From: Eledone cirrhosa
Lineage: Eukaryota
DNA length: 64,000 nt
Assembly (NCBI GenBank): GCA_964016885.1
Contig: OZ024741.1
Location: forward strand, 119,722,001-119,786,000
Direction: 5' to 3'
This document shows, one piece after another, positions 1 through 64,000 of this stretch. The notes under the pieces were generated by a model. The model was not told the DNA's origin. It saw only the letters and a program-made list of their open reading frames with translations, and did not search any database. The translations under genes were made by a program, and so were the position numbers. How positions within the stretch are numbered: the first letter of the stretch is position 1; every line of letters starts with the position of its first letter.

Positions 1-234
1 ACAGTACAAAATATAAATAGAATTCATAATAGAAACTTAAATTTAAACCCTAACCAATCTAACCAAAATAGCAATAATAATATTTCTAACAACAATATTC
101 AGAATAACAGTACCGTTCTGAACAACAATAACTCCAGTAAATGTAACTGTAGAATCAAATCAAACTGCCCTTTACAAAATAATTGCTTAGACAAAAACAT
201 AGTTTATAAATGCACAGTTAAAACTAGAGACAAA

Positions 235-570
235 ATGTTTATCTATGTTGGTGCCACTTCAACAAAATTCAAAGAACGTTGGAATAACCATAATCATACA
301 TTTAGGAGATCTGATAAAAAATATTCTACTTCACTTTCACATCTTATTTGGAATTTAAAAGACAACAATATAGACTATTCAATATCTTGGAGAACGATTT
401 CGAAAGCACCTGCATACCGAAATACTACTTTATCAAAATTCTGTAAATTGTGTATCGAAGACATTTTTTATATAATTAACTGTCAAAACTCTATTAATCT
501 CAGAACAGAATTATTTTCTTCCTGCAAACATCGCCAAAATTCCACGTTCAGAACTATTTTTAATTTATAA
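235..570 (+). pseudogene. GIY-YIG endonuclease C-terminus of Penelope-like ORF
   Basis: YVGATSTKFKERWNNH, SLSHLIW, CKLC...ELFSSCKH. Confidence 0.8.
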
Positions 571-1674
571 TATTCCTATACACCTTCAAAATTATTCTAC
601 CTTTTTAAAAATTTAAATGTAAATTTTTTAATATTTTTAATATTTTTAATATTTTTTTAATATTTTTAATATTTCAAACATTTTTTAATATCTCTAATAT
701 TTATAATATTTTTAATATATATATTTAATATTTTAATTTCCGACATTATTTTAATTCTGACATTATTTTTAATTCCGACATTATTTTTCTAAGGGCACCC
801 CTATAAATATATTTTTAGATGTAGATTGATAATCTTTAAATGACATTCTGAAAATTTATCCTCTTTTACGATAGATCTTCGAAAAACACATTACATTTTT
901 CCTCTCTCTTTTTGTTATTCAAACATTCACACATCTTTCGACTAAAATAATGGATCTCACATAAAATAGTATATAATTTTCTCTATATATTTTGGAGTAA
1001 ATCATTCATCTAATTTAATGGTTAACAAACAAAGAATTTGAGTTATCTTTCCTTTCTCAATCGTGCAAACATAAACATAGTATGTTTGATAATCTGTATA
1101 GCTTCGCTAAATTAACAATATTCTGAAAACATTTTCAATGTTGAACAAAATTTTTGAATCCACAAATTGTTCTACTCTCACAATTTGAACCACCTATTTT
1201 TAAGTAAAATACAAATTCAACTTCCTTCGTAACTCATATTTGATATATAAACAACTAATATATACGCAATTTATTAATATATATATATATATTTATATAC
1301 ATATAACCTATCGTAATGTAATAAGATAAAAATACAACCATAATTCTTCATTTAATCTAATTGATTATATATACAATATTATAACTCATAATATAGGTAA
1401 ATAAATCTTTTCCCCCAAATTAACGTAAATGCTAGCTCTTCTTCCTTTCTCTTCTTTCCTATGCATACAATAACTTATCATAGTTATTTAAATTTTCCAT
1501 AGCGTCTAAAATAACGTTTTTTTCAGCCCTTTTACCTAAACCTCATTTGCATACTCATCTTAATAATTTGAAATATCTAACTTTTATTCTCTTTTCCCTT
1601 CATTATCCAAGGATAACTTGAACCGTTAAGGTATATTCTCCTTGGTTATGTCAACATTTATAAAACACACTTCG

Positions 1675-1735
1675 TATTTTATCTGATGATAGCGTACCAA
1701 CATTTTGGTACCCTTGAAATATATATAATAGAATA
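1675..1735 (+). ncRNA. Type I hammerhead ribozyme in Penelope pLTR
   Basis: tattttat-CTGATGA-t-agcgtaccaa/ttggtaccct-t-GAAA-tatata-TA-atagaata; stems I and II pair, stem III is palindromic. Confidence 0.8.
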
Positions 1736-1844
1736 AATATGGTTTTATAAATATAGTTTCCATTTATTTAATATCATTGTATATTATACTCCAGAAAAAA
1801 CATTTATATTTGTTGAATTACCAACAAATTGAATATCCCTTTTG

Positions 1845-2612
<768 letters not shown>

Positions 2613-3164
2613 AATCAAGGGAGTGTAAACAGAAAATATCTTTAAAAATAATCATAAATAATTAAATTCCAAAACATTCACTGTACTTACTATATGTACC
2701 TTTACCGCGGTTTCAGATCCCAAATAAATAGACAATCCAAGTGGATTTACATTGAGAAAGAGATCATCGTCAGAAGGCTTTTCTCTCTCGGAGAATATAA
2801 AATTCCCAAGTTCAAATTACAAACTAGTGCCATACCAAACTGCCTTAGAATGAATGAATCAGTCATGGTTAGGAACGCGTGCAAAGGCGAAAGCACGTTG
2901 GACAGGTCAATCTAATGCTACTAAAAATAGCGGCTATACGAATGACCGAAGGTCTCTCTACCATTGGGAAGAATAATAATAAAAGTATGTGTCTTATATA
3001 TAATTAATGCATACAGGGATACAAGTATAGTCCGTATGCCAGAGTGGTTCAATAGCAAGTTAATAAATTAACAAGCCAGAACATATAAAATCAAGCGAGT
3101 GTAAACAGAAAATATCTTAAAAAATAATAATAAATAATTAAATTCCAAAATATTCACTGTACTT
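2613..3164 (-). mobile_element. Small non-coding HHR element with terminal direct repeats (retrozyme-like or solo pLTR)
   Basis: Repeats at 2613-2688 and 3089-3164 (period ~476); HHR inside; TA tracts on both sides. Confidence 0.7.
2699..2777 (-). ncRNA. Type I hammerhead ribozyme
   Basis: Minus strand: cctt-CTGACGA-t-gatct...ggatc-t-GAAA-CCGCGG-TA-aagg. Confidence 0.8.
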
Positions 3165-3256
3165 TTGGAATTAATATATATATAGACGGCTATTTCTGGA
3201 CTAAATTAGAATTTTTAGCCTGGCATATATAGCCTGGTATATGTATGTATATATAT

Positions 3257-3386
<130 letters not shown>

Positions 3387-3578
3387 GTATATATATGTAT
3401 ATATATATATATGTATATACATATATATATATATGTATATATATGTAGATAAATCTACCAAGAGTTTACGGTAGTGTCCAATCCGTATGAAGAACTCAAT
3501 GTATTCCGGATATCATGGAAAGAAGAGATGTAATGAAAAATCACTTTCGGTGAAAGATAAACGGTATACAGAGTCAAG

Positions 3579-4195
3579 ATAAAATATTAAACAAATAATG
3601 AATAAACAATTCCTTATATTAAACAAAAAAAGTTCATTATTTAACGATCATTTCTAGGATATATATGTGTTAGAATTGGTATGCATATTCAACAGATCTA
3701 TGTACAAAATTATACAAAATTATACAAATTATCAAGATTAAATATACATACCAAACACATATCTAAATATAAAAATACATATATGCGCATGCAAATATGA
3801 ATGTAAGATTGTGTGTGTATATATGAGTGTGTGTATGTATGTATATATGTGTATATATGCATGTATGTATGTATGTGTATGTGAATGTGTGTATGTATAT
3901 GTGTATGTATATATATATATGTGTATATATATGTATATATGTATATATAGGAATATATATATATATATATATATGTATATGTATATGTATGTGTATGTAT
4001 GTGTGTGTATGTGTGTTGTATATATATGTATGTCTCTCTATTTATATGTCTATCTTCGTATCTATGTGATATATGTGTGTGTGTGTGCATGTATGCACAT
4101 ATATGTGTTTATGTGTATATATGTGTATGTGTGTATATATGTGTGTGTGCACACACATATATATGTGAGTGTGTATATGTGTCTGTGTATATGTA

Positions 4196-4239
<44 letters not shown>

Positions 4240-4325
4240 TGTCTATGTGTGAATATATGTCTATATTCGTATGTGTGTATATATGTATGTATATGTTTAT
4301 ATGTATATATATATATATATGTATG

Positions 4326-4364
<39 letters not shown>

Positions 4365-4600
4365 TTTTATTATTATAATATAACTTATGTGTATGTGTGT
4401 ATAAGTGAGGTTGTGTATGTGTATATAATATGTGTATATATAAGTGTAAAAAAATATATATATATGTGCATGTCTGTTTTTTATGTGTGTGTATATATAT
4501 ATATATACGTGTGTATATATATGTATATGTGGGTGTTTGTATGTGTATTTATGGTGGTATGAGTGTGTGGGTATCTATATATATATATATATGTATGAAT

Positions 4601-4662
<62 letters not shown>

Positions 4663-5021
4663 ATATATGTCTCTATTAATGCGTGTATATATGTATATAC
4701 ATATGCCTTTTTATTATTATTTTTATTTGTATGTCTGAGTTAGGTGAGGTTGTAGTGGTGTTTTTATGTATATACGCATATATGGATGCGTATGTATTTG
4801 TATATATGAGTATAAGTAAGTGCATATGTATGTATGATTATATATCTAATTCTATGTATGAATATACATGTATATATATGTGTGTATGTAAGTTGTGTGT
4901 GTATGTATGTATATGTCTATGTGTGTATATATATATGTATGTATATCGATGTACGTGTATGTATGTACATGTATGTCTATGTATGTGTGTATGTATGTGT
5001 ATGTATATTTAGGTGTATGTG

Positions 5022-5064
<43 letters not shown>

Positions 5065-5126
5065 ATATATATATGTATATATCTTTATTATTTATTTTTT
5101 ATATATATGTGTATGTGTGTATGTGT

Positions 5127-5157
<31 letters not shown>

Positions 5158-5361
5158 CTTTATATATGTGTATGTGTATGTTCGTGTAGGTGTATGTGTG
5201 TGTATGACTTTATATGTATGTGTGTATGTGTGTATGCGTAAATATTTCTATGTGTGTGTACATGTATGTATGTGTGTATATCTGTATGTGTGTGTATGTG
5301 TATTTGTATGTGTATATATATATATATATATATATGTTATATATATATATGTATATGTATA

Positions 5362-5397
<36 letters not shown>

Positions 5398-5710
5398 TAT
5401 GTTTTTCTATTTGTATATGTATGTGTGTATAGGTATATACCTTTCTCTTTGTATTTCTAAGTTGTGTGATAGTGTAGTGGTGTTTGTATGTATATACCGA
5501 TATATAGATGCGTAAGTATTTGTCTGTATGTATATATGTAAGTCTGTATATATTTGTGTGTATATATAGCTATGTATGTGTATATCTGTATGTATATTAG
5601 TATGTAAGTGTTGTATATGTGCATGTATGTGTGTGGTTATATATATCTGTGTCTATATAGTATGTGTGATTATATGTATATGTGTGTGTATATGTACGTG
5701 TATATACATA

Positions 5711-5773
<63 letters not shown>

Positions 5774-6859
5774 TTTTGTATGTATATGTGTATATCTATG
5801 TATATGTTTATATATGTGTGTGTATGTATGTTCTTAGTGTGGATGTGTGTATATGTATGTATGTGTTTGTATATGTGTGTATATTTATGTATGTGTGTGT
5901 GTGTGTCTATGTGTATATATATGTATATTATATATATATATATGTGTGTGTATATATATATATATATATATGTATGTGTATATATGTATATATATATATA
6001 TTTATTTTCTTGATATATTTCTTTTTTCTTTTTTCTTTTTTCTGTTTTTCTTTCTATTCTTTCCTCTTTAATGTTTATTTATTATATTTTATTTTTTTAT
6101 TTTCTTAGTTTATAGATACATCTATATTAGGCAGTCTGCTCAGACCGTTGAATACTGACCTCCCCCCCCCTCCCACCTAATTTCTGTATCTTGATCTAAA
6201 AATGTGTGTGCCAGTGTTTTATGTGAGTGAATTAATATCCATGTGCTTATGATTTTATATCCACATATATAAATGTGAGTGGGGGTGTGTGTGTGTTTGT
6301 ATGTTCGTGGTTATGTGTATATTTATGCATATACGCGCGTGTATGTATGATTGTACGGATATGTGTGAGTATGAAAAAATATATTTATATACTTAATTTC
6401 ATAAGTGTCAATACGCATCTTATCTGTGCATTATAAACTTACAGAGACATTAACCTTGAAATTTTGTATTTGCATCCATCCTTTTAGTATGCGTATACAA
6501 ATTATACATACATTTTTGTAAAATATGTGTAAGGGTTTTACATGTATATACACACACCGAACTGCATTTAACCCTTTGTGTTTTCATTGGTCAATTTTGT
6601 TCCCAAACGGACCTGAAATTTTGAATTGTTGTTATTATCAATAAATATACTTCATTATTTCTGAAGACGGCGTATATATGTGTTTGGTATGTATATTTAA
6701 TCTTGATAATTTGTATAATTTTGTATAATTTTGTACATAGATCTGTTGAATATGCCTACCAATTCTAACACATATATATCCTAGAAACGATCGTTAAATA
6801 ATGAACTTTTTTTGTTTAATATAAGGAATTGTTTATTCATTATTTGTTTAATATTTTAT
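3579..6859 (+). mobile_element. Non-coding Penelope-like element: 184-bp inverted ends around degenerate TA/TG microsatellite, with 3' HHR
   Basis: 3579-3762 is the reverse complement of 6676-6859 with ~2 mismatches; followed by a TA tract. Confidence 0.65.
6651..6805 (+). ncRNA. Type I hammerhead ribozyme with long stem II insert
   Basis: ttcattattt-CTGAAGA-...tatatatgtgtt...aacacatatata...-GAAA-CGATCG-TT-aaataatgaa; perfect 10-bp stem I. Confidence 0.75.
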
Positions 6860-7003
6860 ATGTATATATATATATGTATATATATAATGTATATATATAT
6901 ATGTATATACATATATATATGTATATATACATACATATATATATATGTATATATACATACATATATATATATGTATATATATATATATGTATATATATAT
7001 ATG

Positions 7004-7050
<47 letters not shown>

Positions 7051-7051
7051 G

Positions 7052-7084
<33 letters not shown>

Positions 7085-7314
7085 GTATATATATATATGT
7101 ATATACATATATATGTATATACATATATATGTATATACATATATATGCATATACATATATATATATGTATATATATATATGTATATATATATATGTATAT
7201 ACATATATATGTATATACATATATATGTATATATATATATGTATATACATATATATATATGTATATATATATATGTATATATATATGTATATATATATGT
7301 ATAAATGTATATAC

Positions 7315-7347
<33 letters not shown>

Positions 7348-7383
7348 TATATACATATATATGTATATGTATGTATATGTATG

Positions 7384-7418
<35 letters not shown>

Positions 7419-7501
7419 GTATATATATATATATATGTATATACATATATTTATATATATATACATATATATGTATATGTATGTATATATGTATATGTAT
7501 G

Positions 7502-7534
<33 letters not shown>

Positions 7535-7640
7535 GTATATATATATATATATGTATATACATATACATGTATATATATATGTATATATATATATATGTAT
7601 TTATATATATATATGTATTTATATGTATATATATGTATTT
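6860..7640. repeat. Degenerate (TA)n microsatellite
   Basis: Direct reading. Confidence 0.95.
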
Positions 7641-9186
7641 ATTAAAATAACAGATTAAAGTCTTCAAATTTATTATTATTACTATATATATATATGTATA
7701 TAGTAATATTATAAATGTGAAGACTAAAATCCAAAGAGAGCTCGATAAGGATAAGTATATATCATATATATAATAACCCTAGAGCAAATATCTATTAAAA
7801 TAACAGATTAAAGTTTAAGCAAAGAATCGCTGCTTTCACCCTTAAAGGGATCTTCTGAAACTAAAAAAATCAATCTGTGAACGCAGAAGTAAATATTTCG
7901 AAAAACGTCGCAACCGAAGGAAAACAGGAAGACGATAATACTTTGTTTTGTGAAGACGTTCCCTGGCAATGAACGGAAAAAAGCGAAGATAGTACGTCGT
8001 TATGTGGATCGATGAGAACAAATACACACAAAGACAAAACCACGTTTATGGTATAAATGGAGTCGTAGACTAATATTCTATTTAGGAAACCGAATGATTC
8101 TCGGCTTCGGAGTAAAGAATAATGGAAACAAATTAGTTGAACGAAAATGACAGAGGTTATTAAACTCATAAAAGTAATAATAATACATATAATACATATA
8201 CATGTCTACATACACGTGCATACGCGAAAACACACGCCATACATGCATATACATGCACGAACACACAAACACACGTACGTAAACCCGCGCGACACATGTA
8301 CCCGCACACATACAAACGTATGCACAAAATACACATACAAAAATATATATATGTGTGTGTGTGTGTGTATATACATATAATTATATAAACGTATATAAAT
8401 ATATACACATTATACGTATATAACGCACACACACACATACCTACAGGTAAATACACCAAACGTACATATACCAAAACCCAATGTACACATATACGCACCT
8501 TACATACGTTCAAACACTCATCCACGCATACAAATATACACGCACAAACACGAAATACGCATATACACATAACCATATACACACATAATTAGTAAATGAT
8601 TGCGAAGGCCATATGAAGTTCCTGATAAATTTATTCCAATGAGCTATTATACATATTTCTCTGGGGTCGATGATAAGGCGATGCTATCACCACGTAACCA
8701 TCGACCCCAGAGATTAATAATTCATATGTATAATAGGTCATTGGAATTCATTTATGAAGAACTTCGTATGACTTTTGCATATAATAGTGAGAGATGGGGA
8801 GAGCGGGAGAGACGGAGGCAGTGAGTGAAAGAGAGAGAGAGAGAGAGAGAGAACATCAACGCACACACGCACTTGATAAGTCCGTCCTGTAGATTCTTCA
8901 AGGAACTGAAGTTTTCTTCCTATTTTATAAGCCGGTGTCACGTTACTGAAAAAGTAGGTTCTATGAATGAAAACAAGGAGTGGGGCCTGTCTTAAAATTT
9001 TGATATGAGAGTTGACATTCTATTCTACGGAAGACGTAAATCAAAGCTAAACATCATTTACTGTGTGAGCGTGCTCAATAGAAAAGACAAACACACTTCC
9101 TATCTCCAAAATTAGGATAAGTTTATTCTACACTAGTATTTGGGCGTGTGTAATATGAATTGTTTTAGCAAAATGCAGACGTAGTG

Positions 9187-9188
<2 letters not shown>

Positions 9189-9263
<75 letters not shown>
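9189..9263. repeat. (CA)n microsatellite
   Basis: Direct reading. Confidence 0.95.
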
Positions 9264-9267
<4 letters not shown>

Positions 9268-9661
9268 TAATGTTAACATATTCAAAGGAAATCCCAGACT
9301 CTGAGAAAAAAGAAATAGACTTTTTTCTTTCTATTTATTTAATCCCGAACTATTTGATTTGATGGCAAATGAAACCAACAGAGTCAAAAGGGCCCAATTG
9401 AAAGTGGCGTAACATAACTGCATCTGAAACGAAGGCCTATATTGCCTTTCAAATGATGATGGGGATTGTTTCTGTACCAAATCAAGACATGTATTTCTTA
9501 AAAGACAACTTGTTCCGGTTTACAAGGATTAGATATTCAATATAATCTCCGAAACATTTTCGAACAGAAAAAAGAAAAAAAATGTATTATGCGACAGCTC
9601 ACCTTAAATATGTTCGTAGAACGTTCAAATATAGAACGTCCCACATTTTATATCTTAGCTG

Positions 9662-11999
9662 TATAACAAAACACTGGTGTGTATGAATATAACAAAGATG
9701 CTCGGTTGTGTATATAAAGTTTAATTAACAAGTTGAAGTTATGTAGTATCGAATTGTTGACATGTCAAGAGTAGATGAAATATGAAGTAAAGTTATTTGT
9801 TACCGTTTTGAAGTTAGCTCGCAAGAGACCATGTTAGGGTTGCCAGAGAGTAGAGACTCGGCGAACGCGCCTGGTCGAAGGCCAGCAGCCGAAAGGGCAA
9901 ATGAGAGAGAGACAGCCTGGAGCTGTCCCTTTTATATGGTCCCTGGAAGAAGTGACAAAGAAGGCAACCACAACGGGAAGTAACTCCAGCTACTTCCCGT
10001 CTAGAGAGCGTTACTCTATTGGTGATGTGATCGTCACAACAAGGGAGGCAACTCTTGCTACATTATCCCCCGCCAGATTTTTAAAACATAAAAATCGAAT
10101 GAACCATGTATGAAGTAAGATGGCGAGCATGTTGTAACACCAAAGTCCAGGCATGAAAATTATGAAAAAAATAATGTTTGCAATAAAAGCAAAATAGCAA
10201 AATATAAGCATGCAAAAATTAATGATAGATATCAAGGTAGCCAACGGTTCTTGGCCAGGAACGACTGGACATCTATCTATCCATCACTCAAAGATACTAT
10301 GTAATCAAACTAAAAGAAGAGGTCAAAGTTCAAATGTTCAAAATACAGTTCACAGGTGTGCAATCACATGACAGCAGGAAAGAAAATGTGTCCTCCAGAG
10401 AATGTATGCAGGTGGTCTCTAGACTGTGGTACAACGTGAAATTCGGTGGGATTTTCTCACAGGAAGAGTGCTGCAAAAATAAATTCTTTGGTTTGTTCTG
10501 CTGGTTTTGGTTGTTGATGAAGCTGTATTGTTGTTGTTGATGTTGTTGTCTCGCGGAGTGAGCGTATTCGATGTTTAAATTTACAGTAAAAATTTCTCCA
10601 GAAAAAATGAGTTGCACAAATGCTAGAAATAACAGCCAAAGTTGATGGTCGATGTTGAGAATGCGTTGACCTGGAAGGGTCAAGAGGCCAGCGACCAAAG
10701 AAATAAGCATTCTGAATAAATGCGCAGTTTTCAACGGCAAATTTACGTGGTAAATTTTTAAACCGGCAAATAGGAGAATATAGCTTAAGGCTGGGGAATC
10801 CTTGGCAAGAAACATTATCTATGGCGTGTGTTATCTCAGTGAGTCGAGATGTGTGCTGCCCACACGTGCCGAAACAAGGTTAAAGTCAAGTTGAAAAAAA
10901 AAAAATTTCTATTGCGCGAGAAAATGGCGCGAAAATGATAGTGCAACAGGTCGTTGGCAGCCATTTTGAAAAATTTGTGTGTGAACGTGATAATATGATG
11001 AAAAATAAAGAAAGGCTTCACTTGGTATAACAAATATGGCGAGTTCAATTTTTTTTGTAAACGATGAAAAAGGCTTGGTGGAAAGAATAAGCAATAGTTG
11101 AGATTCAGCAAAAATAAATGTTCATGTTGAAATGTGTAAAAAAAAAAAAATCAAATTTCTTTCTTTTCTTTTAAGGTGTTCGTTGTAAGAAGAAACAAAA
11201 TAACATATATATACACCCAGTGAAATGCGACACATAGTTGATGTACGACACGTGCGTGAAAGGCAAACTTTTCTGTTTATTTTGCTTGCTGAGAAAAAAT
11301 CTGTATGCGGAGAGAAATCCATGTCTAAGGAGGTCGGAGGGATTTCTTAGACCGAAAAATAATATCACGTTAGGTGAGAGAAGAAGAGTCTGTCTGAACG
11401 AGAATTTCACATGTGCCTGTGTTCGTTTCTGTGTCTGCGTATTTTTCCTAGTTTGTTAATAAAGTTTGCTGCGTATTCGAAATGTTGGTCCACACATTCC
11501 AACGAAAATGGAGTACTGCTAATTAATTTTCTTTTTTCCATACTCACACAACACCAGATTCTGTTCTTTTTTCTTTTTTTTTTTTCGGGGTCACCATTTA
11601 TAACAAAACACCGGTGTGTATGAATATAACAAAGATGCTCGGTTGTGTATATAAAGTTTAATTAACAAGTTGAAGTTATGTAGTATAGAATTGTTGACAT
11701 GTCAAGAGTAGATGAAATATGAAGTAAAGCTATTTGTTACCGTTTTGAAGTTAGCTCGCAAGAGACCATGTTAGGGTTGCCAGAGAGTAGAGACTCGGCG
11801 AACGCGCCTGATCGAAGGCCAGCAGCCGAAAGGGCAAATGAGAGAGAGACAGCCTGGAGCTGTCCATTTTATATGGTCCCTGGAAGAAGTGACAAAGAAG
11901 GCAACCACAACGGGAAGTAACTCCAGCTACTTCCCGTCTAGAGAGCGTTACTCTATTGGTGATGTGATCGTCACAACAAGGGAGGCAACTCTTGCTACA
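9662..11999 (-). mobile_element. Non-autonomous LTR retrotransposon (401-bp LTRs, non-coding interior)
   Basis: LTRs at 9662-10062 and 11599-11999 with ~5 differences. TSD GCTG (9658-61, 12000-03). PBS TGGTGACCCCGA (tRNA-Trp type, 11585-96, minus). PPT GGCGGGGGATAA (10063-74, minus). Confidence 0.9.
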
Positions 12000-12389
12000 G
12001 CTGTTTATACTTCAATAAATTTGATTTAACAAAATGAACGTTGTTCATACAAAATATGGATCTTTTTTTATAAAAGAAAACATTAGAAAGTCAGAACAGC
12101 TTATTCTTTGTGTAACACTATCGTTGTATGATAATTATCTATTGCGAAATCAACTCTCTGTTACAAATTAAACATTTATTAAAAGCACATTGCCCACGTA
12201 GAACTTTGTGTATAATAGCCAATTTGGTTTTGAAGTATACTTTTCAGATGCAATTGATCCGTAAATGAAATATTTTATCCGAGAAAGAACAACAGCTTAA
12301 GCTTTAAAAACAAAAATATATGAAAAAATTAAAGTTAGATATAATTTCGTCGATGAGTTCGACCTACACCTATTATCATGCCGCCAGAG

Positions 12390-12720
12390 CGCAGACTGGT
12401 TCCCCTACATACCACTCTCAACGAGAGTAATGAGAAGGAAACTCGATGCAGCCAGCTTCCTATCACAACTGGAGTCAGTAGGCCTCGACCATGGTAACGG
12501 CAAGCACCCCGACGGGATTACCCTCTTCCCTTTCGAAGGAGGTAAATTCCTCATCCGGAACGTGACATGTGATACGTTCTCCGCCTCCAACTTAGTAGCC
12601 TCAGCCTCGAACCCCGGTACCGTGGCTCGCAATGCAGAGGACACCTGGCCGATCGCAGCCCGCTCGAAGAAAGAGTCCCGCCAGGTGGGGTAGCTGTTGC
12701 AGCGGAAATGCATTTGCCAT
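12390..12720 (+). pseudogene. CRE-like non-LTR retrotransposon RLE fragment
   Basis: LESVGLDHGNGKHPDGITLFPFEGGK...VTCDTFSASN; similar to 35216-35700. Confidence 0.65.
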
Positions 12721-12899
12721 TTTGTCCGCAGAGCGCAGCCGAAACACCGCTCTGGCATAGGTGTAGAGTCTCTCACCCTCTCACTTTCTCCTTTTCATTC
12801 TTCCTTTGTCTAGTAACCCTTGTTCTTTCCCTCCCTTTCCTCCCATTTATGGCATTTATAGTTCTTCCCAATGCTGCTTTCTTTTTCTGCATGTTTAAC

Positions 12900-13354
12900 C
12901 AAGGATTTGTGTGCTGGAGCATTATCCTGAAGAAACAAGACCCAATTTCGTCAGTTTTCCTGGGAGTTTAGTCTTAAGAGCCTTTCGTAACTGCCTCAAC
13001 AAGTTGGCACAGTACTCTCCATTGATGGTGTGGGCTTTTTGAAGATAGTCAATAAACACAATGCTTTTTGCATCTCCCCAAAAAACCAAGGTCATAACTT
13101 TCCTTGACCTTCTTTGGAGCAGCCATGTCAGCATGAATGTCATTGGGGGCTAAACCCTTCTTCTGCAGGTACTTGATAACACTACGATGTCAAATTTTGT
13201 CCATTTTCACGAGAAGTCGCTAGTTACTTTTGAAATTTTCTTTGAAACAATGCAGTTATAAATAAAAAGAGTTGAAATTAATGTATGCAAGATTTCACAG
13301 CTCTAGCATCACTCCTTTATAGTCAGCCTATAAACTTTTCAGCCCAACTTCGTA
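12900..13354 (-). mobile_element. Internally deleted mariner relic
   Basis: KVMTLVFWGDAKSIVFIDYLQKAHTINGEY; TIR-like end aaacttttcagcccaacttcgta. Confidence 0.75.
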
Positions 13355-13365
13355 CATACAGTTCC

Positions 13366-14318
13366 TAACAATATAAAATACGAATTTTCTTGCCACCCAC
13401 CCTGTAGTACTTATCAGCGAAGGCGCTGACTGGTTAGGGTGTTGAATTGACGATCATAAACTCCTATGTTTGATTCCCTGTATAACATTTTGTCTGTATG
13501 CAAAACATTTTATTTCCCGTTGCTTCAGTCCAACCAGCAGGAAAAAATCATTTATAAAATCATTTACAAAGGGCCAGCTATGTCACACTGTCACACCGAG
13601 TCTTCATGACAACTACCATCACATTGTACGTGTTTCTGGTATGCTCAGTCACTTATATGTTAATTTCACAATCTGGCTGTTGTGTTGATCAAATAAGTGG
13701 AAGACTCGTCGTCAGAATTGACGGTGATCCAATAACAACAATATATTTTAGGTATTGTGTTTCATCCCCATCGTTTCCGACGACTAGCGCTCCAGTCGTT
13801 TGAACAACGGAGCAGCGTACTTGTGAAATGAACGTGAAAGTGGCTGAGCATCCTACAGACATGTACGTCCATAACGTAGTTCTTATGGAGATTGTACGTG
13901 ATACAATGTGTGACATAGTTGGCCGTTTGAATAACAAGTATAATTCATTTCCCTAGTTGAGTTGACTGGAGCAACGCGAAATAAAGTGTTTTGCTCAAGG
14001 ATACAATGTACGACCTTACAACCGTGAACCGAACACCCTAACTACTAAGTCATGCGCTTTAGGTATTAATGTTTGTCCTTTAGTCAAGGAAAGGCAGCAA
14101 ATTGGCAGAGTCGTTAGAACGTCGGATAGAATGATTTGCGGTATTCGTTGTCTCTCTGCTCTCTGCTTTATTCGATGTCAATAAAAAACAAAAAAAACAG
14201 TACCCGCCAAGTACTGGGATTGCTTCTTTCTCTATATTCATTTCTCACTTCCTCTCTCTCATCCTCTATTCTCCACTGGAAGAAATCTGCTCTGTTTTCT
14301 GTTTCGACCTATAGAAGA
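13366..14318 (+). repeat. ~950-bp duplicated block, copy 1
   Basis: Near-identical to 32165-33099. Confidence 0.9.
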
Positions 14319-14884
14319 GATGTGCTCCGTTTGGTTTAAACAGGCCCAAGAAACGCCGTATGTTAATCTGTCACTCCTACGACACCACCAGGAGTTACGT
14401 GTCCATACATATATTAGTCAGAAACGGGTTAAACCATTCTGAGTATCATACAGTCGTTTTTTCAAAAGAATCAACATAATTTACATTTAAAGTTAACATA
14501 ATCATCAGTGTTAGCTGGAATCTTTATATGAGGTAACTGTTATTTTTATATTAAACAGTTGCAAACAGGAATGGAATTTCCCTTGTATTTTTTATGACAC
14601 GCCCAATGAAACGTATTTTTTTATGACACACCCAATAAAACTTATATAAATTATTATATAAGAAAGAATTGAGTTCCAAATAAAGGCGACACTTTGAAAT
14701 TTAAACTTACACGACTGTCCTTCCTTTTTTTTTGTTTTATTTTCCGTTTGTATTTGACGTCTTTAGATTGGAATTACGCGTTCTTTAACCGTTGGAAAGA
14801 ACGTTCACCATTAGCTAAAAGAGAGTCTGTCTAGCACCAGATGTATGTTTACTTAAGAAGTGAGTGTAATACTTTTCAATTGCA

Positions 14885-16298
14885 TATCTATCTATCTCAC
14901 CCATATTTTATAAAGCACACTAGACGGCATCATCTTTTCTAACCTCACCTTTCTCTTAAAGTATAATTTGAAGAAGTTGAGGAGGGCTTGGTCGGAGAGG
15001 AAAATTCTTTTTAGACGAGTCCACCAGATAGCTTCTGTCACCAAAACTACCAAGCAGAGGAAAACTTGCCGCGCCTCCTTGCTGTAAGACGGCTCAATTT
15101 TCACTATAGATTCGGCTGATTGCCAGATCAATCCTACACGTAATAGCAGTGGTTCAACACAACTATCGTGCCTGTAGAGTTTGTCTCAAACTGGAACTGC
15201 CTCACTGTAGCACGTATTTCCTTCAGAAGAGTCTGTTCAGACTGTTGTCGTCAATGCCTAGAGCTGCTCACAGGCCACCATCGCTCATACCTACCACAAA
15301 TTCTCTATAGAAAAACAAGTATTCTTGTCTGGTCACCTGTCGTGTTGTTCAGCTGGTAAAGTGACGGGAGTATTTGACAACACTCTAGATGCCAGTCGCC
15401 CACAAATGCAGCTCGGCCAAGAAGACAAGTTGCGGGTAAATATGTCGCAGGAAAGGCAGTTGGGCATCACTTTCATTGCCATCGTTGTTGCAGTACTTGA
15501 GGTAGTTCCACATGTGTATTAGTCGTAGCGCGTATTTGCGCATCAATAGCGATGCTATCCTGAGGCCACCATGGAGTGAATGGTGGTAGCAGATGGATTT
15601 TCAGACAAGCGGAACTTGTCCCTTCCACAAAATAGTGGAAGAGCATGTGTTTCAATCTGGTCAGATAATTCTGGGAGTATGGTATGACGGAAAAGCGGTA
15701 GTATACCACCGTAGCAAGGAAGGTGTTTGCCATCTCTGTCCAACATTTGGGGACAACTTGCTCTCTGTCCATTTCTATCCATTCTTCCAGAGATTGACTT
15801 CCTTTTTTGTGACTTTCTCCCAGTTCTTGTCTATCTGGTGGCTCGGTCCAAACCAGACTCCAAGCACTTTGATAGGCTATCATCCAGCGGCAGAGATTTC
15901 CGCAGGATGGCATGGTCCTGTCTCTCCACGTACCAAATTTAAAACCTTCTGATTCGTCCTGGTTATTCTTCCAGTATGGTGTCCACTGCTTCTATATGTA
16001 AAGTGTCCGACACCATGACCGTAACGCCATCTGCATACGCAGACACGGCTTTTCTGTGGCCAAGTTCTAGCGGAATTCCTCTCAAGGTTTCCATTCTCAA
16101 CAGCAGAAGCTCCAAAGCCAACACACAGGAGAGAGGGGACATCTCTGATGGTCCGAGCGTTCGATATGGAAATGTTCTGATAAAAAAACCTTTCAATTTG
16201 ACTATCGAACTGGTGTAAAACATGGCGATCCAACTTCTGAAAATGTGGCCGAAAGCAGCTGCTCTTAAGACAGCCTCCTGGTAGCGATGGCCTACACT
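14885..16298 (-). pseudogene. Decayed, 5'-truncated Tx1-type LINE ORF2
   Basis: HRYQEAVLRAAAFG, VSAYADGVTV and LFKRKVRLEK remnants homologous to 56768-60187. Confidence 0.85.
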
Positions 16299-16299
16299 G

Positions 16300-16345
<46 letters not shown>

Positions 16346-16352
<7 letters not shown>

Positions 16353-16900
16353 AGTTAATATGCCCATGGGTACTAAGTACCCCTGGAAATACATAGGTTG
16401 TCTATGATTCAGGGTGGTTCAATGGTATTAATTTGACATACCAGAACTATAATATTAAGATAAGCAGAACAAGTAAAATTCAACCAATTTTTCAAAATAA
16501 ATTAAAAAATATAATTTAAATATTTACCTATCAAGTTTGCCCTTACTGATCAGTTTCGCTTTGTAAAACATTAGAAATCCATTGGATTTCCAATGGAAAA
16601 TCAAAGTTCATCAGAGAAGCATTTTCCTTTCCTAGGACTAAAGTCCCAGGAACGATAAAATATATCGCCATCCGCCAGCTAGCACAGATCTAAATGAGGT
16701 CGAAAAGTGACCCGTACGTGAACCAGTCCGAAATAAGAGCGGGAAAAAACATAGACGTGCTGTCTATCCTACTACTAAAAATAGCAGCTAAATAGAACAA
16801 CAGATTTGTTCTCTACATAACGGAGAATATTAAAAGAAGTTAATATGCCCATGCGTACTAAGTACCCCTGGAAATACATAGGTTGTCTATGATTCAGGGT
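16346..16900 (-). mobile_element. Small non-coding HHR element with 70-bp terminal redundancy, inserted in (TA)n
   Basis: 16346-16415 matches 16831-16900 (1 mismatch, period 485); (TA)n on both sides. Confidence 0.8.
16538..16621 (-). ncRNA. Type I hammerhead ribozyme
   Basis: Minus strand: tgcttct-CTGATGA-a-ctttg...ccattgg aaat ccaatgg...caaag-c-GAAA-CTGATCAG-TA-agggca. Confidence 0.85.
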
Positions 16901-16940
<40 letters not shown>

Positions 16941-17129
16941 ACGGACGCACATGATAACTTAATTTGAAAAACCATGAAATCATGCTAACGAATGATTTCC
17001 ATACAAAAATAAATTAAAATCTAAGGATAGAAGCAAATATATATAGAATCTAATAAAAAAAAAGTTTACTCCTGTATTTTTATTTTTATTTTTGGAGAAA
17101 ATTCCTTTTCTTTCGACATACTAAAATAA

Positions 17130-17420
17130 TTATGGGACACGTTCTCCGTTTCCAAAGTTGTTGCTTTGGCTACATACTCGGACATTACTGCCCGTAAAGA
17201 AGAGGAGAGTAGGATACTCAAATAATGGGCTTTTATCGATCGCGTCCTGGTCGTGCCGGTCTCCATCGAAACCTCCAGTGTTCACGATCTCCGGATTACA
17301 GTTTTCTTCCGCAAGATCGGAAGGTGTGCTTCCCGCCTAAGGAAAGAGCCCCGTGAGGTGGAATGATCAATGCAGCGGGTATTGCTGGCTGTTCTCCGCG
17401 GTAATAATTTCGCCACTTTG
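17130..17420 (+). pseudogene. CRE-like RLE C-terminal fragment
   Basis: Reads DTFSVSKVVA...VPVSIETS...RVLLAVLRGN, matching DSFASS...VAFETFG...RISLAITRG at 35.2-35.5 kb. Confidence 0.55.
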
Positions 17421-17564
17421 TATGTGAAGCAGAGCTGAGATGTACCGACCAGCGAAGGATGCGCAGTTTTCCCCCCACCTTTCCACTTCCACTTTTCATT
17501 ATTTAATTCCTATTTTCTTTTTCTGATTATTATTTTATTTCTTTTAAAGAGCGATCGATTAGCT

Positions 17565-17740
17565 GTGTAGGTAGAGCGTCGGAAAACATACTTTGCGGCA
17601 TATAGTTACGTCCCTTTTCGTTCTGAGTTCAAATTCCACCGAGGTTAGCTTTGCCTTTCATCCTTACGGGATCGATAAAATAAGGTAAGGCAATGGGGTC
17701 GATTTAACTGACTTTCCCTTCCTCCAATATTGTTGGCCTT
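17565..17740 (+). mobile_element. SINE-like repeat (related pieces near 14.1, 21.0, 22.2 and 32.9 kb)
   Basis: B-box-like gagttcaaattcc followed by ctttgcctttcatcc...gataaaataag; recurring related segments. Confidence 0.55.
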
Positions 17741-17759
17741 TAGGTGTTGACATTAGGTG

Positions 17760-18965
17760 AACATGAAATTACAAGTTATATTCTTCAAAATATGACCTTT
17801 GGTAAGTCACTTAGTGGTTCAAACTTTTTTCCATTGATCGTAACAGTACCGGAGGTCATTTTCTATGAGTGACCTTAGTTTGTCGATTACAATTTATATA
17901 TATATATTTTCCACCGTCCCAAAATGATGACGTTTCAGCTTCGATTTCAACTTATAGAAGAGGTAGAAGTCACACAGAGCTAGATCTGGGCTGTAGGGAG
18001 GATGTGGAAGAGTAGGAATGTTTTTCTAATTGAAAGTGCTGTATGAGCAGGCGCGTTATCGTGGTGCTGTACCCAACCTCCTGCAATGTCCCTTCGGACT
18101 TGCTGAACCCGTTTTCGAAGCCGTTCCAAGACATTTTTATAGAAAGCGTGATTAAATGTCTGTTCTGCAGGTAAACATTCTTTGTGAATAATACCATGGC
18201 TGTCGAAAAAAATGATAAACATCGTTTTAGCCCTGGATCTACTCATGTGTGTTTTCTTCGGATGAGGAGAAATTCTCGTCTGCCGCTCCTCATTTCGCCA
18301 TTTTGTCTCTGGATCGTACTCTAACACCCATGATTCATTTCCTGTTATTACTTTATCCAAGAAATTTGACTCAATTTCGAATCTTTCTACCAAATCCTGT
18401 CAACTTACCAACCGGTTCGCTTTTTGCTCCACAGTTAATTGTTTGGGCACTAGTTTTGCACAAATGTTTTCCATGTGCAAATGGTCTGTTAAAATTCTGT
18501 GAACTGCATTTTTATTCAAGCCTGTTTCTTCTGCAATCATCCAAACACTTACTCGGCAATCTTTCGTCATCACCGCTCGCACCACTTCCACATTTTGTTC
18601 ATTTTCTTATGAGATTGGCCTTCCAGAACGAGGTTCGTCTTTAACATTTTCTAGGTTTTGTGCCACTTAAAAACCGTACTTCTCGATAGAGTAGCATCTC
18701 CACAAGCTTATATTAAAGAATTAAATGTTTCGGTGGCAGATTTGTTGAGTTTCACACAAAATTTGATCGAGTACCTTTGTTCAATATTTTCCCGCGTCAC
18801 AAACGCAACAGAGATCATAAATACGTCTGAACATAAACAACAATAACTCACATGACTCAGTTGATCCTGTTGAAGCAATATGTACGTGCAGCCAAGGTCT
18901 TTTTACATTAACCATGTCGTACATAGGAAAACCAGTACTCTTACTTTTGGGATAAACATCGTATA
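17760..18965 (-). mobile_element. Decayed mariner transposon
   Basis: VITGNESWVLEYDPETK, IIFFDSHGIIH, HHDNAPAHT; HTH fragment at 18400-18591; frameshifts. Confidence 0.85.
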
Positions 18966-19689
18966 TAATTTTCAGTCATTATCTGCCTCCACCACCAGTA
19001 TGGTAATGACGTCTACAAGCTAGTGCTAATTGGTCTTATCCCGTGCCACTCTCATTCAATAAAGCACTCATAAATCTATCATCTTCCTATGTTGACTTCT
19101 GTCTTTCTCGACTACGTAAACCTGTCGTCCTTGGTCTCCATTCTCTACTTGGGTGCGAAATTGTGGCCCACAACTTGGACCCCCCCCCCACACGCATATA
19201 TATATATACATACATACATATGAGAATGGTCCTCAATTTCTACCTGTTGTCATTTGTTTGTGCCACATGCTCTTCTCATTTCCCTTTTCTCTCCTTAATA
19301 TGCTTTATGATATCAACTGCACTTATTTGCCCTCTTCTCTATTTATAAGTGTTCCTCTTTTTTTTACTAATACTTAGCATGTATCTTCTCACATTTCTTA
19401 TTTTTCTTCTACAGACAAACAAATATTTAAAAACATGTAGCTAAATAAATGTTATGTCTATGATAATTTCGTTTTTATCTAATTAGAAATTTGTATAATT
19501 CTATCATGTGGAAAGACAGTGATATCAGTATAAGAGAACGTTTGTCTAGCTAGAACATAAACAGAAATGTAGACAACATTTAGTTTAATCCTATTTATTC
19601 ATTAGCACAATACAAATAACTATACAAGAATTTATATCAGTTTTATTTTGATAAAAATGAGATAGAGGAATGATTTTATTTGAACAGAC

Positions 19690-19950
19690 GTTTATAGCAC
19701 AAAACCTAAAACTCTGACGCATTCGTCATGTACTGACCAATATACCGCCTGAGTTCCCGATGAAGTCAATCGAGGATATACCCAGACGATAACAAATACT
19801 GGTGGACAACGCCTATGTAGAATTTTAGCACTGTATTGTACCTCTACCATTATACTGTTCAAAATAAAACATGTTTTGTGGAAATCAACCAATAATTAAT
19901 AAAGTTCTTAAAAATATTAAATAGGAAGTTTCCTTCCACCCCACCCTTTA
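19690..19950 (+). mobile_element. Partial copy of the Tc1/mariner-derived element at 31.7-32.2 kb
   Basis: Homologous to 31929-32203. Confidence 0.7.
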
Positions 19951-20100
19951 CAATAAGGAAAGTATTAAATACATTTTAAATAATTGTTTCTACTTTTTGG
20001 TACAAGGCCAGTAATTTAAGGGGAAGAAGAAAGTCCCTTGCGATTTGAACGAGAACCGTTGAATAGCTCGAAAAAGAAATTTGGACTTTTCTTTTACATA

Positions 20101-20440
20101 TGTAGCGGTTGTCTCCCTTGTTGTGACTCACAACCCCAATAGATTAACAACATCTAGACGGGAAGTAGAACCCTTTCTGTAACTTCCGGCAGAGCCCTAT
20201 AAAACGAATAGCCTTCGGCTCTCTCCCTCTCATTTGCCCTTCCGGCGCCTGGCCTTCGCCAGGCGTCTCGCGTTTGCCTGGCAATCAAAACGGTAACTAC
20301 TAACTTTGCTTCATTCTATCATCTATTACTTTGACATGTCAACTATACTGTTCTATATATATCCATGATTATTAATTAAATATTATACACACAAACCATG
20401 TCTCCTTGTTACATTCATACAACCCAGTATCTTCGCTATA
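20101..20440 (+). mobile_element. Solo LTR related to the 9662-11999 element
   Basis: TGTAGC...CTATA termini; CATA TSD at 20097-100 and 20441-44; diverged homology to the LTR reverse complement. Confidence 0.8.
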
Positions 20441-22079
20441 CATAAATACAAATTATATATCGAGTAATAGTTCCTGATTTAGGCACAAGGCCGACAATTT
20501 GGGGGTAGGAGAAAATTCTTTAAATCAACCCCAGTGCGTTACTGGTACTATTCCATTGTCAGCCTAGTACCTAAATCAGAAACCATTATTCAATATATAA
20601 TTTGCATTTATAATAAAAATAAGTCCAACTTTCTTTTTAGAGCTATTCAACGGATCCGTTCAAATCGCAAGGGAACATATATACGTAAGCAACAATAAAA
20701 TATTTTAAAACCATTTTTATATTTAACAAAACTGTTCTTACACGACACCGTGTGAAAAGCAACACAAAGTTTGAAATGTCTCTATAAACAATGAAATAAA
20801 CAAAGTGCGAAACACCGTCTCCACCCAAATAAATACTGTATACATTAGATATTCCCACCAGTTGCTGCTCCCATTACAACAATTTTGATTTGTCAACTAT
20901 TGTTACTTAGCAACAAGCTGACCTTAACCGCCATGACTTTTTTTTACTTATGCATAGCGTACCTCAGATCTACAAGTGTTTTTAACAGAGAGAATATGTT
21001 GTTTGATGTGTTGAATCGGCCGAATCGTTAGAACGTCGAATAGAATGCTATGCGGTATTTGTCAACGTTTTATCGTTTCAAAGTCGATAAAAAAAGTAGC
21101 AATCCAGTACTGTGTTCGATTCTTCCACTATATCTTCTACCTTCCTCTCTCATATACGCACTCTCTTACCTTCTCTGTAAGAAATCAGTTGTGTTCAGCT
21201 CTGTAGAGGGAATGTGCTTCGCTAAGTTTAAAATGTCCAAGACAGGTCGTGTGTCTTAAAGGCGTCATTAGAACTCCATCAGGAGTTACGGGTCTATAGG
21301 TAAATACAATGTGTGGTGTAAAGGTGACTTAGCTTCTATTTTTTTCTTTTGCAGATTGAGCGAACACAAAGGGTTGTTCGGATTTACAAGTATTTTATGT
21401 GAGAGCTAATCGTAATAGGGTCGGGCTACCAGCCAAGGAATAGTGACTGTGAATTGTTTATGGCCAAGATAGTGCCGGTTTAACCTAGTAGCAAAAGTAG
21501 CATTTACTAAGCACCCAGTATTTTCAAAGGCCCCGAGCTAAGTACGTTATACAGCAGCACTATACTACCTTTAACATTAAAAAATAAACAAGCAAATAGA
21601 CACCACTATATAGTATATGCTACATATCCCTATTAATCTAACCCGGCACCGGGCCAAGATATTTGACTTTTATTACTTTAGTGACAGCCAGTTGTAAACA
21701 GACCGTAATTACATACAATTTGAGATTAAACAATTTTATAAGAGCACAATTCTGGCAAATAGTCGACGTACTGGCAGTCGTTAGAATGTTGGATGGAATG
21801 CTTTGAGGCATTCGATCATTCGATCATTTCATGAATAGACCCTTAACTTCTCGTGGAATCGTATGGGCACCCTAATAACATACAGCATGTCTTGGGCATT
21901 TAAAAACCTTTCAGAATCCATCTCTCTCCGTGTCTAAACACAACTGATTTCTTCCAGAAAAAAAGGGAGCGAGAGAAAGAGATAAAGAAAGTGGGAAAGA
22001 GAGAAGCAGAGAGGAAAAATCTTCCCCAGTACTAGACTAAGACCTCTTATATTAACCACGAAAAAATGAAAAGTAAATT

Positions 22080-22186
22080 TTTTACATCAGCGGAATTTAA
22101 ATTCGGAAAGCAGAGAGTTGGATGGAATGCTTTGAGGCATTCGATCCAACTCTCTGCATTTCGAATTTAAATTCCGCTGATGTAAA
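22080..22186. repeat. Near-perfect palindrome with ~52-bp arms
   Basis: ttttacatcagcggaatttaaattcg...cgaatttaaattccgctgatgtaaaa, ~4 mismatches. Confidence 0.9.
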
Positions 22187-23417
22187 ATTTCAATCGGACC
22201 CAGTATTGAACTGGCAATTTATTCATCAACTACGACAGGATGAAAAGCAAAGTTAACCACGACGCGGTTTAGATTCAGAGCGCAGAGTGCAGGAACAAAT
22301 ACTGCAAAACATTCTATCCGACGTTCTAACAACTCTGCCATTTTGCTATCAATCTAGCATTGCAGATATACAAACATTTGAAATTTTGTTCCGCCATCAT
22401 AACCCTTGAGTATAACAATTTTGACAAAGTCGCACGTCCGATTGATTATCAAACGTTATAGAAATTACGAGCTAACAAAAACAAATAACTAACCAGATGA
22501 GTGATTAGGATAGAAAAAGTGAAAATAATGAAATAATACATTAAAAAGATAAATAAATAAATACATCATAGCGTCTAATTCACAGAAATTTGGTTGAATA
22601 AAGAAATTTAGGGTTTAATAAAATATATCTGAAAGTACATATGGCAAGTTTGAAAGACAAATGGAAACATTGATTCCTTGGTCCGAGCTGACGAGTTCCA
22701 CTTCACTCGGTAAGCGAATGAGGTCAGGGATCTTGTCGATTCGGATCAATAAAGAATTAATATAATTGGTTGACAAAGAGGATATCATTAGTATAATTAT
22801 TTGGTCTTTGCATTAGGAGAGTGGGTGTCAATAATTAATACATATGGGAACCCTATATTAAAACACTAGTACACACACACGTATATATATGTGTATATAT
22901 ATATTAGAAAAGGGAAGTGAGGTTCTATACAAAACAGTAGATATAGAGAAAAGATAAAGTTGGAAATAGCACGGGAGATATATTTAAGGGTCTGTTTTTC
23001 TGTTTTGATTCGTCAAAGTGACATTATTGAAAAGATAGTGTTATGAAAAAAGATAATGTTATTAAAAAAAAAGAGAGGTACAATTCTTTTTTAAACATTT
23101 TTTTATGAAGTATATAAAGTATATGAGAAATTTTCGTATATACTTTATATAATCCCCCCCCCCCCAAAAGAATTGTCCCTCTCTTCTTTTTAATAACATT
23201 ATCTTTTTCGGGTTATAGCTACTGTCGCTCAGAGAGTGGAATTGGCTCAGTGCACAGTCTTTGCTCACTTTAAAAAATATCTACACGCACAGGCATTGCA
23301 CGATAAAATTAATTAATAATTATTAATAATGGTATATTGTGCAATGGCCATACTCGATAACGAGGGGTAGCCATCATCATCATGTATGTATGTATATATA
23401 TATATATATATATATAT

Positions 23418-26400
23418 AAGCAAAAGGGATATTCAATTTGTTGGTAATTCAACAAATATAAATGTTTATATAGCGTCTAAAAATAAAGTTTTTTTCAGCC
23501 CTATACCTCAACCACATTTGCATACTCATCTTAATAATTTGAAATATCTGACTTTTCTTCTCTTTTCCTTCACTATCCATGAAAAACTTGAACCGTTAAG
23601 TTATTCTTTCCTGGTATGTCAATATTTATAAAACAAACTTTGTATTTTATCTGATGAGAGCGTACCAAAGTTTTGGTACCCTTGAAATATATATAACAGA
23701 ATAAATATGGTTTTATAAATATAGTTTCCATTTATTTAATATCATTGAATATTATACTCCAGAAAACTTGTCGAGTGCTTTGAATCAGTTATAAACATTT
23801 ATAATTGTTGAATTACCAACAAATTGAATATCCCTTTCGCTTATAAATAGCTCCTTTAATGTTTGAACACTTTAAACTATAACTGATTGCAAAAATAATG
23901 GAATTCTTTAGGATTTCTTCGTCTCTAAAAGATGTACCCTTACCTAAAAATAAGGAATATCTAAAACAACTCATTAAAAAATCCGACTCCTTTATACGAA
24001 GACTTAGATGGCATGCTTTCCATTTTGATGAAAAATAGGAAGACAAAATAAATAAATCCAGTTACAACTTTGATCTTATCTTTAAATCTAAGAGAATCCA
24101 CCTAGCAACAAATTACTAGCCGAATTTGAAAATGAAGTAATCTCTATTATACAAAACATTAAATTTAAAAGAAACCAATTTGTCGGCCAGGAGTACCTTA
24201 AAGGCCTCAATAATAAAATAGACAATCTAGAAAAAACAAAGAAGATCCTGGTAAAATCTGACAAAACAAATAATTTATATGGTATGGAAAAGGACGAATA
24301 TAATAACCTTATACTGAAAGAACTCAGGAAAAACTACAAAATGACATCAAATGAAGATCTTTCAACGTTAAATAGAGAAGCTTCGGAAATTATTTATAAA
24401 TTAGGCATTCAAAATAGGACCGAACCCTTTATACCTAGAAAACCAAAGATTAACTTGAAGGATCACAAAAGAAATTTTGAAATTGAACTACCAGTCAGAC
24501 TCATTGCACCACCTAAATCTGACTTAGGCATAATTAGCTAGATAGAAATATACCACTACTTAAAGAAAAATCACACCTTAAACTATGGAACGGTACTAAT
24601 GAAGTTATAGATTGGTTTAATAACAAAATTAAAACATAAGAAAAAATTCATTCAAATGGATATTGCAAATTACTACTCCTCTATTACCCCTAGCTTACTT
24701 AATAAGGCACTTATCTACGCTTCTAAACACACTGACCTATCTAGTGAAGAAATGAATATAATTCTAACAGTACGTAAAACCCTAATAGAATTTAATAATC
24801 ATCTCTGGACAAGAGCCGACAGAAAAAACAATTTTGATATCACTATGTGATCATCTGACTCGGCGCAATTATTTATCAATAATGTACTGCATAGAAAAAT
24901 GCCAGAGATGACCGGAGGTTTATATCATGACGATATGTTGCTTTTAATTGAAAACCATAGCAATAGTGAAATTAATAGGAAAATGAAATCCATAATACAA
25001 TTTTTCAACAACTAATTTAGACCTTAATTTAGAAATCGAGAATAATTACAAAAATCATTAACTTCTTAGATGTAACCTTAGCTCAGGTCTTTACTATCCA
25101 TTCCATAAAATTAACGAAAATCTAAATTACGTAAGTTTCAATTATAATAATCCTAGAAATATAAAAAACACTATTGTCAATAGCATCCAGCAACGGATTT
25201 CACGCATCTCTGCTAATAAAAATATTTTTGATGATAAGGCAGAATATTACAATGAGGCTTTACATAGAGCAGGATACTCGAATAAAATTAAATACATAGA
25301 TAACAATAACATGACACACCATCCTAGAATTCATTATAATAATAATAAACAATTTAACTTAAATACTAAACCAAACAAAAAAACTAGAACTAGAAATATT
25401 ATTTGGTACTCTCCCCCATTCTCATTAAGCGTTAAAACACCTTTAGCAAAACTATTTTTTAAAGCACTAGATAAGTATTTTCCTAAAGCCCACAGATAAG
25501 ATACCACTCTATTTTTAACAGACACACTATAAAACTATCCTACTCTACTACTATGAACATAGCACAAAATATAAATAGAATTAATAATAGAAACTTAAAT
25601 TTAAACCCTAACCAAACAAATCAAGATAGCAATAATAATATTTCTAACAACAATATTCATAATAACAGTACCGTTCCTAATAACAACAACCCCAGAAAAT
25701 GTAACTGTAGAATTAAATCAAACTGCCCTTTACAAAATAATTGCTTAGACAAAAATGTAATTTATAAATGCACAGTTAAAACTAGAGACAAAATATTTAA
25801 CTATATTGTTGCCACTTCTACAAAATTCAAAGAACGCTGGTACAGCCATAAACATACATTTAATAGGTCCGATAAAAAATCTTCCACTTCACTTTCACAT
25901 TTAATTTGGAATTTAAAAGACAACAATATAGACTATTCAGTATCCTGGGGAACGATTTCGAAAGCACCTGCATACCGAAATACGACTAAAATAATATATA
26001 ATTGAAACTCTCATCCTTGAAAAATTAATCTCACACAAAATAATATATAATTTTCGCTATATATTTTCCGAGTAAATCATTCATCAATTTTAACGGTTAG
26101 CAAACAAGATTGGAGTTATCTTTTCCTTTTCCTTTTCAATCGAGCAAACATAAACATTATAATATGTATAATAAACTATATAACTTCGCTAAATTAACAA
26201 TATTCTGAAAACATTTTCAATGTTATGTGATTCTGCAAATTGTTCTCCTCTTACAACTTGAACTACGTGTTTTTTTATGTAAAATGCAAAATCAACATCC
26301 TTCGTAACTCATATGAGAAATGTAAACAACTAATAATTGTGATTTATTTCTATTTCTATAAAATCACCAATAATACTTATACATGCATAATTATTAATCT

Positions 26401-26902
26401 ATATAGATATTTATATACTTACAACCTGTTGTACTGTAATAAGATAAAATGTACGTACAACCATAATTCTTCATATAATCTAATTGATTATATATACAAT
26501 ATTATAACTCATAATATAGCTAAATAATTTTTAAAATTCTGGAATCATATTCCACCATTCCTACAAATTGTTAATTCTTTTTAAATTAACGTAAATACAA
26601 GCTCTTCTTTCTTTCTTTTTCTTCTTCCTATACATATATCTTAATTATTTAAATCTACATAGCGTCTAAAAATAAGGTTTTTTTCAGCCCTATACCTCAA
26701 CCTCATTTGCATACGCATCTTAATAATTTGAAATATCTGACTTTTCTTCTCTTTTCCTTCATTATCCAGGAAAAACTTGAACCGTTAAGTTATTCTTTCC
26801 TGGTATGTCAATATTTATAAAACAAACTTTGTATTTTATCTGATGAGGGCGTACCAAAGTTTTGGTTATAATAGAATAAATATGGTTTTATAAATATAGT
26901 TT
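23418..26902 (+). mobile_element. Near full-length decayed Penelope-like element, family A
   Basis: pLTRs at 23470-23842 and 26660-26902; RT remnants (LKDHK, PVRLI, DIANYYSSI, YHDDML); GIY-YIG at 25553-26005; starts in (TA)n with an inverted tail. Confidence 0.9.
23643..23703 (+). ncRNA. Type I hammerhead ribozyme in 5' pLTR
   Basis: CTGATGA-g-agcgtaccaa/ttggtaccct-t-GAAA-tatata-TA; the 3' pLTR copy at 26832 has lost GAAA. Confidence 0.75.
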
Positions 26903-27299
26903 CGTCCGACCCTCTACCAATACTGCCAATCCACCGCCCTAATATTCACATACCCTCATTTTCACATACATGTTCATTCAGAGAAGAAAGTTAATATCTC
27001 TGTCCATCCTTCTCTACTAATGGCTTGGTTGTGACTGGAGGGGAGATGAGAAGAAGAAGAAGGAGGGAGAGGAAGCAGGGGATGGCTGTTGTGGCAGTAG
27101 ACTGCTGTGTGAGACCCTTTGAATAGTGGATACAAGGTTTGGCTCGGATTGGTTTGAAAGGCCGGGTGACCTTAGAGTTGATCGTTGGGGTGTTAACTCA
27201 TTCCATCCCTAGCAGATATTTCAGCGGGGGAGGGGTTGATTGTTTCTAAAAACATCTATCTTGGTATTTTTTCTAAGAAGAAATCATCAATATTGACCT

Positions 27300-30200
27300 T
27301 TTTTTTTTGCCACAAAGAAGATTCAGAGTTATTGAAATATTAATACCACCCCTAGCAGGAATTTTAGATTGGAGAAAATTTTGTTACAAAGAGGGGTTCA
27401 GAGCCACTGGAATACCGATTCTATCTTCAGCAGAAGCTTCCAGATTCAGGGGAATGTTTCCATTTATCCGATTATCTTCGTGGAGGTCCTCCAGGACTTT
27501 CTGATGTGGGTGTTACTATGTGGCTGCTCGGTCTGAATTATATAGTTGTCAGAGGTTGCTGGAATCTTGGAGAAGGACACATTGCTAAAGGGTTAATTTG
27601 TCTAGGGTGTTGATTTTAAAGTGTGCCAGCTTTAGTTTAGTCCGAAGTGGAAGCATTTAGAAGGGGTTCGTATTTGGCGATACATTGTGATTCCTTGCTA
27701 ATGCGTTGGATGTAGGAAGCATTGTCTTTAAATTTGTAGATGGGAAGAATTCTAAAATTAGCTTGTTCATTAGATGCGCAGGTTGCGAGGTGTTCACTTA
27801 GTGCTATCTTTCTGTATTCCCGTATTTTGATTTGGGATCTATGGACCGTCATACGTTGTCGGAAGCAGTTTTGGTCTGTACTATGTAGTGCTCTCAACAA
27901 CTTGAGCAGGTCAACACATAGATCAGGTTTTCTGATGCACATGTAAAATTGCACTTAACTGTGAATTATTGTCCTTGTTTGAAGTGGAACTCCGATCCCT
28001 CTATTAGATTGATACATATACCACAGTTGGGTCTTCCGCATTTTTTACTGTAGGGTTCTTGTAGGGTTTTTTACTGCTGGACTTTGGCCTATGTAAGGAT
28101 GTTTTTTATTGATTTGGGTTGTCTTCTGCTCTTTATGATATTGTGCGTTTGAGGATTTGGTTCATTCTTAGGTCTCTTTTTAGTAAAGGTATGTTATGGA
28201 GGATGGTGTCGAATGCCTCATTATTAAGGGGGTTGTGTGTGGAGATGTATGGTAGAGTTTTCAGTTTTGATTCATTCCTTAGTTTGGGGTGTCTAAGTTC
28301 CTGGATGTTGAGTTTTAGGGTACGTTGGAATCCATTGTTGATTAAGGATGGTGGGTAATTCCTGCTAATAAGTGTGTTCTTTAATTCTTCTAGTCGTATG
28401 TAGCATGTGTATTTATCAGATACTATTGTGCAGACCCTTTTGGCTAGGTTGTAAGGAATGCTCATTTTGGTGTGTCTAGTTGGTTTTATTGATAAGGATG
28501 TCGAGGAAAGGAAATTATTCATGGCTGTATTCCATTGTAAATTGAATGTTTGTGTTGAGTCCATTTAGAAGTGTTTTAAATTCGAAAAGTCTTTCTATAC
28601 TTTTATGCCAGAGGATGAATCAACCATCCAGATATCTCTTCCAGTTTTTTTCTATGTGGAGGTAGAAGGGGTTTCCGTATTTATCTAGTACTTTTCGGTA
28701 GAGGGTGATTTCCAAGTATCCCATAACTAGGTTGGCGTAAGAGGGGGTCGTTTTCGAGCCTATGGCAGTCCCGGATTTCTGTCTGTAGAATTTGGCATCG
28801 AATTCGAAGTAATTATTCTCCAAGATAAATTTAAGCCCTTCTATTACGAATTATTTTATGATGCGGTGTGGTAGTTCATTGGGGGTAATTTTCTAACCAG
28901 AATTAGATTGCCTCTATTCCTAGGTTATGTGGGATATTGGAATAAAGGTTGACTACATCAAAAGACACTAGTAGGGTTTGTTCATTATTAAGTGTTTTGG
29001 GGAGGTGGTTGAGCACATCGAGATCGTCCCTTATGTAGCTGCTGAGGCGGTGGGTTTCACAAGCGGGACCTGCTATTATAGGTTTTAATTTGAGGTCATT
29101 GGGTGAGGGGACATTGATGAATATGTCTGTAGCTTCCTTGCATGCCTTACTTATTTTTTCGCTTTTGTGTATCTTAGGGATACCGTAGAAAAGACTGGGT
29201 TTGCTTTTGAAGTCAGTGATATAGTTGTATTCCTTGTTGGTAAGTCCTTCTCTGTAAAGGGTTATTAGAATTTTTAGGTTTCTCATTATTTTGTTGGCTG
29301 TAGTGTTGAGCCTTTTCGTAGTATGTTTCGTCTTCTAAAGATGAGAATACTAGGGTTGTATAATATTTTGTCTCCATAAGGACTACCGCACTCCCTTTAT
29401 CCGTCTCTTTGATTGTTATAGTTTTATCATTCTTTAAACTGTTCAGCTCATCCCATTCTTTCTTGCTGAGGTTTGGCTTGTGTTTATGTCTGTGTAGGTG
29501 TTGATATGGGTAATTTGTAATGTGTTCGCAGATCAAGGAATTTGTTCTTACCTTTAGTTGCTTCTATTTCTAGCTAGTGAGTCGTCCTCATTGTACTTGT
29601 CGTGTAGTTCCTCGCTAAGTCTTAGTTTTCTACAGTATTCCGGAATGTACCCCTTCATTTCGGGGTGGTTTGGGCATGGGGGGGGGGGGGGGGAATCGGT
29701 GTAAATTTCAGCCCTTTGGAGAGTATGTTGATTTGGTCTGTTGTTAGTTCTTTAGTGGTTAAATTTATGACTTTTATTACTTTTGGTCTCTCCTGTATGT
29801 CTTGTCATCCTGTATGTCTTGTTCTTGTGTCTGTGTACTGGGTCTAAAAAAATCATTAAGGTAGTTGTGATGGTTGTTAATGTTGGGTTGTCTCCTCTTG
29901 TATTGTTCCCTGCTGTTGTTATTGAAGGTTCGGGTTCGTGGATGTGGGTTGATTAGGGTGTTCCTATATTTATTGTGTGTTTGTGTGTCCCTATATATCA
30001 TGTGAGGTAGTTGTGTTTTAGGGGCCCTTCGTTGCTGAATATATCGAGTGGTTTGGGTTTGTTGTGTGTGGTGGTTGGGGTGGGGTGGGGGTTGTAAGAA
30101 TGGAGGTTTCCTTGGTATCTCCTAGTGGGAGAGGGGCTGTAATGTCCATCCTGGGGGTGATGTTTTCTTATTTCTTTGTGTGTTTTGCAGGGATGTCCGC

Positions 30201-30495
30201 GTAGTTGCTGCGCGGTTGGGTTAGGAGGTAAGGGGAGGTTGTGTTTTTTTGTTGGTTGTTGAACAGTGTTTGAGTGGTATTTAGGTTTTCTTGTTTTTAT
30301 GAAGGGGTTGTCGGAAGCGTATTCTGTTTGAAAGGTTGTTCCATAGTTTAAGAACCAAGTTTCGCTTTTTTCCAGCGTTGAAGGGATTTCAGTTCCTCCT
30401 TGTTGCAATCCTCTATCCATAGTTTAGAGATATTTTCTAGGTTGGTGCCTTGAGTCTTTTTGTTAATTTCTTGGTTGATCTCTTCGTCGATGGAT
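27300..30495 (-). mobile_element. Decayed Penelope-like element, family B (RT + GIY-YIG)
   Basis: ETDKGSAVV, FYGIPKIHK, SFDVVNLYSNIPH, GTAIGSKTTPSYANL, WKRYLD, LPYISTHNP, RQRMTVH...LSEHLATC. Confidence 0.9.
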
Positions 30496-30600
30496 TTTAT
30501 TTTGACCCTGAAATGGGGATACAAATGGAATAAAACAAGTTTCGTGTAAATCGGAGCACCGGTTCCCGAGATATGGGGTTTTTATGGGTATCTTCATAAA

Positions 30601-30604
<4 letters not shown>

Positions 30605-30667
<63 letters not shown>
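30605..30667. repeat. (GA)n microsatellite
   Basis: Direct reading. Confidence 0.95.
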
Positions 30668-30672
<5 letters not shown>

Positions 30673-30862
30673 TAGAGAGAAAGAGATAGTGGTTGTGAGA
30701 GAATAGATTGAAAGAGAGACATAGAGAGAGGGAGAGGATACAGAGAAGGAGAATGAAAGAGAGAGAGAGAGAGCTGGAGTATGTATATATGTGAGTGTGT
30801 GTGTATATATACATATGTGTGTGTGTGTGTGTCTATGACCAGTTTATATAGATCACAGACAC

Positions 30863-30922
<60 letters not shown>

Positions 30923-31674
30923 ATGTATAAAAACACACATTTATATATACATCCACGCACGTGTGTTTCATTTCACATTATATACATGTCTGTGTATATT
31001 TTAATTATTTAAAAACTATTTTTAAGTGAACATAATTTTTTCAAAATATATATATATACAGACACACACACATACACGCAAACACACACACACAAATACA
31101 CACAAACACACACACACACAGACACACACACACACACACACACCTATATATGATGCTATAATGATCTTCAACACAGTTTCGTTGCTACCATTGGTTTCCA
31201 ATCCCACATTTGACTTAGTTTGTGCATTTGCATTCGTCATGCGACCCTCCGCCCTACACACACATACATGCATTCATAAATATATAAATATATACATACA
31301 TCATACATACAGATTGGTCCATAATTAGCATACTGATTACAAAGAAACGTAGTAACAGGTTACTTGCAAACAGGCAGCATTTAAAATGTTTAACATATTA
31401 CTTTTTTAAATAAAGGTGGATATTACCATCGTTCCATTCTCTTTTTTTTTAAATTCACATTTCTCACTAGTAAAATACTAAGTTAATTATTCGCATTAGT
31501 TATACGTACTGTACTTATACTTGAATAACAAGTATAACATATTAGTAGAACGTTAACATATTGCTGGTGTATAATTACTGAGACAATTATCATTTAAAAG
31601 TCATTGACCAAAGAAATAGAAAACATTACATTATGAATTTAGCATAGAATTATATCACAGAATTATAACATTTT

Positions 31675-32204
31675 ACAGGGTAGGTGTAAAGAAACTTCCC
31701 ATTGAAAATTACTTATAACTGTTGGACTACTGTGACCACTTAGGACAACATAAATGATCTCATATTCATGCAAGATGAAGGCTCCTCCTCATTTTGCACG
31801 CACTGAGTCGCTTGATGTCCACTTTCCAGGAGGTTGGCTGGTTGTTGAGGTCCACATGAATGGTCAGCAAGAAGCCTTGACTTAACACCATGTGATGTTT
31901 TTCCTGTGGGGGTGGGCGAAGGAAGAAGTTTATAGCTCAAAACCAAAAACTCTGACTCAATTGGAGGAATACATTCGTAATGTACTGACCAACATACTGC
32001 CTGAGTTTCTGATGAAGTCAGTCGAGGATATACCCAGGCGATAACAAACACTGGTGGACAACGTTGATGCCTATATAGAATGTTAACATTGTACTGTACT
32101 TCAACCATTATACTGTTCAAAATAAGACGTTTTATGAAAATCGGCCAATAATTAATAAAGTTCATAACAATATAAAATACGAATTTTCTTGCCACCCACC
32201 CTGT
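31675..32204 (+). mobile_element. Internally deleted Tc1/mariner-type element with TIRs
   Basis: tacagggtaggtgtaaagaaa...tttcttgccacccaccctgta; degenerate QDGAPPH and WP.RSPDL.PCD.F-like coding remnants. Confidence 0.65.
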
Positions 32205-33099
32205 AGTACTTATCAGCGAAGGCGCTGACTGGTTAGGGTGTTGAATTGACGATCATAAACTCCTATGTTTGATTCCCTGTATAACATTTTGTCTTTATGC
32301 AAAATATTTTATTTCCCGTTGCTTCAGTCCAACCAGCAGGAAAAAATCATTTATAAAATCATTTACAAAGGGCCAGCTATGTCACACTGTCACGCCGAGT
32401 CTTCATGACAACTACCATCACATTGTACGTGTTTCTGGTATGCTCAGCCACTTATATGTTAATTTCACAATCTGGCTGTTGTGTTGATCAAATAACTGGA
32501 AGACTCGTCGTCAGACTTGACGGTGATCCAATAACAACAATATATTTTAGGTATTGTGTTTCATCCCCATCGTTTCCGACGACTAGCGCTCCAGTCGTTT
32601 GAACAACGGAGCAGCGTACTTGTGAAATGAACGTGAAAGTGGCTGAGCATCCTACAGACATGTACGTCCATAACGTAGTTCTTATGGAGATTGTACGTGA
32701 TACAATGTGTGACATAGTTGGCCGTTTGAATAACAAGTATAATTCATTTCCCTAGTTGAGTTGACTGGAGCAACGCGAAATAAAGTGCTCAAGGACACAA
32801 TGTACGACCTTACAACCGTGAACCGAACACCCTAACTACTAAGTCATGCGCTTTAGTTATTAATGTTTGTCCTTTAGTCAAGGAGAGGCAGCAAATTGGC
32901 AGTGTCGTTAGAACGTCGGATAGAATGCTTTGCGGTATTCGTTGCCTTTCTGCTCTCTGTTTTATTCGATGTCAATAAAAAATAGTATCAGTCAAGTACT
33001 GGGGGTTTTTCTTCCTCTATATCCATTTCTCACTTCCTCTCTTTCATCCTCAATCCTTCACTGGAAGAAATCTGCTCTGTATCGACCTATAGAAGAGAT
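32165..33099 (+). repeat. ~950-bp duplicated block, copy 2
   Basis: Near-identical to 13366-14318. Confidence 0.9.
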
Positions 33100-33867
33100 A
33101 TATACTACTAAATCTCTGTGATGCTTGCTTGTTTGCTTGCTTGTCTGTAATGTAATACAGACAAAAGGGCGCATAATGGGAAAATACTTTTAAAGGGAGT
33201 TGATTCTGAAATGAGAATACAAATGGAATAAAACAAGTTTTGTATAAATCGGAGCACGGGTTCCCGAGATATGGGGTTTTCTGGGTACCTTCATAAATAG
33301 CCAAAACGGTGCATAATGGGAAAATACTCCGAAACTAACATAACCCTGAAATGGGAATACAAACGGAATAAAACAAGTTTGGCGTAAATCGGACATAGAC
33401 AATATTTTCATTATTCAAAAAATATTTTTAAGTGAATAGGATTTAAAAAATACATTTGAAAATTTTTTTTTCAGTGATTTCTTAGTGAATATGATTTCAA
33501 AAATACAAGTTGTTTGTACTTTAAGTATCTATATTTCAGCTTTCTTTAAATAGTCGATTAAACAGACGATATTTAAATTATTAAAAAACAAAAACATTCT
33601 TAAGTGAATATGACTGAAAAATACGAGTTGTTTTTACAGTAAATGTTTATATTTTTGCTTTTGTTAAACAGAATATTTTAATTATTTAGAAATATTTTAA
33701 AGTGAATGTGATTTCGAAAATACAAGTTGTTCGTACAGTAAGTGTTTAGCTTTCTTTACACAGACAATATTTTAATTATTAAAAAGTATTTTTAAATGAA
33801 TATGATTTGAAAAATACGAGTGGAAGAAAAACATAATAACATTATAAATAAAAAGAAATAGAAATAT

Positions 33868-35085
33868 AATAATGATTTCATTTATTAGCCACGAAGGCCA
33901 AAATGTAGGGGACAATACAAAGACAGTGACAGTGGTGGTTTACAATAAGCTTGACTAAAAGTGCACAATAGCAAAACCAATTTAACAATGAGAAAATACA
34001 AAATAAACTATGTATAAACATAAAAGAAAAATTCCCCCAAAGCGGGGTGAACCACCCAGGGGCAACTCAGGTACCCCACCAATCCTGAACCACCCGACGC
34101 TTCTATGGCACCCGGGGAGGGCAACCATCTCCCCCTCAAATTAACCATCCTACAAGCACATGGTCAGAGTAGGTCCACTCACACGGGCTATTCTCGCCAC
34201 ATTCATCCACCTTTTAGCAAATGTACTGGGGGGCAACACTTCTCTCTCCACCCTTACCTTCCTTTCCAAGTGAAACTTGAAAAAGATGAGGGATTGGCCG
34301 AAGAGAAAAGTGTCTGTCTTCAGTCCTTTCAACCTTTTCCATCATACAACCTCTTTCGCAACTGCCACCAGACAGAAGAATATTGCCTGCCCTTCCTGGC
34401 CAAAAGAAAGTGCCTGGTCTATCTTCACTATGGACTCGGCTGATAGCTGGATCCGTTCTACACGCGACAACAGCTGTTCGACATAACTCAGTAATGCACG
34501 GACATTGGACGAGTGCGTGCAGAACGGTTTCGTAGCTCTGCGCGCATCGGGCAGGTCCGTCTGACAGCACTTCTGTGTCTGTAGAGTTTATCTTGAACCG
34601 GCAGTGCTCCCCGATAGCACTGCCAAGCGAGCGATTTCTGGAAGTTTTCTATCGGCTCGAAACTTCCCCAGAACACTGGACAGTTTGACTTGGTCGACGC
34701 CCAGAGCCTCTCCGAGTGCGTCATCGCACTTGCCCACCACTAATCCTCTATAGAATTCGAGAGTGGAAGTTCCACTGACTATTGCCCGTCTGGTGGAGGG
34801 CAGTGAGTGCCTGGCAACATTCCAGATGCCAGTCACCCAATCTCGGTCTCTTCTTGACCCAGGACTGCAGCTCAGTCAAAGAGAGGAGCTGTGGAAAGGC
34901 CCGTCTTACAAACGGCGACCACACATGTTCACCGTTTAGGCAGAATATCTGGAGATACCGCAGCCTCAGCACCATTAGCCACGACATGCCCAGCCCTCCG
35001 CGTAGAGGGTGCTGGCAGCAGATGAACTGCCTCACCAATGGAACCTGTCCCCTCCACAAGAATTTGAAGAGGAGCCGTTCCAACT
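33868..35085 (-). pseudogene. 5'-truncated Tx1-type LINE (ORF2 3' part and 3' UTR)
   Basis: ERLLFKFLWRG, FQKSLAWQCYRGALPV; 3' terminus aataatgatttcatttattagccac resembles that of the young copies. Confidence 0.9.
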
Positions 35086-35089
35086 AAAA

Positions 35090-35700
35090 ATAGAAATGTA
35101 ATAATACAATGCTTACAGAACGAAAATACAAACGAATATAATATAGAATATAAAGGAAGGGGTGGACAACCGAGTCACTACCAGAGCAAAAGATAGCAGT
35201 ATCGCGAGGAGCACTCTAATGATTTTTGAGGTAGGCCAGCACGCTCGCAGCCTTACCTCGGGTAATGGCGAGGCTGATGCGTTGGAACGACCAAGCGCCC
35301 TCGCGAGATTCACCAGTTACCTCTGTTAGACGAGCCGCCAGTGAAGATAGGAATCTGGCAATCAGCAGCCCGACTCCCCCGAACGTCTCGAATGCCACAG
35401 ACTGGAAAATGCAGTTGGCCGACAGATCACAGTACTTTAGGATTCTGCTCCGTTCGGCTGCGGAAGCTGTGGCTCTCGCCTTAACTGCAGCATCCAGGAT
35501 TTGGGAAGAAGCAAAAGAGTCACTAACTGTGACGTCCCAAACAAGGCACCTGCCTCTCGACCAGCTGCACAAGGTAAGGCCGTCTGGTCTTTTCCCATCA
35601 CTCCTGGACAACCCAGATGGTTTCAAGATTGAGGGGATGTTCGCCCGGACCAAAGCACTCTTGAGAATAAGGTTAAGCTCTGTGTGACGCGCGAAGCGAG
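35090..35700 (-). pseudogene. CRE-like RLE retrotransposon 3' fragment
   Basis: RHTELN...GLSRSDGKRPDGLTL..WSRGRCLVWDVTVSD...FETFG...QRISLAITRG. Confidence 0.8.
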
Positions 35701-35839
35701 AGTAAATATTTATATTTAGCTTTCTTTAAACAGACAATATTTTCATTATTTAGAAATATTTTAAAGTGATTATTTAAAAAAAAAATTTTTTTGAAGTAAT
35801 AGGAATTATTTCTAAGGTGAATACGATTTTCTATTCTTA

Positions 35840-38800
35840 GATCATACCTTGAGGAGGAAGAAAGAAGACATCTGGTTGGTCTATAGATAGTGGGAAGAGA
35901 GCGCGGCTAAGAAGAGCCGAAGAAGGTGAGCAAGATAGTGGTCAACACCAACAACAAGATCGGGACAGGCATGCGAATAGAAGGATCGATGAGACTGATA
36001 AAGCAAGGGCTGAGCGTCTGGCGAAACAGAGGGAAAGAGACAGAAGCAGGAGAGATCATGAATCGGGCGCTCGGAGAACTGAACGTCTTTGCCAACAAAC
36101 CATTAGGAATAAAGTAAGGACAGTTCAACGACGTGACCTCTCTGCTGATGTTGGACAGATGAATAAGATCTGTGTCTGTTGTCATGCAATGCATTTTGAT
36201 GGTGAAACTGCTGACTTTTGCTGTATGAATGGAAAAGTCAGGTTGGGGAATCTGCAGCCTTTACCCCAGGAACTTTACAGTTTATTTAGTACTGATCAAC
36301 CTAGGGCAAACGAGTTCAGGAAGAACCCCAGACAATACAAATGCCTGTTCCAAATGACATCTTTTGGGGCCGAAGAAGTTCGTTCCTCAAGGAGTAGATG
36401 GAATCCTTCTATCGTTATTCATGGTCAAATTCACCATTACATCGGTTCCTTAACCTCTAATCCCAACGAACAACCCCAATTTCTTCAAATTTACTTCTGG
36501 GATCCTCAGGATAGTGTTGATTTGAGGATCAGGATACTCCATAACGATGGCATTCAGCACAACATAGTTGAATTATTGGAAATTATACTCAGACAATATA
36601 ACCATTACGTTGCGTCATTTTAACTGGCAAAAGAACAAATTAAAAATATTCCCGATGCTTCGATTATCATTGATCCTGATCGGACACCAGCATTGGAACA
36701 TGACAAAAGATTCAATGCACAAACTGCAAACAAAGTTGCCGTTATTATACAAAACAGCACCGAACTTCAAGCAAAAGCACGGCACATTGTGTTAAAAGAA
36801 AAAGGCGGACAACTGCAAATAATCTCAGAGCCCCATCGGTCCTATGACAGTTTGCAGTATGTTCTATTTTTTCCTTTTGGCCATGACGGATGTTATCATG
36901 AGCTGTTAATGAGTAACAACAAGTTGACGCCCATGCGCTACTATGCCTGTCGAATAATGAACTATGAGAATGAATTCAACCAACTTCTCAGTGGCGGCCG
37001 TTTATTTCAGTAATATTCGGTTGACATGGCTGTGAAGATTGAAGGAGATAGACTGCGATACATCAGAATGAATCAAACATCATTGCGATTTACAACCTAT
37101 AAGGGTCTTACTGACGCATTGAATGACGATGACGATTTTCGCAACATCGGCAGGCGAATCATACTCTCTTCCACATTTGTCGGTGGACCGAGATATATGA
37201 TAGAACGATGCCAGGATGTCATGATGTACATACGGAAGTACGGCAATGCTACATTCTTCATCACAATGACATGCAATCCAAACTGGCCTGAAATCCGGCA
37301 AAACCTATTCCTGAATCAGAAGCCACATGACAGGCCAGATTTAATTGCCAGAGTATTTGACCTGAAGCGGAAACTGTTAAGAAAGTATCTTACTGGAGTA
37401 GATGGCCTATTTGGCAAGTGCATTGCTTACGTGCTGACAGTCGAATATCAAAAGTGAGGTCTTCCTCATGTGCACTGTTTGCTATGGCTCAATGAAGCCC
37501 CCAAGCCCACCAGACCACAGAAATACGATAAATTCGTTCAGACCGAAATACAAGATCCAAACAAAAATCCACAGGATCATGAATTGGTGCTGAAGCACAT
37601 GATCCACGGTCCGAATTGCTCTAACAATTCGCTGTGTTGGAAAGATGGAACGTGCAGTAAGCGGTACCCTAAGCTTTCAATGAATATACATTGTGTGGAG
37701 AGGACTCTTATCCTGTGTACAGAAGACGGTCTCCAGGAATGGGAGGATTTGAGGGGCACCAAGAAGGAAGGGGAGCCGAAATATAACTTCGGAATGGGTG
37801 GTTCCCTACAATATGAAACTATTAAAGCTGTTCAACTGCCACCTAAACGTAGAGATATGCTCTTCCGTGAAATTGATCAAATACGTTATCAAATATACCA
37901 TGAAGGGCAGTGATCAGGCAATGTTTGGAGTGAACAGGGAAGATGAGATAATACAGTATTTAACAGGAAGATATATCGGTCCTCCAGAAGCTGTTGCCTT
38001 GGTACTTGGATTTCCAATTGATGAGAGAGAACCGGCCGTAGTTCACCTTCAAGTTCATCTACCTGAGGAAAATAAAATCTTCTTTTGGGTCAATGCTGCT
38101 GTTAAGGCAAACAATAACATGGCTAAGACGACTCTGACTGAATTCATAGATCTTTGTGCTCACGATCCGTTTGCAAAAACATTGTATTATGCCGATGTCC
38201 CAAAGTTTTACACTTGGAGTAATAAGAGATGGGAAATGTGGGGAAAACAGTTGAGCAGTATCCAGGGATTTTTGAGGTGAACGTTTCTCCACGAAGTGGT
38301 GACCTGTATTATTTAAGACTCCTTCTGCATCACGTCAAAGGGCCACTATCCTTCAACTCTTTGAAAACGTGTGATGGAGAACTCCTGCCATTATTCAAAG
38401 ACGTCTGCAGAGAGAAAGGTTTGCTTCAATCGGATGATCATTGGCAGCAGACTCTGGAAGATGCTGAACGAACAAGGCTTCCCAAAGCCATGAGAGATCT
38501 ATTCATCGTGCTCCTCACAAATACGGAAATTACCAATTCCAGTGCTGTCTGAGGATTACCTTCAAATAGAAAAAAAGGGCTACCAGAAACTCTAACCCTT
38601 TGATTAGTGAGAGACATCATGAGGTCGTTTGTCTTCTGTATTTTGAAGACAAACGACCTGGTCAAAAGTCTTAGTGACTTTAACTTGCCAACGCCAAATA
38701 ATATTGCCGCTAATCAGGATATTGGCAATTTGGGGTTATTGCATGAATTACAATACAGCAGAGAAGAGCAGCGACGATTTGTAGAAGAGAGGGAGCTTCT

Positions 38801-40144
38801 ATTGAATAGTGAACAAAAACATGTGTACAACTTCGTTTGTAACAGTTTAGAGAGGAACACATCTGCATTGATTTTCATTGATGCTCCAGGTGGAACAGGA
38901 AAGACAATTAAATCCTTTCAAAAGTCAGGGGAAACGGTGACGTGGCTATTGCTGTGGCATCATCTGACATTGCCGCAACACTGATACCTGGTGGAAGAAC
39001 GGCACATTCTAGGTTCAAAATACCAATAGTAGTGAAAGAAAATGGTCTGTGCAACATTGATAAAAGCTCAAAGATGGCAAACCGCTTCCAGCATACAAGG
39101 CTGATTGTTTGGGACGAGTGTCCTATGATCCGGAGGGAAAGCTTCGAAACTGTTTACCTCATCCTGACCTCATACGACAACAATGAGGCATTCGGTGGGA
39201 TTTTGACAATCTGCTGTGGTGATTTCCGTCATTTCTTCCGGTAGCGAAAAGGGGAAATGATGCGGATGTGGAAAACGCCTGCATTAAAAAAATACTACTT
39301 ATAGCGAAGCTTCAAAACATTTCAATTGAAGACAAACATGCGATTGAGTGAGGGAGTAGGAGACTATTCACAGTTCCTATTGGATATTGGAGAAGATAAG
39401 AGCAAAAAAACTGAAAATGAGGGAAGTATTTTGCCAAAAGAAAAAATAGTTCTCCAAGCAACAACTATGGAAGAATGCATTGATTTCATCTACACCTCAT
39501 TAGACAATCCAGCTGAGGTGTTTTCGAACAATTGTATCTTAGTACCTCTCAATGAAATGATGAGAAGCATCAATTCTACCTGTATCAGACTCTTCCCTGG
39601 AACCATAAAAGAGTACCGATCCTATAATTCTGTGAGTGATGATGCCAATGCCACCCATTTCCCGACTGAATTCCTTGATTCAGTTGAACTATCAGGACTG
39701 CCACCACATAACCTGGAATTGAAAAAAAGATCGCCAATAATTCTTATGAGAAACTTGAATTCTCCACGGCTTTGTAATGGAACGCGCATGATCGTGGAAG
39801 AACTGCACGACAATCTCATAGTAGCAAGAATCAACACTGCTGCTTTCAGATATGAGATCGTTATGATACCTAGAATAAGAATTAATCTATCCGAAGGTGA
39901 GGATATCCCTTTGCAGCGAAGCCAATTCCCAGTTCAATCGTGCTTCGCTATAACTATTCATAAAACACAAGGACAAACTATGGAAAACGTATTGGTTTAT
40001 CTGGAACGACCTGTATTCCAACACGGTCAACTGTATGTAGCCCTTAGCCGCGGAAAACGAAAAGAAAATGTCAGAGTGTTTCTGAAGGATACCCAGTCAA
40101 CTAAGAATGTTGTCATCAAAAGCATTCTTTTGAACAAACTGTAA
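35840..40144 (+). pseudogene. Helitron Rep/PIF1-helicase with stops and frameshifts
   Basis: CCMNGKV, FITMTCNPNWPEI, VEYQK*GLPHVHCL, HMIHGP, DAPGGTGKT, WDECPM, GDFR, LCNGTR, HGQLYVALSR. Confidence 0.93.
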
Positions 40145-40694
40145 CAGCGTAAATATGAGAAAATGTTGATTCCGACGTCAGAAAATGAAAGGAAAAGGAA
40201 AGGTAAGAATAATTTCTTTCAAATTTGTAAATAAAACCAGCTTTTCATTAACTTTGCAACTTTTTAAGCAGACAAAAAGAATTTTGGAGTGATTGGACAG
40301 CTGTTAGTGAAAAATTGCTTGATATTTTCTTTGTGAAAATACTTGTGAAAAGACAAGTTTCGTGTAAATCGGATCACGTGTTCCTGAGATACACAGTTTT
40401 TTCGGGTACCTTTATATATAGCCAAACCGGCGCATAATGGGAAAATATTTTGAAAGTAAGGTACCATTGAAATGTGATTACAAACGGAATAAAACAAGTT
40501 TCGCGTAAATCGTACCACGGATTCCCGAGATACGCGTTTTTTCCGGTTACCTTGAATTATTGGTCATCCAACGGGTCACGGGTGGTCTAGTAATATTATA
40601 AAATTAAGTTAAATTGTTTAGAACTACAAGTGAAGTCATTGTTTTCCTTTTTTTAAATATACCTAACTGTACCAAGGATTTCAAACATTTTCCA

Positions 40695-40726
<32 letters not shown>

Positions 40727-41390
40727 CAATAAATTATACTTCCGGAAATTAACGATTGAGAATTTAACGGTTGATCAAATATAGTCTATGAATATGAATT
40801 CATTAAGACTAATTTACAATCCATTGCTCTAACTTAAAACACTCATAAACACCAACTAAAGTTTATTTCAACATATATCATGGAAAAGTCTGCAAAAACT
40901 GTATGTTTCTCAACACACATGAATTCGAACACCATAAACATCAAACACCCACCATAGACTCTAATACATTAACACAATTGCTTTAACTGCAGTATTTATT
41001 CTTCTATATATGCATAATAGCTTTGCTTGTCTCCTTCTCATGTATATGACCTACGCAGTCACAACATCCACACGCCTGCATATGAATTGTTATCGCACTC
41101 TTCCTTTCTCAAAACTGCTTCCTCAACGCCTCTTTAATATTTGGACTGTTCCCTTGTTTTAACTGTTGCATGTATTCCACCCCGTGCTTTTGATTTTGAT
41201 TTTGATTTTGATTTAATTTTGATTTTAATTTGAACTTGAATGCTTGTACAATTATGGTACAATTCTCGTAAAAGATATGTCGCATCCATCCCACCCTGTA
41301 AATACGAAACTGTTGCTCACAACATCAATTTATATGTATCTATATTATTGTTCAGTTGAATAGGAGGTGAATTATATGTGCTAACATTGA

Positions 41391-41444
41391 TAATGCTCCG
41401 ATGATTCCAAACGAGAGTTTGGAAGAAACGATTGTCAGCTATTA
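41391..41444 (+). ncRNA. Hammerhead motif with one core substitution (CCGATGA)
   Basis: taatgct-CCGATGA-ttccaaac gaga gtttggaa-GAAA-CGATTG-TC-agctatta; ~170 bp upstream of (TA)n. Confidence 0.6.
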
Positions 41445-41612
41445 AATGATTTGAACACAACTTTGATAATTGTATAATTTATTGATTTAACTGCTCTGTA
41501 AAACAACTGATGTTCATACATTGAGCTATTTCCCTTACTAGTAATAAGGTTATTAAGAAATTACTGACTTCCTGTTTGTGGTTGTTTATACTATATACAT
41601 AACTACAAATAG

Positions 41613-43032
<1,420 letters not shown>

Positions 43033-43752
43033 TACCCATATTTCTTTACCATTCCTTTGGCTTCGTCTAATTCTTCCTGGGTTACCTGGATCGCTTCGCA
43101 CGTTTTTGCTACTCTGGCAAAACTCAGGGTACTTTTCTTAATTTCATTGTTGCTGTTGTTATTATCGTTATTTTTGCTATTGTTAATTTTAGTTTCAGTT
43201 GTGGTGGTGGTGGCGTCAGTGGTGTTCAGTGTGGAAGAGTTCATTTTGGTTGAATTCATTTCGATATCATGAGTTAATTTCTTTTTTTCTTTTGTTTCTG
43301 TTGTCGCTGTGGTGGTGGTGGGGGTGGTGGTTGTCGCGGTGGTGCTGTTGGTGGTGGTGGCGGCTTTAACACCTTCAGTCATTGGTAATGGCGGGAAATG
43401 AACGTCTGCCTGAGACAAATTAAAAATATTGCTACTGCTTACAACTCCAGTGTTGGCAAACGTAGCAATGTTTACGATGGTAGTGTCGGTGTGAGGTGTT
43501 GGATTGTGAGGAAGGAGTGAATCTGAGTCATCCATTATTTTTCAAAGAAAAAAAATTTTGTTTGATAATTATAAAAAGTTTAAATTTTGGGCTCAAGGCC
43601 CCAATATTTTTGAGTGTCCTTTTCAGAAATCAATGTATGTGCACTTATATATAGTTAACAATAACAATTTTCCATAAATAGCAATTTTAAATAACTGAAA
43701 ATAACAAACCTTTGCGGAGCTCACGATGATACGATTTACTACGTAGGTCGCC
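43033..43752 (-). mobile_element. 5' UTR and ORF1 N-terminus of a divergent Tx1-type subfamily
   Basis: SFARVAKTCEAIQVTQEELDEAKGMVKKYG aligns with SFAGIAKNLETILITNEELEEAKKMVTKNG of ORF1 at 60-62 kb; 5' end abuts (AAT)7. Confidence 0.75.
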
Positions 43753-43773
43753 AATAATAATAATAATAATAAT

Positions 43774-44537
43774 TCTGCAATGCTGTGGTTGAAACAGTGG
43801 ATCACTTAGTCTCTGGATGTAAAGTTTTAGCACCAGTAGAATACAAATCTAGACATGACAGAGTTGGCCAATAACTTCACGGGGTAATATGTCGGCATTA
43901 CAAAATCAAAGCTGAAGACAATTGACACAATCATCACCCTGAGGCTATAACTGAAGGAGAAAAAGTAATCATTCTCTGGGACTTTCCTCTACATACTGAC
44001 AGGACCATAAAAGCAAATAGACCTGACATCATTGTAAAAGATCAACATAATAAGGTCTGTTTATTGATAGATATGAGCATTCCATGTGATCACAATATCG
44101 CGGCAAAAGAATTTGACAAGCTACGAAAATATAAAGATCTGCTTATTGAAATTGAGAAAATGTGGCACCTTAAGGCCGTTACAATACCAGTGATTGTGGG
44201 AGGACTGGGAATGATCAAGAAAGGAACAGAACAATATTTGCGAATGATTCCTGATTTACCCTCTCTGCAAGAGGTGCAAAAAATTGTTTTGACTGGTACT
44301 GCACACGTATTGAGAATAGCACTATCTCTGTGTATTTACATATGCATATGCACATGTGTATATATGTATACTGTTTTTTTTCTTCTTTTTTTAAAATTAT
44401 AATCAATGTGCTGTATTAACTGGCTTACCAATGCACACTGTGAATTTATTTGCCCTAGGTGTCAGGAAGACACTCGGCATATATCTCAGAAACAATAATG
44501 AAAGAAAATAAAAAAAAATGATAATAAAAAAAAAAAA
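43774..44537 (+). mobile_element. 5'-truncated R4/Dong-type element (RLE domain and 3' UTR)
   Basis: ETVDHLVSGC, RHD, RPDIIVKD, LIDMSIP, KYKDL; AAT tracts on both sides. Confidence 0.85.
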
Positions 44538-44552
44538 AATAATAATAATAAT

Positions 44553-46509
44553 AAGGAAATCTACCATCACCTCCACACAAACAACTTGTTACCGGACGAA
44601 CAGAAAGGATGCCGAAAGAAGTCCCGTGGTACAAAGGACCAGTTACTTATTGATAAGATGGTAATGAGGAATTGCAAGAGGAGACACACTGGTCTTGCCA
44701 TGGGATGGATAGACTACAAAAAGGCATTTGACATGGTGCCTCATTCTTGGATCACCAAAGGCCTAGAGATCTTCAAGGTGGCAGATAACATCAGAAAGTT
44801 GTTGGGCAAAAGTATGAAGTCCTGGAAAACAGAGTTAACATCAGCTGGAGAATCCTTGGGAGGCGTGAAGATCAAGAGAGGTATCTTCTAGGGAGATAGT
44901 CTGTCCCCTCTGTTGTTTGTCCTTGCCCTGATGCCCCTGACCATTATACTGCGAAAAGTGAGAGCAGGATACAAGTTGGGAAAGCCAAAGCTTACCATCA
45001 ATCACCTCCTCTTCATGGACGATCTTAAGCTCTTCGGGAAGAGTGAGAAGGAGTTGGATGTGCTTGTTGACACTGTCCGTATTTTCAGCAATGATATATG
45101 TATGCAATTTGGTATTAGTAAGTGTGGAGTCCTTGTTATGAAGAGGAGTAAATTGAGCAGAAGCAACGGAATCCAGGTAACAACAGGTGAGATGATAAAG
45201 GAAATTGACACTGAAGAAGGATACAAGTATTTGGGTGTTCTGGAGGCTGATGACATCAAGAACAAAAAAATGTAGGAATTAATAAGATCTGAATACATTC
45301 GGAGAATAAGGAGCGTATTAAAGTCACATCTGAACAGTAGGAATGCCATAAGTGCAGTAAATTCCCGAGCTGTGTCTATTATTAGGTACAGTGCAGGAAT
45401 TCTGAGATGGAATGTTGCTGAACAAAAAGAAATGGATAGGAAGACTAGGAAGCTATTGACTATCTACAACATGTTCTACAAGAGTAGTGATGTCGATAGA
45501 CTCTACTTAAGGAGATCTGAAGGTGGAAGAGGTCTTATCAGCATAGAGGACTGTGTTCAGATGGAGAAAAACAACCTACACAAATACGTGACTGATAGTA
45601 AGGAGCCAATGCTCAGAATTGTACTGAAGGAGAGGACAATAGACCAGGGGGATGTCCAAGGAGGAAATAACAACAAGGAGAAAGAGAAGCCTTCATGAAA
45701 AATCCCTTCATAGTACCTTCTTTGAGAAAACTGAATCCAGAGATCCACAGACATGGAACTGGTTGAAAAGAGGAGACCTTAAAAACGCTACAGAAGGAAT
45801 GTTAATGGCTGCGCAAGAGCAGGCCCTCAAAAAGAAGTGGCTGAAACACCATATTTACAAGGAGGAGGCTAGCCCACTGTGCAGGATCTGTGGCTCACAT
45901 TGTATCCGAGTGTAAACACCTAGCCCAGACTCACTGTAAAAGCTGGAGACATGATGTGATGGGCAGGGTGATCCACTGGCACCTATGCAAAGTAAACAAT
46001 TTGACACATTCTGAGAACTGGTATGAGCATAAGCCAGAGTCGGTGATAGAAAACGATCAGGTGAAGGTGCTGTGGGATTTTAGGATACAGACGGACAAGA
46101 AACTGGAACACAATAGACCTGACCTGGTGGTTTTGAACAAGGAAAAAAGATCGTGCCTGATTGTGGATGTGGCCTGCCCATTCGACACGAGAGTGCAAGA
46201 GAAGGAGAGGGAGAAAATTAACCGATACCAGGACTTAAAGTGGGAGGTAAAAAGGATTTGGAACTGCCATGAAGTCAAAGTGGTCCCGATTGTCATAGGC
46301 GCACTAGGTACTATCTCAAAAATTTTCCAGGGATGGTTAAAGAAAATTGGCCCCGCCACGCTTTTTGGAACGCTTCAAAAGGCATGCTTGCTGGGAACAG
46401 CAAGAACCCTCCGATACGTCCTGAATATCTGAGGCTGCAGGCAGTGGCTTGATATTCATTTCAACAAACTTTCCAGTTAACTAACATCAATGACTGAGAC
46501 TCAAAGAAC
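44553..46509 (+). mobile_element. 5'-truncated R4/Dong-type element (RT + RLE, with stops)
   Basis: [36 protein letters not shown]; ends in (AAT)19. Confidence 0.9.
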
Positions 46510-46569
<60 letters not shown>

Positions 46570-46769
46570 GCCCCGGCACCACCACCGACATAGCCAGCAG
46601 CAATAACAGCCAACTACAACAAAAAGTATATTATATTATTGTAATGCACTGGGTGATTGCTGGCCTGGAGTGGAGACAATTATTAATAATTTCATTCTTA
46701 AGCCACGCAATGCTCACATTAAGGAACCACTCATGATAATAACAATTTAAAAAAAACAACAAAAAGAAA

Positions 46770-49700
46770 ACCCCGTGACCAAGAAATACCGGGATGGCGG
46801 CCGGCGGGGAATAGCCATGTCTCTAGGGGAGAACGACCCCTCTAGTCTTGGTTGACACTCGTTCTAGAAGTGGTAACACGAAAAGATTACCCCTTGGCGG
46901 ATAAGGATAAAACGCGACAAAATAAAGTAGATGTCTAATGATGAAATCTCATACCGGATCGGCCGTCACCCGGGTAAAAAAGGGCCGCGTCCCTCAGAGA
47001 GGAACCAGACTGGGGTCGAAAAATCAGCTAATGGTTCAAACCTTCCCATCACTTCGGAGCTGGAGACCTCCCATAACCGGAATACTCCTACTGTTGGCCC
47101 TCCATGCTCACCACCAAGAAATCCAAAGAAAAAGAGAGAAAAATGGTCAAGGGAAGATAATAAAGAAGTCCTTGAGGCTTTCTACACTGCCATGTACTAC
47201 CCATCAAATACATCGAATACAGAGCAAACATATATCAACTGGAAAAAGAAACATCCCGAAAACAGAGGCTATATTGACAGTAACAAACTAGCCAATATAC
47301 GAAGAAATATTGTAAGAAAAAAGTTACTAACTGATATAGAAATTGATCAGATCAAGCTAGTAGCACAAAGTCAGCGAAGGGAAAATGAAGCATGTGTCAG
47401 TGAAAACGAGGTAAACTGTAACACTTCGAATCCCAGAGTTGGGGCGGAATCACTGGCAACAGAACAAATTAAAGAAAGGAGCGAAAAAGTGGAGGGAGTG
47501 CATGCTCAGGATGAAACTCCAAATGAAAATAATGAGATCGTAAATGATAAAGAAATGAATGAGAATGAACTTGCCAACTTGAAGGATGAAATTATGATCG
47601 AATGGATGAAAATGAAAGAATCTGACATGGGGGAACGAGACACCCTCCCTAAGATCCAGAACTCCAAACAGAACCAAAAGATAATACACAAGACAAACAT
47701 AATTCTCAAAAACATTATCATCACAAACAAACTAAGCATTACTGACTTAAATCATCTCTATTATGCATCGGCTAAAGTCACCACTCACTTATGTGGAGTG
47801 AAGATGAAAAAACAAAGGAATTCCCACAAGAAATCTACTTGGCAAGATAACATCAATCGCCAAATAAACCTTCTCCGATCTGACATAGAAATTTTAACAA
47901 ACTATAAAGTAGGTGAACATGTTAAACAAACTAAACTTAGAAAATTGAAAAAAAAGTACAGTATAAGATCAACATGTGACATAGACATGCTGATAGAAAC
48001 AATCAAGCAAAAAGTGTCGGCCAAAGCTGCTCGTATAAGGCGCTTTGAAAAACGATCTAGATTCTATAAGGACAATAATATGTTCAAAAACAACCAAAGA
48101 AACTTCTACAGAAAAATTGGTAAGTCAACAATAACTGCTAAATCAATACCACCCAAGGAGGAAGTGCAAGAATTCTGGGAAAAGATCTGGGCCGAAGAAA
48201 AAGTTCATAACATACATGCCCCATGGATAGACAGACAAATGAAAGAAACAGCTCACCTTGAAGAACAAACATGGGAAAATATAACAGTTGAACAGCTGCG
48301 CTTGGCTCTAAGAAAAACCAGCAAATGGAAATCCCCAGGAAAAGACAAAATACAAAACTTTTGGATAAATGCCTTCACAGAGTCTCATGAGCTGTTAGCC
48401 CAACTTTACAATGAAATAGTTAAGGAGCCAGAAAAGATACCATCATGGCTAGTTAACGGCATTACATTCCTGCTACCGAAGAATGATGAGACAAACAATC
48501 CCAAAAATTACAGACCGATAACCTGCTTGACCACAATGTATAAAATTTTAACATCAGTCCTAACTGAATACACATATGACCACCTGATAACAAATGACCT
48601 ATTTCCCATTGAGCAGAAAGGGTGTAAACGAGGCTCATATGGCTGTAAGGATCAGCTTCTGGTTAACAAAATGATACTGGAAGATTGTCATAATAGACAC
48701 AAAAATCTATCGATTGCTTGGATAGATTATAAAAAAGCATTTGATAGTTTGCCACACAGTTGGATTGAAAAATGTTTAGAGATTTTCAAAATATCCCCCG
48801 TTATCAGGAGGTTTTTGTCATTCAGTATGAGGACATGGAGAACGACACTCCTTTTGAATAGTGAAACAAAATCACTGGAAGCTGGAGAAGTTAACATTAA
48901 TTGTGGAATTTTTCAGGGTGACTCTTTATCACCGCTTTTATTCTGCATCGCACTTATACCATTAAGTAAAATGCTCAATGAAACAAAACATGGATATAGA
49001 GTCTATGACAAAACCATTAATCACCTGTTCTACATGGATGACCTGAAACTATTTGCAAAAAATGATGAACAATTGCAAGGGCTATTATCCACTGTGAAGC
49101 AGTTCAGTGATGACATTAAAATGGAGTTTGGACTGGATAAATGCGCCAAAGCAACGTTCACCAGAGGAAAGCTGCTGAAGAGTTCAGACATTAATCTTGA
49201 TCGGGGGAACGTGATAAGAGAGCTTGATCAAGAACAAACTTACAAATATCTAGGTGTTTGTGAAGGAGACGGAATCAAGCACTCGACAATGAGGGAAAGG
49301 ATAAGGAAGGAATGTTACCGCAGAGTCAGAGCAATCTTAAGAACGGAATTGAATGCAAGGAATAGGATCGATGCCATAAACACGCTTGCCATACCAGTAG
49401 TAACCTACAGTTACAATGTCATCAACTGGTCAAGCACAGAGATCCGTAGGCTCGATACAAAAATCCGAAAATTCTTAACCATGCACAGAATGCATCACCC
49501 TAAGGCAGACATAGATAGAATATATCTCCCTAGGAAAGAAGGAGGACGTGGGTTAATCCAGTTAGACATTGCGTTGAAAACTGCAACAATTGGATTATCC
49601 ACATATCTAAGGGAATCACATGATTGGATGATCAAACTCGTTTTGAAATACGAAAGCACCAAAAGATCATATTCCATTACAAAAGATGCACAAAGATACA

Positions 49701-50721
49701 GTAATGGACTACAAATTTCAGAAGTCCCATTTACTGCTGAAATGGAAAACACAGAAAAAGCAAAGCAGGTAAAAGTAACTGCAAAGAAAGAACTGCTACA
49801 GAAACTGGCTAAGAAATGGCAAGAAAAGCCTCTGTATGGAAAATACCCAGAGCGAGCTAACAATCCTGATGTTGACAAAACTTTAACCCATCAGTGGTTG
49901 GCATCCTCTGGACTGAAATCGGAGACTGAAGGACTGATTATATCCGCACAAGATCAGTGTCTGCCAACAAAAAATTACCAAGCCAACATAATAAAAAATG
50001 GGTGCAGCCCATTATGCCGTGTATGCAAAAAACAACCAGAGACCATTGACCATATAATTTCAATGTGCAGTCCTATAGCTCCAACCGAATACCTAAACAG
50101 GCATGACAGAGCTGCACAATACATACATTGGATAATGTGCAAGCATTTTGACCTGCCCCATCAAAAGAATTGGTGGGAGCATCAACCACCTCCCATACTT
50201 GAAAAAGATCACATCTCAATCTTGTGGAACTTTAGCATCCAAACAGACCGAAAAATAGATGCAAATAGACCTGATATAATATTGAAGGACTTTCAAAGGA
50301 GGGTATGCCTGCTAATTGATATGTCTGTTCCAATAGACAAGAATGTATCTATAAAAACATTTGAAAAATTGAGCAAGTATAAGGACCTGGAGATAGAAAT
50401 TGGAAAAATGTGGAAATTGAGAACTAAAACAATACCAGTGGTTGTAGGCGCTCTGGGAATGATACCTAAGGGGTCTAACGACTACTTATCGCAAATCCCA
50501 GGAAACCCGCGTATAGGAGAAATACAAAAGATAGTACTAATGGGAACTGCCCATATACTAAGGAAGATCCTGTCAATATAAGTACATCACAAGTCTAAAC
50601 ACTAAGGATGCATGTGTGAATATGTGTGTTCTTTCTTGAACATGGCGGACCTTGTTGTCTCTTGAGGTCACTGGTTGTGACTTGGTGATAACTCGTATAA
50701 ACATAAAGCAAGATAAATGCA
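46770..50721 (+). mobile_element. Apparently full-length R4/Dong-type RLE retrotransposon
   Basis: GC-rich 5' UTR, single intact ORF, 3' UTR ending in (AAT)9. Confidence 0.9.
46931..50581 (+). CDS. 1216-aa RT + CCHC finger + restriction-like endonuclease (R4/Dong clade)
   Basis: GIFQGDSLSPLLF, FYMDDLKLF, CRVCKKQPETIDHIISMC, RHD, RPDIILKD...IDMSVP...KYKDL. Confidence 0.93.
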   Translation: MSNDEISYRIGRHPGKKGPRPSERNQTGVEKSANGSNLPITSELETSHNRNTPTVGPPCSPPRNPKKKREKWSREDNKEVLEAFYTAMYYPSNTSNTEQTYINWKKKHPENRGYIDSNKLANIRRNIVRKKLLTDIEIDQIKLVAQSQRRENEACVSENEVNCNTSNPRVGAESLATEQIKERSEKVEGVHAQDETPNENNEIVNDKEMNENELANLKDEIMIEWMKMKESDMGERDTLPKIQNSKQNQKIIHKTNIILKNIIITNKLSITDLNHLYYASAKVTTHLCGVKMKKQRNSHKKSTWQDNINRQINLLRSDIEILTNYKVGEHVKQTKLRKLKKKYSIRSTCDIDMLIETIKQKVSAKAARIRRFEKRSRFYKDNNMFKNNQRNFYRKIGKSTITAKSIPPKEEVQEFWEKIWAEEKVHNIHAPWIDRQMKETAHLEEQTWENITVEQLRLALRKTSKWKSPGKDKIQNFWINAFTESHELLAQLYNEIVKEPEKIPSWLVNGITFLLPKNDETNNPKNYRPITCLTTMYKILTSVLTEYTYDHLITNDLFPIEQKGCKRGSYGCKDQLLVNKMILEDCHNRHKNLSIAWIDYKKAFDSLPHSWIEKCLEIFKISPVIRRFLSFSMRTWRTTLLLNSETKSLEAGEVNINCGIFQGDSLSPLLFCIALIPLSKMLNETKHGYRVYDKTINHLFYMDDLKLFAKNDEQLQGLLSTVKQFSDDIKMEFGLDKCAKATFTRGKLLKSSDINLDRGNVIRELDQEQTYKYLGVCEGDGIKHSTMRERIRKECYRRVRAILRTELNARNRIDAINTLAIPVVTYSYNVINWSSTEIRRLDTKIRKFLTMHRMHHPKADIDRIYLPRKEGGRGLIQLDIALKTATIGLSTYLRESHDWMIKLVLKYESTKRSYSITKDAQRYSNGLQISEVPFTAEMENTEKAKQVKVTAKKELLQKLAKKWQEKPLYGKYPERANNPDVDKTLTHQWLASSGLKSETEGLIISAQDQCLPTKNYQANIIKNGCSPLCRVCKKQPETIDHIISMCSPIAPTEYLNRHDRAAQYIHWIMCKHFDLPHQKNWWEHQPPPILEKDHISILWNFSIQTDRKIDANRPDIILKDFQRRVCLLIDMSVPIDKNVSIKTFEKLSKYKDLEIEIGKMWKLRTKTIPVVVGALGMIPKGSNDYLSQIPGNPRIGEIQKIVLMGTAHILRKILSI

Positions 50722-50999
50722 AATAATAATAATAATAATAATAATAATGATTTCTTTATTAACCACAAGGGTTTACATAAAGTAGACATTAAGGACAGTG
50801 CAGGACAATGCAGGACGGTACAAATGGGCATTTCTGCGTGTAAAAAACAAAAACAGAGGATGTAACAAAAAATAACAATGAAAAATTCCCCAATAGGGGG
50901 CAGACTTCGGAGGGACATTTGTGGAGAAAGCCCAATAAAAAGCCACAATGACCCTGACCACCAAGGCAAGTGCCCTCTCCCAGTTTTCCACCTTTAATT

Positions 51000-53900
51000 T
51001 ACAGATATATACTCAGAGTAGGCCCATTCACTCGGGCCATTCTTGCTTCTCTCACCCACATTCTCAAATGAAATTTGAAAAAGTCAATCAGAGCATCACC
51101 GAAGAGGTAAGTGCTCGTCTTCAGCCCTTTCAAACGTGTCCACCATACTATCGGTAGCACTGCCAGGCCAGAGATTTCTGGAAGTTGTCCATAGGCCCTG
51201 GCCCGAAGGTTCTTCCGAAGAGATTGGCTAGTTGATTTTCGTCGACGCCTAGAGTTTCCCCAAGTACGTCGTCGCTCTTCCCCTCCACTAATCCTCTATA
51301 GAACGCCGAGGTGGAGTTTCCACCGATCACATTGCCCGATTGGTCGAGGGCTGTGAGCGCCTGAAGACATTCCAGTCTCCAGGCGCTCCCTCTCGGTCTT
51401 CGCTTGACCCAGGACTGCAGCTCCGTCAAGGAAACGAGCTGGGGAAAAACGCGTCTAGCAAACGGCGACCACACCTGATCACCGTCGAGGAAGAGGTGGA
51501 GATGTCGTAGCCTGAGCGCGTGCCTGCGCATCATCAGCCACGGCATGCCCAGCCCTCCACGTAGCGGGTGTTGACAACAGATGGACCGCCTGACCATCGG
51601 AGCACGTCCCTTCCACAAAAAGCGAAAGAGCAAACGCTCCAGCGCAGTCAGGCGAGATTAGGACAAGGTACGACGGTTAGGCGGTAGCAGATGACAGACG
51701 CGATGTACGCGTTAGCCACCTCCGCTCGACCTTTCAGGGATAGCTTCCTCTCCACCCATTTCTGGGTGAGAGAAGCCACCCTGCTCGTCACCTCGTCCCA
51801 GTTTTTGTCCGTCTGGAGGTCCGGACCGAACCAGACCCCTAGCAATTTAACCGGTCCGTCCGTCCAGCGCCCGACGACGCTGTTGGACGGCATGGACCTG
51901 CCTCTCCAGGTGCCGAGCTGCAGGCCCACTGACTTTTCCTGGTTGATCATTGCTCCTGTCACCGCTTCGTATTCTCTTAGTGTAGTGCCGATCGCCTCGA
52001 TGTGTTTGGCGTTCGACACCACTACGGTGACATCGTCCGCATATGCTGACACGGATCTTCCGCATCCTAGTTCGCGCGGGACTCCCCTCAACGTCTCCAG
52101 TTTGTGCAGTAATGGCTCGAGAGTCAATACGTACAAGAGGGACGAGAGGGGACATCCTTGGCGGACCGAGCGCATGATGTTGAACGGTTCCGACAGGTGA
52201 CCGTTCACTCTCACCACAGAGCAGATGTCGCTGTGCATGGCAGCGATCCAGCCTCTGAAGACGGGCCCAAAGCCAGCCGCCCTCAGGACTGCCGCTAGGT
52301 AACGATGGTCGACCCTATCGAAAGCTTTCGACTGATCTAAATTGATCAAGGACCCACCCGTGCCAGGTTCCTTAGCTACCCTCTCTATGATGTATCGCAT
52401 GAGGTGGAGGTTGTCGTGGATGGATCTGTCGGGAATGGCGCATGTCTGCGCCTCTCCCACCAGACCACCAACGACAAGCGCCAACCTCTTTGCTAGCACC
52501 TTGGCCAAAATCTTGAACTCTGTGTTTAGCAGAGTTATGGGCCGGAAATTGTCTATGTTATCCCCCTTGTTCGGATCCTTTCTCAGCAGTGCCACCGCTC
52601 CTCGGCTCACAGAACTGGGAATTCTCCCGTTCTGTTGCCAGTTGCAGTAGACGTCCGCCAAGAGGCCTCCGAACAAGTCTGGCATCTGTACGTAAAGTTC
52701 ATAGGGCAGACCATCCAAACCAGGCGATTTACCCCTTGTGCAACTAGTCATTGCATCCCGTACTTCAGCGGCTGTTATCGGCTTTTCGCAACACTTCGCC
52801 TCAGTGGCCGAGAGCCGCGGCAGTCCGTCGAGGTAGACACTAAAGTCCATCCCTCTACCCGGCCCACCGCTGCCCCCGAACAGCTGAGCGAAGTGTCGCT
52901 GAAAAGCTTCACACATTTGCTCGGGATCGAGTAGTATGCGCCCGTCGTGGTCCACCAAAGACCGGATCGTGGCTTTGCTGCCACGACGCGCCTCCGCCAC
53001 TCGGGCCCATTGAACGGCTTTCGTCCCCTCGTGTCTGAGAGCACGCACCCTAGCTCTGACAACGCAGCCTTCGTGCTTTGCATTGAAGAATTGGTCAAGG
53101 GCCAATTTCGCCGCAAGCACGTCGGTCGCAATGCCTTTGCTAAGCGCCTCGTCTAATTTTCTAACTAGTTCTCCCTCTGCTCTATTTTTCTCTATTGCTA
53201 AAGCCTTACTAAACCTAATCGATTCTATTCTAATCGCTCTTTTCAGAGCAAACCACCACTTGTTGTTGACGATGGCCCCCGTCAACGCCCGCTTAACTAG
53301 TTCGCTAATCCGGTCTCTGTAGGCCTTGCGCGCTGGTAAGGACGCGTTTAGCTTCCAGTAGCCGGGTCCTCGTCTATGAAGCCTATCTAAGTCAAGCACA
53401 CAGATCACGAATTTGTGGTCCGTGTAGCTGACTATCTTGAATTGTGGACAGCCTATGCTAGACCTATCTATTTCCCTACAAAATACTCTATCTAGATATG
53501 ATCTGGATGACCCTATGCGGTTTGTCCAAGTCCACATTGGCACATTCGGGAAATCCAATCGGTACCTGTCAGACAGTTCAAAACGCCTGAGCAGGTTGGT
53601 GAGGCTCTTGCACCCTCCACCCCTATCCGCTAATCCCACACAGTCCCAGCGTGCATCTAAGATCCCGTTCCAGTCGCCCACTAACACTAAAGAGCGGGAC
53701 GTTCCAAGAAAGGTCTCCAGACGCCGGAAGAAATCAGGCCGCCCTGCTCCTGTCGGGGCATAGACGGCCACTAACCTGAAAGCTTGCCCGTCTCCGCTGG
53801 TCACGTCCAGCACCACCAGCTTACCCTCTGGGTCCAGGAAGATGGCCCGTATGGCGAGATCCAAACCTCTCCGAAAAAGCACAGCAACTCCTCCACCCGA

Positions 53901-54095
53901 TCCAGGACGGCTGGGAGATGCGTACACATCGTAGCCGCCGAAGATCGGTGCGAAGGCCCGTGCTTCGGAGATTCTGGTCTCGCTGATGGCCACTACATCT
54001 ATGTTTAGTGACCTGAGGTCGTTGAGCAGGTGACCCTGCTTCCATGACGACCCCAAGCCACGCGCATTTATGCTGCCTATTCTGAGTGAGGTCAT
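51000..54095 (-). pseudogene. ORF2 (APE + RT), frameshifted, zinc-finger region deleted
   Basis: 815-aa ORF nearly identical to the N-terminal part of the 1139-aa ORF. Confidence 0.9.
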
Positions 54096-54130
54096 GTTTA
54101 AAATAGAGTGGAAAAGATGGGACAGACCAC

Positions 54131-56246
54131 TTACCGTACTTTTGGTAGAGGAGGGATGGTTTTTACATCCCTTTTCTGATCGTCTGGTGAAGGGACCGTT
54201 GAATCGTCCCTTCGGCTGGTCGTCGGCTCTTCTAAGAGAATGTCTGAATATACTCTTCGATTGATGGTTCCTCCTAGGTCCCTGAAATCACCAACTGCGT
54301 TGGGGAATTTCGTTTTAATGTTTGTGTATTGTTTCTGTGCTATTTTTAGCAGTCTTATGTTAGTTGGCGTTTTGATTGGTGCTGGTATTATGTAGTCCTG
54401 TTGTGAAATGTCTGTGTGTTCAATTATGTAAGTCATTAGTTTCTTGTTGTGTGTGTTTATTGCCGTGCATTTGTTTTTCTGGGGGTGGGGTGTGGTTCTG
54501 CTATTTTCTTGTCGTTGTTGCTGGGTGTGTGTGTTTTGTTGTTGTGTTTGCGATGTTGGTGCTTGTGGTGGTGGTGTTGAAGGTGTTGTTGGCGGTGGGG
54601 TTGTCGCCGGTGGTGATGGTGGTGCTGGTGTGGGTGGTGATGGTGTTGGTGGTGTTGCTGCTGTGGGTCTCTTTGCAGTAGACTTTACCCTTTTCTCATT
54701 TCTTTCCTCCCTTTTCAAAGGCGACGATGCGCTGCTTCTGCGTTTGTGCCTTCTTACAACCTTTTGCCACCCCTCTCCCACCTCACACTCCATGTCTGAT
54801 TCTGTGAGATCGGGGAGGGGTACCACTCTTTCACTTGTTGTTGTTGGTGATGTTTGCACTGGAGTCTCTGTTGCAGCTGCATTTGGTATTGCTGTTGTTG
54901 TTGTTAATATTTCCACTGCTGCTGCTGTTTTTGATTTCCGTGGCGTGGGTATGGGTGCCACGGACCTATCGTTCCTGGTTGCCGCTTGTCCTGTTGCTGC
55001 TAGCCGTGGAGCCGGTTTCGTAAGGAGGGGGGTTTTCTCCTTTCTCAGGGTCTTCTCGTTGCAGAAGGCCCTGAGGTGAGTCTTCGATCCACAGCGAAAG
55101 CATTTCGGGCGTTTTCCCTCAACACTTATGGGCAGTTGAGTGCCGTTATCGAAGTCTATCACATCCGGGATAGCTTCGATGCACTCCTGGTTGGTTTGGA
55201 TTAGCATCTCAATGGAGGTGCCGACCCAATCTTCTCTTACTTTTTTCTGTACTTGCAGTACAGTTGTTTTGTCCTCGATTCCGACGAGGACAGACGCGGC
55301 CAGCCAAGAAGGTGCCATCCCGGGGGACGGGGGGGGGGGGGGGACGGGGACGGGACGTGGGTCAGTTTGACCCTCACAATTTTTTACCCGCAGTAGGAGG
55401 GCACCAACACCATTTCCTCGCTCCTTAGGGTCACTAAGGATTGAGCCTTTGCCTCCTGGGGTGTGGCAAAAAGTACGTCTACGGTGGCATATTTTTTGCC
55501 TCGGGTGATGTGCGTTTTCCGCTGCCACACAGACCCTAAGGCTTTTTGTATTTGAGCCTCTGTGGCTCTTTCAACCCTACGGGATTTTGTACTTACTGTA
55601 CGGTACGTGACCGTACAGTGCTGTTGGGTTTCGAAAAATTTTTCCGCTGCCTTGCAGATTGGTCGGTGTCCAGTCTTTGTCACCATCTTCTTCGTTTCCT
55701 CTAATTCCTCATTTGTTATGAGGATTGTTTCCAGGTTTTTCGCAATACCTGCAAATCAGATTGGTTTTTCTTTGCTGCTGTTGTTGTTGTCGTCAGAGCT
55801 GCTGTTACTTTTGTTGTTGCTGCAGGTACTACGACTACTGCCTCCGCCGCTGTTGCTGTGGTTGTTGTTGGTGTTGCTGCTGCTAATGCTGTTGTTGTTT
55901 ATGCTGCTGGTGATGCTGTTGCGGCTGCTACTGTTGTTTTCATTGTCACTGTTGCTGTTGTTATTACGGCTGCTACTGCTACTATTCCTGACGTCAGACG
56001 AATGAAATGGGTTTTCGTATTTCCCGCACACCTGTTTCGTCGTTGTCGTCGTCGTCGTGGAGAAATCTTGCACGCTTTGCACGAGACTTTTCTTTTTTGT
56101 CGTCGCTTGCGAAAGAGAAGGGAGGGAGAGAGACACATTTAAAGAAGGGAGGGAGAGAGACAATCTTCTCTCTGCTGTAGTGATGATTGAGGAAGAAGAA
56201 GACGGAATGAGTGGGAGTTACCAATGAAAATTGTTTTTCGTAGCCA
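54131..56246 (-). pseudogene. ORF1, disrupted
   Basis: Split across ORFs 54131-55528, 55384-55686 and 55756-56163. Confidence 0.85.
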
Positions 56247-56463
56247 TGTTGTTTTTTTTGTTTAGAATAAATATTGGGCACAAAACCCCAATAAGTAGTT
56301 ATTTAACCCCGAAGGGCCAAATAACGGGCAGAAAGACCCCTCTCACGAGGAGGAGGGTGTTTTTGTCTACAAGTTCGTTAAAGTTTTAAACAATTTACAA
56401 TTGTTATAGCGTTCAAAATTTACAATACCTTACAGAGCCGAGCCTCCGTCAACCATAGCATTC

Positions 56464-56507
<44 letters not shown>

Positions 56508-56767
56508 TTTCTTTATTAACCACAAGGGTTTACATAAAGTAGACATTAAGGACAGTGCAGGACAATGCAGGACGGTACAAATGGGCATTTCTGCGTGTAA
56601 AAAAACAAAAACAGAGGATGTAACAAAAATAACAATGAAAATAACAATGAAAAATTCCCCAATAGGGGGGAGACTTCGGAGGGACATTTGTGGAGAAAGC
56701 CCAGTAAAAAGCCACAATGACCCTGACCACCAAGGCAAGTGCCCTCTCCCAGTTTTCCACCTTTAGT

Positions 56768-59700
56768 TTACAGATATATACTCAGAGTCGGCCCATTCAC
56801 TCGGGCCATTCTTGCTTCTCTCACCCATCTTTCAACAAAATGCTGGGAAGAGAGCACTTCCTTCTCTACTCTGATTTTCCTTTTCAAATGAAATTTGAAA
56901 AAGTCAATCAGAGCATCACCGAAGAGGTAAGTGCTCGTCTTCAGCCCTTTCAAACGTGTCCACCATACTATCTCTTTCGCCATGGCCACCAGACAGATAA
57001 AAACTGCCTGCCCTTCCCGGCTAAAGGAGGAGGGCGGGGCAATCCTCACGATAGACTCAGATGATAGCTGGATCCGTCCTAAACGCGACAGCAGGTGTTC
57101 GACATAAACCCACAAGTCAGCAATTTTCGGACACTGGACGAGTGCGTGCAGGACGGTTTCGTCGCCCTGCGCGCATCTCGGACATGCCCGGCTGACGGCA
57201 CCTCCATGCCTGTAGAGTCTATCCCGAACTGGCAAGGCTCCTCGGTAGCACTGCCAGGCCAGAGATTTCTGGAAGTTGTCCATAGGCCCTGGCCCGAAAG
57301 TTCTTCCGAAGAGATTGGCTAGTTGATTTTCGTCGACGCCTAGAGTTTCCCCAAGTACGTCGTCGCTCTTCCCCTCCACTAATCCTCTATAGAACGCCGA
57401 GGTGGAGTTTCCACCGATCACATTGCCCGATTGGTCGAGGGCTGTGAGCGCCTGAAGACATTCCAGTCTCCAGGCGCTCCCTCTCGGTCTTCGCTTGACC
57501 CAGGACTGCAGCTCCGTCAAGGAAACGAGCTGGGGAAAAACGCGTCTAGCAAACGGCGACCACACCTGATCACCGTCGAGGAAGAGGTGGAGATGTCGTA
57601 GCCTGAGCGCGTGCCTGCGCATCATCAGCCACGGCATGCCCAGCCCTCCACGTAGCGGGTGTTGACAACAGATGGACCGCCTGACCATCGGAGCACGTCC
57701 CTTCCACAAAAAGCGAAAGAGCAAACGCTCCAGCGCAGTCAGGCGAGGCTTAGGACAAGGTACGACGGTTAGGCGGTAGCAGATGACAGACGCGATGTAC
57801 GCGTTAGCCACCTCCGCTCGACCTTTCAGGGATAGCTTCCTCTCCGCCCATTTCTGGGTGAGAGAAGCCACCCTGCTCGTCACCTCGTCCCAGTTTTTGT
57901 CCGTCTGGAGGTCCGGACCGAACCAGACCCCTAGCAATTTAACCGGTCCGTCCGTCCAGCGCCCGACGACGCTGTTGGACGGCATGGACCTGCCTCTCCA
58001 GGTGCCGAGCTGCAGGCCCACTGACTTTTCCTGGTTGATCATTGCTCCTGTCACCGCTTCGTATTCTCTTAGTGTAGTGCCGATCGCCTCGATGTGTTTG
58101 GCGTTCGACACCACTACGGTGACATCGTCCGCATATGCTGACACGGATCTTCCGCATCCTAGTTCGCGCGGGACTCCCCTCAACGTCTCCAGTTTGTGCA
58201 GTAATGGCTCGAGAGTCAATACGTACAAGAGGGACGAGAGGGGACATCCTTGGCGGACCGAGCGCATGATGTTGAACGGTTCCGACAGGTGACCGTTCAC
58301 TCTCACCACAGAGCAGATGTCGCTGTGCATGGCAGCGATCCAGCCTCTGAAGACGGGCCCAAAGCCAGCCGCCCTCAGGACTGCCGCTAGGTAACGATGG
58401 TCGACCCTATCGAAAGCTTTCGACTGATCTAAATTGATCAAGGACCCACCCGTGCCAGGTTCCCTAGCTACCCTCTCTACGATGTATCGCATGAGGTGGA
58501 GGTTGTCGTGGATGGATCTGTCGGGAATGGCGCATGTCTGCGCCTCTCCCACCAGACCACCAACGACAAGCGCCAACCTCTTTGCTAGCACCTTGGCCAA
58601 AATCTTAAACTCTGTGTTTAGCAGAGTTATGGGCCGGAAATTGTCTATGTTATCCCCCTTGTTCGGATCCTTTCTCAGCAGTGCCACCGCTCCTCGGCTC
58701 ACAGAACTGGGAATTCTCCCGTTCTGTTGCCAGTTGCAGTAGACGTCCGCCAAGAGGCCTCCGAACAAGTCTGGCATCTGTACGTAAAGTTCATAGGGCA
58801 GACCATCCAAACCAGGCGATTTACCCCTTGTGCAGCCAGTCATTGCCTCCCGTACTTCAGCGGCTGTTATCGGCTTTTCGCAACACTTCGCCTCAGTGGC
58901 CGAGAGCCGCGGCAGTCCGTCGAGGTAGACACTAAAGTCCATCCCTCTACCCGGCCCCCCGCTGCCCCCGAACAGCTGAGCGAAGTGTCGCTGAAAAGCT
59001 TCACACATTTGCCCGGGATCGAGTAGCATGCGCCCGTCGTGGTCCACCAAAGACCGGATCGTGGCTTTGTTGCCACGACGCGCCTCCGCCACTCGGGCCC
59101 ATTGAACGGCTTTCGTCCCCTCGTGTCTGAGAGCACGCACCCTAGCTCTGACAACGCAGCCTTCGTGCTTTGCATTGAAGAATTGGTCAAGGGCCAATTT
59201 CGCCGCAAGCACGTCGGTCGCAATGCCTTTGCTAAGCGCCTCGTCTAATTTTCTAACTAGTTCTCCCTCTGCTCTATTTTTCTCTATTGCTAAAGCCTTA
59301 CTAAACCTAATCGATTCTATTCTAATCGCTCTTTTCAGAGCAAACCACCACTTGTTGTTGACGATGGCCCCCGTCAACGCCCGCTTAACTAGTTCGCTAA
59401 TCCGGTCTCTGTAGGCCTTGCGCGCTGGTAAGGACGCGTTTAGCTTCCAGTAGCCGGGTCCTCGTCTATGAAGCCTATCTAAGTCAAGCACACAGATCAC
59501 GAATTTGTGGTCCGTGTAGCTGACTATCTTGAATTGTGGACAGCCTATGCTAGACCTATCTATTTCCCTACAAAATACTCTATCTAGATATGATCTGGAT
59601 GACCCTATGCGGTTTGTCCAAGTCCACATTGGCACATTCGGGAAATCCAATCGGTACCTGTCAGACAGTTCAAAACGCCTGAGCAGGTTGGTGAGGCTCT

Positions 59701-60187
59701 TGCACCCTCCACCCCTATCCGCTAATCCCACACAGTCCCAGCGTGCATCTAAGATCCCGTTCCAGTCGCCCACTAACACTAAAGAGCGCGACGTTCCAAG
59801 AAAGGTCTCCAGACGCCGGAAGAAATCAGGCCGCCCTGCTCCTGTCGGGGCATAGACGGCCACTAGCCTGAAAGCTTGCCCGTCTCCGCTGGTCACGTCC
59901 AGCACCACCAGCTTACCCTCTGGGTCCAGGAAGATGGCCCGTATGGCGAGATCCAAACCTCTCCGAAAAAGCACAGCAACTCCTCCACCGGATCCAGGAC
60001 GGCTGGGAGATGCGTACACATCGTAGCCGCCGAAGATCGGTGCGAAGGCCCGTGCTTCGGAGATTCTGGTCTCGCTGATGGCCACTACATCTATGTTTAG
60101 TGACCTGAGGTCGTTGAGCAGGTGACCCTGCTTCCATGACGACCCCAAGCCACGCGCATTTATGCTGCCTATTCTGAGTGAGGTCAT
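56768..60187 (-). CDS. ORF2: APE endonuclease + RT + CCHC finger (1139 aa, L1/Tx1 group)
   Basis: SINARGL, ISET, VYAP, GDWN, SYLDR, YTDH, PGYWKLN, KSPGLDG, RQGCPLS, AYADD, CPRC...ETVLHALVQC. Confidence 0.95.
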   Translation of the reverse strand: MTSLRIGSINARGLGSSWKQGHLLNDLRSLNIDVVAISETRISEARAFAPIFGGYDVYASPSRPGSGGGVAVLFRRGLDLAIRAIFLDPEGKLVVLDVTSGDGQAFRLVAVYAPTGAGRPDFFRRLETFLGTSRSLVLVGDWNGILDARWDCVGLADRGGGCKSLTNLLRRFELSDRYRLDFPNVPMWTWTNRIGSSRSYLDRVFCREIDRSSIGCPQFKIVSYTDHKFVICVLDLDRLHRRGPGYWKLNASLPARKAYRDRISELVKRALTGAIVNNKWWFALKRAIRIESIRFSKALAIEKNRAEGELVRKLDEALSKGIATDVLAAKLALDQFFNAKHEGCVVRARVRALRHEGTKAVQWARVAEARRGNKATIRSLVDHDGRMLLDPGQMCEAFQRHFAQLFGGSGGPGRGMDFSVYLDGLPRLSATEAKCCEKPITAAEVREAMTGCTRGKSPGLDGLPYELYVQMPDLFGGLLADVYCNWQQNGRIPSSVSRGAVALLRKDPNKGDNIDNFRPITLLNTEFKILAKVLAKRLALVVGGLVGEAQTCAIPDRSIHDNLHLMRYIVERVAREPGTGGSLINLDQSKAFDRVDHRYLAAVLRAAGFGPVFRGWIAAMHSDICSVVRVNGHLSEPFNIMRSVRQGCPLSSLLYVLTLEPLLHKLETLRGVPRELGCGRSVSAYADDVTVVVSNAKHIEAIGTTLREYEAVTGAMINQEKSVGLQLGTWRGRSMPSNSVVGRWTDGPVKLLGVWFGPDLQTDKNWDEVTSRVASLTQKWAERKLSLKGRAEVANAYIASVICYRLTVVPCPKPRLTALERLLFRFLWKGRAPMVRRSICCQHPLRGGLGMPWLMMRRHALRLRHLHLFLDGDQVWSPFARRVFPQLVSLTELQSWVKRRPRGSAWRLECLQALTALDQSGNVIGGNSTSAFYRGLVEGKSDDVLGETLGVDENQLANLFGRTFGPGPMDNFQKSLAWQCYRGALPVRDRLYRHGGAVSRACPRCAQGDETVLHALVQCPKIADLWVYVEHLLSRLGRIQLSSESIVRIAPPSSFSREGQAVFICLVAMAKEIVWWTRLKGLKTSTYLFGDALIDFFKFHLKRKIRVEKEVLSSQHFVERWVREARMARVNGPTLSIYL

Positions 60188-60222
60188 GTTTAAAATAGAG
60201 TGGAAAAGATGGGAAAGACCAC

Positions 60223-62316
60223 TTACCGTATTTTTGGTAGAGGAGGGATGGTTTTTACATCCCTTTTCACTTGATCGTCTGGTGAAGGGACCGTTGAATC
60301 GTCCCTTCGGCTGGTCGTCGGCTCTTCTAAGAGAATGTCTGAATATACTCTTCGATTAATGGTTCCTCCTAGGTCCCTGAAATCACCAACTGCGTTGGGG
60401 AATTTCGTTTTAATGTTTGTGTATTGTTTCTGTGCTATTTTTAGCAGTCTTATGTTAGTTGGCGTTTTGATTGGTGCTGGTATTATGTAGTCCTGTTGTG
60501 AAATGTCTGTGTGTTCAATTATGTAAGTCATTAGTTTCTTGTTGTGTGTGTTTATTGCCGTGCATTTGTTTTTCTGGGGGTGGGGTGTGGTTCTGCTATT
60601 TTCTTGTCGTTGTTGCTGGGTGTGTGTGTTTTGTTGTTGTGTTTGCGATGTTGGTGCTTGTGGTGTTGAAGGTGTTGTTGGCGGTGGGGTTGTCGCCGGT
60701 GGTGATGGTGGTGCTGGTGTGGGTGGTGATGGTGTTGGTGGTGTTGCTGCTGTGGGTCTCTTTGCAGTAGACTTTACCCTTTTCTCATTTCTTTCCTCCC
60801 TTTTCAAAGGCGACGATGCGCTGCTTCTGCGTTTGTGCCTTCTTGAGACCTTTTGCCATCCCTCTCCCACCTCACACTCCATGTCTGATTCTGTAAGGTC
60901 GGGGAGGGGTACCAGCTCCACTCTTTCACTTGTTGTTGTTGGTGATGTTTGCACTGGAGTCTCTGTTGCAGCTGCATTTGGTATTGCTGTTGTTGTTGTT
61001 AATATTTCCACTGCTGCTGCTGTCTTTGATTTCCGTGGAGTGGGTATGGGTGCCACGGACCTATCGTTCCTGGTTGCCGCTTGTCCTGTTGCTGGTAGCC
61101 GTGGAACCGGATTCGGGAGGAGGGGGGTTTTCTCCTTTCTCAGGGTCTTCTCGTTGCAGAAGGCCCTGAGGTGAGTCTTCGATCCACAGCGAAAGCATTT
61201 CGGGCGTTTGCCCTCAACACTTATGGGCAGTTGAGTGCCGTTATCGAAGTCTATCACATCCGGGATAGCTTCGATGCACTCCTGGTTGGTTTGGATTAGC
61301 ATCTCAATGGAGGAGCCGACCCAATCTTCTCTTACTTTTTTCTGTACTTGCAGTACAGTTGTTTTGTCCTCGATTCCGACGAGGACAGACGCGGCCAGCC
61401 AAGAAGGGGTCATTCCGGGGGGGACGTGGGTCAGTTTGACCCTCACAATTTTTTGCCCGCAGTAGGAGGGCACCAACACCATTTCCTCGCTCCTTAGGGT
61501 CACTACTGATTGGGCCTTTGCCTCCTGGGGTGTGGCAAAAAGTACGTCTACGGTGGCGTATTTTTTGCCTCGGGTGATGTGCGTTTTCCTCTGCCACACA
61601 GACCCCAAGGCTTTTTGTATTTGGGCCTCTGTGGCTCTTTCCACCCTACGGGATTTTGTACTTACTGTACGGTACGTGACCGTACAGTGCTCTTGGGTTT
61701 CGAAAAAATTTTTCGCTGCCTTGCAGATTGCTCGGTGTCCGTTCTTTGTCACCATCTTCTTCGCTTCCTCTAATTCCTCATTTGTTATGAGGATTGTTTC
61801 CAGGTTTTTCGCAATACCTGCAAATGAGATTGGTTTTTCTCTGCTGTTGTTGTTGTCGTCAGAGCTGCTGGTACTTTTGTTGTTGCTGCAGGTACTACGA
61901 CTACTGCCTCCGCCGCTGTTGCTGTGGTTGTTGTTGGTGTTGCTGCTGCTAATGCTGTTGTTGTTTATGCTGCTGGTGATGCTGTTGCGGCTGCTACTGT
62001 TGTTTTCATTGTCACTGTTGCTGTTGTTATTACGGCTGCTACTGCTATTATTCCTGACGTCAGACGAATGAACTGGGTTTTCGTATTTCCCGCACACCTG
62101 TTTCGTCGCTGTCGTCGTCGTCGTGGAGAAACCTTGCACGCTTTGCACGAGACTTTTCTTTTCTTTCGTCGCTTGCGAAAGAGAAGGTAGGGAGAGAGAC
62201 ACATTTAAAGAAGGGAGGGAGAGAGACAATCTTCTCTCTCCTGTAGTGATGATTGAGGAAGAAGAAGACGGAATGAGTGGGAGTGACGTATGAAATTTTT
62301 TTTTTTTGGTAGCCAT
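60223..62316 (-). CDS. ORF1: nucleic-acid-binding protein with zinc knuckle (~697 aa from the first ATG)
   Basis: CFRCGSKTHLRAFC; S/N-rich and P/T-rich low-complexity segments; lies upstream of ORF2. Confidence 0.85.
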   Translation of the reverse strand: MATKKKKFHTSLPLIPSSSSSIITTGERRLSLSLPSLNVSLSLPSLSQATKEKKSLVQSVQGFSTTTTTATKQVCGKYENPVHSSDVRNNSSSSRNNNSNSDNENNSSSRNSITSSINNNSISSSNTNNNHSNSGGGSSRSTCSNNKSTSSSDDNNNSREKPISFAGIAKNLETILITNEELEEAKKMVTKNGHRAICKAAKNFFETQEHCTVTYRTVSTKSRRVERATEAQIQKALGSVWQRKTHITRGKKYATVDVLFATPQEAKAQSVVTLRSEEMVLVPSYCGQKIVRVKLTHVPPGMTPSWLAASVLVGIEDKTTVLQVQKKVREDWVGSSIEMLIQTNQECIEAIPDVIDFDNGTQLPISVEGKRPKCFRCGSKTHLRAFCNEKTLRKEKTPLLPNPVPRLPATGQAATRNDRSVAPIPTPRKSKTAAAVEILTTTTAIPNAAATETPVQTSPTTTSERVELVPLPDLTESDMECEVGEGWQKVSRRHKRRSSASSPLKREERNEKRVKSTAKRPTAATPPTPSPPTPAPPSPPATTPPPTTPSTPQAPTSQTQQQNTHTQQQRQENSRTTPHPQKNKCTAINTHNKKLMTYIIEHTDISQQDYIIPAPIKTPTNIRLLKIAQKQYTNIKTKFPNAVGDFRDLGGTINRRVYSDILLEEPTTSRRDDSTVPSPDDQVKRDVKTIPPLPKIR

Positions 62317-62553
62317 GTTTTTTTGTTTAAAATGAAATTTTGGGTACAAAACCCCAATAACTGGCTATTTAACCCCGAAGGGCCAAATAACGGACAGAAA
62401 GACCCCTCTCACGAGGAGGAGGGTGTCTTTATCAACAATTTGGTTCAAGTTTTAAACAATTTACAATTGTTTTAACGGTTAAAAATTACTATACCTTACA
62501 GAGCCGAGCCTCCGTCAACCATGGCATTCAATAATAATAATAATAATAATAAT

Positions 62554-64000
62554 GATTTCTTTATTAACCACAAGGGTTTACATAAAGTAGACATTAAGGA
62601 CAGTGCAGGACAATGCAGGGCGGTACAAATGGGCATTTCTGCGTGTAAAAAAACAAAAACAGAGGATGTAACAAAAATAACAATGAAAATAACAATGAAA
62701 AATTCCCCAATAGGGGGGAGACTTCGGAGGGACATTTGTGGAGAAAGCCCAGTAAAAAGCCACAATGACCCTGACCACCAAGGCAAGTGCCCTCTCCCAG
62801 TTTTCCACCTTTAGTTTACAGATATATACTCAGAGTCGGCCCATTCACTCGGGCCATTCTTGCTTCTCTCACCCATCTTTCAACAAAATGCTGGGAAGAG
62901 AGCACTTCCTTCTCTACTCTGATTTTCCTTTTCAAATGAAATTTGAAAAAGTCAATCAGAGCATCACCGAAGAGGTAAGTGCTCGTCTTCAGCCCTTTCA
63001 AACGTGTCCACCATACTATCTCTTTCGCCATGGCCACCAGACAGATAAAAACTGCCTGCCCTTCCCGGCTAAAGGAGGAGGGCGGGGCAATCCTCACGAT
63101 AGACTCAGATGATAGCTGGATCCGTCCTAAACGCGACAGCAGGTGTTCGACATAAACCCACAAGTCAGCAATTTTCGGACACTGGACGAGTGCGTGCAGG
63201 ACGGTTTCGTCGCCCTGCGCGCATCTCGGACATGCCCGGCTGACGGCACCTCCATGCCTGTAGAGTTTATCCCGAACTGGCAAGGCTCCTCGGTAGCACT
63301 GCCAGGCCAGAGATTTCTGGAAGTTGTCCATAGGCCCTGGCCCGAAAGTTCTTCCGAAGAGATTGGCTAGTTGATTTTCGTCGACGCCTAGAGTTTCCCC
63401 AAGTACGTCGTCGCTCTTCCCCTCCACTAATCCTCTATAGAACGCCGAGGTGGAGTTTCCACCGATCACATTGCCCGATTGGTCGAGGGCTGTGAGCGCC
63501 TGAAGACATTCCAGTCTCCAGGCGCTCCCTCTCGGTCTTCGCTTGACCCAGGACTGCAGCTCCGTCAAGGAAACGAGCTGGGGAAAAACGCGTCTAGCAA
63601 ACGGCGACCACACCTGATCACCGTCGAGGAAGAGGTGGAGATGTCGTAGCCTGAGCGCGTGCCTGCGCATCATCAGCCACGGCATGCCCAGCCCTCCACG
63701 TAGCGGGTGTTGACAACAGATGGACCGCCTGACCATCGGAGCACGTCCCTTCCACAAAAAGCGAAAGAGCAAACGCTCCAGCGCAGTCAGGCGAGGCTTA
63801 GGACAAGGTACGACGGTTAGGCGGTAGCAGATGACAGACGCGATGTACGCGTTAGCCACCTCCGCTCGACCTTTCAGGGATAGCTTCCTCTCCGCCCATT
63901 TCTGGGTGAGAGAAGCCACCCTGCTCGTCACCTCGTCCCAGTTTTTGTCCGTCTGGAGGTCCGGACCGAACCAGACCCCTAGCAATTTAACCGGTCCGTC
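62554..64000 (-). mobile_element. Tx1-type LINE copy 3 (3' portion; continues beyond window)
   Basis: Nearly identical to 56506-57952; ORF2 frame open to 62816. Confidence 0.95.

Follow-up and report, generated by a model that had tools for sequence, protein, structure and literature searches.

A multi-copy, non-coding repeat with a predicted hammerhead ribozyme inside a TA microsatellite: likely a non-autonomous, retrozyme-like family of Penelope type

Element A represents one copy of a repeat of 485 bases that is non-coding, multi-copy, equipped with a predicted hammerhead ribozyme and located inside a TA microsatellite. It was analysed within a 64,000-nt stretch of DNA (the window) together with element B, a diverged relative from the same window. 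The family of element A (family A) is likely a non-autonomous, retrozyme-like family of Penelope type. Mobilisation of the unit in trans by a Penelope-type reverse transcriptase (RT)-endonuclease at (TA)n is very probable. For the locus itself, we favour, at a probability of about 0.5, a TA-microsatellite insertion by a Penelope-like enzyme that likely copied an uncleaved, longer-than-unit transcript from an internal start.

Element A and its flanks

The preliminary description of this locus had reported a non-coding unit between two (TA)n tracts, the first 70 bp of which recur at its end with one mismatch. Layout, repeat and lack of coding capacity were all confirmed (Table 1). The direct repeat, 16346-16415 versus 16831-16900, comprises 70 nt with one mismatch at a spacing of 485 (blastn E 6e-30). 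When it is scored with the family majority letter at 16416, it extends by two bases (72 nt, two mismatches). In the circularised unit, the longest ATG ORF encodes 42 aa (sense strand), and tblastn with eight Penelope-type proteins against the unit yielded no match at E<1. An ORF for RT plus GIY-YIG is absent at the loci of both elements. A LINE RT fragment starts at the left TA tract of element A. Because this fragment does not resume on the right side, the empty site cannot be reconstructed, and any target-site duplication would be hidden by the (TA)n present on both sides. No tRNA gene was found in the 64-kb window.

Table 1. Features of elements A and B and of the Penelope-like copies in the window
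Feature	Coordinates	Strand	Basis or remark
(TA)n tract at RNA-sense 3' end of element A	16300..16347	.	likely target site
Element A unit, 485 nt, non-coding	16346..16830	-	repeat spacing, minus-strand-only structure, ORF check
Terminal redundancy of element A, 70-72 nt (5'-truncated upstream copy of the unit's 3' end)	16831..16902	-	
(TA)n tract at RNA-sense 5' end of element A	16903..16936	.	
102-nt stretch separating the TA-joined first and second 3' ends in family A	16346..16447	-	loose ends 16448-16452, best rotation 16447
Type I hammerhead motif of element A (predicted)	16538..16621	-	descriptor, covariation
Predicted long AU-rich hairpin between hammerhead and second 3' end of element A	16469..16531	-	fold
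Predicted 8-bp hairpin directly 5' of the element A hammerhead	16631..16650	-	fold
Most conserved A/B word, 14 nt exact, small hairpin, candidate cis-element	16771..16790	-	A/B comparison
Element B unit, 476 nt	2608..3083	-	57% identity to A when circularly permuted
Terminal redundancy of element B, 81 nt, 94%	3084..3164	-	
Short inverted copy at 5' end of element B, then short TA run	3163..3183	+	
Type I hammerhead motif of element B (predicted)	2698..2778	-	descriptor, covariation
Decayed coding Penelope-like element, Hydra-clade marks, TA end, inverted 5' copy, hammerhead-bearing pLTR	23393..26903	+	
Second copy of that Penelope-like family, 3' part, ending in (TA)n	1..1879	+	

The predicted hammerhead ribozyme

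On the minus strand, element A comprises the hammerhead core CUGAUGA (16614-16608) and GAAA (16557-16554). Stem II has 50 nt with five pairs at its base, stem III is a 10-nt palindrome (16554-16545), and stem I consists of four pairs, or of six with one bulge. Cleavage is predicted after GUA, between 16544 and 16543. A type I hammerhead with palindromic stem III had been proposed for this strand, and both motif and palindrome are present. It had also been called intact, a term to be qualified for the copy in the window: Position 10.1-11.1 at the base of stem II is an A·C mismatch (16607). In the sequencing runs considered below, the canonical G-C at this position accounts for 6320 of 11063 depth in X1, 39 of 103 in X4, 25 of 33 in X5 and 9 of 32 reads in X7.

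A hammerhead descriptor scan of the window gave two matches, element A and one at 2773; 20 of 20 locally shuffled windows gave none. Rfam at the gathering score returned 0 matches over the whole 64 kb, and at E up to 10 the region 16300-16950 yielded 24 weak matches, none of which is a hammerhead. Since Rfam has no hammerhead match, the ribozyme call stands on descriptor and covariation. Pattern scans found 0 matches in viral contigs. Three matches in metagenome contigs were dismissed as chance: Outside the pattern they are unlike the unit, and two of them are located within bacterial-looking ORFs.

Element A contains only 70 nt of the 276 nt needed for a second hammerhead, and element B 81 of 171. 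Neither locus contains an array of at least two units with a complete hammerhead in every unit. With one hammerhead, element A could therefore not itself form a circle by double cleavage.

Element B, a permuted relative

Element B was found through the second descriptor match of the window. Its flanks are TA-rich. The hammerhead has its core from 2773, a 52-nt stem II, U·U at 10.1-11.1 and an 8-nt palindromic stem III; cleavage is predicted at 2703/2702. Local alignment of A and B scores 122.5 versus a maximum of 49 in 300 shuffles. Over the whole unit, 57% identity requires a rotation of A to 16447 (global score 278 versus 102 unrotated), and this rotation point coincides with the second TA-joined end seen independently in reads. 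The ends of A and B are permuted, and therefore the sequence at the end of one family runs on uninterrupted inside the other. Of the whole unit, 16775-16827 is conserved best between the two elements.

RNAalifold on A and B retrieves the base of stem II, where four of five pairs are altered on both sides. In stem I, pairing is maintained with different pairs, and the two elements have unlike palindromes as stem III. This covariation, the best evidence available here although it comes from a small sample of two sequences, suggests selection on the ribozyme. Both A and B run across the predicted cleavage site, and neither end coincides with it. The distance from this site to the 3' end would be 96 nt for the second end of A, 95 nt for B and 198 nt for the window copy of A. 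A two-sequence profile built from A and B detected no third element in the window.

Family A in sequencing runs

The element A monomer was compared with four sequencing runs (X1, X4, X5 and X7) at 80% likeness; the runs X2, X3, X6 (share 0.04), X8 and X9 lie outside the family A counts. X1 is possibly the window's own source, X5 carries another organism label, and X7 consists of reduced-representation data, the read counts of which may be single loci. X1 contains 721 contig pieces of family A, 182 of them at 99% or above, 187 at 95-99%, 225 at 90-95% and 127 under 90%. Elsewhere, 30 contig pieces (X4), 21 contig pieces (X5) and 992 reads (X7) were found. All four runs contain the head-to-tail joint from 16830 to 16346. 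Diverged head-to-tail joints coincide in X1, X5 and X7; the joint from 16813 to 16350 or 16352 is represented by one contig in X5 and by 45 reads from two starts each in X7. A junction fixed in this way fits a unit of set length rather than random truncation of a long parent, and unit length is thus a family trait.

Two RNA-sense 3' ends are joined to TA. The first is at 16346-16348, the second at 16452 (two contigs in X4) and 16448 (61 reads in X7). One of the two X4 contigs that end at 16452 appears to be the deepest contig listed for X4 (depth 46), as calculated by record arithmetic from 554 letters, 24 between, 56 matched and 13 loose. The intervening 102-nt segment would behave as an optional, though long, Penelope 'tail'. 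TA-joined 5' ends (RNA sense) are found at 16488 (one contig in X4), at 16819 (56 reads in X7) and, in element A, at 16415-16417. The preliminary description had suggested comparing the ends of further copies and looking for an ORF-bearing parent. In this comparison, the 5' ends proved variable and the 3' ends permuted, and the junctions listed include no ORF-bearing parent: The best 24 of 164 loose-end rows contain no junction to a parent with an RT or GIY-YIG ORF. A dimer or longer master of family A is not seen among the best 24 of 791 pieces. The longest junction-spanning piece listed (X5 record 17) covers 144 nt of the next unit, and a second ribozyme needs 276. The contigs of family A are short and so cannot display dimers.

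Both repeats of element A have a minority letter in common, G at 16412 and 16897, where A accounts for 8489 of 9160 X1 depth. In X7, 316 reads match only 16775-16827 and continue into unlike sequence. They likely derive from a third related mini-family; a coding partner is possible. Three contigs jump from 16530/16531 to 16617/16618 with undetermined letters between, pointing to ribozyme loss or strong divergence. At 16533-16549, adjoining the cleavage site, X1 depth falls sharply. A pile-up of copies that stop at the cut was rejected as the cause: The fall is absent from X4, X5 and X7, and the stretch is highly variable.

RNA folding

The circular minimum free energy of the element A ribozyme strand is -131.5 (z -5.9), and none of 60 shuffles is as good. 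Background windows (14) gave z values between -2.8 and +1.2, and the antisense strand of element A reaches -97.0, which is about the shuffle mean. For element B, the circular fold has a z of -3.2 with none of 40 shuffles as good. In the modelled monomer ensemble of element A, the hammerhead helices are predicted to be minor (stem II 0.29, stem III 0.01). The stem III palindrome of A would be unstable as a hairpin (+1.5), but as dimers the palindromes of A and B are predicted to pair well (-13.6 and -14.1 kcal/mol). The palindromic nature of stem III and its conservation predict dimers.

In addition to the hammerhead, three structured parts are listed in Table 1. Element B has a predicted hairpin at the place equivalent to the long AU-rich hairpin of A. 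The 8-bp hairpin is preserved in a diverged subfamily via two double changes (16637/16644 and 16638/16643), which were read by hand from the loose ends behind 16636 in X1, X4 and X5. Structure conservation inside family A is mixed. Among the best 40 of 204 letter differences placed on the predicted fold, 9 keep a pair, 9 break one and 22 are unpaired or uncertain; two of the 9 pair-breaking differences are compensated by a change of the partner. None of the 38 varying positions listed falls within the 22 core and stem III positions, which is not significant, as about 1.7 would be expected.

Penelope-like elements in the window

The two Penelope-like copies of the window contain RT plus GIY-YIG remnants with stops and frameshifts. 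Their family marks are DKT, CxCX5C and the RWH version of RWK, and hammerhead-like motifs are located at 23651, 1683 and 26841. Judged by these sequence features, the copies appear to match the TA-targeting Hydra clade (PMC8557442). DNA similarity between elements A and B and these Hydra-type copies was not detectable. In 10 comparisons of A and B with the Penelope pLTRs and 3' ends of the window, 6 to 87 of 100 shuffles equalled the score, and eight anchored tests gave p values of 0.18-0.59. A 12-mer common to the units and a window Penelope pLTR as well as look-alike 3' ends were discarded as not significant. The more complete copy could represent the type of enzyme able to mobilise A and B; it is not a proven partner.

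Relation to known systems

Partial tandems are the normal form of Penelope-like insertions, and 5' inversion is a Penelope hallmark; in the Hydra clade, (TA)n is the insertion target of nearly all families (Craig et al., 2021, PMC8557442). In 2014, hammerheads in Penelope pLTRs, their dimeric action via a palindromic helix III and more-than-unit copying of circles yielding tandems were proposed (PMC4209133). In 2020, non-LTR retrozymes and their circles were described, and the circle idea was put forward again (Cervera and de la Pena, 2020, PMC7229834). According to a 2026 preprint, non-LTR retrozymes represent non-autonomous Penelope derivatives, and solo monomers are noted; the definition of an 'active' retrozyme given there asks for at least two tandem units, all of them carrying a complete hammerhead (Li, Clavereau and Pollet, 2026, bioRxiv 10.64898/2026.07.22.740005). 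Hence, both the circle idea and the link between retrozymes and Penelope are already published and not new. In vitro, a Penelope RT initiates at two internal sites of an uncleaved linear RNA and does not depend on hammerhead cleavage (Frangieh et al., 2024, PMC11167929). In this system, anole Poseidon, the RNA is cut at +26 and RT starts at +111 to +118, i.e. after 85-92 nt; uncleaved RNA is the dominant in vitro substrate (PMC11167929).

With animal non-LTR retrozymes (PMC7229834; 10.64898/2026.07.22.740005), A and B share a unit that is non-coding, low in GC and a few hundred bases long (51-972 bp according to the preprint), a type I hammerhead (here supported by motif and covariation), a predicted RNA with strong self-pairing and the presence of Penelope-like elements alongside. 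The U·U at the base of helix II in element B is also reported for one axolotl family. In contrast to the retrozyme arrays described there, which have at least two ribozyme units, A and B are dispersed 1.15-mers with one ribozyme between (TA)n. Their stem II of 50-52 nt and two alternative ends 102 nt apart are further differences.

Like Penelope-like elements (Hydra clade; non-autonomous Chlamys, e.g. MRC1; PMC8557442), A and B form partial tandems with 5' truncation, and they share an inverted 5' copy (in B), an optional 3' tail, (TA)n targeting and a hammerhead in the repeat (as in Hydra). They differ in lacking an ORF and in the tail of 102 nt compared with 30-40 nt; Chlamys, unlike A and B, is mostly devoid of hammerheads (PMC8557442). 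The anole (Anolis) Poseidon element PAc resembles A and B in having two ends or RT starts downstream of the hammerhead and an AT-rich target. The first start after the cut is at 85-92 nt in PAc versus 95-96 nt in A (second end) and B (PMC11167929). In contrast to A and B, PAc is coding and its start is in an AC-rich stem-loop lacking homology to the target, whereas both ends of family A are AU-rich and TA-like (PMC11167929).

Three short motifs were searched for in the supplement of PMC8557442: Two are absent and one has three occurrences, of which the two listed are unrelated. Among the papers listed by literature searches, no title or abstract opening mentions dispersed, TA-targeted one-ribozyme partial tandems with permuted ends; Repbase is outside this scope, and the supplements of the 2026 preprint may hold similar families.

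Proposed mechanism and alternatives

In the proposed mechanism, tandem master copies of the unit would be transcribed through. A Penelope-type RT-endonuclease, plausibly of the TA-targeting Hydra clade, may then bind the hairpin region 3' of the hammerhead and nick (TA)n. Reverse transcription would begin at either of two AU-rich positions, which lie 96 and 198 nt 3' of the cleavage site, cross one unit and halt at a variable distance into the next. The hammerhead, predicted to be active as a dimer, would cut multimer transcripts into monomers that may circularise; copies with one ribozyme such as element A would not circularise alone.

Both copies cross the cleavage site, and their template must have bridged it without a break and exceeded one unit in length; a tandem transcript left uncleaved, a circle and a template jump would each qualify. 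The second of these had been the core of the preliminary description, which asked whether the locus is the footprint of a circular RNA and suggested a TA-targeted retrozyme family mobilised by Penelope enzymes. A TA-targeted, non-coding, multi-copy hammerhead family and TA-targeting Penelope-like elements in the same genome were indeed found. Element A may be the footprint of a circle, but an internal start on linear RNA gives the same pattern (PMC11167929). A closed monomer circle as template, produced when dimeric hammerheads cut multimers and a host ligase closes the products, and copied by the RT for slightly more than one round, is a serious though less probable alternative. It accounts for ends of A and B that are internal to each other, as expected for a unit without fixed start, and for copies that cross the cleavage site, which excludes a cleaved linear monomer as template. 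Strong folding of a single strand only, a hammerhead that covaries across 57% identity, the regeneration of redundancy and minority letters common to both repeats of A, as from a single template, also agree with it. Retrozymes of coral, mussel and axolotl are expressed as circles, which RtcB closes in vitro (PMC7229834). However, all of these observations fit an uncleaved tandem transcript, too. Moreover, Penelope insertion in vitro is unaffected by hammerhead mutants (PMC11167929), only two discrete 3' ends were seen, and the A·C mismatch is predicted to weaken the ribozyme of element A. Overlaps of 72, 81 and 143 nt end before the second cleavage site (198, 95 and 198 nt), which, with n=3, decides nothing. 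The uncleaved linear transcript is slightly favoured over the circle because it alone has biochemical support (PMC11167929). With an internal start on linear RNA, neither partial tandems nor alternative ends call for a circle, and a start at two sites, as observed for the Poseidon protein, explains the optional genomic tail (PMC11167929). This in vitro precedent comes from one Poseidon-clade protein (PMC11167929). The spacing of 102 nt between the ends, larger than the usual tail of 30-40 nt, weakens the case for the linear transcript (PMC8557442). The missing DNA similarity to the Penelope copies of the window, the lack of a dimer among the pieces listed, the mixed structure conservation and the minor hammerhead helices of the monomer also count against the proposed mechanism. 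A linear template cannot lengthen the redundancy, and therefore dimers, circles or re-priming must exist somewhere. In the boldest reading, which is rather doubtful, A and B would belong to an old group of TA-targeted RNA circles that ride Hydra-clade Penelope enzymes. Two sites on the circle would serve as alternative openings for the genomic copies, whose closure leaves a short overlap, and the pair would be direct genomic evidence for more-than-once copying of a ribozyme-made circle as the source of Penelope partial tandems.

Two other explanations have less in their favour. In the first, a coding Penelope-like family would supply the unit as its pseudo-LTR or 3' end, and the locus would comprise two 5'-truncated copies. 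The layout is that of Penelope partial tandems, and the junction evidence stems from the best 24 of 164 loose-end rows and the best 24 of 791 pieces. In addition, the depth-46 contig of X4 extends 325 nt past 16636 in sequence too diverged to align. The 316 X7 reads that match 16775-16827 alone could also be taken in this sense, but this is the best-kept A/B stretch, so that they fit a third mini-family as well. Such a parent is improbable given that the junction position is constant across diverged subfamilies and a second organism label, that A and B are collinear round the entire unit with no room for an ORF, that only a fraction of 0.03 of the X1 matches continues into unlike sequence and that a coding remnant is absent. 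A satellite-like hammerhead repeat, spread by duplication or recombination of DNA in TA tracts and not via RNA, is still less probable. Amplification of pLTR-derived units in local tandems by unequal crossover has been proposed (10.64898/2026.07.22.740005), and neither an empty site nor a target duplication is definable at element A. However, the fixed 3' and variable 5' ends, the 5' inversion in B and the strand-specific structure argue for reverse transcription.

For the questions of how Penelope-like partial tandems are regenerated and which purpose the hammerhead serves (PMC8557442, PMC11167929), an ORF-free, multi-copy unit of 480 nt with two end sites at measured distances from the cut permits a test by counting: Overlap lengths would be capped at the cut if a singly cleaved linear template was used, and would extend beyond it in the case of a circle. 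The pair of A and B, with starts offset by 102 bases round the unit, would be a handy test of RNA-circle copying. The surprise is limited, since retrozymes as Penelope parasites have already been described.

Other elements in the window

The window consists of animal-like DNA rich in repeats and contains several LINE-type RTs. Named relatives of one RT of the window come from insects and a shrimp, with at most 62% identity. An open RT ORF of 1216 aa (46931-50581) is located between (AAT)n tracts at 46510-46568 and 50722-50748; decayed relatives of it occupy 43776-46429. This ORF presumably resembles R4/Dong-type microsatellite-targeting LINEs. In the region 51151-64000, a LINE with two ORFs and the domains endonuclease, RT and zf-RVT, which we take to be Tx1-like, is repeated in tandem; its copies are nearly identical (97.6% over 6.8 kb). 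Diverged fragments of this LINE are present at 14895-16295 and 34153-35083. A Pif1-type helicase fragment at 39305-40144 is possibly derived from a Helitron. An element of about 950 nt is found in two copies with 95% identity (13356-14321 and 32155-33099) and shows internal inverted similarity at 13500-13994.

Follow-up and report, generated by a model that had tools for sequence, protein, structure and literature searches.

Seven LINEs of two unrelated clades are stacked end to end in the window (the whole 64-kb stretch of Eledone cirrhosa DNA analysed here), probably because AAT repeats served again and again as insertion sites, nicked on opposite strands at the same TpA step. The array comprises three different R4/Dong-like families carrying a restriction-like endonuclease (RLE) and four L1/Tx1-like APE elements of two families. 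The initial annotation had described at least seven abutting elements, AAT runs at six positions, three RLE elements on the plus strand and four Tx1-type elements on the minus strand; all six runs and their junctions were located where it placed them, and the strands were borne out for all seven elements. The elements themselves needed refinement, as the three RLE copies represent three families, two of them 5'-truncated and carrying stops, and the first Tx1-type element is a 720-bp 5' fragment.

The array opens with TxF (43033..43752, minus strand), which preserves the 5' UTR and the beginning of ORF1 from a second L1/Tx1-like family and was recognised by ORF1 similarity and 5' UTR motifs. 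An (AAT)7 run (43753..43773; this and all following AAT runs are given on the plus strand) forms a head-to-head junction between the 5' end of TxF and the truncated 5' end of R1 (43774..44493, plus strand), an R4/Dong-like element reduced to the RLE domain and interrupted by two stops. A degenerate A/AAT tract (44494..44552), with (AAT)5 at its end from 44538, leads to R2 (44553..46509, plus strand), which belongs to another R4/Dong-like family, is 5'-truncated and is disrupted by stops and frameshifts. Beyond (AAT)19 (46510..46566) lies R3 (46567..50721, plus strand), an apparently full-length R4/Dong-like element with an intact 1216-aa ORF (46931-50581). R3 meets T1 (50749..56463, minus strand), an L1/Tx1-like copy that is full-length and carries indels of its own, tail to tail at (AAT)9 (50722..50748). 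T1 is separated by (AAT)14 (56464..56505) from T2 (56506..62529, minus strand), an intact 6,024-bp L1/Tx1-like element with ORF1 at 62316-60223 and ORF2 at 60187-56768 (1139 aa). The last run, (AAT)8 (62530..62553), precedes T3 (62554..64000, minus strand), the 3' part of a third copy that continues past the end of the window.

Each of the six junctions separating the seven LINEs is an (AAT)5-19 run, and AAT is present at both flanks of T1, T2, R1, R2 and R3. When the 64-kb window was scanned, all six (AAT)≥5 runs fell within the array and none in 1-43000; (ATT)≥5 runs were absent throughout the window. Orientation is uniform within each clade, all three RLE elements being on the plus strand and all five APE elements (the four of the array and a solo copy, S) on the minus strand. 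Since no element breaks into the coding sequence of another, antisense self-nesting was ruled out.

Assignment of R1-R3 to the R4/Dong group is based on R3, whose single ORF encodes a helical N-terminal domain, RT, a C-terminal CCHC motif (position 1029) and the PD..D/ExK motifs of a restriction-like endonuclease (RHD at 1057, RPD at 1113 and K1146xxKY), and no APE, and on the sense-strand (TAA)n found on both flanks of all three copies. RVT_1 was the only Pfam match of R3, its best PDB matches were R2 proteins (covering residues 449-1162), and no named Dong/R4 reference protein appeared among the matches to the RLE elements. In their overlaps, the three RLE copies share 40-54% amino acid identity; compared with R3 the range is 34-54%, R1 being 54% identical to R3 residues 1032-1216 and R2 34-48% identical to R3. 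Such low identity indicates that the three families arrived separately. The N-terminal domain of R3 gave a confident four-helix model (pLDDT 88). Foldseek returned no match to it at E≤0.001; chains of Myb/SANT type, the R2 N-terminal region among them, were recovered only with weak Z scores (4.2-5.1) amid unrelated matches. The available part of PMC7998251 describes a divergent Myb/SANT domain without zinc fingers at the N-terminus of the R4/Dong clade. An HDV-like ribozyme has been demonstrated at the 5' end of Bombyx Dong (PMC3774820). A descriptor for this ribozyme, run without a positive control, found none in R3 or in two related loci from other assemblies (L076 and L088, below), and an Rfam scan gave no match near the gathering score.

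T2 ORF2 encodes an APE-RT-CCHC protein with Pfam matches to Exo_endo_phos, RVT_1 and zf-RVT; its closest solved structure is human L1 ORF2p (E 2.7e-52, versus 1.2e-21 for R2). T2 ORF1 contains a CX2CX4HX4C motif and matches zf-CCHC clusters at 0.92. In the Tx1 clade, ORF1 is separate and bears a CCHC zinc knuckle. T2 thus combines an ORF2 bearing APE, RT and a C-terminal CCHC with affinity to the L1 group and a separate CCHC-knuckle ORF1, and TxF, T1-T3 and S may be called Tx1-like by resemblance to the L1/Tx1 group. Named Tx1 sequences were absent from the matches to the APE elements, and a search for ORF1 homologues found none. TxF is linked to T2 through ORF1 (24 of 49 residues identical, E 1e-9) and through shared 5' UTR motifs. 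The remainder of TxF is lost and its broken end abuts a Penelope-like fragment (42313-43029, minus strand), in which 61 bp are directly repeated (at 42313 and 42951) and which has no Pfam match but a motif that we take to be of the GIY-YIG type.

T1 and T2 are 98.1% identical (5572/5680), T1 carrying 271-bp and 51-bp deletions and frameshifts; the deletions lack GT-AG ends and were ruled out as introns. Differences number 47 in the 500 nt at the 5' end (55964-56463 compared with 62030-62529) and 1 to 7 per 500 (<1.5%) in ORF2. This piling up of divergence at the 5' end suggests 5' swapping or conversion among subfamilies. A contig of run X5, from another organism, agrees with T2 at four of T1's indels, so T1 is the older copy. 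T2 and T3 differ at 2 positions in 1447 bp, and T3 may be a fresh insertion, the product of one tandem duplication or an assembly repeat; the two are possibly not independent.

Within the window, the evidence favours AAT being a target, and not just a tail, for both clades. Two 5' ends meet at the (AAT)7 run at 43753, which is the 3' tail of neither TxF nor R1; TxF therefore had an AAT 5' flank, whichever of the two elements came first. At the 3' junctions, read on the plus strand, the sequence is AAT|GATTTC in 4/4 APE copies and element|AAT in 3/3 RLE copies, and in both clades the junction is at a TpA step. The rule is kept by three APE subfamilies (T1-T3, TxF and S) and by the three RLE families. 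In non-array DNA, TAATAAT precedes 14 of 9,218 TpA steps.

The same pattern is seen outside the array in S (33874..35087, minus strand), a solo, 5'-truncated L1/Tx1-like relative, absent from the initial annotation, that matches T2 at 909 of 1163 aligned nucleotides and has an identical 3' terminus. S is flanked by an 18-bp TSD with one mismatch (left copy, 33856..33873; right copy, 35088..35105; both on the plus strand), ending in TAATAAT. When up to 2 mismatches are allowed, this 18-mer is confined to these two sites of the window; among 200,000 draws from a random-pair null, some of which filters skipped, 29 were hits. The flank of S amounts to about 2.7 AAT units, all within the TSD, which implies that the AAT was there beforehand and that no tail was added. 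As S has its own TSD, the possibility that TxF and S are two halves of one interrupted element was ruled out. Altogether, the claim of the initial annotation that an APE and an RLE enzyme share an AAT target from opposite strands is partly supported: within this one window a shared target is borne out (head-to-head run, AAT on both sides, TSD of S), and the nicking of each strand is a prediction. For the APE elements, all target evidence is drawn from the five copies of this single window.

An alternative view is that only Dong is specific for AAT, the preference of the Tx1-like APE being a relaxed one of the L1 type, for TpA where DNA is A-rich, with Dong tails used opportunistically. We consider this unlikely. 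Affinity to human L1 ORF2p speaks for it, the human L1 target consensus being TTTT/AA (PMC1950540, in the portion available), as does the T2 stretch aligned to the L1 βB6-βB5 loop, which has the L1 length (9 residues between anchors, compared with 11 in Tx1L). S moreover lies in a degenerate A-rich tract, and for its insertion a looser A-rich preference is possible. However, all five APE copies sit at ATAAT in a single orientation, a context that represents 0.15-0.4% of TpA steps; the primer strand ends in AAT and has no T-tract; and the plentiful (TA)n runs are unused, 41 (TA)≥7 runs (1,250 bp) hosting not one of the five copies. Two observations weigh against AAT as a general target of such elements. 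An L1-like fragment that is more distantly related (14895-16298, minus strand; 36-50% amino acid identity, many stops, 3' end unrecognisable) abuts (TA)22 and has no AAT flank. Elsewhere, 71 distant L1/Tx1 loci, whose best segments are 21-48% identical in amino acids and most of which lack element ends, included none (0/71) with an (ATT)≥4 or (AAT)≥4 run.

Alternatively, AAT/ATT could be a tail borne by each RNA, and the array could result from head-to-tail self-stacking and tandem duplication of T1-T3. The near-identity of T2 and T3, the head-to-tail arrangement of T1-T3 and the long degenerate tail of R1 are in keeping with such a scheme, which may still account for the T2/T3 pair. As an explanation of the whole array it is quite improbable, since it leaves unaccounted for the head-to-head run at 43753 and the AAT in both copies of the S TSD; the uneven divergence of T1 and T2 and the T1-specific indels are likewise unlike one recent duplication. 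That the array is partly an assembly artefact, with repeat copies joined through AAT runs, is very improbable: no contig piece among those listed spans the stretch and near-identical copies do meet at simple repeats, but the junctions are exact and in phase, the runs vary in length, the elements are not randomly oriented, and S, which has a unique TSD, is independent of the array.

Insertion of both clades into a shared AAT target can be pictured as follows. During target-primed reverse transcription, cDNA synthesis starts from the strand that was nicked, so that the choice of strand fixes the orientation of the element. Both enzymes are predicted to nick at one and the same TpA step, the Dong-like RLE on the ATT strand and the Tx1-like APE on the AAT strand; each clade would then be primed from the strand that its own enzyme had cut. 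The nick positions are putative, and pairing of the RNA end with the primer would leave their register ambiguous. A staggered second nick would duplicate about 18 bp of AAT (within a run, an 18-bp stagger would copy six units), leaving usable target on both sides and allowing the stack to grow. The earlier suggestion that each insertion regenerates its target follows from this 18-bp duplication. The elements are decayed to different degrees (TxF, R1 and R2 broken, T1 partly so, R3 and T2 intact), which points to arrivals at different times. Extension of this scheme to the whole genome is tentative and, on balance, doubtful: an APE lineage would have come by convergence to use Dong's (AAT)n, nicking the shared TpA step on the other strand, the two clades would build each other's landing sites, and much Dong and Tx1 DNA would be found in self-renewing arrays that are mixed and polarised and whose 3' ends converge.

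Flanks of RLE relatives were inspected at 16 loci from other assemblies. Nine of these retain the 3' end; L082-L087 and L073, which either lack the 3' end or are distant, were excluded from the counts. Sense AAT at the 3' end is clear in L076, L077, L081 and L088, weak in L074 and L075, and absent in L080; in L078 and L079 the sequence beyond the 3' end is presumably large-subunit rDNA. AAT runs are present on the 5' side too in L076, L088 and, weakly, L074, and absent from the truncated 5' side of L077 and L081. L074, L076, L077 and L081 represent one family in a single assembly. L076 (508-9512), an animal-like contig of a bacterial MAG, carries Dong-like copies in tandem with AAT runs between them. 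L088 (2017-6337), a contig from a viral collection, carries a Dong-like element flanked by (ATA)17 and (AAT)98; the latter run is followed by a 300-bp piece beginning with CTTTATT, which may represent a 3' end lying antisense at this target, and then by (AAT)14.

Sequencing runs that contain the stretch or part of it numbered 20 of the 24 listed, 8 of them at half the words or more; no RNA run containing it was among those listed. Read or contig mapping of four runs skipped the AAT repeats, and in two raw-read runs only 163 and 117 reads mapped, chiefly on GTG repeats. In run X1, summed contig depth, which is no measure of copy number, climbs toward the 3' end of R2 and R3 (plus strand) and of T1 (minus strand), rising from 81,294 to 460,773 in R3 and from 90,695 to 761,353 in T1. 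This rise fits dispersed, 5'-truncated families. A metagenome scan yielded distant relatives only. Among viral contigs, a scan for the 3'-terminus motif gave one match, with flanks unlike the element, and single-protein and APE-alignment scans detected no relatives.

The Dong half of this arrangement is known. Insertion into (TAA)n is reported for Dong in most insects, molluscs and cnidarians, and Bombyx Dong, DongAg, DongBg and ostracod Dong1/2 have, like R1-R3, a single ORF with RT and RLE (PMC7998251 and PMC3812793, as far as the accessible text goes). Nothing essential sets the present elements apart from Dong/R4, except that here three families are stacked and the repeat is shared with an APE element. 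Microsatellite targets are on record for Tx1 families as well, namely (TC)n for Kibi, (TTC)n for Koshi and (TTCC)n/(TTTC)n for crocodilian Tx1; these, too, are L1/Tx1-group APE-RT elements with a single simple repeat at their flanks (PMC4494074, sections available). Here the target is AAT/ATT rather than TC-type, and is common to an RLE clade. Kojima's rule for a target-specific family asks for the target in >20% of genomic flanks (same source, in part); for the APE family the count is 5/5 copies, all in the window. AAT is likely to be a new target for the Tx1-like group, as judged from the five copies of this one window, which represent three subfamilies.

SART1 and TRAS1 are APE elements of the R1 clade. 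In Bombyx mori they insert in opposite directions into one telomeric repeat, of which 2-3 units suffice, and TRAS1 nicks between T and A (PMC7265360, available portion). Whereas both of those are APE elements at the telomere, the present case pairs APE with RLE on an interstitial microsatellite. Such a pairing is found in Keno (APE, Tx1) and Utopia (RLE, NeSL), which have one U2 snRNA gene site in common; their 3' flanks are identical and hence their orientation is the same, in contrast to the opposite orientations seen here, and the accessible text describes no mixed Keno/Utopia arrays (PMC4640811). The combination unites these two published patterns, SART/TRAS and Keno/Utopia providing precedents for each half. 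A literature search that included the available parts of PMC8967140 and PMC9115989 found neither an AAT-targeting Tx1-like family nor a mixed Dong/Tx1 array; Repbase and Kojima and Fujiwara 2004, which were outside the search, may hold one. If the proposed reading is correct, AAT would join the known targets of the Tx1 group, and the array would offer a natural pair of unrelated endonuclease folds reading one 3-bp repeat from opposite strands. Such a pair would make a simple system in which to study how strand and site are chosen during retrotransposition. The local clustering of two LINE groups that are both abundant would likewise be accounted for. In the genome of Octopus vulgaris, 92.7 Mb belong to Dong-R4 and 56.3 Mb to L1-Tx1, with 5 recently active families (1129 insertions) and 13 (421 insertions), respectively (PMC13282606 and its supplement, in the parts available). 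The closest match to a named sequence was a stretch of 61 residues, 64% identical, within an Octopus sinensis protein.

Several other features surround S. A 3' fragment of a third retrotransposon clade with RLE motifs, presumably CRE-like, lies at 35100-35690 (minus strand); S is located exactly at its 3' end, possibly in its degenerate ATT/T-rich tail. Decayed Helitron-like Rep/Pif1 helicase ORFs (35853-40144, plus strand), with a match to Pif1_2B, are accompanied by repeats of about 110 bp at 33479-33821 and 35701-35773.
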